A stretch of DNA of 64,000 nt from the sequence record DRR723986_10959, one strand, 5' to 3'. Under the pieces are notes generated by a model. The model saw nothing but the letters and a program-made list of their open reading frames with translations. It was not told the origin of the DNA and searched no databases. The translations under genes were made by a program, and so were the position numbers. Positions 1 through 64,000 of the stretch are shown here, piece after piece. Position 1 is the first letter of the stretch; the number at the start of each line of letters is the position of its first letter.

Positions 1-32
1 AAAATAGGGAGGTATACCTCCCTATTTTTTTT
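1..32 (+). terminator. Rho-independent terminator of an upstream (out-of-window) gene, possibly bidirectional
   Basis: Positions 1-28 (aaaatagggaggtatacctccctatttt) are a perfect palindrome that runs into a T tract. Confidence 0.8.
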
Positions 33-181
33 GTCAACCAATTACAATCATCCTCAAACTGGATTCCTCAAAAGAACAATAGTTATGCATACATAACCAA
101 AAGGATTGCCTTACCTAAATCGTATTAAATATAGTCGAATAAATTGCCCTAAAATTATTATCATTTTAGACCTATAATACG

Positions 182-189
182 TAGTTTTG
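182..189 (+). promoter_or_regulatory. Bacteroidota housekeeping sigma -7 element upstream of gap and the sterol operon
   Basis: TAGTTTTG matches TAnnTTTG, 15 bp before the gap ATG; no clear -33 TTTG. Confidence 0.55.
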
Positions 190-204
190 TGGTAAAATTT
201 ATAG

Positions 205-1197
205 ATGGCAATAAGAGTAGGAATAAACGGTTTCGGACGAATAGGCAGGTATTTTACAAGGATGGCCTTGAACAACAGCAATTTGCAGATTGTAGCAATC
301 AATGATTTAACAGATAATAAAACTCTTGCACATCTATTCAAATACGATTCTGTTCACCGCCAATTCAATGGTACTATTTCTACAACGGACTCTGAAATGA
401 TTTTGAATGGTCAGAAAATCAGTATGACCGCGGAGAGAGATCCAGAGAAAATTCCATGGAAAGACTTAAATGTTGACGTGGTATTAGAATCAACCGGAAT
501 TTTTAGAACAGAAGAATTGGCTTCAAAACACCTCAAAGCAGGAGCAAGAAAAGTCGTTTTATCCGCACCACCAAAGGATGGAGACATTAAATCAGTGGTT
601 CTTGGTGTAAATGATAATATCCTAGACGGAACAGAGAAGATCATCTCAAACGCCTCTTGCACAACTAACTCAGCCGCTCCTTTAGTAAAAGTGATGAAAT
701 CTTTAGGCAGCATAGAAAATGCCTACATTACGACTATCCACTCCTACACCTCTGATCAGAAACTGCATGATGCTCCCCATTCTGACTTAAGAAGAGCGAG
801 GGCAGCAGCAGAATCAATTGTCCCTACTACAACAGGAGCTGCAAAGGCTATTACCAAAATATTCCCTGAATTAGACGGACATATTGGAGGTTGCGGAATT
901 CGTGTACCAGTGCCTGACGGCTCGTTAACAGACATGACCTTCATAATGGATCATAATCTAACCGTTGAAGAAGTAAATGAGGCATTTAAGAAAGCCGCAG
1001 AAGGAGAATTAAAAGGAATTCTAAATTATATCACTGACCCAATAGTATCATCAGATATCATTGGTAGCCCCTATTCATCTACTTTTGATTCACAGCTAAC
1101 TTCAATTATAGGAAAAATGGTGAAAATAGTAGCTTGGTACGATAATGAAGCCGGATACTCGAACAGATGCGTTGATTTAATTGCAAAAATTGGATAG
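205..1197 (+). CDS. gap: Type I glyceraldehyde-3-phosphate dehydrogenase
   Basis: GINGFGRIGR Rossmann motif, NASCTTN catalytic Cys, WYDNE. Confidence 0.97.
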   Translation: MAIRVGINGFGRIGRYFTRMALNNSNLQIVAINDLTDNKTLAHLFKYDSVHRQFNGTISTTDSEMILNGQKISMTAERDPEKIPWKDLNVDVVLESTGIFRTEELASKHLKAGARKVVLSAPPKDGDIKSVVLGVNDNILDGTEKIISNASCTTNSAAPLVKVMKSLGSIENAYITTIHSYTSDQKLHDAPHSDLRRARAAAESIVPTTTGAAKAITKIFPELDGHIGGCGIRVPVPDGSLTDMTFIMDHNLTVEEVNEAFKKAAEGELKGILNYITDPIVSSDIIGSPYSSTFDSQLTSIIGKMVKIVAWYDNEAGYSNRCVDLIAKIG

Positions 1198-2307
1198 ATG
1201 ATAGCAAGACTTCTATACTATTCAAGCCACCCGCAAGAGGTTTCGTATTTGCTAAAAATGAAAAAAGAATTTAGCCAGTACAAACCGAGCGCAGAACGCT
1301 TAACTGAAATCTCAGGAAAAACGAGCGATAAGGAGTTTTGCTATGAAGCCCTTAAAAAAGTCTCTCGTTCTTTTGCTGTAGTTATTCAACAACTACCAAA
1401 AGAACTCCAAGATCCTGTTTGTTTATTCTATTTGATTTTAAGAGGATTAGATACCGTTGAAGACGATATGAGCATTGATCAAACCGAAAAAGAAAAAATG
1501 CTGATTTCTTTCGCTTCTAAAATCAATACTGAAAATTTCGTTTATCAAAACGTAGGAGACACTGTTGATTATCAAGATTTAATGCAACATTTTGACAAAG
1601 TTTGCAGAGAGTATAAAAAATTAGATTCCAACTATCAAAAAGTCATTACTGACATCACTGATCTTATGGCAGCCGGTATGAATAAGTATGCGCATACTGA
1701 AGTTGTAACTTACAAAGATTGGGACGACTATTGTCACTACGTGGCAGGATTAGTTGGTATAGGACTTAGTCAACTATTCATTAATTCTGGTTTAGAAAAA
1801 AGTGAATTATTGAAAGATCAATTTCTTTCAAACGAAATGGGACTTTTTCTACAAAAAACAAACATAATCAGAGACTTTGCGGAGGATCTAGATCAAGAAA
1901 GAGTGTTTTGGCCTGAAGAAGCCTGGAAAAATAGAGTTGCGGAATTAAAACAACTCCAAAAGCAACCTGAGAAAGGATTAGAGGTGCTGAATGAAATGAT
2001 TGTTAATGCAATTGAACACATTCCTAATTCATTAAAATATCTATCAGAATTAGAAAATATTCAAATTTTTAGATTCTGTGCAATCCCTCAATTGATGGCG
2101 GTTGCCACTTTAGCTGAACTATTCAATAACGAAGATGTTTTATACAAAAACGTTAAAATTAGGAAAGGTAAAACTGCTAAGTACTTCATGTCGATAAAAA
2201 GTTTTAAACAGACGAAAGCCGAATTCATTTCAGTACTTAAACCGTTGATAAACAAAGATGAATCAGGCAATATCAACAATATTCTTGAAAAAATAACGGA
2301 TGAATAA
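1198..2307 (+). CDS. sqs: Squalene synthase (farnesyl-diphosphate farnesyltransferase), eukaryote ERG9/FDFT1-like
   Basis: VSRSF flap, DTVEDD, YCHYVAGLVGIGL, MGLFLQKTNIIRD, FCAIPQ and VKIRKG are all conserved segments of eukaryotic SQS; no C-terminal TM anchor. Confidence 0.93.
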   Translation: MIARLLYYSSHPQEVSYLLKMKKEFSQYKPSAERLTEISGKTSDKEFCYEALKKVSRSFAVVIQQLPKELQDPVCLFYLILRGLDTVEDDMSIDQTEKEKMLISFASKINTENFVYQNVGDTVDYQDLMQHFDKVCREYKKLDSNYQKVITDITDLMAAGMNKYAHTEVVTYKDWDDYCHYVAGLVGIGLSQLFINSGLEKSELLKDQFLSNEMGLFLQKTNIIRDFAEDLDQERVFWPEEAWKNRVAELKQLQKQPEKGLEVLNEMIVNAIEHIPNSLKYLSELENIQIFRFCAIPQLMAVATLAELFNNEDVLYKNVKIRKGKTAKYFMSIKSFKQTKAEFISVLKPLINKDESGNINNILEKITDE

Positions 2308-3613
2308 GGATCAATACGATATCATTGTGGTAGGTGCAGGTGTCGCTGGTGGTGTATTCGCTCTATCCCAACCAAAACACCTAAAAATCCTTGTTGTAGA
2401 AAGAGATTTATCTGAACAAGAGCGTATCGTTGGAGAGTTAATGCAACCAGATGGATTAAGAGCATTAGCAGAAATGAATTTAGCGCATCTCACCGAAGGT
2501 ATTGATGCTCAAACAATTGAAGGTTATAAGTTGATTAAAAAAGATAAATCTTTTTGCATCAAATACGAAGAAATATCGAATGGCTTAAACGGAATCGGGT
2601 TGAGAAACGGCAAGTTTTTGAGCAAAATTCGAAAAGAATTATCCAGTTATGAAAACATTGATCTAGTAGAAGGAAATGTTATCGGATTAATCGAAGAAAA
2701 TAATCAAATCACTGGTATTCAATACACAAGTAACGACACTAATGTTAGTGTGAAATCACCTCTAACCGTTGTTTCTGATGGTCATGGTTCCTTGTTAAGA
2801 AGCAAATTAAGCAAACCCAACAAACAAGTAGAATCTTACTTTATGGGCCTTATTTTAGAAAATCTTGAACTGAAAGAACCTAGCCTCGGCCACATGATTG
2901 TTAGTGGTGACTCCCCTATCTTGGTTTACCCAATTAAGAGTAATTCCTACAGAATCTTAATTGACTATCCCGGTCAAAAACCACCAAGAATCGGCACTAA
3001 ATCCTTAGAGCAGTTCAAAACTGATGTAAGCAAACAACTCCCTGGGGAAATGGTAGATGCGTTCGTGAAGGCGCTTGAAGCTCAGCAAATTCAAGTAATG
3101 CCTAACCATAGGATGAAAGCCCAAGCCTTTAGAAAAAAAGGAGCTGTACTTCTTGGTGACTCTCTGAATATGAGACATCCTTTGACTGGAGGTGGGATGA
3201 CTGCAACCTTTAACGATATAATCACATTAAACAAAGTACTGAACTCAATTGATTTCTCAGATGAGAGTTTGACAGAAACAGCCATCAACCGTTACTACAA
3301 CACCAGAACACCGCAGGTTGAGACTATAAATATTCTTGCTAACGCCTTGTACAAGGTTTTTAGAGATGAAGACTTAAAAGATGCTTGTTTTGAATACTTA
3401 AATAAAGGAGGGGAAAAATCAACCGGTCCATTGTCAATTTTGGCTGGATTAAATAAAAACAAGAAATTTCTATTAAAACACTTTTTTAGGGTTGCCATTC
3501 AAAATCCTTTAAATTTTATTACGAAACCTAGAAAACAAATACGACTATATAAAAATGCTCTGGGAATAATCAAACCTTTATTGAAGGAAGAAGACCGCCC
3601 AGCAATGATATAA
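2300..3613 (+). CDS. sqe: Squalene epoxidase/monooxygenase (FAD-dependent), ERG1/SQLE-like
   Basis: VVGAGVAG, ERDLSEQERIVGELMQPDG, LLGDSLNMRHPLTGGGMT, INILANALY, HFFRVA. Confidence 0.93.
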   Translation: MNKDQYDIIVVGAGVAGGVFALSQPKHLKILVVERDLSEQERIVGELMQPDGLRALAEMNLAHLTEGIDAQTIEGYKLIKKDKSFCIKYEEISNGLNGIGLRNGKFLSKIRKELSSYENIDLVEGNVIGLIEENNQITGIQYTSNDTNVSVKSPLTVVSDGHGSLLRSKLSKPNKQVESYFMGLILENLELKEPSLGHMIVSGDSPILVYPIKSNSYRILIDYPGQKPPRIGTKSLEQFKTDVSKQLPGEMVDAFVKALEAQQIQVMPNHRMKAQAFRKKGAVLLGDSLNMRHPLTGGGMTATFNDIITLNKVLNSIDFSDESLTETAINRYYNTRTPQVETINILANALYKVFRDEDLKDACFEYLNKGGEKSTGPLSILAGLNKNKKFLLKHFFRVAIQNPLNFITKPRKQIRLYKNALGIIKPLLKEEDRPAMI

Positions 3614-4638
3614 TGGAAAATATTGAACACGAAACATTAAAAGACGCAGACGCAAGAAAACAAAGTCATCTCGACCTTGCTTTTCAGTCACAAAGCGCAG
3701 TACTTGACAAGCGATTCTATTACGAACCCATGCTGTCTGGACACCCTAAATTTGGGGAGAAAATGATCACTAAATGGGGTGAAAAGGAATTGGATTATCC
3801 TTTATGGATATCCAGCATGACAGGAGGCACTTCAAAAGCAGGACCAATCAATAAGATGCTTGCAAAAACCGCCAATAAATTCGGCTTAGGTATGGGACTT
3901 GGATCTTGTAGAATGATTATAGAAGACAATACTTATTTTGAAGACTTTAACCTACGTCCTATTCTTGGAGATAAAGTACCGTTCTATGCCAACGTGGGAA
4001 TTGCTCAAATTGAGAAATTACTCAATTTAAATCAAGCCAAGAAACTTACCGAACTCGTTAATAAATTAAGTGCTGACGGCCTAATTGTTCATGTCAACCC
4101 TTTACAAGAGTGGCTTCAACCTGAAGGTGATAGAATTGAACAATCTCCATTGGTGACCATTCAACAATTACTAAACGAGTTTGATAAACCAATTATCGTA
4201 AAAGAAGTAGGGCAAGGATTTGGACCAGCCAGCATGGGAGAATTGCTTAAACTTCCTTTACTAGCAGTAGATTTTGCTGCCAATGGCGGTACGAATTTTT
4301 CTAAACTTGAGTTAATTAGAAATAAAAAATTACAAAATCATTTTACTGATGTTGTATCTTTAGGACATAGCGCTGAAGAAATGGTAACATTTTTAAATGA
4401 TACCGTTGACAAACTAGGAGGCGCATTGAGATGCACGAACGTTATAATAAGTGGTGGTATCAAGAATTTTTTAGACGGCTACTACTGCATCAATAAATCA
4501 GATTTGAATTCAATTTACGGGCAAGCGGCACCTTTTTTAAAGTATGCCAATGAATCACAAGATGCACTAAACGAATTTGCAGAATTTCAAATCAACGGGC
4601 TACTAATGGCTCAAAGACTATTAAGAGTAAAGAAATGA
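3613..4638 (+). CDS. fni: Type 2 (FMN-dependent) isopentenyl-diphosphate delta-isomerase
   Basis: RKQSH, SSMTGG, HVNPLQE, VKEVGQG, GGTNF, SGGI. Confidence 0.92.
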   Translation: MENIEHETLKDADARKQSHLDLAFQSQSAVLDKRFYYEPMLSGHPKFGEKMITKWGEKELDYPLWISSMTGGTSKAGPINKMLAKTANKFGLGMGLGSCRMIIEDNTYFEDFNLRPILGDKVPFYANVGIAQIEKLLNLNQAKKLTELVNKLSADGLIVHVNPLQEWLQPEGDRIEQSPLVTIQQLLNEFDKPIIVKEVGQGFGPASMGELLKLPLLAVDFAANGGTNFSKLELIRNKKLQNHFTDVVSLGHSAEEMVTFLNDTVDKLGGALRCTNVIISGGIKNFLDGYYCINKSDLNSIYGQAAPFLKYANESQDALNEFAEFQINGLLMAQRLLRVKK

Positions 4639-5948
4639 ATAAATTAATAGAAGGATTTTCTAAAAAAAATAAAGAAGATAAAATTAAATCGATTGCGGCC
4701 TTTTTCAAGGACCCAGACGCAGCGGTTAACATATTTAAATCTTTCAATCATCCTGATGCTAAAATTCAGGAAATGATCAATGAATTCAGTGAAAACACTA
4801 TTTCAAATTTCCATTTACCCTACAGCATTGCCCCAAATTTTTTAATCAACGGAAAAACCAGGGCAATCCCAATGGTGATTGAAGAAAGTTCAGTGGTAGC
4901 AGCAGCTTCAAAGTCAGCTAAATTCTGGTATAACTTTGGAGGATTCAACGTAGAAGTAATTGATACTGAAAAGGTGGGTCAGGTGCATTTTCTTTGGAAT
5001 GATGACACTAGCTTATTGAAATCAAAATTCAACGAATTAAAAGCGCTTCTTATTTCAGGAACTGATGAGATAACCGAAAACATGAGAAATCGCGGTGGAG
5101 GTATCAAAGAAATCGTTTTAAAAGACTTATCAGACAAGGAACCTAACCTCATGCAGCTATACGCTACATTTGAGACAGTGGATTCTATGGGTGCAAATTT
5201 CGTAAATTCTTGTCTAGAGAAATTTGCGGATATTTTCAGAAGCTGGCACAAAGAGCAAGCTGAATTCAAAAATGATGGTTTGGAAATCATCATGTCAATT
5301 TTATCCAATTTAACACCTAATTGTATAGTTAAATGTTGGGTTGAAACAGATATTTCAAATTTAAAAGATATTGTTCCGGGAGTTTCAGGTGAAGAATTCG
5401 CTCGTAAATTCAGAACCGCAGTTCGAATTGCACAAGTTGACCCTTCAAGAGCAACGACACACAACAAAGGAATATACAATGGTGTTGATGCTGTGGTATT
5501 AGCTACCGGTAATGACTTTAGGGCTGTTGAAGCATGTGGTCATGCCTATGCCAGTATTAACGGATCTTACACTTCTCTCACAAATTGTGAAATTGAAAAT
5601 GGAAGGTTTAAGTTCACACTTACCCTACCCTTGGCACTCGGGGTTGTCGGTGGATTAACCAATTTACATCCCTTAGTAAAACTATCTCATGAGATTTTAG
5701 ATCACCCAACTGCGAAAGAATTAATGGGAATAGCCGCAGCTGCTGGTCTTGCAAATAATTTTGGCGCCGTAAAGTCTCTTACTACTACCGGAATTCAACA
5801 AGGTCATATGAAAATGCATCTTTTCAACATTATGAATCAGTTGGATGTTAAACCTGAAAGCAGAGATAAAGTTGTTGAGTATTTCAAAGAAAGAAATGTT
5901 TCTGTTTCGGCAGTAAGAAAATACGTTGAAGAATCAGAAATAGCTTAA
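4635..5948 (+). CDS. mvaA: Class II HMG-CoA reductase
   Basis: ENTIS, EESSVVAA, DSMGAN, THNKGIYNG, GNDFRA, GIQQGHMKMH. Confidence 0.94.
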   Translation: MNKLIEGFSKKNKEDKIKSIAAFFKDPDAAVNIFKSFNHPDAKIQEMINEFSENTISNFHLPYSIAPNFLINGKTRAIPMVIEESSVVAAASKSAKFWYNFGGFNVEVIDTEKVGQVHFLWNDDTSLLKSKFNELKALLISGTDEITENMRNRGGGIKEIVLKDLSDKEPNLMQLYATFETVDSMGANFVNSCLEKFADIFRSWHKEQAEFKNDGLEIIMSILSNLTPNCIVKCWVETDISNLKDIVPGVSGEEFARKFRTAVRIAQVDPSRATTHNKGIYNGVDAVVLATGNDFRAVEACGHAYASINGSYTSLTNCEIENGRFKFTLTLPLALGVVGGLTNLHPLVKLSHEILDHPTAKELMGIAAAAGLANNFGAVKSLTTTGIQQGHMKMHLFNIMNQLDVKPESRDKVVEYFKERNVSVSAVRKYVEESEIA

Positions 5949-6847
5949 TGACAGCTACCTTGTTAAATTTCGAAGCATCTTGTAAATTGATGCTTTTCGG
6001 CGAATACCTAGTTCTTGAAGGTGCTAAATCTTTAGCTTTTCCTTTAAAATTTGGGCAATCCCTCCAAATTGAGCCTTCAAGAGAAATTAGATGGACCAGC
6101 GAATCACCTGATGGTATTTGGTTCACTGCAGATTTCGATTCAACATTAAACATTATCAACACAAACAATGAAGAGGTCGCAAACATTTTAGCCAAACTCT
6201 TGAAGCTAATAAAATCATTAAAGCCCGACCTCAACATTAACAATGTTTTTCATGCTCAAGCTGACTTTAATCTTGCCTGGGGATTGGGTTCTAGTTCAAC
6301 TCTTATAAGCTTATTAAGTCAATGGTCTAAAATAGACCCTTTTCTATTGTTATCTGAATCTTTTGGAGGCTCTGGATATGACATTGCCTGTGCGACTGCC
6401 AAACGGCCGATCATCTTTCAAAAATCAGCTAATAAAAACAGTTGGAAAGAGATATCATTAAATCAAAACGTTACCGATCATTTTTTGTTTATTTATCTAG
6501 GTCAAAAACAAAATTCGAGAAGTGAAATTCAGAGATTTAAAAAGTCTAAAGTAAATTCAGCGCACATAAATGAAATGAATAATCTTGTAGATCAGTCGAT
6601 TAACTGTGAAAACATTGAAGAATTCGAAAGCTTATTGAATCAATCTGAAGAATTATTATCTCCAATAATTGGGAAGCAGAAACTAAAAGAACATATCTTT
6701 GCTGACTACGAATACAGCATCAAGTCTTTGGGTGCTTGGGGAGGAGATTTTTTTCTCGCCACCCATAGAAACATTGACGAAGCAAAGAAATATTTTACGA
6801 ACAGAGGCTTAACCACCATGTTCACTTATAAAGAAATGGTTAAATAA
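5948..6847 (+). CDS. GYDIA-type GHMP kinase, probable phosphomevalonate kinase
   Basis: KLMLFGEY, WGLGSSST, GGSGYDIACA, KSLGAWGGDF; position after HMGR in a mevalonate cluster. Substrate assignment is inferred. Confidence 0.75.
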   Translation: MTATLLNFEASCKLMLFGEYLVLEGAKSLAFPLKFGQSLQIEPSREIRWTSESPDGIWFTADFDSTLNIINTNNEEVANILAKLLKLIKSLKPDLNINNVFHAQADFNLAWGLGSSSTLISLLSQWSKIDPFLLLSESFGGSGYDIACATAKRPIIFQKSANKNSWKEISLNQNVTDHFLFIYLGQKQNSRSEIQRFKKSKVNSAHINEMNNLVDQSINCENIEEFESLLNQSEELLSPIIGKQKLKEHIFADYEYSIKSLGAWGGDFFLATHRNIDEAKKYFTNRGLTTMFTYKEMVK

Positions 6848-6848
6848 A

Positions 6849-7904
6849 ATGGAAAACACTACTCAGTCTAATACGATAACAAAAGTAAAATGGCGTTGTC
6901 CATCAAACATTGCAATTGTAAAATATTGGGGAAAAAAACCTATTCAAATACCTTGCAACTCATCTTTAAGCTTAACATTATCTAACTCTTATACCGAAGT
7001 AGAAGCTGAGCTAACGGAGAAAACTACCGATCAAAAGGTTGAGATGACTTATTATTTTGAAGGTGAGATTTCTGATTTATTTGGCAGAAAAGTAGCAAAG
7101 TATCTAGAAGACAACATAGAGTCCTTTCCATTTTTAAATGATTACGCGGTAACTATGCGATCAATGAATAGCTTTCCACATTCAGCTGGAATTGCATCTT
7201 CAGCTTCGGCATTTGGCGCTATTGCTCTTGCAATGCTCGACTTTTCTTATGCCTTTGCGAATAAAGAAAGAAATGACTCCTTCTTTCAAGAGGCATCTAA
7301 CTTAGCAAGGTTAGGATCTGGATCAGCTTGTAGAAGCATCTTCCCTTCTTATGCCATGTGGGGAGAAAATGACCAAATAGAAAACAGTTCGAACGAGAAG
7401 GCCATTGAGGTTACCGACATTCATCCGAACTTTCAAAATATGAAAGACGCTATTTTGATTGTAGAAGATGAACCTAAAAAAGTATCCAGTACTATTGGTC
7501 ACGGATTAATGAATAACCACCCCTATGCAGAAGCAAGATTTAATCAAGCAAACGAAAGAACTGCTAAACTTGTAGAGATACTTAAATCTGGTGATATTGA
7601 GTCATTTATACAGCTTAGCGAAAGCGAAGCTTTAACTCTTCACGCTATGATGATGACCTCTTCAGAATACTATTTATTGGTTAAACCAGGCACCATTCAA
7701 GCTATTGAGAAATTAATGCAATTTAGATTAGAATGTTTAGTTCCGGTTTGTTTCACATTGGACGCAGGCCCTAACCTACATGTTTTATATCCTGCTAAAT
7801 ATGCTGAAAAAGTGGAAGATTTTATCAACAATGAATTGACCGATACTTATAAGAAAGTTATCTTTGACCACGAAGGAAATGGCCCTACGAAATTGGAGGC
7901 CTAG
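6849..7904 (+). CDS. mvaD: Diphosphomevalonate decarboxylase
   Basis: PSNIAIVKYWGK, NSFPHSAGIASSAS, ARLGSGSACRS, FTLDAGPNLH. Confidence 0.92.
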   Translation: MENTTQSNTITKVKWRCPSNIAIVKYWGKKPIQIPCNSSLSLTLSNSYTEVEAELTEKTTDQKVEMTYYFEGEISDLFGRKVAKYLEDNIESFPFLNDYAVTMRSMNSFPHSAGIASSASAFGAIALAMLDFSYAFANKERNDSFFQEASNLARLGSGSACRSIFPSYAMWGENDQIENSSNEKAIEVTDIHPNFQNMKDAILIVEDEPKKVSSTIGHGLMNNHPYAEARFNQANERTAKLVEILKSGDIESFIQLSESEALTLHAMMMTSSEYYLLVKPGTIQAIEKLMQFRLECLVPVCFTLDAGPNLHVLYPAKYAEKVEDFINNELTDTYKKVIFDHEGNGPTKLEA

Positions 7905-7907
7905 GAA

Positions 7908-8849
7908 ATGGAAAAGTTCACATCAAAAGTTCTGATATTTGGCGAGTACAGCCTGCTTTACAACAGCATGGCACTCACTATGCCATACGATAAATTTTCA
8001 GGACAATTCGCCTTTACTGATCTAGAACATGACAACCAAAGTGCAAAACTCTCAAACAAAGGCTTAAGGCAACTGTGTTCACACATGCTTGAGAACCATA
8101 CAGATGAGACCTTTAAACTTAATGTCAATAAGTTTAAATCTGAACTAGATAAAGGCCTGTTTTTTGAAAGCAACATTCCTCAAGGTTTCGGGCTAGGAAG
8201 CTCTGGTGCCCTAGTTGCAGCGATATTCTTGAGATACTTAGAGAAAGCAGGTGATTTTAAAGATGGTTTAAAACATTTAACTAAAGAGAAGATTTGCTCT
8301 CTAAAAAGTTGTCTTGGTGGTTTAGAAGGCTATTTCCATGGAACAAGTTCAGGTATTGACCCTTTAAGCATTTTAATTAATCAACCGCTTTTACTGAAGT
8401 CTGCAACAGATATTTCTACAGTAGAAGTTCCAACTTATAATCCCAGCGGAAAACATGTTGTATTCCTTTTAAATACAAGACTTGCTAGAAATACCGACAA
8501 ATTAGTTGATCAATTCAAGGAAGCTTGTAAACGTCCTGAATTTAAAACTAAGCTTGAAAATGATCTTATTCAATTCACGAATGGTGGTATCAACAGTTTT
8601 TTAAGCTCTAATACAGAAGGACTATACAAAAACCTAGACAATTTGGTAAAATTTCAATTAAACGAAATGAATTACCTGATTCCTGAATCTTATCAGACCC
8701 TAGTTAAAAACGGGCTAGATTCTGGAAATTATTTCTTAAAAATTTGTGGATCTGGTGGCGGAGGATATATGCTCGGATTCACTAAGGAATGGGACAAAAC
8801 AAAAAAAGAATTAGAAAAAGAGGATATTGAAATCCTTTATAGATACTAA
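7908..8849 (+). CDS. mvk: Mevalonate kinase (GHMP family)
   Basis: KVLIFGEYS, SNIPQGFGLGSSGA, HGTSSGIDP, KICGSGGGG. Confidence 0.85.
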   Translation: MEKFTSKVLIFGEYSLLYNSMALTMPYDKFSGQFAFTDLEHDNQSAKLSNKGLRQLCSHMLENHTDETFKLNVNKFKSELDKGLFFESNIPQGFGLGSSGALVAAIFLRYLEKAGDFKDGLKHLTKEKICSLKSCLGGLEGYFHGTSSGIDPLSILINQPLLLKSATDISTVEVPTYNPSGKHVVFLLNTRLARNTDKLVDQFKEACKRPEFKTKLENDLIQFTNGGINSFLSSNTEGLYKNLDNLVKFQLNEMNYLIPESYQTLVKNGLDSGNYFLKICGSGGGGYMLGFTKEWDKTKKELEKEDIEILYRY

Positions 8850-8851
8850 AT

Positions 8852-9829
8852 ATGAGTGAAGTTACTACCGAACTAAGTGCGCAAAAAGTCGCAATTGAAC
8901 ATTTTTTAGAAACCAAGGCCTTGGAGAGCTTTCCTTCTAACCTATTTGATGCCGTACATCATATAATGACTCTAGACGGCAAAAGACTACGACCTATGAT
9001 GACATTGATGTCAGCGAAAGGTTTTGGTGTAAGTGAAGAAAAAGCAATGTCTGCCGCTATTTCAATAGAGGTCTTTCACAATTTTACTTTAGTTCATGAC
9101 GACATCATGGATAAAGCGAAATTGAGAAGAGGAAAAATCACAGTTCATGAAAAATTTGGTGTTGACAAAGCCATAGTTACCGGTGACGCCATGTTGCCAC
9201 ACGCTGTAAGCTTATTGATTCAAGATCATCCGGATAAAGCGGGCGATTTATTGAATTGTTTCAACAAGATGGCAAAAGAGGTAATGGAAGGCCAACAATA
9301 CGATATGGAGTTCGAAGACCGTACTGATGTTGCTGTTCAGGAATACATGAACATGATTAAACTAAAAACTTCGGTCTTATTTGGTACAGCATGTGAAATT
9401 GGAGCAATTTTAGGAGGAGCATCCAACGAAGATCGCGAAAAACTTTACGACTTTGGCTTATACGCTGGCCTGGCATTCCAAATAATGGATGACTATTTGG
9501 ATACATTTGGAGATGAAAACTTCGGTAAACGTATTGGCGGTGACATCTTGCTGAATAAAAAAACCTTCTTATTGGTAAATGCGCTTCAAACAGCTTCAAC
9601 AGAGCAAAAATCACGCATCTTCACATTATTTGAAGAGAAAGATGAGGAAAAGAAAATTGCTGCTTTTCAAGATCTATATCGAGAATTGAACATTCCTCAA
9701 ATTGCCCTGGATACAATGGAAGAACTTCATAAAAAATCTGTAAACGCAGTTATGTCTTCTTCTATTCCTTCTGAGGATAAAGAAAGAATCAATCAGTTGG
9801 GCGAAATTATGTTGAGACGTAAAAAGTAA
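8852..9829 (+). CDS. Short-chain trans-prenyl diphosphate synthase (FPP/GGPP)
   Basis: GKRLRP, first Asp-rich motif FTLVHDDIMD with Phe at -5, RRG, GQQYD, KTS, second motif FQIMDDYLD. Confidence 0.92.
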   Translation: MSEVTTELSAQKVAIEHFLETKALESFPSNLFDAVHHIMTLDGKRLRPMMTLMSAKGFGVSEEKAMSAAISIEVFHNFTLVHDDIMDKAKLRRGKITVHEKFGVDKAIVTGDAMLPHAVSLLIQDHPDKAGDLLNCFNKMAKEVMEGQQYDMEFEDRTDVAVQEYMNMIKLKTSVLFGTACEIGAILGGASNEDREKLYDFGLYAGLAFQIMDDYLDTFGDENFGKRIGGDILLNKKTFLLVNALQTASTEQKSRIFTLFEEKDEEKKIAAFQDLYRELNIPQIALDTMEELHKKSVNAVMSSSIPSEDKERINQLGEIMLRRKK

Positions 9830-9831
9830 AC

Positions 9832-12084
9832 ATGAATTTCGCAGAGAAGGATCAAGCATATTTCTGGAACTGCTGGAAGTTTACTTCTAACAACGGACAA
9901 CAGCGTTGGCATTTTGAGATTCCTTCGGAATTAAAAAACCACGTCAAATCACATGAAGACTGGAAAAAGCCTGAAGCTCAGAACTTTCTAGAGCATTTTG
10001 ATAAGGCATTTATATTTGATAAAAAGATTAACCCTAACTCAGCAGACAAGGTTTTTAGATTTATCAGAGCTCAACACAGACCAGTAAGCAACATAAAACC
10101 CATAGCTGAGACGGATGATTTAAAATCTCAAACTCGAACTACCCTACTAAACGGTTTTCGTTTTTACGAAACTCTTCAAGAACCAGACGGAAACTGGGCG
10201 GGAGACTACGGAGGGCCATTGTTTTTAATTCCAGGACTTGTAATCGCTTCCTACATCACGGAAACTCCTTTTGAGATACCCATGCAGGTGCTCATGAAAA
10301 GGAATTTGTGGAATCATCAGAATGAAGACGGCGGATGGGGATTGCACATTGAAGGGCACTCAACCATGTTTGGGACGGTTATGCAATATGTTACCCTTAG
10401 AATTTTAGGAGAAAGTCTTGAAAATCCTGACATGCAAAGGGCACAACAATGGATAATTGATCACGGTGGTGCAATCAAGATTCCACAATGGGGTAAATTC
10501 TATTTGTCAGTATTGAACGTTTATGAATGGGAAGGAAATGATGCTTTGCTGCCTGAAATGTGGAAGTTCCCGAGATGGGTTCCTTTTCATCCTGGAAAAT
10601 ATTGGTGTCATAATCGAATGATATTTTTACCCATGTCCTATTGTTTTGGGAATAAAATCAAAGCGAAAGAAACTGATTTAATTAAAGATTTAAGAAAGGA
10701 ACTATACAATACTGATTACAAAACCATTAACTGGAAGAAAGCAGGAAGAGAAGCATGCGAAATAGACATCTTTCATCCGGTTAATAAATGGTATTACAGG
10801 TTAAGCTGGTTCACCAATACTTATGAGAAAATCTTTTCAAAAAGATGGCGAAAGAAAGCACTCAAATATGTAGCTGATTATATTGACCACGAGGACATTC
10901 ATACCCGCTATATCAATATTGGCCCTGTAAACCAGGCCATTAATTCTATTGCGGTGTGGCATCTTCACGGTAAGGAGTCAGAGCAATTTCAACAACATGT
11001 TTATCGTTGGCAAGATTATCTTTGGATAGCTGAAGACGGAGCGAAAATGGGAGGATATAACGGCTCACAGCTGTGGGACACTTCCTTTGCTGGCCAGGCA
11101 TTACTCGAAGCGGATATGGAATCCGATTTTCCAGAAATGGCTCAAAAAATTTATTCTTTCATTGAATTAACTCAAATTGATCGTGATCCAGTAGAGCACA
11201 AAAAGTATTGGAGAGATGTGACTAAAGGAACCTGGCCTTTTTCAACAATTGATCACGCTTGGGCCGTTACAGATTGCACCAGTGAAGGAATGAAGACCGC
11301 ACTACTCTACAATAACAAACCAAACATTCCAAAGATTAAAGAAGTTGACCTAGATCGACTTAAACCAGCAATTGACTGGCTACTTTTTATGCAGAATGAT
11401 GATGGTGGATGGGCTTCCTACGAGAGAAAAAGGGCACCACAGTGGATTGAAGTACTAAATCCTGCTATGTTATTTGAAAATATCATGGTCGAAGTAACCT
11501 ACACTGAATGCTCTTCAGCAACTATGCAAGGACTGAAGGAATTTAGCTTAAACCATGATTACCGAAAGGCCGATATAGAGAAAGCGCTGGAAAAAGGCAC
11601 CTCATTTATAAAAGGAAAACAAAGAGAAGACGGCTCTTGGTACGGCTGTTGGGGAGTTTGTTTCACCTACGGCATATGGTTCGGAATAGAAGGATTGCTG
11701 TGCGGTGGAATGCAAGGATTTGAAAATGGAGCAGCAGCCAAGGAAATTAGTGCTGCTTGTGATTTTTTATTGTCTAAACAAAACGAAGATGGTAGTTGGG
11801 GCGAATCATTCGAATCTTGTGTTCAGCATAAATACATTCAGCACGAAGATGGCCAAATCATCAACACAGCCTGGGCCTTACTAGGATTAATGAAGGCAAA
11901 GCACCCCAATAGGGCAGCAATTGAAAAAGGAATTCAATTCCTAATATCTAGACAAGAAGACAACGGAGATTTTCCACAGGAGGGCATTTCAGGCGTTTTT
12001 AACGGCAATTGTATGGAAACCTATACATCATACAGGAACGTGTTCCCTTTATGGGCGCTAGCCCGATATTATAAACACTATTAA
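9832..12084 (+). CDS. osc: 2,3-oxidosqualene cyclase (sterol-type)
   Basis: Catalytic DCTSE (11272-11286) rather than DxDD; DYGGPLF, WCHNR, GYNGSQLWDT; several QW repeats (QNEDGGWG, QREDGSWYG, QNEDGSWGE); GVFN...YTSYRNVFPLWAL. Confidence 0.96.
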   Translation: MNFAEKDQAYFWNCWKFTSNNGQQRWHFEIPSELKNHVKSHEDWKKPEAQNFLEHFDKAFIFDKKINPNSADKVFRFIRAQHRPVSNIKPIAETDDLKSQTRTTLLNGFRFYETLQEPDGNWAGDYGGPLFLIPGLVIASYITETPFEIPMQVLMKRNLWNHQNEDGGWGLHIEGHSTMFGTVMQYVTLRILGESLENPDMQRAQQWIIDHGGAIKIPQWGKFYLSVLNVYEWEGNDALLPEMWKFPRWVPFHPGKYWCHNRMIFLPMSYCFGNKIKAKETDLIKDLRKELYNTDYKTINWKKAGREACEIDIFHPVNKWYYRLSWFTNTYEKIFSKRWRKKALKYVADYIDHEDIHTRYINIGPVNQAINSIAVWHLHGKESEQFQQHVYRWQDYLWIAEDGAKMGGYNGSQLWDTSFAGQALLEADMESDFPEMAQKIYSFIELTQIDRDPVEHKKYWRDVTKGTWPFSTIDHAWAVTDCTSEGMKTALLYNNKPNIPKIKEVDLDRLKPAIDWLLFMQNDDGGWASYERKRAPQWIEVLNPAMLFENIMVEVTYTECSSATMQGLKEFSLNHDYRKADIEKALEKGTSFIKGKQREDGSWYGCWGVCFTYGIWFGIEGLLCGGMQGFENGAAAKEISAACDFLLSKQNEDGSWGESFESCVQHKYIQHEDGQIINTAWALLGLMKAKHPNRAAIEKGIQFLISRQEDNGDFPQEGISGVFNGNCMETYTSYRNVFPLWALARYYKHY

Positions 12085-12123
12085 TGTAATTTGATTATCA
12101 GCATTTGTTATCTTTAAGATGTA

Positions 12124-14175
12124 ATGCTGAAAAAACTACATCTCATTGGCTTAATTCTGAGCCTTTCTGTACTTTCATTTGCAAATGAAAAAAGTGATGC
12201 AATCAAGCTTGCAGAAAAAGGAAGAGACTCCATCAACAGCAATCCTGAAATCGCAAAAAAATACTTCGAGCAGGCCGCCATTTACTTTGATAACTCAGTT
12301 CCATCAAGGGATAAGATTAATTACCTAGAATGGCGAGCTCTTGCCTATTCTTCTACCGGAAATTGTGGAATAGCAAGCAATCACTTTGATGAAGCAATTA
12401 GCATTGCCGTTCAGCTTCATGATTACAAAAAAGCCATCAGCATCTATTCGGTAAAGGTTATCAGGTGCATATTAGATTTAGGAGGTGATTTGCAAGAATC
12501 GTTGCAAATTGCACTAAGAGTAAAAGAAAAAACAGCTAATAGTGAAGATGCTGAATTTAAATTTCTAGCAAACAGACTTTTAATCAACGTTTATTGGGAT
12601 CAGCCAGAATTTAGCGAAGAATTTGTGAATTTAGCAATTGAAAATCATGAACTCTCTCTAGAAACGGATAATAAAGAATTGCAAACCCAAGCCACATTCC
12701 ACCTAGCCTATGCGTACACTGAGGTGCAGAAATTTGACCTTGCAATTCTTAACTATCAAAATGTTATTAAATATCAACGTAGCTTAAATGATCATGCGGT
12801 TTCGGCTAGTTATAACAATCTAGGGTCCATATACGCTAGGATCAATGAATATGATAGTGCCCTGCACTACTTTAGCCTAGCTGAACATCACGCCGTATTA
12901 GAAAACCGGCCAGGTGGTGTTGCCGCCGCAAATCTATATAAAAGTGCGGTTTACAAAGATTTGAAGCAGTTCGAATCAACATTAGAAGCGTGTCAGAAAG
13001 CGCTAGAAATCTTTAGGGCAAACGGCATTCTAAGACGACAAGAATTATGCGCAACCTGTATTACCGAAGCTTATGAAGCCTTAGGTGATAAATCTCAAGC
13101 ATACGAAGCTTTTCGATTTGAACTTGAAATAAAAGATTCGTTAAAAAAATTATCGGGACAGGACGAAATGTTAATTGTTCAAAATCAATTCAAAGCGGAA
13201 TCAAAGGCCCTAAAAGACAGTTTAAATTATGTTTATCAAGATGAAATCAATCAAACGAAAATTGCTGAACAAAAAAACCGAACAATTTATTTAATTATTG
13301 GCTTGGTTTTATCTGTATTGTTTGGTGGTTTTATCCTCAACCGCTTCAGAATAACACGAAGACAAAAGGCCATTATTGAATTGCAAAAAGTGGAAGTTGC
13401 TAGACAGCACGCAGAATTGCAAGAAACCCATAAAGAAATAACAGACTCAATAACTTATGCGAAGAGAATTCAGAATGCCATTTTGCCTTCCCAAAAAATC
13501 ATAAACCAATTACTCCCAAATAGCTTTGTGCTGTACCTTCCGAAAGATGTTGTTGCAGGTGATTTCTATTGGATGAATCAAACACCTACAGGAATTTTGT
13601 TTGCTGCCGCAGACTGTACCGGACATGGTGTCCCTGGAGCAATGGTGTCAGTTGTTTGTAACAACGCGTTAAACAGATCTGTTCGAGAATTCGGACTGCA
13701 TGAACCCGCCAAAATCCTTGATAAAACTCGTGAAATAGTGGTAAATGAATTCCAGAAATCGGATAAAGATGTCAAAGATGGGATGGATATTGCACTCTGT
13801 CATCTATCAGGGAATTCCCTTCAATTTGCAGGAGCACATAACCCGCTTTGGATAATAAGATCTGGTGAAATCATTGAAATCAAAGCTGACAAACAACCTA
13901 TCGGCTCATTTGACAAAGCATCACCTTTTACTCCACATTCAATTAACTTAGAATCTGGAGACTTCGTTTATATTTTCTCTGATGGCTATGTCGATCAATT
14001 TGGCGGAGACAGAGGTAAAAAACTAAAGGCCAAGAATATGCGTACTATTTTTCAAAAGGCTGCTCAATTGGAGGTCGAAGAGCAATCACAGTTTCTAGAA
14101 ACTGAATTTTTAAAATGGAAAGCAGATTATGAACAAATAGATGATGTTTGCGTGATCGGAACCAAGATCCTTTAA
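12124..14175 (+). CDS. Membrane sensor with periplasmic TPR repeats and cytoplasmic SpoIIE/PP2C phosphatase domain
   Basis: Signal peptide, TPR-like SYNNLGSIY, one TM helix, then PKDVVAGDFY, ADCTGHGVPGA, DGMD, FSDGYVDQFGG, QIDDV. Confidence 0.88.
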   Translation: MLKKLHLIGLILSLSVLSFANEKSDAIKLAEKGRDSINSNPEIAKKYFEQAAIYFDNSVPSRDKINYLEWRALAYSSTGNCGIASNHFDEAISIAVQLHDYKKAISIYSVKVIRCILDLGGDLQESLQIALRVKEKTANSEDAEFKFLANRLLINVYWDQPEFSEEFVNLAIENHELSLETDNKELQTQATFHLAYAYTEVQKFDLAILNYQNVIKYQRSLNDHAVSASYNNLGSIYARINEYDSALHYFSLAEHHAVLENRPGGVAAANLYKSAVYKDLKQFESTLEACQKALEIFRANGILRRQELCATCITEAYEALGDKSQAYEAFRFELEIKDSLKKLSGQDEMLIVQNQFKAESKALKDSLNYVYQDEINQTKIAEQKNRTIYLIIGLVLSVLFGGFILNRFRITRRQKAIIELQKVEVARQHAELQETHKEITDSITYAKRIQNAILPSQKIINQLLPNSFVLYLPKDVVAGDFYWMNQTPTGILFAAADCTGHGVPGAMVSVVCNNALNRSVREFGLHEPAKILDKTREIVVNEFQKSDKDVKDGMDIALCHLSGNSLQFAGAHNPLWIIRSGEIIEIKADKQPIGSFDKASPFTPHSINLESGDFVYIFSDGYVDQFGGDRGKKLKAKNMRTIFQKAAQLEVEEQSQFLETEFLKWKADYEQIDDVCVIGTKIL

Positions 14176-14217
14176 CTTAATAATTCAAATCATTCCTAAT
14201 AAACGGTATCGATTTAA

Positions 14218-14225
14218 TATATTTG
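14218..14225 (+). promoter_or_regulatory. -7 promoter element
   Basis: TATATTTG (TAnnTTTG), about 20 bp before ATG 14247. Confidence 0.5.
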
Positions 14226-14246
14226 TGGGCCTTAAAATAGTTGATC

Positions 14247-16088
14247 ATGGTTCAAAATAAATTACGAGAATATCTTCAAAATGCCCTAGAAAATTTACCG
14301 AATGATTGGATTAGGCTAACTACTCACAGACTAGATATTTACAACGAAAGTTTAGCGAAAACTCAATTTTTAGAACAATTCGAAAAGTTGTTTTCTTCGA
14401 ATCAATACAGTCAAGATGACTTAGCAAAACTTCCAACTGCCTTTGATTACATTCGTTTAGGGCATCCCCTCTCTTGTTTATTAGAATGGACTATTGCAAA
14501 ATCAAATGATGTGCCTGCCGATAACATCATCAGTTTTACATCTTGCACTGCACCAATTTTGGCCGTGCTTAGAAAAAATGCTTTAAGCAATGTCAACACA
14601 CGTATTTGTTTTACGGATAACCTGCCAGAAGCATTTGATACTAACACAATAAGTGCTATTTACGAATACCAATTTGAGTTAGCTAAAATTCAAAACCTCG
14701 GTGACCTTCAAGAATTTAACGGGAGCACCATCTTTGTTAGTAACGCGCATGACATAGTAGAAATTGAAACAAACGATTTAGTAGATTTTCATATCAATAT
14801 CCTACCTGAATTAGGAAGTATCATTTCTGTAAACGGACAAAAAAATCAAACATATATTTCGGAAATTCAGCACGTTAGAAGAAGAGAAACAATAGCAATG
14901 ACTCCTGCTAACTGCCTTATAGCACTGAATAGAATTGTTGGAAATTCAGAGAATCAGTCTTCAGGTAATACCGAAATCAACCGTAAAAAGGTTGTGGACG
15001 CTATTAATGAAATATGCGGTACACACTCTAAAGCACTGGTTGCATCAAGCGGTTTGTCGATCCAATACGCCATTTTAATGGGACTTGTTGAACATGCCGT
15101 TCATAATCACCCTGGCAAGGCTATCAAAATTATTGTACCGCCAAATTGCTATGGCGGAACAAACGATCAAGCCAGAAGAGTTGCAGCATGTCTTGACAAT
15201 GTTGAAATTGTTGACTTTCCAGTAGATGCGGGCAATGATATGGTTCAAAGTATTGAATCAATTTTAACTCAAACAGCTCAAGATGATGCTGTACCATTTA
15301 TCATTGCCGAAATCCCTACCAATCCGAGAGTGGAGGTTCCTGACTTAACTAATTTGAGAGATGCTTTAAGTAAGCCGCGACAAAGCCCAAATGGAACAAC
15401 AGCCATTGATCCAGTATTTATTTTAGACCAAACATTTTGTCCAAATGTTCACTTTTTAGGTGATCAAGATATACTTTCAACGGTAAGAACCATCTCATTT
15501 GCAAGTGGCTCTAAATTCCCATCAGGCGGAAAATGTACAGCAGGTTACTGCGTAGCTAATTCAAAAGCCGAAAATTTGATGGTAAGCATTCAAAAACACC
15601 TCAAAGTGTGTGACAATGAAGCTACTGCATTACAACTCGAAATTCTTGCCGAACAGTTATCCTCAATGAACGAGAGAATTGCTAAAGCCTATGCCAATAC
15701 CCGAGAGTTTGTCTCTTTCATTGAACAAGAATTGCCTGAAGCCAAAATAAACTTTGTATCTGAAGAGTTAGCTGCCCAAGGCTTTACTCCTTCTGTATTC
15801 TCATTAGATCTTCCAACTAAAGGAAATACAGATGAAGAAAGAGAAAATTATAAACGCGCACTGAATCTTAAACTCATCAACATGATGATTTCTGAAATTC
15901 CGAATGAGAGCAAGTATTGCGTTAGTTACGGGCAATTAAAAGGTTGCTACTGGACAATTCCTGCAACCTCAACTCAAGGCACAACCAAAGAAGGCGATAA
16001 AGACTACATTGCAAGAGTAGCCTTATCTGCCAACATGGATTTGCAAAAGCATAAAGAGGTTTTCGCCAAATTTGTTGAGCAACTCTAA
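14247..16088 (+). CDS. Extended Cys/Met metabolism PLP-dependent enzyme (cystathionine gamma-synthase/beta-lyase family)
   Basis: DYIRLGHP, ASSGLS, CYGGT, EIPTNP, LDQTF, SGSKF (PLP Lys), VSYG; ATG 14247 preferred over TTG 14241. Confidence 0.8.
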   Translation: MVQNKLREYLQNALENLPNDWIRLTTHRLDIYNESLAKTQFLEQFEKLFSSNQYSQDDLAKLPTAFDYIRLGHPLSCLLEWTIAKSNDVPADNIISFTSCTAPILAVLRKNALSNVNTRICFTDNLPEAFDTNTISAIYEYQFELAKIQNLGDLQEFNGSTIFVSNAHDIVEIETNDLVDFHINILPELGSIISVNGQKNQTYISEIQHVRRRETIAMTPANCLIALNRIVGNSENQSSGNTEINRKKVVDAINEICGTHSKALVASSGLSIQYAILMGLVEHAVHNHPGKAIKIIVPPNCYGGTNDQARRVAACLDNVEIVDFPVDAGNDMVQSIESILTQTAQDDAVPFIIAEIPTNPRVEVPDLTNLRDALSKPRQSPNGTTAIDPVFILDQTFCPNVHFLGDQDILSTVRTISFASGSKFPSGGKCTAGYCVANSKAENLMVSIQKHLKVCDNEATALQLEILAEQLSSMNERIAKAYANTREFVSFIEQELPEAKINFVSEELAAQGFTPSVFSLDLPTKGNTDEERENYKRALNLKLINMMISEIPNESKYCVSYGQLKGCYWTIPATSTQGTTKEGDKDYIARVALSANMDLQKHKEVFAKFVEQL

Positions 16089-16090
16089 TT

Positions 16091-16897
16091 TTAAACTGCT
16101 CTTCGAGATTGAAAAGATGGCAAATAATTAGGGTCATCCATAGCACTATTAAATGTCTCAAAATATAAGGACTTTGTTCTTTCGAATGAATTAACGAAGT
16201 TCTTAGCGTCTTGCTTCCCTTCTAACCCGTAATATGGATAGTGATGCAAAAGTTGACCAAAAACTGCTTGACAATCTTCTTGATATGCCTGTGTATCGAG
16301 TATATGATAATGCCACATGGTATCGATAGCTTTATTCGGCACAATAGGCTCATTGGGATACTTCAGCTTAAGTTTTAAAAAACGCTTGTATTCTTTCGAT
16401 ATTTCTTCACATTGTATAGGCGTCCATCCTTCACCATCTTCAAGCCTTTGCAATTTCATGCAAATTTTAGACAAATCCATAGCTTGAATGGCCTCTTCCC
16501 CATCAAGTAAATTGACTTGATCAAAGTTATTTTGAATGGGCTGTACATATTGTTTTTCAGAATCTATCAATTTCAATAAGGCAAATGGAACCGCGAAGAA
16601 TGGCACTCGCCTCATTAAATCCAAAATTGAATCCCCATGAATCATCCAAGCCATAATGGTGAGTGCCGTCCAAAACATTGCCCACTTTAAAACTAATTTA
16701 GTGGGCTTAAATAAAATCAATAAACCGACTACAACGTCTACCGCGCCGATTAATTTTAGCAATTCAATGGCAGTTTGGTTGTCAATAGTGAATGAACTTA
16801 GCAAAGCAATAAACTTTGCTTTTGCTGATAAGGCTAGCAATCCGTGTCCAATGAAACAAATCCCAGCACCAAGTCTTAAAATAATTGAAGTACTCAT
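16091..16897 (-). CDS. Fusion of a DoxX-like membrane domain and a glycine-rich-domain-protein (GRDP)-like domain
   Basis: N-terminal hydrophobic helices (LRLGAGICFIGHG); C-terminal EYKRFL...P...IDTMWHYHILDT..Y..DC...FG..LHHYPY. Confidence 0.65.
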   Translation of the reverse strand: MSTSIILRLGAGICFIGHGLLALSAKAKFIALLSSFTIDNQTAIELLKLIGAVDVVVGLLILFKPTKLVLKWAMFWTALTIMAWMIHGDSILDLMRRVPFFAVPFALLKLIDSEKQYVQPIQNNFDQVNLLDGEEAIQAMDLSKICMKLQRLEDGEGWTPIQCEEISKEYKRFLKLKLKYPNEPIVPNKAIDTMWHYHILDTQAYQEDCQAVFGQLLHHYPYYGLEGKQDAKNFVNSFERTKSLYFETFNSAMDDPNYLPSFQSRRAV

Positions 16898-16903
16898 AAT
16901 GAC

Positions 16904-17560
16904 TTATTTTCCGGGACATTTAATAATTTCATCAGGAGCCTTCATCATACAGTGTGCTGGACCAATCCAATCGTCAACTTTAATGTTGTTATCAATAGGC
17001 TCGGTCACAACTTTAATTTTCTTTTTCTTGATGAATTCACCTGAGGGTTTAAACTCTTCCCAAACGCCTTCTTTCACATTCTTATTAAACGTACCACGTC
17101 TCAGCACATTTGCGCAATCACAATAGTAAAAAACCGGACCTGTTTTCATCCCATCCACATATTGAACAGACTCTTGCCTGAAGTTGACCACTAAATCTCG
17201 ATTAAATGGGGTATTCACAACTCCTGTTCCATTAACTAAGCTTCCCCCGTAAACCTTTTCTCCTTTAGGATTCCAAAAACCAATTAATTCATTTGGTTTT
17301 CCATCTGAATAAACAACTAATCCCAAATGAAAGCCATCATAAAAAGTTTCGAAGGTTTGACCCGTTGTCATGATTAGATCATAATCAGCTTTAATTGATT
17401 CTCTAACTTTTATTTGCTCTTTAGATGCCATAGAATGAAAGGCAGTCAGTATAGAATCTCCACCATAATAGGTGCTTCGGGTTTCAAAAAGTTGTGCATT
17501 ACTGCAAAAGGATGTCAGCAAAAAAGCGGCTGACATTAACAGGTTAAATCTCTTTTTCAT
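16904..17560 (-). CDS. Secreted hypothetical protein with MORN/YwqK-like repeats
   Basis: Signal peptide ending SNA-Q; YVDGMKTGPVFYY and GTFNKNVKEGVWEEF repeats; Cys-containing segments. Confidence 0.6.
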   Translation of the reverse strand: MKKRFNLLMSAAFLLTSFCSNAQLFETRSTYYGGDSILTAFHSMASKEQIKVRESIKADYDLIMTTGQTFETFYDGFHLGLVVYSDGKPNELIGFWNPKGEKVYGGSLVNGTGVVNTPFNRDLVVNFRQESVQYVDGMKTGPVFYYCDCANVLRRGTFNKNVKEGVWEEFKPSGEFIKKKKIKVVTEPIDNNIKVDDWIGPAHCMMKAPDEIIKCPGK

Positions 17561-17744
17561 AATATTTAGTTTAACGGTTTAACAAAACGAACTGCTAACT
17601 AAATTCATGGATGAAATGAAGAAATAATGATCTTCAAAATTTGGGTGCCCAATTCAGATTTTTGATGCTTTTGAATTGAACATCATGAGATACAAACGGT
17701 GCTAAAAATGGTTCAATAAAAATTATGTAAAAAGACTCAAACCC

Positions 17745-18707
17745 TTATAATTGGGACATTACCAATTGTAATTTTTCTAAATTATAATCATTGATTTTGT
17801 GATGTGTTGGCATCCATCCAAGTAGAAAACGGGTAAAATCTGCGCAAGCAAAAGGGTACAATCCCCTCCACTCCTTCTCTATCAAATCCGCCTTAAAAGG
17901 GGTGGTCACTTGACCTCTCATAATTTCAAAATAGTAATTCAACAATTCTTCTTCATGCAGTTCCAAATCTTTGCTAGACAGACAACTCCCTAAAAAATAT
18001 GCGACATCTTTCATACCACAACCACCACCAACATACTGAAAATCTACAGCAGCAACAGACTCATTGTTGTTTGAAAAACAAAAGTTGGCTAATTTGGCAT
18101 CTCCGTGCACCAGCGTTTTAAAATCCGCTTGATTTAAGACATCATCTATCGAAGCTGCCTTGGCCTTTAATTCAGGATGATTCATTGCTTCAAATTCATC
18201 TGGCCGTGTAGCCAAATGCCAATAAGTTCCGATCTCCCATAATCCTTTCGGTTCAGCATTCATGAATTGAGCATGAAACCCCGCCAACCATTTCAAACAC
18301 CACTTCACTTCTTTTATTGAAACTTGTGTTTTTTGAATCGGATAATTGAGGTCTAAATCTTCAAGAATAATCCATTGATTACCATCTTTCTCGAATGCAC
18401 CAATCATTGATGGAACGCTGCAAGAGTCGTTGCACTGGCTGCTAAAGTTCTTATAAAAACTAGTCTCAACCTGATAGGATATTAACTTTCGTTGATGCGA
18501 AAAAGTGGTATTCCACCCTCTTGGGTGTTCAACAATCTTATTTGGGGCAATACATTTTACAACGACAGTGTCAAATGATGAATCGAACAGCTTAAATCGA
18601 GCAATTTCACCATAACCGCTCCAAAGTGATTGGATGACTTCGGTTTTGATACACTTGCTGGATTTTGTAATGGCCAACAAATAACGCAGAAATTCATCAT
18701 TGATCAT
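17745..18707 (-). CDS. APH/choline kinase-like (EcKinase-type) phosphotransferase
   Basis: IILEDL, LAGFHA, LVHGDAKLANF, VDFQYVG. Confidence 0.8.
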   Translation of the reverse strand: MINDEFLRYLLAITKSSKCIKTEVIQSLWSGYGEIARFKLFDSSFDTVVVKCIAPNKIVEHPRGWNTTFSHQRKLISYQVETSFYKNFSSQCNDSCSVPSMIGAFEKDGNQWIILEDLDLNYPIQKTQVSIKEVKWCLKWLAGFHAQFMNAEPKGLWEIGTYWHLATRPDEFEAMNHPELKAKAASIDDVLNQADFKTLVHGDAKLANFCFSNNNESVAAVDFQYVGGGCGMKDVAYFLGSCLSSKDLELHEEELLNYYFEIMRGQVTTPFKADLIEKEWRGLYPFACADFTRFLLGWMPTHHKINDYNLEKLQLVMSQL

Positions 18708-18711
18708 AAAT

Positions 18712-21700
18712 TTATTCTCTAAACAAATCGAAATCTGTGGCTTCTACTGATTTTTTATAGTTACTCCATTCGTTTGCCATAAACTCGTCTACTCTTGATT
18801 TCACTTCATTATACGCAGATTCTGCTTTTGCATAGTAATTTTCAAAGGCTTGTTGGTTTCCAGCCAAGGAACCCCAGGCTGTCCATAATGAATTATTGAT
18901 TTTGGCCGTTACGATATCACTATTTCTGAAAATTCCTTTGACATTTTGCTTACCAATGATTTCGTCTAAGAAAGTCTGCATTTGTTTATCTAATTCCTTA
19001 CCTGTTTTCACTAAACTCTTTTCACTTGAATCTTTTTCAGTTGGCAACAAACCATTCACTCTTTTTATGGTCGCTTTATTCTCCCTTAGGCCATCTGCCA
19101 TCTCTGTTACCTTAGCCATTAATCCTTCAACTTGATCAAAGCGGTCTTGTCGTTTTTGAAGATCGCTCAATGTAACAGTTAATCGAGGGTCTGACTTAAC
19201 TACAACTTTCTGAGAACTTTTTAAATCTCCTACTGATATCTCAACAGTATATTCTCCTGGCAGCACCGGTCTTCTTCCAAATTCTTTTTCCTTCTTAGGC
19301 TTAGGAACATCTGCTTGTCGAACACTTTTTTGATCCAACCACCATACTAAATAATTTATTCCATCTTTCAAATCAACTTTTCTTGTTCTTATGGTATCCC
19401 CATTAGAATTGAAAACTCTCATTTTCCCTTCAGTAGACTCTTCTTTGCCACTGGCATTAAAGTAAGTGTAAATACGAGCTCCCGTTGGCCTGTTTTCTCC
19501 TTCATAATAAGCATCACCGGTAAAAGTCAAGCCCAAACGTTTATTACTTGCCATATATGCATCTGGAATTTCAAAAGTTACCAAAGAATCATTTTTCCAT
19601 GATTGTTCCCCTTTCTTCACCATTGCTCTGAACGGATCTATGTTATCCAACACGTAAGCTGCCCTTCCAAAGGTTCCTATAATCAAATCACTCTCACGCT
19701 CCTGAATTTTCATATCCATGGTACTTACATTAGGATATCCTCCATCCCAATGATTCCAATTTTCACCTTTATCAAATGATATGTAAAGACCATGCTCTGT
19801 CCCAGCAAAAACTAGCTTTGGTTCTATTGGGTCTTGAATTACACTTAAACAATATCCCGGAAAATCTTCTTCGTTAGCAATGCGCTTAAACGATTTCCCC
19901 ATATCAGTAGTGTGATATAAATAAGGTTGCCAATCATTTCTTCGATAATCATTCACTACCACGAATGCTTCGTTGACATCATGGTTCGAAGGATGGATCT
20001 GCGGAATCCAAGCTCCTTTCGGCATCCCAGGCAATTTACCTTCCAATGACTTCCAAGTTTTACCGCCATCTTGAGTAAGACTCAATCTACCGTCATCAGA
20101 CCCCACCCAAATAACCTGGTTGTCTTTTTTACTTGGATTGATACATGTCAAGGTGGTATAATTTTCTGCTCCCGTCACATCAAAGGTTAAACCGCCACTT
20201 TTTAACTGCTGTTGTTTGGATGTATCGTTGGTGGTTAAATCAGGTGATATGGTTGTCCAACTATCTCCTTTATCTGTACTTTTGTGAACAAACTGAGATC
20301 CAAAATAAATGGTATTATTATCGGTAGGATCTTGAGCTATTGGTGCATTCCAATTGAATCTTAATTCAATCGTATCCGCAATAGTTGGACGTATTCCTTT
20401 GCTATAGCCTGTTTTCAAATCATAGCGTTGCACATATCCTTGTTGACTCATAGAATACCCATACCTGCTCGCATCATCTGGATCAGGCACCACATCAAAC
20501 CCATCTCCTCCACTCAATCCTTCAAAATAAACGTTACGAATTCCATTTCTACTCCATAAATAACCTGGTCCTCTCCATGAACCGTTATCTTGCATTCCTC
20601 CATAAACATTATAAGGTAATTCATTATCTACGTTGATGTGATAATATTGCGCTAAGGGCAAATTTTCAATATGTCTCCAAGTATCGGCTCTATCTCTTGA
20701 TATTGCCATTCCACCATCATTACCTAGAATAATGTAAGATGGATCATTAGGATGGATCCAAAAAGCATGATTATCTGGATGAACACTGTAATAAGGAATG
20801 ATCACTTTCCAAGTTTTACCGCCATCTTCTGATTGTGAAACTCTTGACCACAAACTATAAACACGATTTTCATTTTCAGGATCAACAAATATGTCGCTGT
20901 AATAAAATGGTCGATTAAATGCATTCTCATCTTTAGAAACAGAGACCCAATTAAAACCGCCATCATCACTTCGATACACTTCATTTTTCTCAGCCTCAAT
21001 GAGGGCATAAACACGTTCAGAATTTGATGGAGCAATTGCCAAGCCCATTCTTCCTAAATTTCCTTTCGGCAATCCGTCTTTTTCGGTTCTTTCCACCCAA
21101 GTCTCACCACCATCATGTGTAATAAACATTCCTGAGCCTTCTCCCCCAGAGTTAAAGGTCCATGGATTTCTTCTAAACTCCCACATGCTGGCAATTAATT
21201 TATTGGGATTGTTAGGATCAATTACTAAATCAGCAATTCCCACCCCTGCAGCACCTTTAAGGACATGCTTCCAGGTTTTTCCACCATCTGTAGTTTTATA
21301 GACCCCTCTGTTCTCATTATCTCCCCAGGCTGGACCTTGAGCTCCTACCCAAACCGTATTTGGGTCAGATGGATGCACGATTACTCGGTGAATATTTCGG
21401 GTGTTCTCTAACCCCATTAGCTCCCAATTTTTGCCGCCATCTAGTGTACGATACAATCCAAATCCGCTACTCTGACTGTTTCTCGGGTTCCCCTCTCCTG
21501 TTCCTACCCATATCACTGATGGATTGGATTGTTGTATAGCTAATGAACCAATATTTAAGGTTCCAATGGTATCCGCTATCGGTTCCCAAGTTGCACCTCC
21601 ACTTGTAGATTTCCAAACGCCACCAGATGCAGTTCCAATAAAAATTGTGTTTGGATCTGATTCAATAACATCAATGCAGGTTACACGGCCGCTCATTCCA

Positions 21701-21810
21701 GCTGGTCCAATAGAACGTGCTTTCATCTCCCCAAAAATGGACATATCTACTTTTTGAGAGAATGAGATACTGCTTATTAAAAGACAAAGGAGTAATTGGA
21801 AAAATTTCAT
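18712..21810 (-). CDS. Secreted VPS10/sortilin-like BNR (Asp-box) repeat beta-propeller protein
   Basis: Signal peptide; about 10 Asp-box repeats (STSGGATW, TLDGGKNW, TTDGGKTW, SDDGGFNW etc.); IGPAGMSGR, GGMQDNGSW. Confidence 0.85.
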   Translation of the reverse strand: MKFFQLLLCLLISSISFSQKVDMSIFGEMKARSIGPAGMSGRVTCIDVIESDPNTIFIGTASGGVWKSTSGGATWEPIADTIGTLNIGSLAIQQSNPSVIWVGTGEGNPRNSQSSGFGLYRTLDGGKNWELMGLENTRNIHRVIVHPSDPNTVWVGAQGPAWGDNENRGVYKTTDGGKTWKHVLKGAAGVGIADLVIDPNNPNKLIASMWEFRRNPWTFNSGGEGSGMFITHDGGETWVERTEKDGLPKGNLGRMGLAIAPSNSERVYALIEAEKNEVYRSDDGGFNWVSVSKDENAFNRPFYYSDIFVDPENENRVYSLWSRVSQSEDGGKTWKVIIPYYSVHPDNHAFWIHPNDPSYIILGNDGGMAISRDRADTWRHIENLPLAQYYHINVDNELPYNVYGGMQDNGSWRGPGYLWSRNGIRNVYFEGLSGGDGFDVVPDPDDASRYGYSMSQQGYVQRYDLKTGYSKGIRPTIADTIELRFNWNAPIAQDPTDNNTIYFGSQFVHKSTDKGDSWTTISPDLTTNDTSKQQQLKSGGLTFDVTGAENYTTLTCINPSKKDNQVIWVGSDDGRLSLTQDGGKTWKSLEGKLPGMPKGAWIPQIHPSNHDVNEAFVVVNDYRRNDWQPYLYHTTDMGKSFKRIANEEDFPGYCLSVIQDPIEPKLVFAGTEHGLYISFDKGENWNHWDGGYPNVSTMDMKIQERESDLIIGTFGRAAYVLDNIDPFRAMVKKGEQSWKNDSLVTFEIPDAYMASNKRLGLTFTGDAYYEGENRPTGARIYTYFNASGKEESTEGKMRVFNSNGDTIRTRKVDLKDGINYLVWWLDQKSVRQADVPKPKKEKEFGRRPVLPGEYTVEISVGDLKSSQKVVVKSDPRLTVTLSDLQKRQDRFDQVEGLMAKVTEMADGLRENKATIKRVNGLLPTEKDSSEKSLVKTGKELDKQMQTFLDEIIGKQNVKGIFRNSDIVTAKINNSLWTAWGSLAGNQQAFENYYAKAESAYNEVKSRVDEFMANEWSNYKKSVEATDFDLFRE

Positions 21811-21944
21811 AAACGTTAATTTGCTGCAATTTACTTATTCTCTCTTCAACATTTATTTGAAGAATGATAAGCGGGCATACCGAAGGTTCAATAGAATTTA
21901 TTCGGTAAAAACATCCAAAACAGAATTTCAATCGTAACTAATAC

Positions 21945-22637
21945 ATGACCACTCAAAAACTACTTTTACCGACATTATTAATTGCAACAGCCTTGTGCTT
22001 GAGCTGGGCCTGTTCTAAAACTCAAGATGACAAAGCCATAACTTATTTGGCACTTGGTGACTCTTATACGATTTGTGAATCTGTAGAGCCTGAATTACGT
22101 TGGCCAATTCAGTTGCAAGAACAACTCAACAAATCGGACATCAGGGTATCTACACCTAAAATCATTGCTCGAACTGGCTGGAGAACAGATAATCTCATGG
22201 CAACGGCAAAATCGGAACTAAAGAAAGAGAAATTTGACTTGGTCTCTTTGTTAATTGGAGTCAATAATGAATTTCAGGGCCAGTCGCCGCAAAGTTTTGA
22301 GCCACAATTCAAAGAGACTCTAGATTTCGCGATTAAACAGTGTAAACATGGCAAAAATGGAGTGTTTGTTGTCAGCATCCCAGATTATGGATACACTCCA
22401 TACGGCTCTTCTAATCAACCAAAAATCAGTAAACGATTAGATGCTTACAATGAAATCTGCGAAAGAATCGCAAAAGAAAAGGATGTTGCATTTTATAATA
22501 TCACTGACATCTCTAGAAAAGGCTTGTCAGACAAAAACCTTGTTGCAAAAGATGGCTTACACCCTTCTGCAAAGCAGTACCAACTTTGGGTAGACCGCTT
22601 TGCAGATGATGTGAAGAAGTTAGTTGACGACCTTTAG
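21945..22637 (+). CDS. SGNH/GDSL hydrolase, probable lipoprotein
   Basis: LALGDSYT, IGVNN, DGLHPS; lipobox-like SWAC. Confidence 0.88.
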   Translation: MTTQKLLLPTLLIATALCLSWACSKTQDDKAITYLALGDSYTICESVEPELRWPIQLQEQLNKSDIRVSTPKIIARTGWRTDNLMATAKSELKKEKFDLVSLLIGVNNEFQGQSPQSFEPQFKETLDFAIKQCKHGKNGVFVVSIPDYGYTPYGSSNQPKISKRLDAYNEICERIAKEKDVAFYNITDISRKGLSDKNLVAKDGLHPSAKQYQLWVDRFADDVKKLVDDL

Positions 22638-23950
22638 AATATGGCGTGATTCAGACCTATTGAAAACGAATATCCTTGTCGCAAATTAAATATTTCACTT
22701 TCGTTAAATAAGTTAGTTTCTGGGAGATCTTCAAATTCTGAAGAACGATACGAGTACCCTCCTCTTATATTGAATCTCGTTTCTGGACTTATATAATAAT
22801 AATACTTTAATGAGACACTGGCGTTAGTTCCTGCAGAAATGTCCAAAGCATTTACATAAGAACCTGTTCCCGTGAGCACTAAACTGGTTCTTGTTGTAGG
22901 GTACCAACCAAATGAATATGTTGCACTAAATGAAACAACATCTTCATGTGTAGAAAGGAGACCTGATTTTCTTACCCTATGACCATAGCTACCTTCGAAA
23001 GAAATATCACTTTGGATAGCATAGGAAACCGGAAGGTAGTAATCTACTTTCATCAATACTTTGCTATGATTAGACCACTCATTATTATCAGGATCGAGAA
23101 TACTATAATTTGGAGATGCACTAACTCCTAGTTCTGCTCTAAACCCTGATAATCTGCCAAACGGATTGGCATAAAACATAGCATCATTTAACCTAGAAAA
23201 ATAAGACATGCCCCTCTCATTCACTATACCAAATTCACTCATGGTACTGTCTATCATTTCAAGTTGTTTAATTCGAAAGAGTCTTGAATCCAAAAATCTG
23301 CTATTTCTTAATTTACCAATTCGGTCTGCAAGTACTTTTAATTGATCAGGTGTGAAAGCTTGTGACAATTGACCTGTTTTAGACAATAGCCGATCGATAT
23401 CCATAGCCTGCCTAGCAAAATAAGCAAACTCCACACGGCCTAAACCTAAAGTTATTTCTGGGGTGGAATTTACTCTCATTTTAAAATATTTATCGGAGGG
23501 TCCAATTTCTGTATTATACGCAGGTTCGACTAAAGTATAATTATGGAATCCAAAAAATAATTTAGGCCTTAAGTAAAAACGATTCTCACCTGAATAAGAT
23601 GCCCTTAATCCTAGTGCTCTATATCCTGTGCCGTTAAATAGACGATAGGCGAAATTCAGACCAAGTGCAGAAGAGCTGTAGCCTTGATATTTTGGTGAAT
23701 TAATTACATTCTTAAATGATGATCCAAATCCAAATCGGCCTTCATGCCATTCTTGATAATAGTTTGAATTTACTGAATTAGAAGCATTTTGTGAACCACC
23801 AGCATACCCACCGCCTCCAACTGTTAGCTGGCGCATCCGAAATTCAGGTGATTTATAATCTTTTAAAAAGTCTTTCTTATCCGTTTGGGAAAAAGAAATT
23901 GTAGAGGATACAAGCGAGCATCCAAGCAGCAATAATTTTACTGTTTTCAT
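22634..23950 (-). CDS. Hypothetical secreted, probable outer-membrane beta-barrel protein
   Basis: Signal peptide, alternating aromatic/Gly-rich strands, C-terminal Phe. Confidence 0.55.
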   Translation of the reverse strand: MKTVKLLLLGCSLVSSTISFSQTDKKDFLKDYKSPEFRMRQLTVGGGGYAGGSQNASNSVNSNYYQEWHEGRFGFGSSFKNVINSPKYQGYSSSALGLNFAYRLFNGTGYRALGLRASYSGENRFYLRPKLFFGFHNYTLVEPAYNTEIGPSDKYFKMRVNSTPEITLGLGRVEFAYFARQAMDIDRLLSKTGQLSQAFTPDQLKVLADRIGKLRNSRFLDSRLFRIKQLEMIDSTMSEFGIVNERGMSYFSRLNDAMFYANPFGRLSGFRAELGVSASPNYSILDPDNNEWSNHSKVLMKVDYYLPVSYAIQSDISFEGSYGHRVRKSGLLSTHEDVVSFSATYSFGWYPTTRTSLVLTGTGSYVNALDISAGTNASVSLKYYYYISPETRFNIRGGYSYRSSEFEDLPETNLFNESEIFNLRQGYSFSIGLNHAIF

Positions 23951-24052
23951 AATTGCGATCTGTTTTGAGTTAAAAAATTTAACAGTTTTTTAACAAAAGC
24001 TATGCCAAAACGAGAATCGCAATAATAGCCTTAGTTGCAAGCATTAAAAGAT

Positions 24053-25084
24053 TTAGGAAGATTTATTCAGTCTTAAAAGTTGACTACCAATTTCTTTTAT
24101 TGAAGTCACGTTCAAAGGAAACTCGAGTATTACATGTAAGTAACTCAAAAACAACAGTAATAGAAATCCGACATAGAAACTGTACCAATAAAGCAGCAAA
24201 GAAGCAATCCAGAACACGAGAATTACCAGTAGCTTCTTCTTAGAAATACTTTTATGCCAGCCAATCACAGTTGTTTTTGAAAACCAGTTCAAGTAATGAT
24301 AAGTATAGGCAAATGCAATGAAGATTTGAATTTTTATTCCGATTTCAGAAATTATAGGATAATACTGACCGGGTTGTTCCATAGCTCCAACGACCCATCC
24401 AACCGAATAATTTAAATTCGAGAATCCAGAAGCATCAAAGGCTTGTTTATAGTAAAGTGCAATGTCAAATCCTCTTGGATTAACTTGTAAAAAAATGATG
24501 ATTACTGGTACCAGCAGCAAACAAAAAGAACCTAATAACCCCAATTTACTTTTTCCTTTTAAGGCACCGTACAACATGAATAAAAAAGTAAACACAAAAA
24601 CGTGGATCAATGAAGGTAAAAGTGAACCTACAATTAATAGATAAGGCCTGTAAGCTAGTAGCAATTCACCGAGAATGAAGAATCCAATAAAACAGGTCAA
24701 GTACACCCACCATTTCTTGCTCATCACCATAGCAATTGCCGTAAAAAATGTAGCAAACAGTAAAGGAATAGAATGCAAAATCATTTTTGACATTAAAGAT
24801 TCTTTATCAAAATACACCTTGGTTTGAGGTAGTTTAGTCAATAAAATGGGTGTCGTAATGATGACAGTGATTATCACAAACCACCAAATCATTTTTTTAT
24901 GCGGAACAAAAAAAGATTTTTTTTCAAGCCAGTTAATTTCGGTTAAGTAATGCAAAGGGCCTAAAATGGCGTAGGCTAAAATGAACAATTCAAAGGGAAA
25001 AACAATAGCAGCAACCAAAGCCACAGCCATTAAAAAAATATTTAAGGTATCTACTTTTAATGCTTGATTGGTAGCCAAATTCAT
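24053..25084 (-). CDS. Polytopic membrane protein with His-containing motifs, function unknown
   Basis: About 9 hydrophobic helices; GPLHYLTEI, LIHVF, YTYHYLNWF, YLHVILEFP; start moved to ATG 25084 because the longer start lies inside the folE terminator. Confidence 0.65.
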   Translation of the reverse strand: MNLATNQALKVDTLNIFLMAVALVAAIVFPFELFILAYAILGPLHYLTEINWLEKKSFFVPHKKMIWWFVIITVIITTPILLTKLPQTKVYFDKESLMSKMILHSIPLLFATFFTAIAMVMSKKWWVYLTCFIGFFILGELLLAYRPYLLIVGSLLPSLIHVFVFTFLFMLYGALKGKSKLGLLGSFCLLLVPVIIIFLQVNPRGFDIALYYKQAFDASGFSNLNYSVGWVVGAMEQPGQYYPIISEIGIKIQIFIAFAYTYHYLNWFSKTTVIGWHKSISKKKLLVILVFWIASLLLYWYSFYVGFLLLLFLSYLHVILEFPLNVTSIKEIGSQLLRLNKSS

Positions 25085-25096
25085 TATTTTGAAGGT

Positions 25097-25132
25097 AAAA
25101 AAAATCCCGTTAAGACAGTGGTCAAAACGGGA
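25097..25132 (-). terminator. Rho-independent terminator after folE
   Basis: tcccgtt...aacggga stem with inner gac/gtc pairing, followed by 8 U on the minus strand. Confidence 0.65.
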
Positions 25133-25154
25133 CATTTAAAAATATTTAATAATC

Positions 25155-25841
25155 TTAATCCAATTTCATGGAGATATAATTCAAAAACTCTTGCTTAACT
25201 GCAGCTTCTTGGAATTTCCCACCAAATTCTCCTGTTACGGTGCTACTTTGGATATCTCTAATCCCTCTTGAATTTACACATAAATGTTTTGCATCAATCA
25301 CACAGGCCACATCTTCAGTTCCTAAAAACTTTTGTAAATGCTTCACCACTTGAATTGTCATTCGTTCTTGAACTTGTGGGCGTTTTGCATAATAGTCTAC
25401 GATTCGGTTCATTTTTGATAAACCAATCACATTACCGTTTGAGAAATACGCCACGTGTGCTTTTCCTACAATTGGTAAAAAGTGATGCTCACAGGTTGAA
25501 TACACCGTAATATCTTTCTCAACTAACATTTCTGTATAGTTGTATTTGTTCTCAAAATTTGAATTTTTCGGTGCAGCTGCCGGATTCAATCCTCCGAATA
25601 TTTCTTTGACAAACATTTTTGAGACTCTTTTTGGAGTACCTTTTAAGCTGTCGTCATTCAAATCAAGACCTAGGGCATCCATTATTTCTGCAAACTTCTC
25701 TTCAATAATCGCCATTTTTTCTTCGTCTGATTTCTCAAACGCATCAGCTCTTAAAGGCGTATCACCTGAAGAGAACAAGTGCATGTCCCCTACTTGCTCA
25801 ATGTCCATTCCTTCTATATCTTTTATTAGGTCTTCTTTCAT
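25155..25841 (-). CDS. folE: GTP cyclohydrolase I
   Basis: DSLKGTPKRV, STCEHHFLP, GLSKMNR, RPQVQER, HLCVNSRG; ATG 25841 chosen because a TAAATTTG promoter element overlaps the TTG at 25853. Confidence 0.95.
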   Translation of the reverse strand: MKEDLIKDIEGMDIEQVGDMHLFSSGDTPLRADAFEKSDEEKMAIIEEKFAEIMDALGLDLNDDSLKGTPKRVSKMFVKEIFGGLNPAAAPKNSNFENKYNYTEMLVEKDITVYSTCEHHFLPIVGKAHVAYFSNGNVIGLSKMNRIVDYYAKRPQVQERMTIQVVKHLQKFLGTEDVACVIDAKHLCVNSRGIRDIQSSTVTGEFGGKFQEAAVKQEFLNYISMKLD

Positions 25842-25850
25842 TTCGTCCGG

Positions 25851-25858
25851 CAAATTTA
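25851..25858 (-). promoter_or_regulatory. -7 promoter element for folE
   Basis: TAAATTTG on the minus strand. Confidence 0.55.
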
Positions 25859-25966
25859 GTAATATCTCGTATTTATAACCATTATAAACAACGATTGTTT
25901 AATTTTATCCTAAAAGCTTGGACGTGATTGTGAATCATGAATTACAATTCCACGACCATATAATAA

Positions 25967-26413
25967 ATGGATAAAACAGTTTTATATCAGCACTGTGTGC
26001 AATGGGCGCAAGAGAAAATTGACAGTATTCAATCAGCTATTACTTCGGCCCAAGATGCTGCAAACACTGAAACCAAAAGTACGGCTGGTGATAAACATGA
26101 TACTGCAAGAGCAATGATGCAATTAGATGTTGAACAAAAATCTAAACAACTCGCAGCTGCCCAAAAAAATAAAATGGCCCTTGCTCAATTTACTCCTGAA
26201 TCTGGATCAAAAAAAGTTAGTCTTGGAAGTTTAGTGAGTACAAGTTCAGGCATTTATTATATATCCATAAGCGTTGGTAAAATTGAAATTGATCAGCAAA
26301 TTGTTTTTGCCGTTTCACCTGTCAGCCCTATAGCCAAAGCTATGCAAGGATTAAAAGCTCAAGATGAATTCAATTTTAATGGTAGGCAATTTACTATCAA
26401 TGATGTAGAATAA
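25967..26413 (+). CDS. GreA/GreB-like protein (Bacteroidota family)
   Basis: ETKSTAGDKHDTARAM, VSLGSLV, VSPVSPIAKAMQG. Confidence 0.75.
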   Translation: MDKTVLYQHCVQWAQEKIDSIQSAITSAQDAANTETKSTAGDKHDTARAMMQLDVEQKSKQLAAAQKNKMALAQFTPESGSKKVSLGSLVSTSSGIYYISISVGKIEIDQQIVFAVSPVSPIAKAMQGLKAQDEFNFNGRQFTINDVE

Positions 26414-27298
26414 ATGAATGCCATATCCTTTTTAATAGCTGCAGCTCTTGGTCTCATTGTTATGTGGGCTTTAGATTTTTTCTCTCCTTCAAAGTTGAAA
26501 AAACCAAAAGAACCTTTTCCTGAAATGTGGCGAATTATCTTGAATGATAGCGTTGGGTTTTATCATGGGTTAAACGACAGCGACAAAGAACATTTCGAAT
26601 ACAAAGTCCATTTTTTTCTTCTCAACGTTCGAGTAACCGGCATCCAAATCAACATCACTCAAAAAGATAAAATTTTACTCGCGGCCAGTGCTATTATTCC
26701 CATTTTTCATTTTAAAAACTGGTGGTATACTAACTTAAACGAAGTGTTAGTTTATGAAGATACCTTCAATAATCAATTCGAAACTAAAGGTCCAGGAAGA
26801 AGTATTCTTGGTATGGTAGGAGGAGATTATTTGAAGGGTAAAATGGCCATTTCTATCAGAACGCTTCATCATGGTTTCAGAAATGAACAGGATAAGAACA
26901 ATACCGCGGTTCATGAAATGGCGCACCTTTTAGATTACATGGATGGATCTATTGATGGCATTCCCCATGTATTAATTGGAAAAGAATTCGTTATTCCTTG
27001 GATTGATTTGATGGATAAAGAAATTCAGAGAATTCGAGAAGGGAAATCAGACATTAGACCATATGGAGGAACCAGTAGGACTGAATTTTTTGCAGTTGCA
27101 TCAGAGTACTTTTTTGAAAGGCCAAAACTGTTTGAGAAAAAGCATCCAGAATTATATCAACTTATGTGTGAGATATTTGATCAGAAAATGGCCAAAAGAA
27201 ATCTCGGATGGAAAAGGAATCGCATCAGAAAAAATGCACCCTGCCCTTGTGATAGCAAGAAAACATTCAGAGCCTGCTGTGGGCACGAACATTTTTAA
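26414..27298 (+). CDS. M90 (MtfA-like) zinc peptidase with C-terminal SEC-C motif
   Basis: HEMAH, EFFAVASEYFFERP, HPELY; C-terminal CPCDSKKTFRACC. Confidence 0.85.
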   Translation: MNAISFLIAAALGLIVMWALDFFSPSKLKKPKEPFPEMWRIILNDSVGFYHGLNDSDKEHFEYKVHFFLLNVRVTGIQINITQKDKILLAASAIIPIFHFKNWWYTNLNEVLVYEDTFNNQFETKGPGRSILGMVGGDYLKGKMAISIRTLHHGFRNEQDKNNTAVHEMAHLLDYMDGSIDGIPHVLIGKEFVIPWIDLMDKEIQRIREGKSDIRPYGGTSRTEFFAVASEYFFERPKLFEKKHPELYQLMCEIFDQKMAKRNLGWKRNRIRKNAPCPCDSKKTFRACCGHEHF

Positions 27299-27301
27299 GT
27301 C

Positions 27302-28393
27302 TTAGTTCAAAGATTGGTAACGTTTTAAATCTTTCAATAAAATGATTGTCATTAAGATGACTACAGAAATGATTTGATAATCAAATCGTTGTATTCCAGA
27401 TATCCATAAAACAATCGTTAAGCCTAAACAGGACCATAAGATATAAACCAAGTACTTTGGATTGAATTTTTTGATCGCTATAGGTATCATAAATAGATAA
27501 AATGGATTGCACCATAATACATTGAAGTTATTCGTTAATTCAGGATGCAAAGTGATTATCCAAATGTAAGTTATAAATACTCCAGTCAGTCCGAATACAA
27601 AGTAGACAATTACTCTCAACCAAGTCGGCGACCAAAACCAACAAATAAGGGCCAAGGCACCGAAAATTATCAATGGTGAACAAATGAATCTCACGAAAGA
27701 AAACTCCGTTAATTCATAATCCTGATTCAATTGTTGCGTCTCTGAAACAAGACCTGGAGCCGCAGCCACAGCATCTGACAGTTTTGCCGGCATAAAAAGC
27801 TGTTCTTCAAAGGTCATCACCTCTTCTACTTTAGTCCCCAACAGCATGTTGATTCCAAACCTGAACCAGTAGTGATGCTGCATATATTCGTTCAAAAGTT
27901 GGCGATAAGTTTTGGTCAATTTATCCTTAGAACCAATTAAACCTTGAGCTAGAAAAATATCCCTAATCTCTGTTGCACAATTGCGTTGAGTAAATGAATA
28001 ACGATAAAATTTGTTTTCAGACTTGGCATTTTCTTCTAAAAACGAAAATATTCGAAGGGCTTGGTTTTGATTTAAATTGAGTTGCTGTTCAGTAATGGTG
28101 CGCTTTTCCTTGTTATTAACTTCAATAAATCGCTCTAAAGTTTTTCTGCCTAACCAATATTCTAAATCCCCTTTTAAAAAACGTATTGGAAACAAAGGCG
28201 TTTTAAAATCGAACAGGCCATAATTGTATAACCTATCATAATTTGCATCTGAATTTAACACACGCAAACAAGAATGACCAAAAAGTGTGTGCGTCTCATT
28301 CCCAGGAGAAGTTGTTATTAACGATATCCTAACCTCTGAATAACTCAGGGTGGATAAACATAACAGGAGAATAAAAATCAGATTTTTCATCAT
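27302..28393 (-). CDS. DUF4105 membrane protein (Lnb-like lipoprotein N-acyltransferase family)
   Basis: SPG...LFGHS, YNYGLFDF, YRYSF..NCAT, C-terminal TM helices. Confidence 0.75.
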   Translation of the reverse strand: MMKNLIFILLLCLSTLSYSEVRISLITTSPGNETHTLFGHSCLRVLNSDANYDRLYNYGLFDFKTPLFPIRFLKGDLEYWLGRKTLERFIEVNNKEKRTITEQQLNLNQNQALRIFSFLEENAKSENKFYRYSFTQRNCATEIRDIFLAQGLIGSKDKLTKTYRQLLNEYMQHHYWFRFGINMLLGTKVEEVMTFEEQLFMPAKLSDAVAAAPGLVSETQQLNQDYELTEFSFVRFICSPLIIFGALALICWFWSPTWLRVIVYFVFGLTGVFITYIWIITLHPELTNNFNVLWCNPFYLFMIPIAIKKFNPKYLVYILWSCLGLTIVLWISGIQRFDYQIISVVILMTIILLKDLKRYQSLN

Positions 28394-28965
28394 TTCGGAT
28401 CGCTCATTTCAATCCAAAACTCTCTACCCTGTCTAGGTCCAATTGAATTTGAACATTTTTCAATGGATACATTTTTAAAAACTGATTCAAATCGCAGCAG
28501 ATATTCTTTCAAATCACCTCCAAATGGTGGACCATCCTGAAGTATAAAATCAAACAACAAGCCTACTAATTTACCATTGGGTTTTAATAATTCTGCCATT
28601 TTATTACAATACCGATCTCTATTAGATGGGTGAATTGCACAGAAAAAAGTTTGTTCAATAATGAAATCAAAAGAATCCTTCAGTTCAAAAAAATCGCCAC
28701 AGATAATTTGGTTTTCAGGAAAATCTGGCACCCGTTCTTTGAAAGAATTGATGGCATGTTCAGAAATATCGATTAACCAAACATTTTTAAACCCAGATTG
28801 AAATAAAAACTCAGCCTCATATGCATTACCACAACCGGGAATTAAGATCTTAACTTCCAAGTTTGAAATCAATTTGAAATAAAACTCAATTGCAGGAGAT
28901 GGATAGCCTATATCCCATCCTGTCTGCTGTTCAAGCCATCTGTTATCCCAAAATTCTTTCTCCAT
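28390..28965 (-). CDS. Thiopurine S-methyltransferase-family SAM methyltransferase
   Basis: FWDNRW..GWDIG, LIPGCGNAYE, GDFF, EQTFFCAI, GPPFG. Confidence 0.88.
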   Translation of the reverse strand: MEKEFWDNRWLEQQTGWDIGYPSPAIEFYFKLISNLEVKILIPGCGNAYEAEFLFQSGFKNVWLIDISEHAINSFKERVPDFPENQIICGDFFELKDSFDFIIEQTFFCAIHPSNRDRYCNKMAELLKPNGKLVGLLFDFILQDGPPFGGDLKEYLLRFESVFKNVSIEKCSNSIGPRQGREFWIEMSDPK

Positions 28966-29017
28966 AATGGCACTGTTCTTGTTATTTTACTAAATTAGAT
29001 AAAAGCCTATTCAAAAC

Positions 29018-30004
29018 ATGAAAAGTACACTCCTTTCTTTAACATTACTTCTTGGTTTCAACTCTTTTTCTGGTGGATTTCGTTGGCCAAATACAGAATA
29101 CAAATACGCACAGGTGTATCTGTATAATTTGGATTTGGAAAAGCAAAGTCAATTTGATTGGCACATTTATAAAGACGGTATGTACGCCAAAACCAAATTG
29201 GGAACAGGCTTTAAAGCTTCAGATAAATTCTTGGAAGAATTCCATTCTACTTTAGCTAGAGGAGTAAACGAATTGCGTTTAGGGCTTAGTAAATGTTATT
29301 TACCACGTCACGGTATTATCTATTATAATGAACTCGGCGAACCAGTTGCTTCAGTTTCTATATGCTTTGAATGCGATAAAATAAGTTTTTGGAGTACAAA
29401 CGAATTGCCAAAGGCAGATTATGAATATCCGTACAACAACTGGGATAAAGCCCAAAAGCAAATTGATAATATTGAAAAAATCTTCAAAAAATATGAATTC
29501 CCAGTATATGATTCTGAAGAGGCTTATTTTGAACATTACACCAACTTTAAAGACTATGAAAGCTTAGGCGAAATGTTCATAGAAAACCCTCAAATTGGCA
29601 CAGTTTATTATAAAAAATATTCTATTGAGGATGTTAGATCCTGGAATAAAGAAATCTATCAGGCAGCTGAATTGAAGCAAACTTCTGAAACAAAAATAAC
29701 TGCAGGAGGTGACGAATGGACCTATCAACAACTCAGTGATCACTATACTGACACCCGTTTTATTTTTTCATTTGATGAAGAGGACCCTTATTTGGTTGAA
29801 GCTACAATCAGTCATGGTAGTATTTTACTGCCTTTTGGTGTATCGGTAGGAATGTCTGTTGAAGATGTACAATCTACCTTCGGAGTTTATGACGGTATTG
29901 CATGGCCCGAACACATTCAAATAGACGGTGGCAAACTTCAAATTGATTATTACTTTGAAAAAAGGACGTTGGTCAAAATCAAGTTAACATTTGATTTATT
30001 CTGA
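29018..30004 (+). CDS. Hypothetical secreted protein
   Basis: Signal peptide, long ORF, CYLPRH and ICFEC motifs. Confidence 0.6.
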   Translation: MKSTLLSLTLLLGFNSFSGGFRWPNTEYKYAQVYLYNLDLEKQSQFDWHIYKDGMYAKTKLGTGFKASDKFLEEFHSTLARGVNELRLGLSKCYLPRHGIIYYNELGEPVASVSICFECDKISFWSTNELPKADYEYPYNNWDKAQKQIDNIEKIFKKYEFPVYDSEEAYFEHYTNFKDYESLGEMFIENPQIGTVYYKKYSIEDVRSWNKEIYQAAELKQTSETKITAGGDEWTYQQLSDHYTDTRFIFSFDEEDPYLVEATISHGSILLPFGVSVGMSVEDVQSTFGVYDGIAWPEHIQIDGGKLQIDYYFEKRTLVKIKLTFDLF

Positions 30005-31429
30005 TTCCTTAACAAATTTGGCTACAGCTTCAATATGTGCGGTGTGTGGGAATTGATCTACTAATGAAATTTTGGTCATTTTGTAGCCTGCTGCGGCTAA
30101 ATCCATGGCATCTCTTGCCTGTGTCGCCGGATTACAAGAAATATAAACAATTTCATTCGCCCCCAATGCAATTACTTTTTTAAGTGTTTTAGGAGCAATA
30201 CCTGCTCTAGGTGGATCTAAAATAATCGTATCAATCTGCCCAACATAGTTCGGATATTCAAACAGAAACTTACCGACATCAGCCGCATAAAACTCAATGT
30301 TTTTAACCTGATTACGCTCTGCATTTTTCTTAGCATCTTCAATGGCTTCGGGTACAATATCAACGCCGATCACTTTGACTCCTTCTATTTGACTAGCCAT
30401 AATTTGGCCAATTGTCCCTGTTCCGCAAAACAAATCCATCAATACTTTATTGCTTAAATCATTGTTCTCTTGCGCATAAGCAATCGCTTTAGCATACAAT
30501 CGTTCAGCTGAAAGTGGGTTTGTTTGAAAGAAGCTTTCCATGCTGATTTCAAAATGTAGGCCTAACAATTTCTCGAGAATAATCGGTTCACCAAATAACA
30601 ATTGATTATTTCCATTTTCAATTTTGGCTCTATCTGATACATCATCATTAACAGTATGTTGTAATCCTGCCAATCTCCCACCTAACAATGATTGCATGAA
30701 GGCAGAAAACGACTCTCGATCAAACTGTTCCAAGCCCTGAGATGAAGTCACCAAATTAATCAATAATTGATCTTGATCAAACGACTTTCGTACTACCAAA
30801 TGTCTGAAAAAGCCATGTTTTTTTGGCGGATGCCAAGCATTTAAACCTGTTGCTTCCAAGAACTTTCTTATTTCTATCAGCTTGGTTTCAAAATCTTTAT
30901 CAAACAGACCGTTTTCTTTGTCTAAATTCTCCACTTTCCACCAAGTACCACGAGTTTTAAAGCCCAAGGCAAAAGCATCATCTTCCTCTTCACCAGTTTC
31001 TAAATCTTGACGGATAGAAGAAAACGAATATTCCATTTTATTCCGATAATTAAAATCGATTGGAGAAGAAATGAACTCGTCAAATAGTTCATTGATATTC
31101 TGAATGCCCCCTATTCTTCTGTATTGTTCTAATGTTGAAGATTCTTTTAGCTCACGTTGACGCTCAATTGGTAATTTAATATACGGCGCTCCTGAAATGG
31201 GTTGATATCCTAAATCCACAGCATCACTTGAATCCCTCAGTACTTTAATAAGCTTGCACTCAGCATGCTTATTACGTTTTTTGGCTATTCTTGCTTGAAC
31301 TAACTGTCCAGGATATGTGTTTAAAACAAAAATGACGTACTGTCCTTGTTCTGTATCAATTTTAGCAATTCCCTTTCCACCAAAGGCAAATCCGGTAATT
31401 TCAACTTCTATTACATCTCCTCTTTTCAA
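29996..31429 (-). CDS. rlmD: 23S rRNA m5U1939 methyltransferase
   Basis: TRAM domain, YRNKMEYSF, SFFQTN, DLFCGTGTIG, LDPPRAG, YISCNPATQARD, DQFPHTAHIE; TTG start. Confidence 0.93.
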   Translation of the reverse strand: MKRGDVIEVEITGFAFGGKGIAKIDTEQGQYVIFVLNTYPGQLVQARIAKKRNKHAECKLIKVLRDSSDAVDLGYQPISGAPYIKLPIERQRELKESSTLEQYRRIGGIQNINELFDEFISSPIDFNYRNKMEYSFSSIRQDLETGEEEDDAFALGFKTRGTWWKVENLDKENGLFDKDFETKLIEIRKFLEATGLNAWHPPKKHGFFRHLVVRKSFDQDQLLINLVTSSQGLEQFDRESFSAFMQSLLGGRLAGLQHTVNDDVSDRAKIENGNNQLLFGEPIILEKLLGLHFEISMESFFQTNPLSAERLYAKAIAYAQENNDLSNKVLMDLFCGTGTIGQIMASQIEGVKVIGVDIVPEAIEDAKKNAERNQVKNIEFYAADVGKFLFEYPNYVGQIDTIILDPPRAGIAPKTLKKVIALGANEIVYISCNPATQARDAMDLAAAGYKMTKISLVDQFPHTAHIEAVAKFVKESE

Positions 31430-31452
31430 TGCGTTAGGATTTAGATTTTCGG

Positions 31453-31504
31453 CAAATTTAGGTATAAAAAAAGACTGTACTCCTATTGATATTTAGTAGT
31501 TTTG
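31453..31504. promoter_or_regulatory. Divergent -7 promoter elements for rlmD and the CocE/NonD gene
   Basis: TAAATTTG on minus (31453-31460) and TAGTTTTG on plus (31497-31504). Confidence 0.55.
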
Positions 31505-31511
31505 AATCCCT

Positions 31512-33416
31512 ATGCAAAGAATCTTTAAACCTTACTTGCTGCTTAGCCTGTACACGCTAGTATTCTTATTTATTTCTTGCGGATCTAGCGCTGAAGAACA
31601 AGATCAGTCAATTGTCAATAATTTCACTGTTGCCGACTATTCGAAAAGTGAAGTTCAAATTGAAATGAGAGATGGTAAGTTGTTACATACAACCATTTAC
31701 AGCCCAAAAGATACGAGTCAAGAATATCCGGTAATCATTAAAAGAACACCATATAGCTGCGCTCCATATGGTGAGGATACTATGCCCGTTAATCTCAGTC
31801 ACAATCAACATCTGGTGGCATCAGGATATATTTTTGTTTTCCAAGATGTGAGAGGCAGATGGAACTCTGAAGGCGTATTTGAAAACGTGAAACCACCCTA
31901 CTCTTTGTGGGATGAGAATGCCACGGATGAAATCACTGACTCATATGACACTTTTGATTGGTTAGTAGAACATCTCGAAAATTTCAATGGTAATATCGGA
32001 CAATATGGAAATTCATATCCTGGAATGACCACACTGATTGGAGCAAGAAGTAATCACCCTAATTTGAAAGCAGTCATGGCCATGGCTCCAGTTACCAATT
32101 TTTACTTTGAAGATTTTACACGATACGGTCTTTTCGCAATGAATTACGTCCCTGTTTTAAATGCGTTTGGCACCTTTAAAGACAGTCCAACCACAGAAGC
32201 TTGGTATGACATGAAAGACTCTATTTTCTATACCAATATTGAGGAGAAAATTGGACATCCTTATTACGAATTCTTTAGAGATCGCTTAGCCTTAACCAAC
32301 TTTGAAGATATTTTGGCAGATAATGTTTTCTGGAAAAATATAAAAGCACATGCTAATTATGATGAGTTCCAAGAAAAAAGGAATTGGATTAATCATATCG
32401 ATACAGAAATGACACCGCAGATTATGGTTGTTGGTGGTTGGAATGACGAGCAGAACCTTTATGGTATAGTCAATTCATATAAGACCATATCGAAGAAAAA
32501 TCCTGAAGCTCAGTTTGTTATTGGCCCTTGGTCACACGGTCATAACAAGCGTTTAGACAGTTTATATTATTTAGGAGACATCTATTATGGAGAAGGAATA
32601 TCTGCGAAGTTTCAAAAGGATATAGAGTTCACTTATTTTGAACATCATCTTAAAAACAAAGGAGAAGCGCCAGACTTTAAAATAAAAATGTTTGATATGG
32701 GGCTCAAAGCTTGGCAAGAGTTTGATGAGTTACCATACAATAAGGGCGAAGAAAAAACTTTTTATTTAGGTGTAGGCGGAACATTATCCGAAGAGGCTGA
32801 ACATCAGCACGGTTTCACTGAATACATTTCTGATCCGTTTAACCCTGTACCGTATTTGGCGAGCAATGATTTTGCGAGAATGGCCCCGAAATCATATATG
32901 ACGGCTGATCAAAGATTTCTTGCAGATCGTGAGGATGTCATCACCTTCACTTCTGAAGAATTAACTGAAGACTTGACGGTTTTAGGAGAAGTTCAAGCAC
33001 TTATCAATTTCTCTACATCATTAGAAGATGCTGATATTTATGTGAAAATCATTGATGTATACCCAGACAATAGAGCCGCTGAAGAAAACGATCGTGAGGG
33101 AATTGATTTTATGGGATATCAACAATTAGTTAGAGTTGGTTATATCCGTGGGCGTTACCGAGATTCATTTTCTGAACCCAAACCATTTAGTGCTAATGAA
33201 CCAACTGTTATCAAAGTCCCTTTAATAGAGGTATACCACACCTTTAAACAAGGTCATAAAATCATGGTGCAAATTCAAAGTTCTATGTTCCCATTGTTTG
33301 ACATGAACCCGCAAAACTATGTGGATGATATCTATCAGGCAACGAAAGAAGATTTCAAGGCGTCTAAACACAAAGTGTTTAACGACAGCAAACTCATATT
33401 TCCAATTAAAAAATAA
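31512..33416 (+). CDS. CocE/NonD-family serine hydrolase lipoprotein
   Basis: Lipobox FISC, MRDG, RTPY, QDVRGR..SEG, GNSYPG nucleophile, GPWSHG. Confidence 0.9.
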   Translation: MQRIFKPYLLLSLYTLVFLFISCGSSAEEQDQSIVNNFTVADYSKSEVQIEMRDGKLLHTTIYSPKDTSQEYPVIIKRTPYSCAPYGEDTMPVNLSHNQHLVASGYIFVFQDVRGRWNSEGVFENVKPPYSLWDENATDEITDSYDTFDWLVEHLENFNGNIGQYGNSYPGMTTLIGARSNHPNLKAVMAMAPVTNFYFEDFTRYGLFAMNYVPVLNAFGTFKDSPTTEAWYDMKDSIFYTNIEEKIGHPYYEFFRDRLALTNFEDILADNVFWKNIKAHANYDEFQEKRNWINHIDTEMTPQIMVVGGWNDEQNLYGIVNSYKTISKKNPEAQFVIGPWSHGHNKRLDSLYYLGDIYYGEGISAKFQKDIEFTYFEHHLKNKGEAPDFKIKMFDMGLKAWQEFDELPYNKGEEKTFYLGVGGTLSEEAEHQHGFTEYISDPFNPVPYLASNDFARMAPKSYMTADQRFLADREDVITFTSEELTEDLTVLGEVQALINFSTSLEDADIYVKIIDVYPDNRAAEENDREGIDFMGYQQLVRVGYIRGRYRDSFSEPKPFSANEPTVIKVPLIEVYHTFKQGHKIMVQIQSSMFPLFDMNPQNYVDDIYQATKEDFKASKHKVFNDSKLIFPIKK

Positions 33417-33419
33417 AAG

Positions 33420-33797
33420 ATGAATAAGTTAATTGCAGTAATTAGTATCGTATTTTTAAGTATTTCAGCTTCTGCGCAGTCAGATCCAATTATGTTTACC
33501 GGAAAGTTGATTAGCACTCCCACTGCCGCAGCAGACTGTGGAACAATGGCTATAGCTGCTGTTTACGAATTTGAAGTAACTATGATTGGAGATCAAAGCT
33601 ATACAGCTACAAATATTCCTGTCGTTATTAAATGCCCTGAATTATTGGGAGTAGATTTCTTTAAAGTTGGTGCCAACTATAAAATGGAATTATTTGACAG
33701 CAATGGTGGTACAAGCTACAGCATTGTCAATGATGCTGTTTTAGCCAACTATACTCTTTCTCACAACTACTGGGCAGGAGATATCGTGAGACGTTAA
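33420..33797 (+). CDS. Hypothetical secreted protein
   Basis: Signal peptide ASA-Q, two Cys (DCG, KCP), 3 bp after the previous gene. Confidence 0.6.
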   Translation: MNKLIAVISIVFLSISASAQSDPIMFTGKLISTPTAAADCGTMAIAAVYEFEVTMIGDQSYTATNIPVVIKCPELLGVDFFKVGANYKMELFDSNGGTSYSIVNDAVLANYTLSHNYWAGDIVRR

Positions 33798-34510
33798 AGA
33801 CTGAAACGATCTTTGAATTTGATCGTTTGCCTTCTTGAAATTTCAATTTTTGTTCCGCAACTGAGCTCAATTTGTAATCCTCCATTAAACCAACTCTCTA
33901 TATTCACAATGTGATTGAGGTTAATGAGGAACTTTCGATTTGCTCTAAAAAACAATTTTTCATCCATTCGTTCTTCAAGGCTATTAAGCGATCTTAATAT
34001 TAACGGTCTAAAATTCTCAAATTTTACTTTAACGTAGTTCCCTTCAGATTCGAAGTAGCGAATATCGTTTACATCAATGAACCAAACTTTCTCACCATCT
34101 TTGATCAAGACTTTGTCACCATTGCGAAGGATATGTAAATTCTCAACACTTGCCGGAGTTTTGTTCTCCTCTGAAATGCGATTATACACCTCTGACAACC
34201 TTTCTGGGTCGATTGGTTTCATTAGGTAATCGTAGGCATTCAATTCAAAGGCTTTTATCGCGTACTCATCATAGGCAGTTACGAAAACTGTTCTTGGTGG
34301 ATTGGCCATCTTTTCTAATAATTCTAATCCGGTTTCACCAGGCATTTGAATATCCATAAACACCAAATCAGGATTATCCCTTTCAATGGCCTCCTTAGCC
34401 TCAATGGCATTCTTGTACTCTCCAATTACTTCTACCTCTCCGTAATTCTCTAAAAGACGTTTCAGTTCTTCGCGTGCAAGACGCTCATCATCCACTATAA
34501 TTGTTTTCAT
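33794..34510 (-). CDS. LytTR-family response regulator
   Basis: IVDDE, FMDIQMP, FVTAY, YLMKP; LytTR domain FFRANRKFLINL, ISRR. Confidence 0.93.
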   Translation of the reverse strand: MKTIIVDDERLAREELKRLLENYGEVEVIGEYKNAIEAKEAIERDNPDLVFMDIQMPGETGLELLEKMANPPRTVFVTAYDEYAIKAFELNAYDYLMKPIDPERLSEVYNRISEENKTPASVENLHILRNGDKVLIKDGEKVWFIDVNDIRYFESEGNYVKVKFENFRPLILRSLNSLEERMDEKLFFRANRKFLINLNHIVNIESWFNGGLQIELSCGTKIEISRRQTIKFKDRFSL

Positions 34511-35565
34511 TCGTACGTGATTTTTATTTTTGATTCTACTTGATCTCCTTTTTGATTGATTGCAAATGATGCACGCTCTCCAAATAAGATCTCAAGACGT
34601 TTTTTAGTATTCGATATTCCTACACCGTCATCAGCTCTTTTTACGTCCAACTTGCCGGGGTTCGAAACAGCTAACACTAATGTATTTCCTTGCAACTCGG
34701 CTTCTATTGTAATAGTCCCGCCATCAATCAATTTTGAAATTCCATGTTTAATAGAGTTCTCAACAATCGTTTGAACCATTAAGGGTGGTATTTCACATTT
34801 GCTGGTATTTTCAGCTACTTTATAGCTAATCTTCAATCTTTCCTCAAATCTGATTTGTTCTAACTCTAAATAGCTCTTTACGAGCGCCATTTCATCCTCA
34901 AGACGAACAACCTTTTGTTTCCCTAAATTAATAGAGCTTCTCAACAAGGTGGATAAACCTGTAATAGCGGTAGTGGCTTGTTCAGGATCTAAGCCTACCA
35001 GGGCCCGAATAGAATTGAGAGAATTGAATAAAAAATGTGGATTGAGTTGTGCTCTTAAATTCTTAAGTTCAATTTCGTTTTTTGAAGCATCCCATTTTAA
35101 GTTCAGAATCTCTTGTTTTCTAGCTTTCTCAATGAATAAAAAAGCAATATACACACCCGACCATACTGAAAACAAGAGCAACGATCTAAAGGTTGCAAAG
35201 ATGAATTCGATTCCAGTAATCTCCATTGAAACATCTTCTTCTGCTAAGAAAAAATCCATCCCAAACCATCTCGGAAACAGAATATTCTGGTACACTTCAA
35301 CTAGAATAGAACCAATAATACAATACACCAATGTAAGACCAATTAACTTAAGGATATTGGTGCCTTCTACATTTAATCTTAAAATGAGAAATCTGATTCC
35401 ATGGGAACATAAAACCGCTAAAATAATACTCGTAACAGTAAATGAAAATAGGCCAAAGGTGATTTTTAAGCCTCCAGAAAAATAAATTAGAACAATAGAA
35501 AGTGCGAAATATGCACCCCAACCTAATAATTGAGCTAGCCAGTAAAAAAGGGCTTTTCTTTCCAT
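34507..35565 (-). CDS. LytS-type sensor histidine kinase
   Basis: N-terminal TM helices, LRAQLNPHFLFNSLN, IPPLMVQTIVENSIKHG, GVGISN. Confidence 0.92.
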   Translation of the reverse strand: MERKALFYWLAQLLGWGAYFALSIVLIYFSGGLKITFGLFSFTVTSIILAVLCSHGIRFLILRLNVEGTNILKLIGLTLVYCIIGSILVEVYQNILFPRWFGMDFFLAEEDVSMEITGIEFIFATFRSLLLFSVWSGVYIAFLFIEKARKQEILNLKWDASKNEIELKNLRAQLNPHFLFNSLNSIRALVGLDPEQATTAITGLSTLLRSSINLGKQKVVRLEDEMALVKSYLELEQIRFEERLKISYKVAENTSKCEIPPLMVQTIVENSIKHGISKLIDGGTITIEAELQGNTLVLAVSNPGKLDVKRADDGVGISNTKKRLEILFGERASFAINQKGDQVESKIKITYE

Positions 35566-35658
35566 ACCCCTAAATTAGTCATCAATTTATTTTAATGGAA
35601 TAGAATTCGTTTCAAGGGGAAGAATTCGCTAAAAATGTGCGAAATGAAGGATGAGTGG

Positions 35659-36759
35659 TTAAACGTTAAATCTGAAGTGCATGATATCACCATCTTCCAC
35701 CACATAACCTTTTCCTTCAACATTTAACTTACCAGCTTCTTTGACTGCAGCCTCAGAACCTAAAGAAACAAAATCATTGTATTTCATCACTTCTGCTCTA
35801 ATGAATCCTTTTTCAAAATCTGTATGGATTACTGCTGCAGCTTTTGGTGCTGTGGCTCCAACAGGAACAGTCCAAGCTCGAACTTCCTTTTCTCCTGCAG
35901 TAAAGTAAGTTTGCAAATCCAATAATTTATAAGCAGATCTAATTAATCTATTAACTCCAGCCTCTTCTAAACCTAACTCATCTAAAAACATTTGTCTTTC
36001 TTCAAAAGTTTCGAATTCGGCGATATCTGATTCAATTTTTGTCCCTATTATCAACTGTTCAGCACCTTCAGCCTCAGCTATTGGTTTAATTAATTCAGTG
36101 TATTTATTTCCTGATTTTACAGATCCCTCGTCCACATTACATAAGTAAAGCACTGGCTTTGCAGTTAACAGCTGAAGCTCTTTTAGAATAAGTTCTTCCG
36201 TATCATTCCCTGGTTCGACAACTCTGGCTGGTTTTCCAGCCTCTAAAGCTTCTTTAATTTGCTCACAGTACTCATACTGCTTAACTAAATCTTTATCACC
36301 AGATTTAACCGCACGTTTTAAAGAATTCATTTTCGACTCAACGGTATCCAAATCTTTCAGCTGCAGCTCAAAATCGATAACTTCCTTATCTCTTACGGGG
36401 TCCACAGATCCATCAACATGCACAATATTGTCGTCATCAAAGCATCTCAAAACATGAATAATCGCATCTGTTTCACGAATATTAGCCAAGAATTGATTTC
36501 CAAGACCCTCTCCTTTTGACGCACCTTTAACTAGACCTGCGATATCTACAATTTCTATCGTTGTAGGCACCACCCTTTCAGGATTAACGAGTTTTTCTAA
36601 TTCCGCCAACCTGTTGTCTGGCACTGTAATAATTCCAACATTTGGTTCAATGGTACAAAATGGAAAATTTGCCGATTGCGCTTTTGCATTTGACAAACAG
36701 TTAAACAAAGTTGATTTACCCACATTTGGTAATCCGACAATACCACATTTTAAAGCCAT
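35659..36759 (-). CDS. ychF: Redox-regulated ATPase YchF
   Basis: GIVGLPNVGKSTLFN, ANFPFCTIEPN, DIAGLVKGAS, C-terminal TGS domain ending FRFNV. Confidence 0.97.
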   Translation of the reverse strand: MALKCGIVGLPNVGKSTLFNCLSNAKAQSANFPFCTIEPNVGIITVPDNRLAELEKLVNPERVVPTTIEIVDIAGLVKGASKGEGLGNQFLANIRETDAIIHVLRCFDDDNIVHVDGSVDPVRDKEVIDFELQLKDLDTVESKMNSLKRAVKSGDKDLVKQYEYCEQIKEALEAGKPARVVEPGNDTEELILKELQLLTAKPVLYLCNVDEGSVKSGNKYTELIKPIAEAEGAEQLIIGTKIESDIAEFETFEERQMFLDELGLEEAGVNRLIRSAYKLLDLQTYFTAGEKEVRAWTVPVGATAPKAAAVIHTDFEKGFIRAEVMKYNDFVSLGSEAAVKEAGKLNVEGKGYVVEDGDIMHFRFNV

Positions 36760-36787
36760 TGAATTTGTTTTAGAAAAATATCAGCCG

Positions 36788-36795
36788 CAAAGATA
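36788..36795 (-). promoter_or_regulatory. -7 promoter element for ychF
   Basis: TATCTTTG on the minus strand. Confidence 0.55.
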
Positions 36796-36803
36796 GTTGT
36801 TTT

Positions 36804-36838
36804 AAACAAAAAGAGTCTTGGCAAAACCAAGACTCTTT
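36804..36838 (-). terminator. Rho-independent terminator after the T9SS type B cargo gene
   Basis: 12-bp stem aaagagtcttgg/ccaagactcttt, 5-nt loop, U-rich tail on the minus strand. Confidence 0.75.
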
Positions 36839-36860
36839 GTAAAATTTAATGATTTAAATT

Positions 36861-39800
36861 TTATTTTTCTCTAATCAAAGTAACATTTCCTTGTCCACTT
36901 TGAGTATCTGAATTTGTATAGACAATTTCATAGGTATAGAAATAAACACCATCATTACATGGACTTCCATTTTTATTATTTCCATCCCAGAAATCTGTGA
37001 TATTATTTAACTCAGTAACAACCACTCCCCATCTGTCAACAATTGTACAATGGAAAGTTTCAACTGCCTTAGCTGTTTCATAGAACTGGAAAACATCATT
37101 TTCACCGTTTGATCCAGGTGTGAAAATGTTTACCGGTGTAAAATCTGGTTGATCGTGAACGATTATATCCTTACAATACATGTCTTCACAGCCAAAAATA
37201 TTAATCGCTATCAAGCACACCTCATAGGTAAACTCTCCCGTATAAGTAGTATCTAACTCTTCATACCAACTTTCTGAATGATATCCAGGAGCTCCTCCAT
37301 TCGGAAATTCATCTTCCCAATTCAGATGCCAGAAGAATGTCGTGTCTCCACTCACATCTGGAGCGTTAGGATTTTGAAATGCGAAATCAGTTGATTGGTT
37401 TACGAAATGAACATCTACAGGAGCTGTTCCTTCACAATTATCATCCAATTGATCTGAAGTAATTGTAAAAAATGCATTCGGTGAGATAGAATCTAAAGTG
37501 ATAGTTTCAGTCAATTGACAACCTAAATTATCAGTATAGGTAATTTGGTAATCACCTGGGTTTAGACCTCCCCATGTTGAACTCGTTTGAGTTTGACCTG
37601 TGGCTAAGTTTGTCCACAAATAAGGTGAAGGTAACATTCCTACTCCAGATCCTCCTGAGGCAGCAGCAAACACAATTCCTCCACCATTTTGATCTCCAGT
37701 CATTCTACAAAGTGAAGCATGAAAATCTAATTCATTAAAAACTAATGGCGGATTCTCAGTTAGTGTAAATTCATATTGATTTGAACAAGACTGTGCATCT
37801 TGAACAGTTATTACATAAGTACCTGCAGGTAAAGGACTCGCAGAATTTGAAGATGTTGGAGGATTTGGAATTACTCCGTTCATCTCCCAGATATAAATGA
37901 TGTTTCCTTGGGCATTCCATACTGTATCTACAATAATACCACCAGTATTGTCACCGTAACAATCAATATCTTTTAAGGTAAACTCTGCCCAAATTGAATC
38001 TGGTTGATCAATAAATTGAATAATTGAATCGGTACATCCATTAGCATCTGTTACCGTTCCTTGATACCATCCACTTGCTAATAAGTTAGCAGTGTTAGAT
38101 CCTACATTATTTAATTGAGTTGCAATATCAGATGTATCGGCAATAAAATAAGTATACGCTGGAGATCCTCCTGTAGATGAAATCGTAAATGACCCGTTAG
38201 CGTCACCGTAACAATTTGGTTCACTTGAATTTGTAACAAACACATCTAATTCTTGAGGAGCTGTAATTTCAATAGGAATACATACTTCGCATCCTACAGG
38301 CATTGTATTATCAGTTGCGCAAACCACCCAAATTCCGGGAGCCATTCCTGTTTCTGACAAGTGTGTATTAGCGGTATTCCCTACTTGATTTCCTGAAGGA
38401 TCAGTCCAAACTATTGAAGTTATTGTATTTCCATTTGGATTTCCGAATTGGTCAACTGGCGTCACTGTAATTGTAGCTGAACCATTTCCATCTCCAAAAC
38501 AATCTTCACCAGTTACAAAAACGGTATCTACATCTACATAATTACCTGCCGAAGTGATAGTAACAACAGAATCAGCTGTACAACCAGCTGCATCTGAAAC
38601 TACAATTGGTACTAATGTACCAGCTACATTATTATAAGATTGAGTCGTTCCCGGAAGTGGCGCTCCACCAGCCATAGAAATTAAATAAGGAGCACCGTTT
38701 CCAGATGTTCCGTTCACTGTTACATCAACTTGTCCGGGTGTTCCTGCTGGACATGATGCAGCCGCTGTTATAGTTACATCAGTAATTACAGGGCCTGAGA
38801 AAATTCCATTTGCAGTAGCAGTACATCCTTGAGCATCAGTAATCGAAATACTCCATGTATTATTATTCTCTAAATCTGAAATCGTTGCTGTACCACCATT
38901 GTTAACAGTTGTACTAGCTAAATTCCCTGCACCTGTATTCACAATTGTATAGTTACCATCTCCTCCAGAAATCTGAATATCAACTCCGTTCACGGTAGTT
39001 GGCGGATTACAATTCAAAGAATTTGTTGTGGTAATTGCACAAGCATAAGTCACCTCAATTGGGGCCCCAAGATTGTAGCAACCATTCCCATTTTTATCCC
39101 AGTGCAATGAACCATTATCATTCGTCCCGTTTGATACATTATTATTTCCACCTATACCGTCATCACCTGCAACAGGCACAAAGAAATATGTTCCGCATCC
39201 AAAATTTGTAATAATTGGACTCGCTCCATTATTCATATCGTTAATATCATCCGCTGGAATTGCAAAATTCAAGAAGTTAGGATCCATTGAAGGGTCAGCT
39301 ACTGAAGGTGGAGCACTATACACCAACCATAATAATTGTGCTGTGTATATTCCATCACCTAAAGGTTGAGCAATCGTATCATTTGGTAATATATAATCTT
39401 GATTTGAAGTAATCGCTATTTGATCATTTTCACATAAATAAACAGCGTTTTGGGTGACATTCCCATTTTTTGTAATGACAAATGTTCCAGGATCAGAAAC
39501 ACATGGCGGTGCAACGATAATATTACAATCTAGGTCACCAGCTCCAGCTTGGCCAGCATTTGTTTGTGTAAAATCAACATTCTGAACTGAATTGGCGTAA
39601 TTCGTAATTAACAATACATATATTTCTCCTACTACTGCTCCGTTAATCGTAGGTGTCTCCATATTGGTTGCAGAGTAGCTGCAATCAATAACATTTCCTC
39701 CTGCACCACCGTTTCCGTAACTGTTACATCCGTTTTGGGCATCTACAAGATTATTAAATGGTCCATAGATAATGAAATCAATATCCTGTGGAGCTGATAA

Positions 39801-40058
39801 AGAGAACTGTAAATTTCCCGAAACTCCAACTTGCATATAATACCATGTCGGGTTCGGTGAAGAACCTAAGCAGTTATAATCATTGCCGGGATTAGTAATT
39901 GAGGCGTCTTGCACATTTGAACTGGCCGTAAATTGCACACCTGAATTACTACATATTGGCTCCAAAGTATTACAGTCAGCGTTAGCTTGAGCAAATGAAC
40001 CGATTGACGTAAGCATCAAAGAAAATGATGCCGTTATTTTTAAAATGGATTTGAGCAT
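36861..40058 (-). CDS. Large secreted SprB-repeat protein with T9SS type B (gliding-motility-associated) C-terminal domain
   Basis: Signal peptide; repeats such as CYGDANGS...GGSPAYTY...VTDANGCT; CTD NIFTPG.NG.ND...IVDRWG...WDG...GVYFY...GNVTLIR. Confidence 0.88.
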   Translation of the reverse strand: MLKSILKITASFSLMLTSIGSFAQANADCNTLEPICSNSGVQFTASSNVQDASITNPGNDYNCLGSSPNPTWYYMQVGVSGNLQFSLSAPQDIDFIIYGPFNNLVDAQNGCNSYGNGGAGGNVIDCSYSATNMETPTINGAVVGEIYVLLITNYANSVQNVDFTQTNAGQAGAGDLDCNIIVAPPCVSDPGTFVITKNGNVTQNAVYLCENDQIAITSNQDYILPNDTIAQPLGDGIYTAQLLWLVYSAPPSVADPSMDPNFLNFAIPADDINDMNNGASPIITNFGCGTYFFVPVAGDDGIGGNNNVSNGTNDNGSLHWDKNGNGCYNLGAPIEVTYACAITTTNSLNCNPPTTVNGVDIQISGGDGNYTIVNTGAGNLASTTVNNGGTATISDLENNNTWSISITDAQGCTATANGIFSGPVITDVTITAAASCPAGTPGQVDVTVNGTSGNGAPYLISMAGGAPLPGTTQSYNNVAGTLVPIVVSDAAGCTADSVVTITSAGNYVDVDTVFVTGEDCFGDGNGSATITVTPVDQFGNPNGNTITSIVWTDPSGNQVGNTANTHLSETGMAPGIWVVCATDNTMPVGCEVCIPIEITAPQELDVFVTNSSEPNCYGDANGSFTISSTGGSPAYTYFIADTSDIATQLNNVGSNTANLLASGWYQGTVTDANGCTDSIIQFIDQPDSIWAEFTLKDIDCYGDNTGGIIVDTVWNAQGNIIYIWEMNGVIPNPPTSSNSASPLPAGTYVITVQDAQSCSNQYEFTLTENPPLVFNELDFHASLCRMTGDQNGGGIVFAAASGGSGVGMLPSPYLWTNLATGQTQTSSTWGGLNPGDYQITYTDNLGCQLTETITLDSISPNAFFTITSDQLDDNCEGTAPVDVHFVNQSTDFAFQNPNAPDVSGDTTFFWHLNWEDEFPNGGAPGYHSESWYEELDTTYTGEFTYEVCLIAINIFGCEDMYCKDIIVHDQPDFTPVNIFTPGSNGENDVFQFYETAKAVETFHCTIVDRWGVVVTELNNITDFWDGNNKNGSPCNDGVYFYTYEIVYTNSDTQSGQGNVTLIREK

Positions 40059-40069
40059 AATTTTCTTTT

Positions 40070-40366
40070 TTATTTTTTCAATTCAGCAATTCTTTTTCTT
40101 AAATCTTCACGAGTTTTATCCGCATTTTCAAACCAGTTAGTTTCATTAGCAGTTTTCAACTCTTCTGGATTAGATCTTATCCAAGCCTCTTTTTTATCAA
40201 TTGCTTCAATTTGAGATTGACAATTTTTGATTTCTTGTTCTGGCGTGATATTGTTTGTTTCAATTGGAACCAACTTCATGGGCTGATTTTGATTCTTTTT
40301 CTCTTGCGCTTGCCCACTGATAGCAGCAGTTAGCATCAATACGCCGATTAATAATGTTTTTTTCAT
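40070..40366 (-). CDS. Small secreted hypothetical protein
   Basis: Signal peptide, helical charged mature part, 11 bp upstream of the T9SS gene. Confidence 0.6.
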   Translation of the reverse strand: MKKTLLIGVLMLTAAISGQAQEKKNQNQPMKLVPIETNNITPEQEIKNCQSQIEAIDKKEAWIRSNPEELKTANETNWFENADKTREDLRKRIAELKK

Positions 40367-40548
40367 TGTCTTAATTAAGGTGAATGACTATTACCAAAAC
40401 GCAGTAAAACTCTCAGAAGTTGCACCACTTTTTACAAAAATGTGATTTTTTTTTCAGTAATCATAGAGAACGTTAATATTCTTATTTATTGTGCAAAACT
40501 TTGGGATTAAAATAAAGTTTATAAAGCCATTAGGATTTAAAATAAATT

Positions 40549-40556
40549 TACTTTTG
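40549..40556 (+). promoter_or_regulatory. -7 promoter element for the transketolase unit
   Basis: TACTTTTG. Confidence 0.5.
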
Positions 40557-40579
40557 ACAATTCAAACTGATGAATCAAT

Positions 40580-41422
40580 ATGGAAGTAGCCGAATTACAA
40601 AAAATTAGTTCTCAAATTAGAAGAGATATCGTTAGAATGGTAAGTGATGTGCAATCCGGTCACCCAGGTGGGTCTCTTGGCTGTGCGGATTTTTTCGCAG
40701 CCTTATATTTTGAAATTATGGACATAGATCCTGCTAAATTTGAGATGGATGGAAAAGGAGAAGATTTATTCTTTTTATCAAATGGTCACATTTCTCCTGT
40801 GCTATATAGCACTTTAGCGCATAGAGGATTTTTTGACAAATCAGAATTGGCGACTTTCAGATTAATTGATAGTAGATTACAAGGTCATCCTAGTCCAGCA
40901 AAAAATTTACCAGGTGTAAGAATTGCCACTGGATCATTAGGTCAAGGACTTTCTGTTGGGATTGGAGCTGCACTCGCCAAAAAATTAAATGGTGACGAAA
41001 AGATAGTTTACACGTTACATGGTGACGGGGAATTACAAGAAGGTCAAATTTGGGAGGCGGCAATGTATGCGGCAGGAAATAAGGTGGACAACCTTATTGC
41101 AACCATAGATTATAACCATAAACAAATTGATGGCGATATTGATGATGTGTTACCAATGGGAGATTTGGCACAAAAATGGCAAGCCTTCGGTTGGGAAGTG
41201 TTAAAAATGGATGGACATAATCATGAAGAAATTGTTCAAACCTTAACCAAAGCAAAAAGTATGTGCGGAAACGGAAAACCGATTGTGATCATTATGGAAA
41301 CCATTATGGGGAATGGCGTAGATTTCATGATGCACACACATAAGTGGCACGGTTCAGCTCCTTCTGCTGAGCAAGCCAAAGAAGCACTTTCTCAACTAAC
41401 AGAAACTCTTGGAGATTATTAG
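40580..41422 (+). CDS. Transketolase, N-terminal (TPP-binding) subunit
   Basis: SGHPGGSLG, LSNGH, LQGHP, TGSLGQG, GDGELQEGQIWEA, KWHG. Confidence 0.93.
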   Translation: MEVAELQKISSQIRRDIVRMVSDVQSGHPGGSLGCADFFAALYFEIMDIDPAKFEMDGKGEDLFFLSNGHISPVLYSTLAHRGFFDKSELATFRLIDSRLQGHPSPAKNLPGVRIATGSLGQGLSVGIGAALAKKLNGDEKIVYTLHGDGELQEGQIWEAAMYAAGNKVDNLIATIDYNHKQIDGDIDDVLPMGDLAQKWQAFGWEVLKMDGHNHEEIVQTLTKAKSMCGNGKPIVIIMETIMGNGVDFMMHTHKWHGSAPSAEQAKEALSQLTETLGDY

Positions 41423-42789
41423 TGAGAAAATTCTTGTCCATATTATTTATCCTTTTTCTCTTTGCGCCAAGTTACGTTAAGGCCCAAGAGTTAACTCGAA
41501 TTCTTTTTATTTTTGATGCATCTAACTCCATGAATGGAAAATGGGAAGGTGCGACAAAAATTCAATTGGCCAGAGAAATCCTAGGCGAAGCAATTGATGA
41601 CTTAGAAGGCACGCCTAATCTAGAATTGGCATTGCGAGTTTATGGACACCAATCTCCAGTTACACCTACCTATCAAGACTGTGATGACACCAAGTTAGAA
41701 GTAGAATTTGGACAAGATAATTTTGGAAGAATTAAAAACTTCATCAACCGCGTTGAACCTAAAGGAACAACGCCAATAGCTCGTTCCTTAGAAGCTGCGG
41801 CAGGAGATTTCCCGGACAAGAATGCTAGAAATATCATTATTCTAATAACAGACGGATTGGAGGCTTGTGACCAATTCCCTTGTGAAGTTGCCGCTAAATT
41901 AAAAGCAAAAGATATTAATGTCACACCATTCGTAGTTGGGCTAGGAATCGATTTGAAATATTTGAACGAATTTGACTGTATTGGAAGGTTTTATGAGGCC
42001 TCTACTCTACAATCATTCAAAAAAGTGATGAAATCAGTAATTCTAGATGCGTTAAACAACACAACAGCTCAAATTAATTTAAATGATATTCATGCTAAAC
42101 CTACAGAAACAAATACAACCGTTTTCCTTTATAAGGCTGGAACCAAAGAACTAAAATACACTTTCATGCATACCATGAATTTCAAAAATCAGCCAGATAC
42201 AATTGTGGTAATTGACCCATCTATTCAATATGATATGGTTGTAAACACATTACCTCAGGTGACCGTTAAGGGACTAAAGTTGTATAAGGGCCAACACAAC
42301 ATTCTTCCAGCAGATTGTCCTCAAGGAATGTTAAAAGTAAGAATTAAAGGACCTACTAAAACTTCTAATGTTAAAGTGAGAGTATCTCAAAAAGGAAAAG
42401 CAGTAACCTTAAATGTTCAGGATATAGACCTTATCCAACGGTATATTGTTGGTGAATATGATCTTGAGATCCTCACCTTACCTAGAATTTATAAAAAGAA
42501 TGTAAAAATCACCCAAAGTCAACATACTTATATCGACATTCCTGGATCAGGATTATTAGACTATAGAGCAACCAAGCCTATTGTCGGACAGCTGTTTTTG
42601 TTGAACGACCAGGACGAAACAGCTGAATGGGTATGCGATTTTGCACAAGATGAGACAATGGGCAAGTTTTATTTACAGCCTGGAAAATATAAAGTAGTAT
42701 ACCGTTGGTCAGAATCTGTATCAACTGATTATACTGCCCAAAAATCATTCACAATCAAACCCGGTGGTAACACCACTATAAACCTCTAA
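41422..42789 (+). CDS. Secreted VWA-domain protein
   Basis: GTG start, signal peptide, MIDAS DASNS, GTTPIA, LITDG, C-terminal beta-sandwich-like repeats. Confidence 0.85.
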   Translation: MRKFLSILFILFLFAPSYVKAQELTRILFIFDASNSMNGKWEGATKIQLAREILGEAIDDLEGTPNLELALRVYGHQSPVTPTYQDCDDTKLEVEFGQDNFGRIKNFINRVEPKGTTPIARSLEAAAGDFPDKNARNIIILITDGLEACDQFPCEVAAKLKAKDINVTPFVVGLGIDLKYLNEFDCIGRFYEASTLQSFKKVMKSVILDALNNTTAQINLNDIHAKPTETNTTVFLYKAGTKELKYTFMHTMNFKNQPDTIVVIDPSIQYDMVVNTLPQVTVKGLKLYKGQHNILPADCPQGMLKVRIKGPTKTSNVKVRVSQKGKAVTLNVQDIDLIQRYIVGEYDLEILTLPRIYKKNVKITQSQHTYIDIPGSGLLDYRATKPIVGQLFLLNDQDETAEWVCDFAQDETMGKFYLQPGKYKVVYRWSESVSTDYTAQKSFTIKPGGNTTINL

Positions 42790-42796
42790 TTCAAAA

Positions 42797-43750
42797 ATGA
42801 AAACATTTGAAATCATTGATCACAAAGACACACGTTCAGGATTTGGCGCTGGACTGCAAGAGTTAGGTAAAACCAACCCAAATGTGGTTGCTCTTTGCGC
42901 AGATCTTATTGGTTCTTTAAAAATGAACGCATTCAAAAATGAAAATCCTGACAGATTTTTTCAAATAGGAATTGCTGAAGCCAACATGATTGGTATCGCG
43001 GCAGGCTTAACTATTGGAGGTAAAATTCCGTTCACTGGAACATTTGCAAACTTCAGTACCGGTAGGGTTTATGATCAAATTCGTCAATCTGTAGCTTACT
43101 CAAATAAGAACGTTAAAATTTGTGCTTCACACGCTGGTTTGACTTTAGGAGAAGATGGTGCTACACATCAAATATTAGAAGACATTGGCTTAATGAAAAT
43201 GTTACCTAACATGACAGTAATCTCTCCTTGTGACTATAATGAAACTAAGGCTGCCACCATAGCAATTGCTGAATATGAAGGTCCAGTTTATTTAAGATTT
43301 GGACGTCCAAAGGTTCCTAATTTTACTGATCCTAACAAAAAATTTGTGATTGGTAAAGCAGATGTTATGAATGAAGGTAAAGACGTAACTATCTTAGCAA
43401 CAGGTCATTTGGTTTGGAAAGCGATTGAAGCAGGAAAGGCATTATTGGAAAAAGGAATCAATCCTGAAATAATAAATGTGCATACGATTAAACCATTTGA
43501 TGAAGAGACAGTCTTAAATTCAATTAACAAGACTAAATGTGTAGTAACCGCTGAAGAACACATGATGAATGGAGGTTTAGGTGATACAGTAGCTCAGTTA
43601 TTGGCTCGAAAATTACCAAGTCCATTAGAAATGGTTGCAGTAAACGACACATTCGGTGAAAGTGGAAAAGGTGAAGAATTACTTACAAAATACGGGGTCA
43701 ACACCCAAGACGTCATTGCGGCAGCAGAAAGAGCTGTCCAAAGAAAGTAA
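42797..43750 (+). CDS. Transketolase, C-terminal subunit
   Basis: ADLIGS, GIAEANM, YDQIR, GEDGATHQ, YLRFGR, TIKPFD, EEH, FGESG. Confidence 0.93.
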   Translation: MKTFEIIDHKDTRSGFGAGLQELGKTNPNVVALCADLIGSLKMNAFKNENPDRFFQIGIAEANMIGIAAGLTIGGKIPFTGTFANFSTGRVYDQIRQSVAYSNKNVKICASHAGLTLGEDGATHQILEDIGLMKMLPNMTVISPCDYNETKAATIAIAEYEGPVYLRFGRPKVPNFTDPNKKFVIGKADVMNEGKDVTILATGHLVWKAIEAGKALLEKGINPEIINVHTIKPFDEETVLNSINKTKCVVTAEEHMMNGGLGDTVAQLLARKLPSPLEMVAVNDTFGESGKGEELLTKYGVNTQDVIAAAERAVQRK

Positions 43751-43763
43751 TTCATCCAATCAC

Positions 43764-44336
43764 TTGAAAATTGTAGGAAAAGATAATTCGGAAGAACAGC
43801 CAGTACTCGTTGATAAAGCATTGCTGGATGAGTATAAAATCAATCCTGCAAGAGCCTTCGAAAAAATTGTCAAAAAGTATCAGGAACGTATTTATTGGCA
43901 AATAAGAAAACTGGTTAAAAACCATGACGATACGGAAGATGTCATGCAAAATGTGTTTATCAAAGCTTGGAAAGGTCTAGATAATTTTAGAGAAGAGGCT
44001 AACTTATATACCTGGTTATATCGAATAGCTTTTAACGAAACGCACACATTTCTTTCAAAAAACTCGAAAATGACCAAAGTGGATCTTGATCCTCCTTTAT
44101 TCGAGAATCAATTAGCTACGGACGGAAAGGAAATGAGCGGAGAGGCCATTGAAAAAGTATTACTTGACGCACTAAACACCTTGCCTGAAAAGCAAAGGTT
44201 GGTATTTGAATTGAAATATTTTCAAGAACTAAAGTTCAAAGAAATATCCGAAATGTTAGGCACGAGTGTTGGAGGATTAAAAGCATCTTATCATTTAGCA
44301 GCCAAAAAAATTGAAGAAATAATTAAATCACTTTAA
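43764..44336 (+). CDS. ECF-type RNA polymerase sigma factor
   Basis: EDVMQNVFIKAW, TWLYRIA, LPEKQRLVF, EISEMLGTSVGGLKASYH; start uncertain (TTG 43764 avoids overlap with tkt). Confidence 0.9.
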   Translation: MKIVGKDNSEEQPVLVDKALLDEYKINPARAFEKIVKKYQERIYWQIRKLVKNHDDTEDVMQNVFIKAWKGLDNFREEANLYTWLYRIAFNETHTFLSKNSKMTKVDLDPPLFENQLATDGKEMSGEAIEKVLLDALNTLPEKQRLVFELKYFQELKFKEISEMLGTSVGGLKASYHLAAKKIEEIIKSL

Positions 44337-44368
44337 TCCTTTCAGCAAAATAACAGTCAAAAGAACAA

Positions 44369-44902
44369 GTGGAAGAAAAATACAACATATTAGATAATTT
44401 AAAGAAGTCAGCTAAACCTGAGATTCCTGAAGGATTCTTCGATAACTTTCATTCTAAAATGAGTGGTATAATCGAAGGTGAAACATCTGATATTCAGTTT
44501 CAAAAGTCTTCTAAACCAGAGGTTCCAAAAGACTTCTTTGCAAATTTTTCAGCTGATTTGATGAACAAAATTGAGACTGAAGAAACTACGACTCAAATTC
44601 CAGAAAGAGTTTGGCCAATGAAATTGATTGGATTCGTTTCTGCTGTTGCAGCATGTGCACTTATTTTCTTCATGATTCAACCAGATAATGAAGTTGAAAT
44701 TGCAGAAGTGACTGTTGATTCAGAGCAGGTAGAGGAAGAACAAGTAGAGTCTTATTTGGCGTTTTTAGATGAAGATGAAATTGTAGATTTTTTATTGGAA
44801 AATGAGGACATAGAAATCACAGATGAGTTGACAGATGAGGAAGAGGATGAGTATTACTTTCTTGAAGAGGACATTGAAGAATTGTATTTAGAAGATTTAT
44901 AA
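44369..44902 (+). CDS. Putative anti-sigma factor
   Basis: Follows the ECF sigma; duplicated P(E/K)(G/D)FF.NF motif, single TM helix, acidic tail. Confidence 0.7.
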   Translation: MEEKYNILDNLKKSAKPEIPEGFFDNFHSKMSGIIEGETSDIQFQKSSKPEVPKDFFANFSADLMNKIETEETTTQIPERVWPMKLIGFVSAVAACALIFFMIQPDNEVEIAEVTVDSEQVEEEQVESYLAFLDEDEIVDFLLENEDIEITDELTDEEEDEYYFLEEDIEELYLEDL

Positions 44903-44903
44903 A

Positions 44904-45386
44904 ATGAAACAGTTATTAGTCATATTATTAGTATCGGTTGGTTTAAACTCCATGGCTCAAAAGGGCGGAAACAATCGTGATCGGGAAGAGCAAATTCAAG
45001 CTCAAAAAGTTGCATTTATATCGAGTGTTTTAAACTTGAGTCCAAAAGAAGCGGAAGTTTTTTGGCCTGTCTACAATGAATATGACGCCAAAATTGAGGA
45101 AACCAGAAAAGCAGGACGTAAATTGCATAAAGAACTCAGAAACATGGACGAAATGTCTGCTGAAGAGGCCTATTCTAAAACAGAAGAGCTATTTGCTATC
45201 GATAAAAAAGAGAATGCGATCAGAACAGAATATTTAGGTAAATTTGCTCAAGTTCTTGACAAGAAAAAAGCGGCAAAAGTATTTCTTGCCGAAGAAAGAT
45301 TCAAAAGAGAACTGTTGAAGAAAATTAAAAAAGGAAATCATCAAGGTGCAGGACATGGCGGACCTCCAGGCGGACCAAACAGGTAA
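44904..45386 (+). CDS. Periplasmic Spy/CpxP-like partner of the ECF system
   Basis: Signal peptide, KVAFI...LNLSPKEAEVFWPVYNEY, helical Lys-rich body. Confidence 0.7.
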   Translation: MKQLLVILLVSVGLNSMAQKGGNNRDREEQIQAQKVAFISSVLNLSPKEAEVFWPVYNEYDAKIEETRKAGRKLHKELRNMDEMSAEEAYSKTEELFAIDKKENAIRTEYLGKFAQVLDKKKAAKVFLAEERFKRELLKKIKKGNHQGAGHGGPPGGPNR

Positions 45387-46557
45387 CTTTTTAAAGCGTT
45401 TAGCTCAGACGAATCCCAACCCATTTTTAATAGAGGTTGATCGCGCTGAAGGCATTTATATTTGGGACAAGTCAGGCAAAAAATATATGGATATGATCGC
45501 CGGCGTTGCGGTCAACAATATAGGTCATAATAATCCAAAAGTAGTTCAAGCCATAAAAGATCAGGTAGACAAGCATTTACATGTCATGGTTTATGGCGAA
45601 TTTGTTCAAACCGCTCAAGTCAATTTAGCGCAATCGATACAACAACTCTTACCAAGCCACCTAAATTGCGCCTATATAGTAAACTCCGGGACAGAGGCTA
45701 ATGAAGGGGCCCTTAAACTCGCGAAACGCGCTACAGGAAGACATGAAATCGTTTCTTTTAAAGGATCCTATCACGGATCAACGCACGGCTCACTGAGTGT
45801 TTCAGGGAATGAAACCAAAAAAGCCGCATTCAGACCTTTATTGCCAGGGGTAAGTTTTATTAATTTTAATCGATTAGAAGATTTAGAAGAAATTTCTGAA
45901 AAAACGGCTGCAGTGATCATTGAGACTGTACAAGGAGATGCCGGCGTTAGAATTCCAAGCTCAGATTTTTTAAAAGCTTTAAGGCAAAGATGTAATGAAA
46001 CTGGAGCTCTTCTTATTTTTGATGAAATTCAATGTGGAATTGGCAGAACCGGTAAAAACTTTGCATTCGAGCATTTTGGAATTACACCAGACATATTAAC
46101 TTTAGGAAAAGCGTTGGGTGGTGGAATGCCAATTGGTGCATTTGTTTCATCCCAGAAACTCATGTCACAATTAAGTTTTAATCCAATGCTTGGTCATATT
46201 ACAACTTTTGGAGGCCATCCAGTTGTATGTGCTGCTGCACATGCCTGTTTAGAGGTGTTACAAACTGAAAAATGGGTGGAGGAGGCTGAATCAAAAGGTC
46301 AATTACTAGAATCCTTGCTTACCAAGCATCCTAAAATTTCCGAAATCAGAAGAATCGGATTGATGTTCGCTATTGATATGGAGAGCGCCGAACAGGTTCA
46401 ACAAGTGGTTGATAAATGTTTAGATATGGGATTAATCAGTTTCTGGTTCTTATCTCACCCCAATAGTTTTAGGCTCTCCCCTCCTATCTCCATTTCAAAA
46501 GAAGAAATTCAACAAGCCGGTGAGATTATTCTAAAGGCTTTGAATGCGTTAAAATAA
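45346..46557 (+). CDS. Class III PLP aminotransferase (acetylornithine aminotransferase-like)
   Basis: NSGTEANEGA, SYHG, ETVQGDAG, FDEIQCG.GRTG, GKALGGGMP, TTFGGHP; start may be ATG 45355. Confidence 0.88.
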   Translation: MQDMADLQADQTGNFLKRLAQTNPNPFLIEVDRAEGIYIWDKSGKKYMDMIAGVAVNNIGHNNPKVVQAIKDQVDKHLHVMVYGEFVQTAQVNLAQSIQQLLPSHLNCAYIVNSGTEANEGALKLAKRATGRHEIVSFKGSYHGSTHGSLSVSGNETKKAAFRPLLPGVSFINFNRLEDLEEISEKTAAVIIETVQGDAGVRIPSSDFLKALRQRCNETGALLIFDEIQCGIGRTGKNFAFEHFGITPDILTLGKALGGGMPIGAFVSSQKLMSQLSFNPMLGHITTFGGHPVVCAAAHACLEVLQTEKWVEEAESKGQLLESLLTKHPKISEIRRIGLMFAIDMESAEQVQQVVDKCLDMGLISFWFLSHPNSFRLSPPISISKEEIQQAGEIILKALNALK

Positions 46558-46585
46558 AAAAGGACCTGTATTAGCAGATCCTTTT
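46557..46585. terminator. Probable bidirectional terminator between convergent genes
   Basis: aaaaggacctg-tattag-cagatcctttt imperfect stem flanked by A and T runs. Confidence 0.55.
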
Positions 46586-46607
46586 CAATTGTTTAGTCCT
46601 CTATTTC

Positions 46608-48896
46608 TTAGTGATATTTACCCCAACCGTTTTTTTCTTCGAAAATATCAAATCTTGAAGGCACTTGTTTTCTTGGCCAAAAATTATCTTCCATTTCGCA
46701 ATCTGCAGTTTCTAAGAAAGGATCAAGTTCGATACTCAACACCTCTTTTTTAAAGATGAAAACCTTTGATATTTCAACATCATTTGTTTTCCAAATTTCA
46801 GCAGGGATTCTTACAACCTCATTCGTTTGATCTGTAAAGTTGAATCTTAAAATTAAAGGCATTACTAACCCACCTTTGTTCTTGAAGTCCAATTGATAAA
46901 AATTATATCCTCCATTCAATAACTTTTTGTCATCATCTGAAATTGAGCTGATAAAATCTTCGTAGGCTTCTCTGTCTTGTTCCGTTACTTCAAAAGGATC
47001 AGCTGTGTTGTATTTATCATCCAACATTGGCATATCTTCATTTTTGGTCTTTTTAATTTGCTCTTTATTTCTAATTTCAGAAATACCTTTATTTTCTTCT
47101 TCATCAATTGTTTTCTCAAACTCCTTTTCAATCACAGGATCATGTGTATCAATTTGGAACCATTTCACAGAATTCAAGGCAATATCACAGTGCTCGTTTG
47201 TAAAGAACCAGCCTCTCCAAAACCAATCTAAATCAACTCCTGAAGCATCTTCCATAGTTCTGAAGAAATCTGCCGGTGTCGGATGCTTAAACATCCATCT
47301 TTGTGCATAGGTCTTGAAAGCAAAATCGAATAATTCACGTCCTAAAATTGTTTCTCTCAAAATGTTAAGCGCAGTCGCTGGCTTTCCATAGGCGTTGTTT
47401 CCAAATTGGTGTAATGACTCAGAATTCGTCATAATTGGGGAAATATTGTCCTTATCTCCTTTCATATAATCTACAATCAAATGTGCTGGCCCTCTTCTTG
47501 AAGGATAATCACGCTGCCACTCTTGCTCGGTTAAATACTGTAAAAAGGTGTTTAATCCTTCATCCATCCAAGTCCATTGACGTTCATCTGAATTGATAAT
47601 CATAGGAAAATAATTGTGCCCTACTTCGTGTATAATCACAGAATGCATTCCATATTTAGTACGTTCTGAATAGGTTCCATCTTCATTTGGACGTCCACCA
47701 TTAAAGCAAATCATTGGGTACTCCATACCGATATAATTCGCGTGTACTGAAATCGCCACTGGATAAGGGTAATCAAATGTGTGCTTTGAATACGTTTTAA
47801 GTGTTTGAGCAGTAACTCGTGTTGAATATTTCTCCCATAACGGATTTCCTTCTTTAGGATAGAAAGACATGGCCATCACTGTTTTAGTTTCTTGAACTAC
47901 TCTTTGTGCATCCCACATGAATTTACGAGATGAAGCAAATGCAAAGTCTCTCACGTTTTCAGCCTCAAAATGCCAGGTTTTAGTTCCGCTCGCTTTAGTT
48001 TGCTCAGCCTTTTTTGCCTCTTCAGGAGTTACAATAAAAATTGGGTCATCTGCCAACTTAGCTTTTTCCCATCTTGCTTTTTGCTCTGCAGTCAGCACCT
48101 TACTCGCATTGGTAAGCTCACCCGTTGCCGCAACAATGTGATCAGAAGGAACTGTGATTTCAACATCATAATCTCCAAACGGCAAGGTGAATTCTCCGTT
48201 TCCTAGAAATTGCTTGTTCTGCCATCCTTCAACATCATTGTAAACACACATTCTTGGGAAGAATTGAGCTATTGTATACAGGTAATTATCATCTTTTTCA
48301 AAATACTCGTAACCAGATCGACCTCCAATTTCCATTCTATCATTGATGTTATACCACCAGTCTATTTTGAACGAATATTTGTCACCATTTTTCATGGGAG
48401 TCGGAATATCAATTCGCATCATTGTTCCTACAACCGTGTACTGCACTGGTTTTCCTGAGGCATCAGTCACTTTAGTTAAATTGAATCCTCCTTGAAAATC
48501 CAATACATCAAATGTTCTTTTTAAGGCATAAGGTGAAGATAGCCCTTCTATGGTGCTTGTTCTTGTTAATTGACCCGCTGACCCAGGAATTCTAATATTT
48601 TGATCTAACTGCAACCATAAATATTCTAGTTGGTCTGGTGAGTTATTCGTATACGTAATAGTTTCTGATCCAGTAATCGTTTGTTTGGCGTCATCTAAGG
48701 TGATCTTCATCACGTAATCAGCCTGCTGCTGATAGTAATTAGGACCTGGTGCTCCAGCCGCATTTCTATAGACATTTGGCGTGGCCAACTCTTCTTTCAG
48801 CTGCTTGAATTTATTATTGTTGTAACTAGATTGAGCAATTGAGGTTCCTGCAAGTACAAGACCAACAGTTGATAAAATGATGCTTAATTTTCTCAT
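46608..48896 (-). CDS. M1-family zinc aminopeptidase, secreted
   Basis: GMEYP, HEVGH...WMDEG, YGKPA, signal peptide. Confidence 0.92.
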   Translation of the reverse strand: MRKLSIILSTVGLVLAGTSIAQSSYNNNKFKQLKEELATPNVYRNAAGAPGPNYYQQQADYVMKITLDDAKQTITGSETITYTNNSPDQLEYLWLQLDQNIRIPGSAGQLTRTSTIEGLSSPYALKRTFDVLDFQGGFNLTKVTDASGKPVQYTVVGTMMRIDIPTPMKNGDKYSFKIDWWYNINDRMEIGGRSGYEYFEKDDNYLYTIAQFFPRMCVYNDVEGWQNKQFLGNGEFTLPFGDYDVEITVPSDHIVAATGELTNASKVLTAEQKARWEKAKLADDPIFIVTPEEAKKAEQTKASGTKTWHFEAENVRDFAFASSRKFMWDAQRVVQETKTVMAMSFYPKEGNPLWEKYSTRVTAQTLKTYSKHTFDYPYPVAISVHANYIGMEYPMICFNGGRPNEDGTYSERTKYGMHSVIIHEVGHNYFPMIINSDERQWTWMDEGLNTFLQYLTEQEWQRDYPSRRGPAHLIVDYMKGDKDNISPIMTNSESLHQFGNNAYGKPATALNILRETILGRELFDFAFKTYAQRWMFKHPTPADFFRTMEDASGVDLDWFWRGWFFTNEHCDIALNSVKWFQIDTHDPVIEKEFEKTIDEEENKGISEIRNKEQIKKTKNEDMPMLDDKYNTADPFEVTEQDREAYEDFISSISDDDKKLLNGGYNFYQLDFKNKGGLVMPLILRFNFTDQTNEVVRIPAEIWKTNDVEISKVFIFKKEVLSIELDPFLETADCEMEDNFWPRKQVPSRFDIFEEKNGWGKYH

Positions 48897-48903
48897 GTTA
48901 AAA

Positions 48904-49398
48904 TTAAAAATTGATGTCCGCTTTATTTTGCGAAGGCACTAAAGTTACACTTTTCGTTTGATCTTTGTATTTGTAATGAACGATATTTTGTTGATCGTCT
49001 GATATGCTAAATAAAAGGTTTGAGACTATGTTCAATGATTTAGGATCACCTATTTTTAAGAAGGAAAAATAGAAAAACAAATCTTCTCGATTATCTATTT
49101 CCTTGCCTAAGTATTTAAATTCAGCCTGCTGATTATTAGACATTACTGTAAAGTTTTGTCTGATATAAGCGATACAATATTTACCAATTTCAGAATCATC
49201 TTTAACCTGCTCAATATGAATGCTTTTTTCAAACTTTTTGATTAAAATTCGTTCAAAGTCGTGTGCCGTCATTTTTAGACTTACATCAATTCTTTCTGAA
49301 TCTTCATTATACTCCATATTTGCTATAGAGATGTAAAATTTGTGCGCTGTGGCATTCATTGAAACTAAAAACACACAAAGCATTAAAACTGTTCTCAT
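48904..49398 (-). CDS. DUF6702-like secreted protein
   Basis: AHKFYISI after the signal peptide, QQNIVH; typical neighbour of Bacteroidota M1 peptidases. Confidence 0.65.
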   Translation of the reverse strand: MRTVLMLCVFLVSMNATAHKFYISIANMEYNEDSERIDVSLKMTAHDFERILIKKFEKSIHIEQVKDDSEIGKYCIAYIRQNFTVMSNNQQAEFKYLGKEIDNREDLFFYFSFLKIGDPKSLNIVSNLLFSISDDQQNIVHYKYKDQTKSVTLVPSQNKADINF

Positions 49399-51338
49399 TC
49401 GGTTAAATGTTTTTTAGGTACAATTTTTACGTATTGAAATTTTCTGAATTTGATAATTGGTATGGTACCGTCATACTTTGGCCCTTGTACCAAAAACCGT
49501 TCCTCAACAAATAAAATTCTATTTGGATCTATCAACAAGTGCTGCATAAAGTGTTTGATTCTGATCTGACTCTCCAACGCTCTTTCATAGGCCAAGTAAA
49601 TGTTTTTCTTTTTAGTTTCAATAGGAATTTGGGAGATGCTTGATTCCATAATCAGTTCTACATAACCGAATTGTTTAACTTCTTCAGCAATATACTTTGC
49701 CAATTTACTGAACACCCATGATGAAGTATCAACCCCATTAAAATAGTAGTCAAAATTAACCATGTAAGGTTTGGGCGGTAAATTGTTCGGTTCGTTCTTG
49801 GTATGAACGATTGGAATTAAATTAAAGTATTCATATTGAGAATAGTCTGTGTATTTTTTATTCTGCCAGATGTAATCAGGACCGTGAACAAAAGGCTTAA
49901 CCTCAATATCCATGGTTCTCCCAGTTTGATCTAAAAATAGTTTTAAGAGTTGTTTTTTTATCTCACTCCCCTCTTTGTGAGCCAATAGCATCAAATTATC
50001 CTCACCATCCCGTGGAATTTTTGATTTTGAGGATTCAATAAGTAACTTAATCGGATATCCGGCTTTGTGATTCAATAATAAATTCTTCCAGAAATACTTA
50101 AATTCAGAAGACGCCACATCTATTTTATTGCCCAAAAGCGTTGACTGCCGGTAGGTGGGTAACAATGGTGGGGTTATGTTATCCGGTTTAATCTCATAAT
50201 TGAACTCTTGTTTTTCTTCTTCGTCAGACACATCCCACATCTGAAATTTATATTTGTTTTCGGGATGATAAGCCATTGAATCAAAACGGACAGTAACATC
50301 CTTATTGCTCGCTCCGGTGTTCTTTTTTAAATTTTTGAAAATTTGCTTTTCTAATTGAGCCGCTAACTTCTCTCTATCGGCATAGGTCATTCTGCTTGGA
50401 CTTATGATCACTCCTTTCAAATCTAGACTACCATTGATAAACAGCTTGTTCTCTAGTTGATCGAAATTAATTTGCTCGATTACTTCGCTCACATCAGGAC
50501 GTGAAAACCGTTGATAATTCAGCAATAAATACTGGTTTTCAACAATTTGGTTGGCATTGAGTTTAATTACAGAGTTTTCAATTAAATCGCTTCCAAAATT
50601 TAGTGAATAGACTTTGACACTTGCCTTTGCCCATTGAGGAACTTCGTCTATTACAAAAGTTGGTTCTTCAAAAAAGACTGTATTTGGAGAATAGCCTCTT
50701 ATCCTAAATTCTCTGACCAATTTTCCTTTTATGTATTTAGCAATAAACTGCATTTCTTCCACATCCTTTTGATCTCTCACTCCAATTTCTATTCCTAGAG
50801 TGGTAAACTGATAAAAATCAATCTCATAGGATAAGTCATTCACAAAAGAGATGAAAAAATTAAAGTCTAAATAAGAAGTGTCGTAAGGTGTAATGGAATA
50901 GAAATTAATAGGTGCAACCAAATACTCTTTGAGTTCTGCATCAATTTTTTTCAGACCATAATTTTCAGAAACAACATTACCTGAAATTTTCAAAAACAGT
51001 CTGTGTTGATCGTACACTCCTATTCTACTCACTACTTCAATACTCTTTGTAAACAATCCAGATCTACCCTTAGGATTATAGCTGAATTTCAACTGAATGG
51101 ATGAATTGGGTGGAATCAATGTGTCTTGTGACAAAATAGCAGTGCAGCCGCAAGAAGTGATGATTTCATGAATTCTAATCGTATCTTCTGAATATGGATT
51201 TTTCAAGGTAAAATGGGCCGCAACTTCCCCTTTACTTTCGTAAACATCTCCCAAATCTTTTGAGGGATGTTCAACGAAAATTTGTGCAGTTAAACTACTG
51301 CAAAACCCGAGTAATATTGCTACTAAAATCCCTCTCAC
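49395..51338 (-). CDS. DUF1573-domain secreted protein with repeated C-terminal modules
   Basis: DLGDV...FTLKN...TSCGCT...IPP; repeated ESS.S.IP...GP.Y modules. Confidence 0.65.
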   Translation of the reverse strand: MRGILVAILLGFCSSLTAQIFVEHPSKDLGDVYESKGEVAAHFTLKNPYSEDTIRIHEIITSCGCTAILSQDTLIPPNSSIQLKFSYNPKGRSGLFTKSIEVVSRIGVYDQHRLFLKISGNVVSENYGLKKIDAELKEYLVAPINFYSITPYDTSYLDFNFFISFVNDLSYEIDFYQFTTLGIEIGVRDQKDVEEMQFIAKYIKGKLVREFRIRGYSPNTVFFEEPTFVIDEVPQWAKASVKVYSLNFGSDLIENSVIKLNANQIVENQYLLLNYQRFSRPDVSEVIEQINFDQLENKLFINGSLDLKGVIISPSRMTYADREKLAAQLEKQIFKNLKKNTGASNKDVTVRFDSMAYHPENKYKFQMWDVSDEEEKQEFNYEIKPDNITPPLLPTYRQSTLLGNKIDVASSEFKYFWKNLLLNHKAGYPIKLLIESSKSKIPRDGEDNLMLLAHKEGSEIKKQLLKLFLDQTGRTMDIEVKPFVHGPDYIWQNKKYTDYSQYEYFNLIPIVHTKNEPNNLPPKPYMVNFDYYFNGVDTSSWVFSKLAKYIAEEVKQFGYVELIMESSISQIPIETKKKNIYLAYERALESQIRIKHFMQHLLIDPNRILFVEERFLVQGPKYDGTIPIIKFRKFQYVKIVPKKHLTE

Positions 51339-51348
51339 AAATCGTTCA

Positions 51349-52635
51349 TCAAATTGGTGCGACCATCTCCATTAAATAGGCACAGGCTATTGCACCAATT
51401 GTACCAACAAAATATCCTAAAACAGCTAGTAAAACGCCAACTGTTGTTAAAGCAGGATGAAATGCACCTGCCACAACTGGTGCTGAAGCTGCTCCTCCTA
51501 CATTTGCTTGAGAGCCGACCGCTAAAAAGAAGTATGGCGCCCTAATTAACTTCGCAACTAAAAATAACAGGCCAATGTGTATTGCAATCCAAATCAATCC
51601 AACAACAATTAATAATGGTTTATCTAAAACTCTTGCCAGATCCATTTTCATACCAATGGTTGCAACCAATATATAAATACATATGGATCCAAATTTGGAA
51701 GCACCAGCCCCTTCAAGCTTCTTAGCACTTGTGAACGAAGCTGCGAATCCGAAAAATGTCGCAATAAGCACTAACCAAAAGAATTTACTTGCAAGTACTG
51801 CTTCATCCGGATTCTCAGAAATTGAAGTGAAATAAGCAGAAATATGATCCGACAGAAAATGGGATAAACTCACTCCTATAAAAGCTACACCTAATATTTT
51901 CATATAATCAGTGGTAGTAGGCTTTTTTGCCACGGTCTTCTCAAATTTCTCCATTTTCACAATGAGATCATCAATTGCTGAAGTATCTGCCTTTAACCAT
52001 TTATCAATTTTCTTTTTATTGCCAATTCCTAGAAGTAAGCCGGCCATTAAAACGTTAGCTACGACAATATCAACGGTAACCATACCACCGTATAGCTCTT
52101 GAGGATACTTATATACCTCTAACATGGCGGTTTGATTTGCTCCTCCTCCAATCCAGCTACCTGCCAAAGTTGAAAGACCTCTCCACGTTGCTTCAAATCC
52201 CTCTCCTCCAACAGTTTCAGGAGAAAAAGTAGACGTCAACATAATGGCAATTGGTCCACCGATTATAATTCCCACAGTTGCTGTACCGAACATTATCAGG
52301 GCTTTTGGGCCTAGTTTTATAATCCCTGGAATATCGATACTCAGGGTCATTAAGATTAACGCTGCCGGCAGACAGTAGTATTTAGCCATTGCGTATAAAC
52401 CCGAATATTCTGGGGATATTAATCCCATGGTTGTTAGGATTGCGGGAATAAAGTAACATAGAAAAAGAGCCGGTATATACTTGTAAAAAGTTTCCCAAGC
52501 ACTGCCTTTTCTAGCCGAAGTGTAAAAAATCAGGGCTAAAACGCCCATCAAAATTCCAAATACTATTTTATCATCTTGGAAAATAGGTCCGTCAGGATCA
52601 ATAGCTTCAGCCGCACTTAATAAATTAAAATTCAT
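51349..52635 (-). CDS. DUF819-family membrane protein
   Basis: GSWIGGGANQTAM, GSQANVGGAASAP, many TM helices. Confidence 0.85.
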   Translation of the reverse strand: MNFNLLSAAEAIDPDGPIFQDDKIVFGILMGVLALIFYTSARKGSAWETFYKYIPALFLCYFIPAILTTMGLISPEYSGLYAMAKYYCLPAALILMTLSIDIPGIIKLGPKALIMFGTATVGIIIGGPIAIMLTSTFSPETVGGEGFEATWRGLSTLAGSWIGGGANQTAMLEVYKYPQELYGGMVTVDIVVANVLMAGLLLGIGNKKKIDKWLKADTSAIDDLIVKMEKFEKTVAKKPTTTDYMKILGVAFIGVSLSHFLSDHISAYFTSISENPDEAVLASKFFWLVLIATFFGFAASFTSAKKLEGAGASKFGSICIYILVATIGMKMDLARVLDKPLLIVVGLIWIAIHIGLLFLVAKLIRAPYFFLAVGSQANVGGAASAPVVAGAFHPALTTVGVLLAVLGYFVGTIGAIACAYLMEMVAPI

Positions 52636-52642
52636 AGTTGGA

Positions 52643-53110
52643 TTAATAAGGTCCTAAAATGCACGCATAAAAGGACAATGAATAAATGTTTTCGCCTTCT
52701 AAAGTAGCGATACAATCAGAACTAAAGTTAGAATCTCCTTGGAAGAATTTATTATCCTCAAAAGTCATTACACAATTTGAAGAAAATGTGCTGTTTCCTC
52801 GATAGACTTTATTGTCTTCAATGGTGTAAACTATATCTGATGAAAAAGAAGAATCTCCGCGGTAAATTTTGTTTCCTTTTATTGTGAATAAACAATCAAA
52901 AGACATGGTGGAATTGCCAGCATAGAGTTTATTGTTCTCAAATCTATACAGTGAATTCGTTGTAAAACTGGCATCCCCATGAAAAACTTGATTGTTTTTG
53001 ATCGTGTAAGCAATGTCCGAATTAAACTTTGAATCGCCCATATACAGTCTAATTTGGCCAAAACTTACGGCACTAAAAAAGGCTAGACACAACAGAGTAA
53101 AACATTTCAT
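52643..53110 (-). CDS. Secreted 20-aa tandem repeat protein
   Basis: Signal peptide from ATG 53110 (TACTTTTG -7 element at 53116-53123); about six NK.Y.G(D/N)S.FSS..(Y/F)T.E. repeats. Confidence 0.7.
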   Translation of the reverse strand: MKCFTLLCLAFFSAVSFGQIRLYMGDSKFNSDIAYTIKNNQVFHGDASFTTNSLYRFENNKLYAGNSTMSFDCLFTIKGNKIYRGDSSFSSDIVYTIEDNKVYRGNSTFSSNCVMTFEDNKFFQGDSNFSSDCIATLEGENIYSLSFYACILGPY

Positions 53111-53215
53111 AGACTCAAAAGTAGCAAAAATTGAACCAGCCATTTTCAATAGTTTTTCACAATTAGATAAGGGCATTTCATTTAAGGGATTTTATAGACA
53201 TGTGAGATTAGCATT

Positions 53216-53223
53216 TATATTTG
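53216..53223 (+). promoter_or_regulatory. -7 promoter element for the VOC gene
   Basis: TATATTTG. Confidence 0.5.
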
Positions 53224-53237
53224 TAAAAAATTAGCTT

Positions 53238-54299
53238 ATGGAGAAGATCATTTCAGGAATTCAACAAATGGGAATTGGCGTACCAGATGTTCAGAAAATA
53301 TGGAAATGGTATAGAGAAATGTTCGGTATTGATGTGCGGATATTTGAAGAAGCGGCTGACGCTCCTTTAATGACTAGATACACTGGTGGTGAAGTTCACA
53401 GTAGAACAGCAACCTTGGCATTGAGCATGGAAAGTGGCGGAGGAATGGAAATTTGGCAGTTCACCTCAAGACCTACAGAAAAAGCAAGTTTTGAGATTCA
53501 ATTAGGAGATTTCGGCTTATATGCCTGCAAAATCAAATCACGTGATGTACAGGCATCCTATGATTTTCATAAATCAAAAGGCGTTAAAATACTTGGTGAA
53601 CTGAGTAAGGATCCAGCGGGTAATTTCAATTATTTTTTGGCGGATCCGAATGGTAATATATTCAATATTGTTAAGGGTACTGGCTGGTTTAAAGACACCA
53701 AACATCCGGCTAAAACTGGAGCTGTAGCTGGGACGGTAATTGGTGTATCAGACATTGACCAATCTTTAAAATTGTATAAGGATATTTTAGAGTACGATAC
53801 AGTTGTTTATGACGAAACCGGAACATTTGATTGCTTCAAAGGTTTACCAAGCGGTAATCAGGTATATAGAAGAGTATTGTTAAAACATAAAACAGAACGA
53901 GAAGGGCCTTTCTCTAAATTGCTAGGGCCTACAGAAATTGAATTGGTTCAAGCTACGGAAAGACAAGGCGTTCAAATATTTAAAGACCGTTATTGGGGAG
54001 ATTGGGGCTTCATCCATTTATGTTATGACGTTCAAGGAATGGAAGCTCTGAAGAAAGAGTGCGAAGATGCTGGTTTTGAATTCACAGTTGACAGCGGTGA
54101 CACTTTTGATATGGGCGAAGCTGGCGGTCGTTTTTCATATATTGAAGATCCTGATGGCACATGGATAGAATTCGTTGAAACGCACAAAGTTCCAGTGATG
54201 AAAAAACTGGGCTGGTATATCAATTTAAAGAAAAGAGATCCTAAAAAACGCTTACCTAACTGGATGTTAAAAGCAATGGGCATGAATAGGGTGAAATAG
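53238..54299 (+). CDS. VOC (glyoxalase/bleomycin resistance) family protein, two domains
   Basis: GIQQMGIGV, MEIWQF, DPNGN, IELVQ, IHLCYDV, EDPDGTWIEFVE. Confidence 0.85.
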   Translation: MEKIISGIQQMGIGVPDVQKIWKWYREMFGIDVRIFEEAADAPLMTRYTGGEVHSRTATLALSMESGGGMEIWQFTSRPTEKASFEIQLGDFGLYACKIKSRDVQASYDFHKSKGVKILGELSKDPAGNFNYFLADPNGNIFNIVKGTGWFKDTKHPAKTGAVAGTVIGVSDIDQSLKLYKDILEYDTVVYDETGTFDCFKGLPSGNQVYRRVLLKHKTEREGPFSKLLGPTEIELVQATERQGVQIFKDRYWGDWGFIHLCYDVQGMEALKKECEDAGFEFTVDSGDTFDMGEAGGRFSYIEDPDGTWIEFVETHKVPVMKKLGWYINLKKRDPKKRLPNWMLKAMGMNRVK

Positions 54300-54420
54300 T
54301 CATTCATCCGAAAATTCATGCAACTTATCGATTTCAAAGAGCTTAAAATTTTAACGTTTCAACCTTTTATTGTCATTTTCCGTATATTCATATACAGAAA
54401 CTTGCTACTCCTTGTTTATA

Positions 54421-55926
54421 ATGTTCAAATTAACTAACTCAATACTGCTATTTTTTGTACTTAATTTATCATTCGGTCAATCGGATGGATGCACGGGTGT
54501 ACCCTCTTTAACAATGGGCATAGGCACATGTTCTAATACGGCGTTTTCATTGCCTGGCTCATTCTCAAACGGGGGATTAGTAAATGCCTCTTGTGCAACG
54601 GGTAATAACCGTGATGACGGATGGTTTTCGTTCACTACTGGACCTGCTCAAACAACTGCTAATATTGAAGAAACTTCAACCAACAGAACTCATTTAATAT
54701 CTGTTTGGACAGCATGTGGAGGAGGAACTGAGCTTGGTTGTAATGTACAAGCTAGTGGTAATACAGCCAACATTAATCTTACTGGATTAAGTCCATCAAC
54801 AACTTATTATATTCAAATACATAGAAGAGGAGGAGGAGGAGGAGCCTCTATATCTGGAAATATTTGTGTTTACGAACCTGTTCCGGTACCTCCTGTTCCT
54901 GAAGATTGTAACGGTGGCACTACTGTTTGCTCTTCTAGTTCGTTCTCTGGAAATAGTTCTGGTGGAGGTAATGTTTCTGACCTAGACGCTTCCAATCAAG
55001 GATGTTTGACCTCAGGTGAGCACGAATCATCATGGTATTATTTTTCAGCTGCCACCTCAGGGGATTTTGCCTTTACAATTGTAACCTCCGTTGATTATGA
55101 TTTCGCTGTATGGGGACCTTATGCATCTGTAACTTGCCCTCCAACAGAAGCACCTCTAAGATGCTCTTATTCAGGAACCACAGGAAATACTGGCTTACTT
55201 AATGGCTCTGGAGATAATACAGAAAATGCAAGTGGAAATAAATTCGTTGAAGACATCAATGCCAATGCGGGAGAGGTTTTTATTTTGTTAATTGACAATT
55301 TCACTTCTGATGCGAGTGGATTTGATCTAAACTGGAGTGTTACCAATGGTGGATCGTTGGATTGTACGCCATTACCTGTTGAACTAGCAAACTTTTACGG
55401 CACTGATGAAACCGATCATAACTTGATTCATTGGGAAACCAAATCGGAGAGCGATTCAAAGGAGTTTATAATTGAAAAATCTAGGGATGGTTTAAATTTT
55501 GAACGTATTGGCAGTGTAAATGCAATGGGCAATTCTTCGACTACTGTTGATTATCAGTTTGAGGATTTAGATTGGAGAAACTCAATTAATTACTATCGGA
55601 TAAAAATGGTTGATTTAGATGAGACTTTTATGTATAGTCATATCATTTCAATAAAACGAAAATTAGATGATATTTCAATTTATCCTAATCCTACAACTAA
55701 TTCATTAAGCATTGATTTTGGTGATTTTTACTCTGGTGAGTTTGAACTTGTTTTCCGAAACGCGTTAGGTCAAGTAGTAGAGGAAAAAGGTGAAATTGGA
55801 AATGGCAATTCTGTTTTTCAGTCGAACAAAATTGATGAATTAATTGACGGCCTTTATTTTGTTGAGATTTCAGATCAATTAGGAAACTCTTTAGGTACAT
55901 ATAAAATAATCAAACAGTCGAAATGA
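54421..55926 (+). CDS. Secreted protein with T9SS type A C-terminal domain
   Basis: Signal peptide from ATG 54421; PLPVEL, W.T.SE, YYRIKMVD.D; CTD IYPNPT...NALGQ...GLYFV. Confidence 0.88.
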   Translation: MFKLTNSILLFFVLNLSFGQSDGCTGVPSLTMGIGTCSNTAFSLPGSFSNGGLVNASCATGNNRDDGWFSFTTGPAQTTANIEETSTNRTHLISVWTACGGGTELGCNVQASGNTANINLTGLSPSTTYYIQIHRRGGGGGASISGNICVYEPVPVPPVPEDCNGGTTVCSSSSFSGNSSGGGNVSDLDASNQGCLTSGEHESSWYYFSAATSGDFAFTIVTSVDYDFAVWGPYASVTCPPTEAPLRCSYSGTTGNTGLLNGSGDNTENASGNKFVEDINANAGEVFILLIDNFTSDASGFDLNWSVTNGGSLDCTPLPVELANFYGTDETDHNLIHWETKSESDSKEFIIEKSRDGLNFERIGSVNAMGNSSTTVDYQFEDLDWRNSINYYRIKMVDLDETFMYSHIISIKRKLDDISIYPNPTTNSLSIDFGDFYSGEFELVFRNALGQVVEEKGEIGNGNSVFQSNKIDELIDGLYFVEISDQLGNSLGTYKIIKQSK

Positions 55927-56210
55927 GAAAGCTACTTTTAATATTGTTTATTTGCTTTTCAATAAGTTCATTAGCAAGCACCCACCATTATGTGTTTAAA
56001 TTACAGGGAATTGATAATCCAGGTGATGCAAAAGGAAAAATTAATGAGATGAGAGCCTTGTTTGGAGTGAAAACTTTCTATTTTTTTGATGACTCTGATA
56101 CCTTTAAAATTGTAACAGAAAAAGATTTGAATATCTTAGAAATGGAACAATTACTCTTAGAAAATGGACTTTTTTTAGATGGAGGAATAACTCATTCTGT
56201 TATAGAATAA
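55923..56210 (+). CDS. Small secreted hypothetical protein (possible ferredoxin-like/HMA-like fold without Cys)
   Basis: Signal peptide; ATGA overlap with the T9SS gene. Confidence 0.55.
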   Translation: MRKLLLILFICFSISSLASTHHYVFKLQGIDNPGDAKGKINEMRALFGVKTFYFFDDSDTFKIVTEKDLNILEMEQLLLENGLFLDGGITHSVIE

Positions 56211-57866
56211 CTACCTCAAGATCTTCCTTACAAAAGCAACCGTGAAATAGGACATCAGAAACACTCCTACCCACCCCTCTATCGCTGAAATCAATCTATT
56301 CCAACTTGTTGGATAATAATCACCGTATCCAATGGTGAAGAAAGTAATAGAACTGTGGTATAAGGACTTGTCAACAATGTCCAATTTGTCATGAGCATCT
56401 ACAGAATTAATAATGTGTCCCAAATCCATCAATTCAAATGAAATATAAATGGATGCAAACAAACAAATTGCAACTACCATGCTCACGAAAACGCGATTAG
56501 GACTTGTGGCAAACAAGCCCATTTTATCAAACACCAAAGATCTTAGCGAAAATCCAAACTTTATCAAGAAACCAGGCCACTTAGAATGCTTTAAAGCAAG
56601 CTCTCTGTCTGAAGCCAACTCATATCTTTTGAAGTATACATAGGCCCAATCTTCGTCTGCATACTGTCCGTTTTTCGTGAAATTATCTTTAATGATATTG
56701 AATTGCTCGGCATTTGAAGCATGCGTAGCACCTTGATTGAGTATTAAATTTTTGACGTTATTTTTTTTCCAATCAACAATAATTTTCCCAAGATTTCTAG
56801 CTCCATTTAAATTCAACTTTTGCAGTGCATCATGTTTGAGAAAATTCAAATCAGTGATGGAATGCAAATAGGAATCTGAAAGATTGATCGTATCTGCTTT
56901 TTTTATTCTTAAATCAAGGGTTGAATGGATGTCGCTGTTTGATATACTAATAACACCTGCTACGACAGATTCAAAGGAAATCGTTCGGCTCCCGAAATCA
57001 ATGTGATCAAAATTTGCTTCATCAGGCCCAAAATTCATTCTTCTAAACGTAATATCTCCCCCTTCAAATTTTGAAAGTCGAAAAGTCATTTTGCCTGACT
57101 CAATTTCAGACTCTTCAAATGTAACATGGCCACTACCAAATAAGGATCTTCTAAAATCGATTTTACCTTTACCAAACATCACTCTTCTGAAATCAAGTAC
57201 GGACCCATTGAACTTCATTTTTTCAAAAGTCTTAGTTCCATCTCCAAATTCTGCAAAATGAAATTTAACCTTAGATTGATTAAAATTCACTCGTTTAAAA
57301 TTGACCTCATTGCATTTTAAGGAAGCATTAATAAAAGATACCAACTCCCCATTAAAATGAGAATTTTCAAACTTCAATATTTCGCAATTAAATTCTGCGT
57401 ATTGAAATAAACTCTGATGCGAGTGAAAACTACAATTTGAAAAATCTACTTTGGCCGTATCGAATTGACTGTGCGTAAAGTTCAAAGATCCATGCGAGAA
57501 TACCGCATGGCTAAAATCCAAATCTTTAATAAACTTAACGTATGAAAAATCAGTGAATGCATCACAATCGAAAAATGCATTACTCGCTGAAATTCCTCCT
57601 ATTTCAACTAACTCTTTGGCCTCAATTCCTTTCGATTTACGATAGGCAGATATGGAGAAATCTTTTATGTAACAGTTGTCAACCCTCAGCCCCTCGCCTT
57701 TCGAAAGCATCTCATAAATCTGCTCGTTTTCAAGGTACCCTAGGTAGCGTTCTTTAATTTTTTTCTGTGCATAAAACTCTACAACTTTAACGGATTTTCC
57801 GTATTCGATCCCCTCAAATTCAATTGCTTGATTTAGTATTTCGATTTGATAGAAAATTTGGCTCAT
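56211..57866 (-). CDS. Pentapeptide-like repeat protein fused to a 2TM potassium-channel pore domain
   Basis: About 16 12-aa xFxxxxFxxxxx repeats; SLYHSSITFFTIGYGDYYP selectivity filter flanked by TM helices. Confidence 0.85.
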   Translation of the reverse strand: MSQIFYQIEILNQAIEFEGIEYGKSVKVVEFYAQKKIKERYLGYLENEQIYEMLSKGEGLRVDNCYIKDFSISAYRKSKGIEAKELVEIGGISASNAFFDCDAFTDFSYVKFIKDLDFSHAVFSHGSLNFTHSQFDTAKVDFSNCSFHSHQSLFQYAEFNCEILKFENSHFNGELVSFINASLKCNEVNFKRVNFNQSKVKFHFAEFGDGTKTFEKMKFNGSVLDFRRVMFGKGKIDFRRSLFGSGHVTFEESEIESGKMTFRLSKFEGGDITFRRMNFGPDEANFDHIDFGSRTISFESVVAGVISISNSDIHSTLDLRIKKADTINLSDSYLHSITDLNFLKHDALQKLNLNGARNLGKIIVDWKKNNVKNLILNQGATHASNAEQFNIIKDNFTKNGQYADEDWAYVYFKRYELASDRELALKHSKWPGFLIKFGFSLRSLVFDKMGLFATSPNRVFVSMVVAICLFASIYISFELMDLGHIINSVDAHDKLDIVDKSLYHSSITFFTIGYGDYYPTSWNRLISAIEGWVGVFLMSYFTVAFVRKILR

Positions 57867-57914
57867 GTAGTTGTCAATGATTGACTAAATATAACCAAAA
57901 TGAATTAACCCTTA

Positions 57915-58997
57915 TTAAACCAGCATGTTGGTCTGTTTTAGCAGCAATGCATCTAACATTACAATTGCCGTCATTGCTTCAACAATTGGTACCGCTCGAG
58001 GAACTACACATGGGTCATGTCGTCCTTCTGCTCTCATTTTTACCTCTTTCCCATCTTTATTGATGGTATCTTGTTCCTTAAAAATGGTAGCAACAGGTTT
58101 GAAAGCCACGTTAAAATAAATGTCTTGACCGTTTGAGATTCCTCCTTGTATTCCTCCAGAATTGTTGGTTTCAGTTACTGGAATACCGTCTATCATTTTA
58201 AAAGCATCATTATGTTCTGAACCTAACTGTTCTGAGCCAGCAAAACCAGATCCTAGTTCAAATCCTTTCACTGCATTGATACTCAACATGGCTTTCGCCA
58301 GATTGGCATTTAATCGATCAAACACAGGCTCGCCGATACCAACTATCGGATTTTTAATTAAACACTGAATAATTCCGCCTAACGAATCGCCCTTTTTCTT
58401 TGTTTCTTCAACCAATGCAATCATTTGGTTTGCTATATCAGCATCTGGGCAACGTACAATATTCTCTTCAATCAAGGATAAGTTCAATTCTTGATAGGTT
58501 TTACCGGTCTTAATTGATCCAATTTGCGAAACAAAAGCGGTAACTTCAATTCCTTTTGTTTTAAGGATTTGTTTGGCAATAGATCCGGCTACGACTCTAC
58601 ACGCAGTTTCACGGGCAGAACTCCTTCCTCCTCCTCTATAATCACGGATTCCGTATTTTTCTTGGTAGGTGAAATCAGCATGAGATGGCCGATAAACATC
58701 CTTTATTTTAGAATAATCTTTAGAACGTTGATCTTTGTTTTTGATTAAAAAACCAATGGGTGTCCCTAAAGTTTTACCTTCAAATATTCCAGATAGAATT
58801 TCAACTGTATCTGATTCTTTTCTTTGAGTAGAAATATGAGATTGACCTGGTTTCCTTCTGTCCAAGTCTACCTGAATTTGATCTATGTTTATAGATACTC
58901 CAGCTGGGCAACCATCAATTATACCTCCAATAGCAACACCATGAGACTCTCCAAAAGAAGTCAGTTTGAATATGCTTCCAAAGGTATTACCTGCCAT
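57915..58997 (-). CDS. aroC: Chorismate synthase
   Basis: [39 protein letters not shown]. Confidence 0.97.
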
Positions 58998-60412
58998 TAC
59001 GCTCCAATGGTTAGTTTACATGCCTCTAAGATCACTCTTACTTCATCCAAAGTAGGAGCTTCAGCATATGTTCTCAATACAGGTTCAGTACCTGATGGTC
59101 TAATCATTAACCAACGGTTTTCGTCAAAGTGGTATTTAAATCCATCTAGTGTTTCAACCCCAGTCACCTTATATTTTCCGAACATGTGAAATGAATCCTG
59201 TTTGCATTTTTCAATTATACTGTGTTTTTGTTCGTCAGTAATATGCAAATCACTTCTTTCAAAAGCAAAAGGACCAACAATCTCGTAAACTTCAGCAATC
59301 AATTCATCAAGACTTTTTCCAGTCTTAGCCATGAATTCCCAAATGGTTAGCCCCATCCAAATTCCATCTCTTTCTGGAATAAAGGTTTTTAATGCAATTC
59401 CACCTGATTCTTCACCTCCTAATAAAACATCCTCACTTTCAATAGCCATTTTACCGGCAATATATTTGAAACCAATTTTAACCTCATTATGCTCTAAACC
59501 ATAATGTGCGCACATTGCTTTAATTCTTGGAGTTGAGCTGAAGCCCGTAACCACTTTTCCAGATAATCCTTTGTACTTAACCAAATAATGAATAGTTAAC
59601 AGGATAATATGATGAGAATCAATAAACTCCCCTTTTCCATTATAAAGACCTATTCTATCAGCATCACCGTCTGTCGCTAATCCGCAACTCAAACTTTCTT
59701 TCGAACTCATCAATGCCGAAAACTCTTTTAAATTTTTAGCAATTGGTTCTGGTGCCTGCCCCATAAAAGATGGGTTTGGCTCACAATGTAAAAAATCAAT
59801 AGTTGGCAATAGTTTTTTCATTACTGATTGTCCAGCTCCGTACATGGCATCATAAGCCCAACCAAATTTTGAATTGGCAATCAAATCCAAATCAAAAGTT
59901 TTTCGAACAATGTCGATATACATTTGCTCTAAATCAACCGTTTTAATTAGACCCTCTTTTTTAGCTGCGTCTAGAGATATTTGAGCTAAATTAAGATTGT
60001 TCTCTGAAGGGATAATCTGTTCGATTTCATCCACTTCTTCAGGAGACAATGGACCTCCAAAATCACCTTTCAATTTATAGCCGTTATAAGATGGCGGATT
60101 ATGACTTGCCGTAATTACAACACCCAAAGATGCCTTTAACTCTCTGGTACCATAAGAAACCATTGGGGTAGAAACAAAACCTTTATCTGATTGATAAACA
60201 GTGATTCCACTGTTCACAAACACTTTCACTGCCGTTTCAACGAACATTGCTCCACCAAATCGGCAATCGTGTCCGATCACCACAGACGGGTTATCAAAGT
60301 TTTTTCTCAACCACGCAGCTACCGCAATGGATACCCGCGCAACATTATCTACTGTATATTCTTTAGCAATGATTGCTCTCCAACCATCTGTTCCGAACTT
60401 AATCTTAGTCAT
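58997..60412 (-). CDS. Phosphoglucomutase/phosphomannomutase family protein
   Basis: FGTDGWR, ITASHNP, DGDADR, GEESGG, RPSGTEP. Confidence 0.94.
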
Positions 60413-60487
60413 TCTTAGAGTTTTCTAATCAAAGCCGCGAATTTAGTAAATTTAAAGAGCTTCAAGCTCTGCAAAGCGGAATAAAAA

Positions 60488-61534
60488 CTACAATTTTTGT
60501 AAAAATTGCATGGTATCTACCCCATCTGCATAATCAGAAAGCGAAGGATTTTGTGATTGCCCTATGGGCGTGTAATTTTCACCGATTACAACTTGAATGT
60601 TTTCTTTGTTCTCCTTAATGAAGTCCTCTGCTTCCGCGGTATCTTTATATCTCACGTAATGCAGCATCCCAAGAGGTGAATTGATAGAACGATCTTCTTT
60701 CAACAAAATGAATCCGTTATCCAGCAATTCCTCCTGATTCATTAAATAAACCGCTTTGTTATAATCGTAATTATTGGCGTATTTATTGTGATTCACAACA
60801 TCTGAATACGCATAAATCGCTTCAAAAAAACGATCCAAAATAAAATCTTCTGGAATCCATATTTGTGAAATATTCCGACATCCTAAACCATAATAATTAA
60901 AGATATCTTCGCCCAATTTTGACAATTCTTCTTTCGATTCATTCCCCGTTAAAACTGCGATAGAGTTTCTGTTTTTTCTAATAATATGAGGATGTTTACT
61001 AAAATAAGTTTCAAAATATCTGGCAGAATTATTTGAGCCTGTTGCAATTACCGCATCAAAATTCTCAATTTTAGATTCAGAGATGTCCACGTAAGTTTGA
61101 ATATCCTCATTAAACAATGCCAGCGTCTTAATTATTGCCGGAAAAAGATGTTTATCATCAGAAGATAATTTCACTACAGCCGTGTGACCTGCTAAAAAAA
61201 CGGATATAAAATCATGAAAACCAACTAAGGGGATGTTTCCTGCCATGATGATCGCGACTCTCTTGCGTTTTTCATCTTTAAGTTGGTAACCAGAAAGCCA
61301 TTGATTCAGACTTTCTTCTGTCAACCAGGACGAAATTCCTTTAAACGCCCTTCTCACTTCTGCTTCTTTGAACCACCCATTGTAAATATGAACAGTTTTC
61401 ACTAATTCATTCAAGTCTTGATACTCTTCAGCATTGATGCCCAATTCATAACCCGGCCAATCGTTATTTTGAGCCAAATTATCTAGAATAGTGCCCAGTT
61501 TTATTAAAATCTCTTTCTTTTCTTTCAATATCAT
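60488..61534 (-). CDS. Acyl-CoA reductase (LuxC-like)
   Basis: IMAGNIPLVGFHD, IATGSNNS, GLGCRN; start moved to ATG 61534 to avoid overlap with the divergent ferredoxin. Confidence 0.85.
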   Translation of the reverse strand: MILKEKKEILIKLGTILDNLAQNNDWPGYELGINAEEYQDLNELVKTVHIYNGWFKEAEVRRAFKGISSWLTEESLNQWLSGYQLKDEKRKRVAIIMAGNIPLVGFHDFISVFLAGHTAVVKLSSDDKHLFPAIIKTLALFNEDIQTYVDISESKIENFDAVIATGSNNSARYFETYFSKHPHIIRKNRNSIAVLTGNESKEELSKLGEDIFNYYGLGCRNISQIWIPEDFILDRFFEAIYAYSDVVNHNKYANNYDYNKAVYLMNQEELLDNGFILLKEDRSINSPLGMLHYVRYKDTAEAEDFIKENKENIQVVIGENYTPIGQSQNPSLSDYADGVDTMQFLQKL

Positions 61535-61546
61535 CTTCAGACGAAT

Positions 61547-61554
61547 TATATTTG
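61547..61554 (+). promoter_or_regulatory. -7 promoter element for the ferredoxin
   Basis: TATATTTG. Confidence 0.5.
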
Positions 61555-61578
61555 CAAAAATAAAATGAAAATCAAGTA

Positions 61579-61932
61579 ATGGCAATTATTATTACAGATG
61601 AATGCATAAACTGTGGAGCTTGCGAGCCAGAATGCCCGAATAACGCGATTTACGAAGGTGGTGCAGAGTGGAGATATTCAGACGGAACCTCTTTAACCGG
61701 AATGGTTCAATTACCGAATAGGGATGTAACTGTTGACGCGGATGCAGATATGGAGCCAGTTGACATGGATGTCTATTTTATTGCACCCGACAAATGTACC
61801 GAGTGTAAAGGATTCCATGATGAGCCTCAATGTGCGGCTGTTTGTCCTGTAGATTGTTGTGTAGATGATGAAGACATTAGAGAAACGGATGAGGAATTAC
61901 TTGCTAAAAAGGATTTTATGCACTTAGATTAA
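61579..61932 (+). CDS. 2[4Fe-4S] ferredoxin (YfhL-like)
   Basis: CINCGACEPECP and CTECKGFHDEPQCAAVCP. Confidence 0.93.
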   Translation: MAIIITDECINCGACEPECPNNAIYEGGAEWRYSDGTSLTGMVQLPNRDVTVDADADMEPVDMDVYFIAPDKCTECKGFHDEPQCAAVCPVDCCVDDEDIRETDEELLAKKDFMHLD

Positions 61933-61957
61933 TCAGTGCATTGTTAATATATTCAAT

Positions 61958-61990
61958 AAACTCTCTTCCTTTCGAAGGGAGTTTTTTTTT
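61958..61990 (+). terminator. Rho-independent terminator after the ferredoxin
   Basis: aaactctctt/aagggagttt stem followed by a T run. Confidence 0.65.
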
Positions 61991-62001
61991 ACTTTCGAGC
62001 C

Positions 62002-62748
62002 ATGGAATCAGAAGATCACAGAAAAAAAATTGAAGTTTGTTTTTCTCCTTACCTATTTTCTCTGTACAAAGAGGAATTTGATATTATCGTTGTAATTGAT
62101 GTGTTGAGAGCAACTTCAGCCATTTGTGCTGCATTTCAGAATGGCGTGAAAGAACTCATCCCTGTCTCAACTATTGAAGAAGCAAGAGATTATCAAAAAA
62201 AGGGATTTCTTGTTGGGGCTGAACGAAAAGGGAAAATAGTTGATGGATTTGATTTTGGTAATTCGCCCTATTCGTATATGATTCCAGAAGTAAAAAATCA
62301 AACGGTTGTTTTGAGTACTACGAACGGAACCAAATCAATTAACATAGCAAAAGAGGCAGGTCAGGTTGTAATAGGAGCTTTATCGAATTTAGATGCGTTA
62401 AACGAATGGTTAGTATTGCAAAACAAAAATGTGCTTTGCCTTTGCTCAGGATGGCAAAACAAGTTCAATCTTGAAGATACTATTTGCGCGGGCGCAATTT
62501 TAGACCACATGTTAGCAACGGGAAATTATCACTCTGAAGAAGATTCTTCAATTGCGGCTAAATATCTCTTTTTAAGTGCAAAAGACAATATCCTAGGCTA
62601 TTTAAAGGCTTCATCTCACCGTAGACGATTAAAGAATTTAAACTTGAACGAAGACATTAAATTTTGCTTAACGCCCAATACTGCTCCGGTAATTCCGGTA
62701 CTAAAGGGTGATCGATTAATAGCTGTAAAATCAACAGTTGCCATTTAA
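62002..62748 (+). CDS. comB: 2-phosphosulfolactate phosphatase family protein
   Basis: VIDVLRATS, GAER, FGNSP, STTNGT, EDTICAG. Confidence 0.88.
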   Translation: MESEDHRKKIEVCFSPYLFSLYKEEFDIIVVIDVLRATSAICAAFQNGVKELIPVSTIEEARDYQKKGFLVGAERKGKIVDGFDFGNSPYSYMIPEVKNQTVVLSTTNGTKSINIAKEAGQVVIGALSNLDALNEWLVLQNKNVLCLCSGWQNKFNLEDTICAGAILDHMLATGNYHSEEDSSIAAKYLFLSAKDNILGYLKASSHRRRLKNLNLNEDIKFCLTPNTAPVIPVLKGDRLIAVKSTVAI

Positions 62749-62753
62749 ATAAT

Positions 62754-63548
62754 ATGAACCGAGCCATAATTTCTTTATCAGCTTGCTTTTTTATTATTCT
62801 GTTTTCATGTGCAGATAAAAGTATTACTACAGCTAATACTGATGGAGAAGATTCTTTAAACTACCTGTCGAGCGATATTGTCATAAAATATAGTAACGCT
62901 GGGGGCATGAGCCCATTTTCTGAGAATATTTTCATTAGCAATGACAGTGCAAGCTGGAAATATGGTCGTTATCGTGAAGAGATTATTTTAGCTTGGGTTC
63001 CTCAACCAAATGATATTGAATCTATAATTCAAGTTTTAAACGATAATAAATATTCCAAAATCCAATCTGATCGGAAGGAAGAAGTTTACGATCGTGGTGG
63101 AGTACATATAAAAATTAGTTATCAGAATCAAATGATCGATTTGAACAACTCGGGTTTAAATTTTATTAAGCAGGAGTGGCAAGAAAACTTCAGGGCGATT
63201 CAACTATACATCAATGATTATGTTCAAGGAGAGGTAGAAAAACAAATGTTGACGCTTGAATTCGTTCAAGCCCCATCTGCTCAAAACAGTGCTGAACCTG
63301 TCAAAGTTTGGTTGAACAATCAACTTTTTTATGATTCAAAAGAACAACAAAACCAAGCTCCTCAGCGTATTAACATTTATCCAGGTGTAAATAAATACGA
63401 ATGGACGCTATATTATGCGGATTCTGTAGGATTCAATAACCGACCAGTCAGAAAAAATGGAGGTGAATCTAAATTTGACGCTGCTCAAAGCTCAAAGAGC
63501 ATTACGTTAGAAATTATTGAAAGTGAGGTTATTATGAAAGTAGATTAA
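62754..63548 (+). CDS. Hypothetical lipoprotein
   Basis: Lipobox LFSC, long ORF 5 bp after comB. Confidence 0.6.
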   Translation: MNRAIISLSACFFIILFSCADKSITTANTDGEDSLNYLSSDIVIKYSNAGGMSPFSENIFISNDSASWKYGRYREEIILAWVPQPNDIESIIQVLNDNKYSKIQSDRKEEVYDRGGVHIKISYQNQMIDLNNSGLNFIKQEWQENFRAIQLYINDYVQGEVEKQMLTLEFVQAPSAQNSAEPVKVWLNNQLFYDSKEQQNQAPQRINIYPGVNKYEWTLYYADSVGFNNRPVRKNGGESKFDAAQSSKSITLEIIESEVIMKVD

Positions 63549-63859
63549 AATTCTCTTTCAGAAATACATTTGATTCTTACGATATCTCCTAAACCACAAG
63601 TACTAGCTCCTGAAGCCGGCTTAGAGTCTAACCAAACTAACATCCCTTCTTCGTAATCAAGACCAGGAAATTCTGAAAGATTTGTTGCTTCTAACTTTGA
63701 ACCATCTTCTAATTCAAAAACGATACCACATGAGTCGGTATCTGAAAAGTCACGTACAATTGCTTTATCTGAATTGTTTGGGCATCCATTATTCTTGTTA
63801 CAAGCCGTAAGAGTTGCAATTCCGCAGGTGATTAAGCTTAAAGCAATGTATTTTTTCAT
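63545..63859 (-). CDS. Small hypothetical Cys-containing lipoprotein
   Basis: MKKY...LTAC lipobox from ATG 63859; DSCG and STCGLG motifs. Confidence 0.6.
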   Translation of the reverse strand: MKKYIALSLITCGIATLTACNKNNGCPNNSDKAIVRDFSDTDSCGIVFELEDGSKLEATNLSEFPGLDYEEGMLVWLDSKPASGASTCGLGDIVRIKCISEREF

Positions 63860-63926
63860 CTTAATTTTATTCGGTCCTAAAAAGGAAAAGTTTGAGTTCA
63901 ATGATAAATATACGGATTTTTACGAA

Positions 63927-64000
63927 TTATGTTCCAGAGTATGTTTCAATCCCATCTTCTGTCACTAAATAGGTTTTTTGCACACCAGCTCTTCTTGAAA
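63927..64000 (-). CDS. 3' end of a CDS entering from beyond the window (unidentified)
   Basis: Open minus frame ...SRRAGVQKTYLVTEDGIETYSGT-stop. Confidence 0.35.
   Translation of the reverse strand, partial: SRRAGVQKTYLVTEDGIETYSGT

Follow-up and report, generated by a model that had tools for sequence, protein, structure and literature searches.

Whether a single bacterial gene block can carry the whole route from HMG-CoA to a cyclised sterol, and what the mevalonate (MVA) genes inside such a block supply, are the questions raised by a 64-kb stretch of DNA (the window) from an uncultured freshwater/marine-type flavobacterium, a Crocinitomicaceae MAG. Exactly ten ORFs, all on the + strand, were listed within positions 205–12084, encoding in order GAPDH, squalene synthase, squalene epoxidase, IDI-2, class II HMG-CoA reductase, a GHMP kinase, mevalonate-PP decarboxylase, a second GHMP kinase, a short-chain prenyl synthase, and an oxidosqualene cyclase (OSC). 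The genes abutted at 0 bp (gap/sqs), overlapped by 8 bp (sqs/sqe), 1 bp (sqe/idi2, TAATG), 4 bp (idi2/hmgr, ATGA), and 1 bp (hmgr/GYDIA kinase, TAATG), or were separated by gaps of 1, 3, 2, and 2 bp (GYDIA kinase/mvd, mvd/mvk, mvk/ids, and ids/osc). A preliminary description had given these ten same-strand genes and all nine junction sizes, and they matched the ORF coordinates and the printed junction strings. As the N-termini and spacing were kept in relatives, the start codons are not artefacts of ORF calling. We conclude, with a probability of about 0.78, that the block is a sterol locus orthologous to the Fluviicola taffensis locus, with the route from HMG-CoA to a protosterol.

The first three genes (all coordinates are on the + strand) were assigned by profile searches. 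The gap gene (205–1197) encodes a type I glyceraldehyde-3-phosphate dehydrogenase (TIGR01534, 418.8 bits; cut-off 367.2). The sqs product (1198–2307) scored 390.6 bits against TIGR01559 (cut-off 286.75), compared to 54.8 for HpnD, 42.4 for HpnC, and about 30–37 for CrtB, indicating a eukaryote-type squalene synthase. The sqe gene (2300–3613; PF08491, 258.5 bits, cut-off 20.1) is predicted to encode a squalene epoxidase (SQMO), with an FAD-binding fold (PF01494, 40.2 bits) beside the SE domain.

The next five genes make up a complete lower mevalonate part, comprising HMGR, two kinases, MVD, and IDI. The class II HMG-CoA reductase gene, hmgr (4635–5948), scored 283.7 against PF00368 and 274.3 against TIGR00532 (cut-off 259.95), and HMGR was found as one copy, located in the cluster, in each of five genomes (G001–G005). 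The type 2 IPP isomerase gene, idi2 (3613–4638), gave a full-length match to TIGR02151 (183.6 bits, E 4.5e-54; cut-off 281.3) and no Pfam match at E 0.001. The diphosphomevalonate decarboxylase gene, mvd (6849–7904), matched PF22700 (116.4, cut-off 27) and PF18376, and scored just below the cut-off of TIGR01240 (159.9 against 171.35). The mvk-like GHMP kinase gene (7908–8849), a presumed mevalonate kinase, reached 86.9 bits with TIGR00549 (cut-off 163.05), and it matched the mevalonate kinase 2x7i in the PDB (E 2.8e-9). The NCBIfam scores of IDI-2, MVD, and MVK were thus sub-threshold, with E values of 1.6e-24 or better. The GYDIA-family GHMP kinase (5948–6847; NF040656, 310 bits, cut-off 225) had just remote PDB matches, to mevalonate kinases, and is presumed by elimination to be the phosphomevalonate kinase.

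The ids gene (8852–9829) encodes a short-chain prenyl diphosphate synthase (PF00348, 238 bits; cut-off 27), the third such paralog in the genome. In FPP synthases, aromatic residues occupy both positions −5 and −4 ahead of the initial DDxxD (eukaryotic type), or else there is an IspA-type DDxxxxD. The ids motif was F78-T79-L-V-H-D83-D-I-M-D, with F-T-L-V-H before DDIMD, and the scores were low against FPPsyn NF045485 (165.2 bits, cut-off 275) and IspA PRK10581 (113, cut-off 321). Among solved structures, its best relatives were 6kd7 (280 bits), the GGPPS 5jfq (186.6), and 1wy0 (169.6), compared to about 94–115 for FPPS entries. The label "FPP synthase" in the preliminary description was therefore not upheld, since ids is GGPP-synthase-like by sequence and not IspA; it may nevertheless release FPP.

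The last gene, osc (9832–12084), scored 648.5 bits against TIGR01787 (cut-off 322.7) and 621.2 against TIGR03463 osq_cycl (cut-off 851). Its product aligned over 644 residues with human lanosterol synthase 1W6K (696.8 bits, E 3e-208), compared to 121 bits for SHC, indicating a full-length match to OSC over SHC. The catalytic Asp motif, V479-T-D481-C-T-S-E, aligned with human V453-S-D455-C-T-A-E in place of the SHC DxDD, and its D and C were retained in all 84 rows of the OSC alignment.

In the proposed route, HMGR would reduce HMG-CoA to mevalonate, the two GHMP kinases would phosphorylate it twice, MVD would yield IPP, and IDI-2 would isomerise it. The GGPPS-like enzyme would condense the units to FPP, SQS would form squalene, SQE would epoxidise it with O2, and OSC would cyclise oxidosqualene to a 4,4,14-trimethyl protosterol, without further processing. 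The proposal of a continuous HMG-CoA-to-sterol unit stood in that a candidate gene was found for every step to the cyclised protosterol; it needed amendment at ids and at gap, which belongs to the unit in this genus only. From the gene content, we infer that this organism produces sterols.

When the gene order was compared among relatives, sqs-sqe-idi2-hmgr-gydia-mvd-mvk-ids-osc was found on one strand in 16 of 16 loci with an OSC identity of at least 73% and a full 10-kb upstream flank. Four loci on shorter contigs agreed as far as they extended, and the remaining 59 of the 80 loci (OSC identity at most 59%) had other arrangements. The nine-gene order was kept in at least four genera, and its isolates included Taishania pollutisoli and Fluviicola chungangensis. 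The preliminary description had left novelty to be checked and had named a shared order in relatives as its refutation, and this is what was found: the locus stands but is no novelty, because public Fluviicola and Taishania genomes and many MAGs share the order, one relative being a proven cycloartenol producer. The gap gene preceded sqs only in the genus of the window (loci L004, L007, L010, and L098), whereas the Fluviicola and Taishania loci did not have it upstream and its ortholog sat elsewhere in genomes G002–G004.

Two observations missed by the preliminary description, MEP genes and no recognisable HMG-CoA synthase (HMGS), change the meaning of the operon. The MEP genes dxs, dxr, and ispH were over cut-off in all five genomes, so that the cell has a further precursor line in its mevalonate genes. 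In the family, OSC was found in 20 of 151 genomes, all with HMGR and Dxr; that is, in 20/23 genomes carrying both Dxr and HMGR and in 0/128 others, although the 20 belong to six genera and are kin, not independent cases. In the OSC genomes of genus g4, HMGR belonged to another lineage and lay in a distinct operon, indicating that the pairing of MVA and OSC arose more than once. We tentatively propose, at somewhat less than even confidence, that the Crocinitomicaceae MVA module is a dedicated sterol precursor line beside a housekeeping MEP pathway, drawing on HMG-CoA made without HMGS (for example, by leucine breakdown). That the line would mainly feed the sterol branch is the most likely course, at about even odds.

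It is also quite conceivable, if doubtful, that the MVA genes provide isoprenoids redundantly and for general use, having been inherited with a family module, the nesting being historical and implying no channelling to sterol. The core idi2-hmgr-gydia-mvd-mvk indeed stood alone in OSC-less family genomes (loci L086–L094), and 11 OSC-less family genomes depend on the core since they lack Dxr. A MAG of the same genus (G123, 76% complete) carried gap-idi2-hmgr-gydia without sqs-sqe, with no OSC or SQE found, and two genomes (G033 and G099) had both pathways and no OSC. However, a merely redundant supply fits poorly with the confinement of OSC to genomes with both pathways, with the recurrence of this association across two lineages of HMGR and three different gene arrangements, and with the nesting of MVA genes inside sterol genes over four genera.

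Transcription of the block would begin at a Bacteroidota-type promoter 5ʹ of gap and continue through osc, with translation coupled via overlapping stops and starts. The terminator and TAnnTTTG element of the preliminary description were both located: an intrinsic-terminator-like hairpin with a T run at the end of the upstream unit (1–36, + strand; 12-pair stem at 1–28), and TAGTTTTG (182–189, + strand), 16 nt before the gap ATG, which we take to be the −7 promoter element of Bacteroidota consensus type. TAnnTTTG kept a constant distance from the gap ATG in all five genus-level upstream regions while the remaining spacer diverged, yet the motif is weak on its own, with 37 matches on the + strand over 64 kb (0.58 per kb). 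A hairpin search of the window found no terminator-like site between genes of the block, whose tight packing leaves no space for one. In the metatranscriptome run X1, two contigs (3346–6339, 27 differences; 6393–10005, 20 differences) spanned seven of the nine junctions; they are assembled, unstranded, without ends, and may include DNA carry-over, and a contig over several genes is not a single transcript. The gap/sqs and sqs/sqe junctions were unbridged. From the near-zero spacing, the lack of terminators, the conserved motif, and the contigs, we regard one transcript for gap–osc as probable.

It is unlikely, though far from negligible, that the block consists of several units, with gap read from its own promoter with minor terminatorless read-through and sqs, perhaps also mvk, from internal promoters. 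TAnnTTTG matches occurred at 1080 (118 nt before sqs) and 7859 (49 nt before mvk), but at the density above such matches are expected by chance. As gap is not upstream in Fluviicola and Taishania, sqs must own its promoter there, and the RNA contigs spanned neither of the first two junctions, although missing cover is not evidence. Against separate units stand precisely these junctions, abutting at gap/sqs and overlapping at sqs/sqe, and the terminator-free block.

HMG-CoA synthase was found in none of the five genomes, whether the query was TIGR01835, PF08540, or an HMGS protein from Flavobacteriales; the weak matches, considered as HMGS, were FabH, scoring about 400 bits as such. An HMG-CoA-lyase-like gene occurred in all five (189–200 bits, below the cut-off of 246). 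The HMG-CoA source would not be a canonical HMG-CoA synthase; leucine breakdown is a guess. That the pathway is not self-sufficient, its mevalonate genes being idle or limited to scavenged mevalonate, would fit the missing HMGS but is very improbable: all genes are intact and conserved, the lyase-like gene is universal in the five genomes, and 21 of 28 HMGR-bearing genomes in a Flavobacteriales sample were also without HMGS (PF08540, PF01154, and protein query). Of these, 17 also lacked Dxr (nine in family f3, seven in f4, and one in f15), so an HMGS-less route must suffice in them.

The product of the cyclase was considered from its active site. The triad Y409/H475/V479 occupies human positions 381/449/453, and the rule for cycloartenol is Y381/H449/I453 (PMC4919349); two of the three sites are thus cycloartenol-type and the third is lanosterol-type. 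Val occupied the 453 equivalent in the window and 18 rows, and Ile in five (L018, L031, L032, L112, and L113). By the single-residue rule described in PMC4919349, Val would predict lanosterol rather than cycloartenol; because the cycloartenol-type Tyr and His are kept, cycloartenol is the main product that we expect, and lanosterol or parkeol may accompany it. A non-sterol pentacyclic product of arborinol type, like that reported for the Eudoraea OSC homolog, is very improbable: sequence cannot fix an OSC product with certainty and an arborane synthase is cited among Bacteroidetes OSC homologs (PMC7306690), but the window OSC is 73–76% identical to Fluviicola OSCs, F. taffensis makes cycloartenol, and the Eudoraea and F. 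taffensis cyclases do not group with each other (PMC4919349). No downstream sterol genes were found in the 64-kb window, and the lone P450 of G001 and G005, considered as a sterol demethylase, was not CYP51-like.

The nearest known system is F. taffensis, of the same family, for which cycloartenol was described as the only product, with SQMO Fluta_3221 and OSC Fluta_3214 (Wei, Yin, and Welander 2016, PMC4919349). As in the window, downstream sterol genes are missing, and the two tags lie seven apart; besides OSC identity, the nine-gene order is common to named Fluviicola and Taishania records, and the genus-specific joining of gap to the front is a difference. The accessible text of that paper names only SQMO and OSC and lacks the words "mevalonate" and "operon"; the link of an additional mevalonate pathway to sterol genes appears to have been little noticed so far. 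The sqmo-osc pairs of Methylococcales, Gemmata, and myxobacteria resemble the window in clustering epoxidase and cyclase and in a protosterol as first product. They differ in arrangement, which is either osc-sqe or a divergent sqe-sqs/osc and includes no mevalonate genes (L064–L083), and in cyclase triads of Y/N/V or Y/Q/V versus Y/H/V, and they often carry C-4/C-14 demethylation genes (PMC7306690).

The mevalonate core resembles the Flavobacteriales operon, for which the MVK and PMVK of Flavobacterium johnsoniae have been identified (Hayakawa et al. 2017, as cited in PMC6107057). The idi2-hmgr-GHMP-mvd-GHMP order is the same, with divergent kinases and HMGR 52–68% identical, but there the operon is the sole isoprenoid pathway (Dxr in 0/15 genomes of f3 and 0/8 of f4), whereas our organism has it alongside MEP and embedded among sterol genes. 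MEP-using Streptomyces carry mevalonate clusters, including HMG-CoA synthase, beside terpenoid antibiotic genes. Our block, which comes from another phylum and has another product and class of HMGR, likewise places a second precursor supply next to its user genes. The eukaryote-like combination of SQS, SQMO, and OSC with mevalonate genes in one bacterium also occurs in myxobacteria and Dadabacteria, the only steroid producers with MVA according to the main text of Hoshino and Gaucher 2021 (PMC8237579); compared to these two groups, Crocinitomicaceae are a third case, with the genes in one physical block.

Crocinitomicaceae occur widely in metagenomes of water, biofilm, and biofloc, mostly at small shares. 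Bacterial protosterol makers are an alternative source of cycloartane/lanostane-type molecular fossils otherwise ascribed to early eukaryotes. As close cyclases divide into Val and Ile types, the single-residue product rule could be tested on natural variants, and the HMGS-less mevalonate pathway poses a biochemical question testable in cultured Fluviicola strains. An MVA-plus-sterol block in Bacteroidota bears on arguments that use the MVA-sterol pairing to name the bacteria from which eukaryotes received sterol synthesis (PMC8237579). If the dedicated-line reading is true, the family would be a third bacterial MVA-sterol lineage besides the two of that paper's main text, the block would form a cassette, compact and transferable, leading from HMG-CoA to protosterol, its cyclases would make up a natural Ile-to-Val series at the site that decides the product, and the split between MVA for sterol and MEP would resemble that of plants.

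The ORF listing of the window gave ten plus-strand ORFs between positions 205 and 12084, and their coordinates bore out the preliminary description of ten tightly packed genes on the same strand, including the junctions, which comprise a 0-bp junction, an 8-bp overlap, overlaps of 1, 4, and 1 bp, and gaps of 1, 3, 2, and 2 bp. The plus-strand genes are, in order, gap (type I GAPDH), sqs (squalene synthase), sqe (squalene epoxidase), idi2 (type 2 IPP isomerase), hmgr (class II HMG-CoA reductase), gydia (GYDIA-family GHMP kinase), mvd (diphosphomevalonate decarboxylase), mvk (mevalonate-kinase-like GHMP kinase), ids (polyprenyl synthase), and osc (oxidosqualene cyclase, OSC), which ends at 12084. 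The products of gap, sqs, hmgr, gydia, and osc passed curated cut-offs, and those of idi2 (E 4.5e-54), mvd (E 7.1e-47), and mvk (E 1.6e-24) were full-length matches below the NCBIfam cut-offs. For both GHMP kinases, PDB searches returned remote mevalonate kinase matches only. The terminator reported at the start of the window was present as a hairpin at 1–28 with a T run, and the terminator scan of the window found no terminator-like site at any junction within the ten-gene block. The TAnnTTTG element was likewise found at 182–189 (TAGTTTTG). As this motif has 37 plus-strand matches in the window (0.58 per kb), one match means little; its distance to the start of gap was constant in all five upstream regions of the window's genus, and the remaining spacer was not conserved. 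The ten genes and their packing are real.

For the synteny analysis of OSC neighbourhoods, one genome per species was scanned with a cyclase alignment, 80 loci were kept, and the ten proteins were mapped by tblastn. The nine-gene order sqs-sqe-idi2-hmgr-gydia-mvd-mvk-ids-osc was found on one strand in all 16 loci with a cyclase identity of at least 73% and a full upstream flank, and four shorter contigs showed the same order as far as they extend. Loci with this order include those of Taishania pollutisoli CZZ-1 and Fluviicola chungangensis MAH-3. The gene order, for which novelty had been considered, is already contained in public genomes of relatives, and the window locus is therefore a further example of a known locus. 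The other 59 loci (cyclase identity of at most 59%) were arranged differently: in most Bacteroidota among them, sqe-sqs is divergent from osc, at times with hmgr-gydia or ids-mvk-mvd nearby, and the Methylococcales loci have osc-sqe, unlike the order in the window. Only in the window's genus does gap stand in front of the block (L004, L007, L010, and L098), and three other genomes have the orthologous gap elsewhere.

A full Crocinitomicaceae-type operon (L018, CP034120.1:2217250-2239490) is also present in a complete genome recorded as Glaciecola amylolytica (Alteromonadaceae). Its cyclase is 74% identical to that of the window, and its reductase is nested within Fluviicola in a quick HMGR tree; the name and the content of this record do not seem to match.

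The predicted route from HMG-CoA to a protosterol is sound, judged by homology to a proven producer. According to Wei et al. 2016 (PMC4919349), cycloartenol is the sole sterol of Fluviicola taffensis, and its squalene epoxidase (Fluta_3221) and OSC (Fluta_3214) are seven locus tags apart, which is the spacing in the window; the words "mevalonate" and "operon" do not occur in that article. Santana-Molina et al. 2020 (PMC7306690) present a 10-kb synteny figure, and Hoshino and Gaucher 2021 (PMC8237579) state that the majority of bacteria that produce steroids rely on the MEP pathway, with the mevalonate (MVA) pathway only in myxobacteria and Dadabacteria. In the literature searched, we found no published description of a merged operon (mevalonate and sterol genes in one block) or of dual pathways in Crocinitomicaceae.

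Of the sampled words, 60% occur in the metatranscriptome run X1. Two X1 contigs, which match the window at about 99% identity, cover 3346–6339 and 6393–10005 and thus bridge seven of the nine gene junctions; no contig of run X21 was placed on the window. The X1 contigs were assembled from an RNA library, carry no information on strand or transcript ends, and may contain DNA carry-over, and a contig that covers several genes does not prove a single transcript. By per-contig figures, in which holes prove nothing, X1 depth was about 8–26 over 2.2–9.9 kb, near 0 over 11.5–12.6 kb, and absent over 1–2200, and the DNA runs X2 and X3 had a flat depth of 3–6 where covered. These depths are therefore no evidence on where the 3ʹ end lies, on how strongly the genes are expressed relative to one another, or on carry-over of DNA. 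A habitat inference from the run list was dropped, as most shares were 0.05–0.22.

The metagenome-assembled genome (MAG) G001, 93% complete, matches window positions 4290–16088 at 99%; its contig breaks off within idi2, which leaves the gap, sqs, and sqe of this MAG unassembled. The closest named cyclases belong to Crocinitomicaceae MAGs, Paracrocinitomix, and Fluviicola. Outside the operon, the window resembles a typical stretch of Bacteroidota chromosome, encoding housekeeping proteins and type IX secretion substrates, and the remainder of its 64 kb contains no gene for sterol modification. Right after osc, across a 39-bp spacer in which no terminator was found, lies a gene for a TPR and SpoIIE-type phosphatase (12124–14175, plus strand); the C-terminal half of its product belongs to a large paralog family, with 30 or more additional matches in G001. 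This phosphatase and a PLP enzyme were rejected as operon members because they lie 3ʹ of osc in G001 only. At L004, a 55% SpoIIE match is located 1.5 kb further on, and none of six more distal window genes was found in the flank of any relative. A 320-aa protein of the ecdysteroid-kinase-like/APH phosphotransferase family (PF02958, 58.4 bits) is encoded at 17745–18707 on the minus strand, opposite to the cyclase gene and 5.7 kb downstream of it; since the gene is absent from every relative's flank, a sterol link is unlikely. Further along, a split transketolase occupies 40580–43750 (plus strand), with a gene for a 455-aa von Willebrand A domain protein between its N-terminal (40580–41422) and C-terminal (42797–43750) halves.

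The ids product had been labelled an FPP synthase, which the comparisons did not support. It scored below both FPPS model cut-offs (165 against 275 bits and 113 against 321 bits), and its top scores came from GGPPS-like models, all below cut-off. Among solved structures, 6kd7 (280 bits) and two GGPP synthases matched best and FPP synthases scored much lower, and the residues F-T-L-V-H precede DDIMD. The enzyme may still release FPP.

In an alignment to human lanosterol synthase, the residues of the window cyclase at 381, 449, and 453 are Tyr, His, and Val, and the catalytic Asp is present. Wei et al. (PMC4919349) state that, in every strain they tested, cycloartenol was associated with Ile453 and lanosterol with Val453, and an older three-site rule quoted there takes Tyr with His as cycloartenol-type. 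Among the 84 rows of the cyclase alignment, which include some duplicate contigs, the triads were Y/H/I (46), Y/H/V (18), Y/N/V (16), Y/Q/V (3), and Y/Q/I (1). Y/H/V is the triad of the window and its closest relatives; five loci with the same operon, L018, L031, L032, L112, and L113, have Ile at 453. In a plant cycloartenol synthase, an Ile-to-Val change gave a mixture in which cycloartenol predominated. Because of this precedent and the three-site rule, and despite Val453, the product is predicted, with low certainty, to be mainly cycloartenol, with lanosterol or parkeol.

A P450 gene (322 bits) was observed at L109 (G005:C3:196540-200802), and G001 contains a partial copy (L110). The closest solved structures are CYP170-like, followed by the cholesterol 24-hydroxylase CYP46A1; an identity as CYP51 was rejected, as the matches were to CYP170-, CYP46A1-, and BM3-like structures and not to CYP51. 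It is preceded by a gene for an AMP-binding enzyme, and a gene of the fatty-acid-hydroxylase/sterol-desaturase family (250 aa) lies facing it. Such a locus occurs in two genomes of the window's genus and is absent from G003 and G004. A lipid or a carotenoid may be the substrate of the P450, or conceivably the protosterol.

In G001 and its relatives G002–G005, the MEP genes dxs, dxr, and ispH were each above the curated cut-off in all five genomes. Each genome has one HMGR, which is the cluster copy, and three polyprenyl synthases, one of them in the cluster. When the same 151 family genomes were searched for OSC, HMGR, and Dxr, OSC was found in 20 (across 6 of 29 genera), HMGR in 34, and Dxr in 137. 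All 20 OSC genomes had both HMGR and Dxr, and OSC was present in 20 of the 23 family genomes with both; kin among these genomes are not independent, and the counts are given without a statistical test. No OSC was found in the 114 MEP-only, the 11 MVA-only, or the three neither-pathway genomes (74%, 78%, and 92% complete).

This pairing occurs in three arrangements, namely merged, merged without idi2 (L095), and in separate operons in the genus g4 (L096, L097, and L130). In the quick HMGR tree, read at its starred forks with SH-aLRT support only, the reductases of the merged operons group together in one clade (98), and the family's MVA-only reductases form a separate clade (97). The g4 reductases are placed in the opposite half, among other families. 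As the merged-operon and g4 reductases are separate, sterol genes have been paired with two reductase lineages.

A locus in family f12 (L122, G260:C78:160500-180499) carries hmgr-gydia-mvd-mvk, and its reductase is 75% identical to that of the window and nested within the window's genus in the quick tree. The genome also has HMG-CoA synthase (HMGS) and a sub-threshold Dxr. Transfer or a binning error is possible.

Several genomes speak against a mevalonate line dedicated to sterols. G033 and G099 have both pathways and no OSC, and the same core mevalonate module is the sole pathway in 11 family genomes. In G123, a 76% complete MAG of the window's genus, the order is gap-idi2-hmgr-gydia (L131, G123:C138:1-8991); only 35 bp separate gap from idi2, so sqs-sqe is absent there, and searches of this MAG detected no SQE and no OSC. 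Since its reductase is nested inside the merged clade (95) of the quick tree, a loss of the sterol genes is suggested, and G123 looks like a natural sterol-less variant.

Searches of G001–G005 with TIGR01835, with PF08540, and with a genuine Flavobacteriales HMGS protein (from L100) detected no HMGS, and weak matches were rejected because they are FabH. In an order-level control sample of 121 genomes, 28 had HMGR, and among these HMGS was detected (PF08540, PF01154, and a protein query) in only 7 and undetected in 21 (order-level sample G157–G261). Dxr was found in 0 of 15 genomes of family f3 and 0 of 8 of f4. As 17 genomes (nine f3, seven f4, and one f15) have HMGR with neither Dxr nor detectable HMGS, we infer that some non-HMGS source of HMG-CoA must work in Flavobacteriales. 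These counts are at odds with PMC4026382, which states that flavobacteria have all MVA enzymes except PMK and whose supporting table is a supplement. An HMG-CoA-lyase-like gene, below cut-off, was present in all five genomes (G001–G005); it adjoins pyrD and has no liu neighbours, a position that supports neither side on a leucine route to HMG-CoA.

Points of interest are the GGPPS-like prenyl synthase, the cyclase with Val at 453, and the genus-specific gap fusion. Interest is also added to the locus by the absent HMGS and by an extra mevalonate line, in a MEP-bearing genome, that is tied to OSC across the family.
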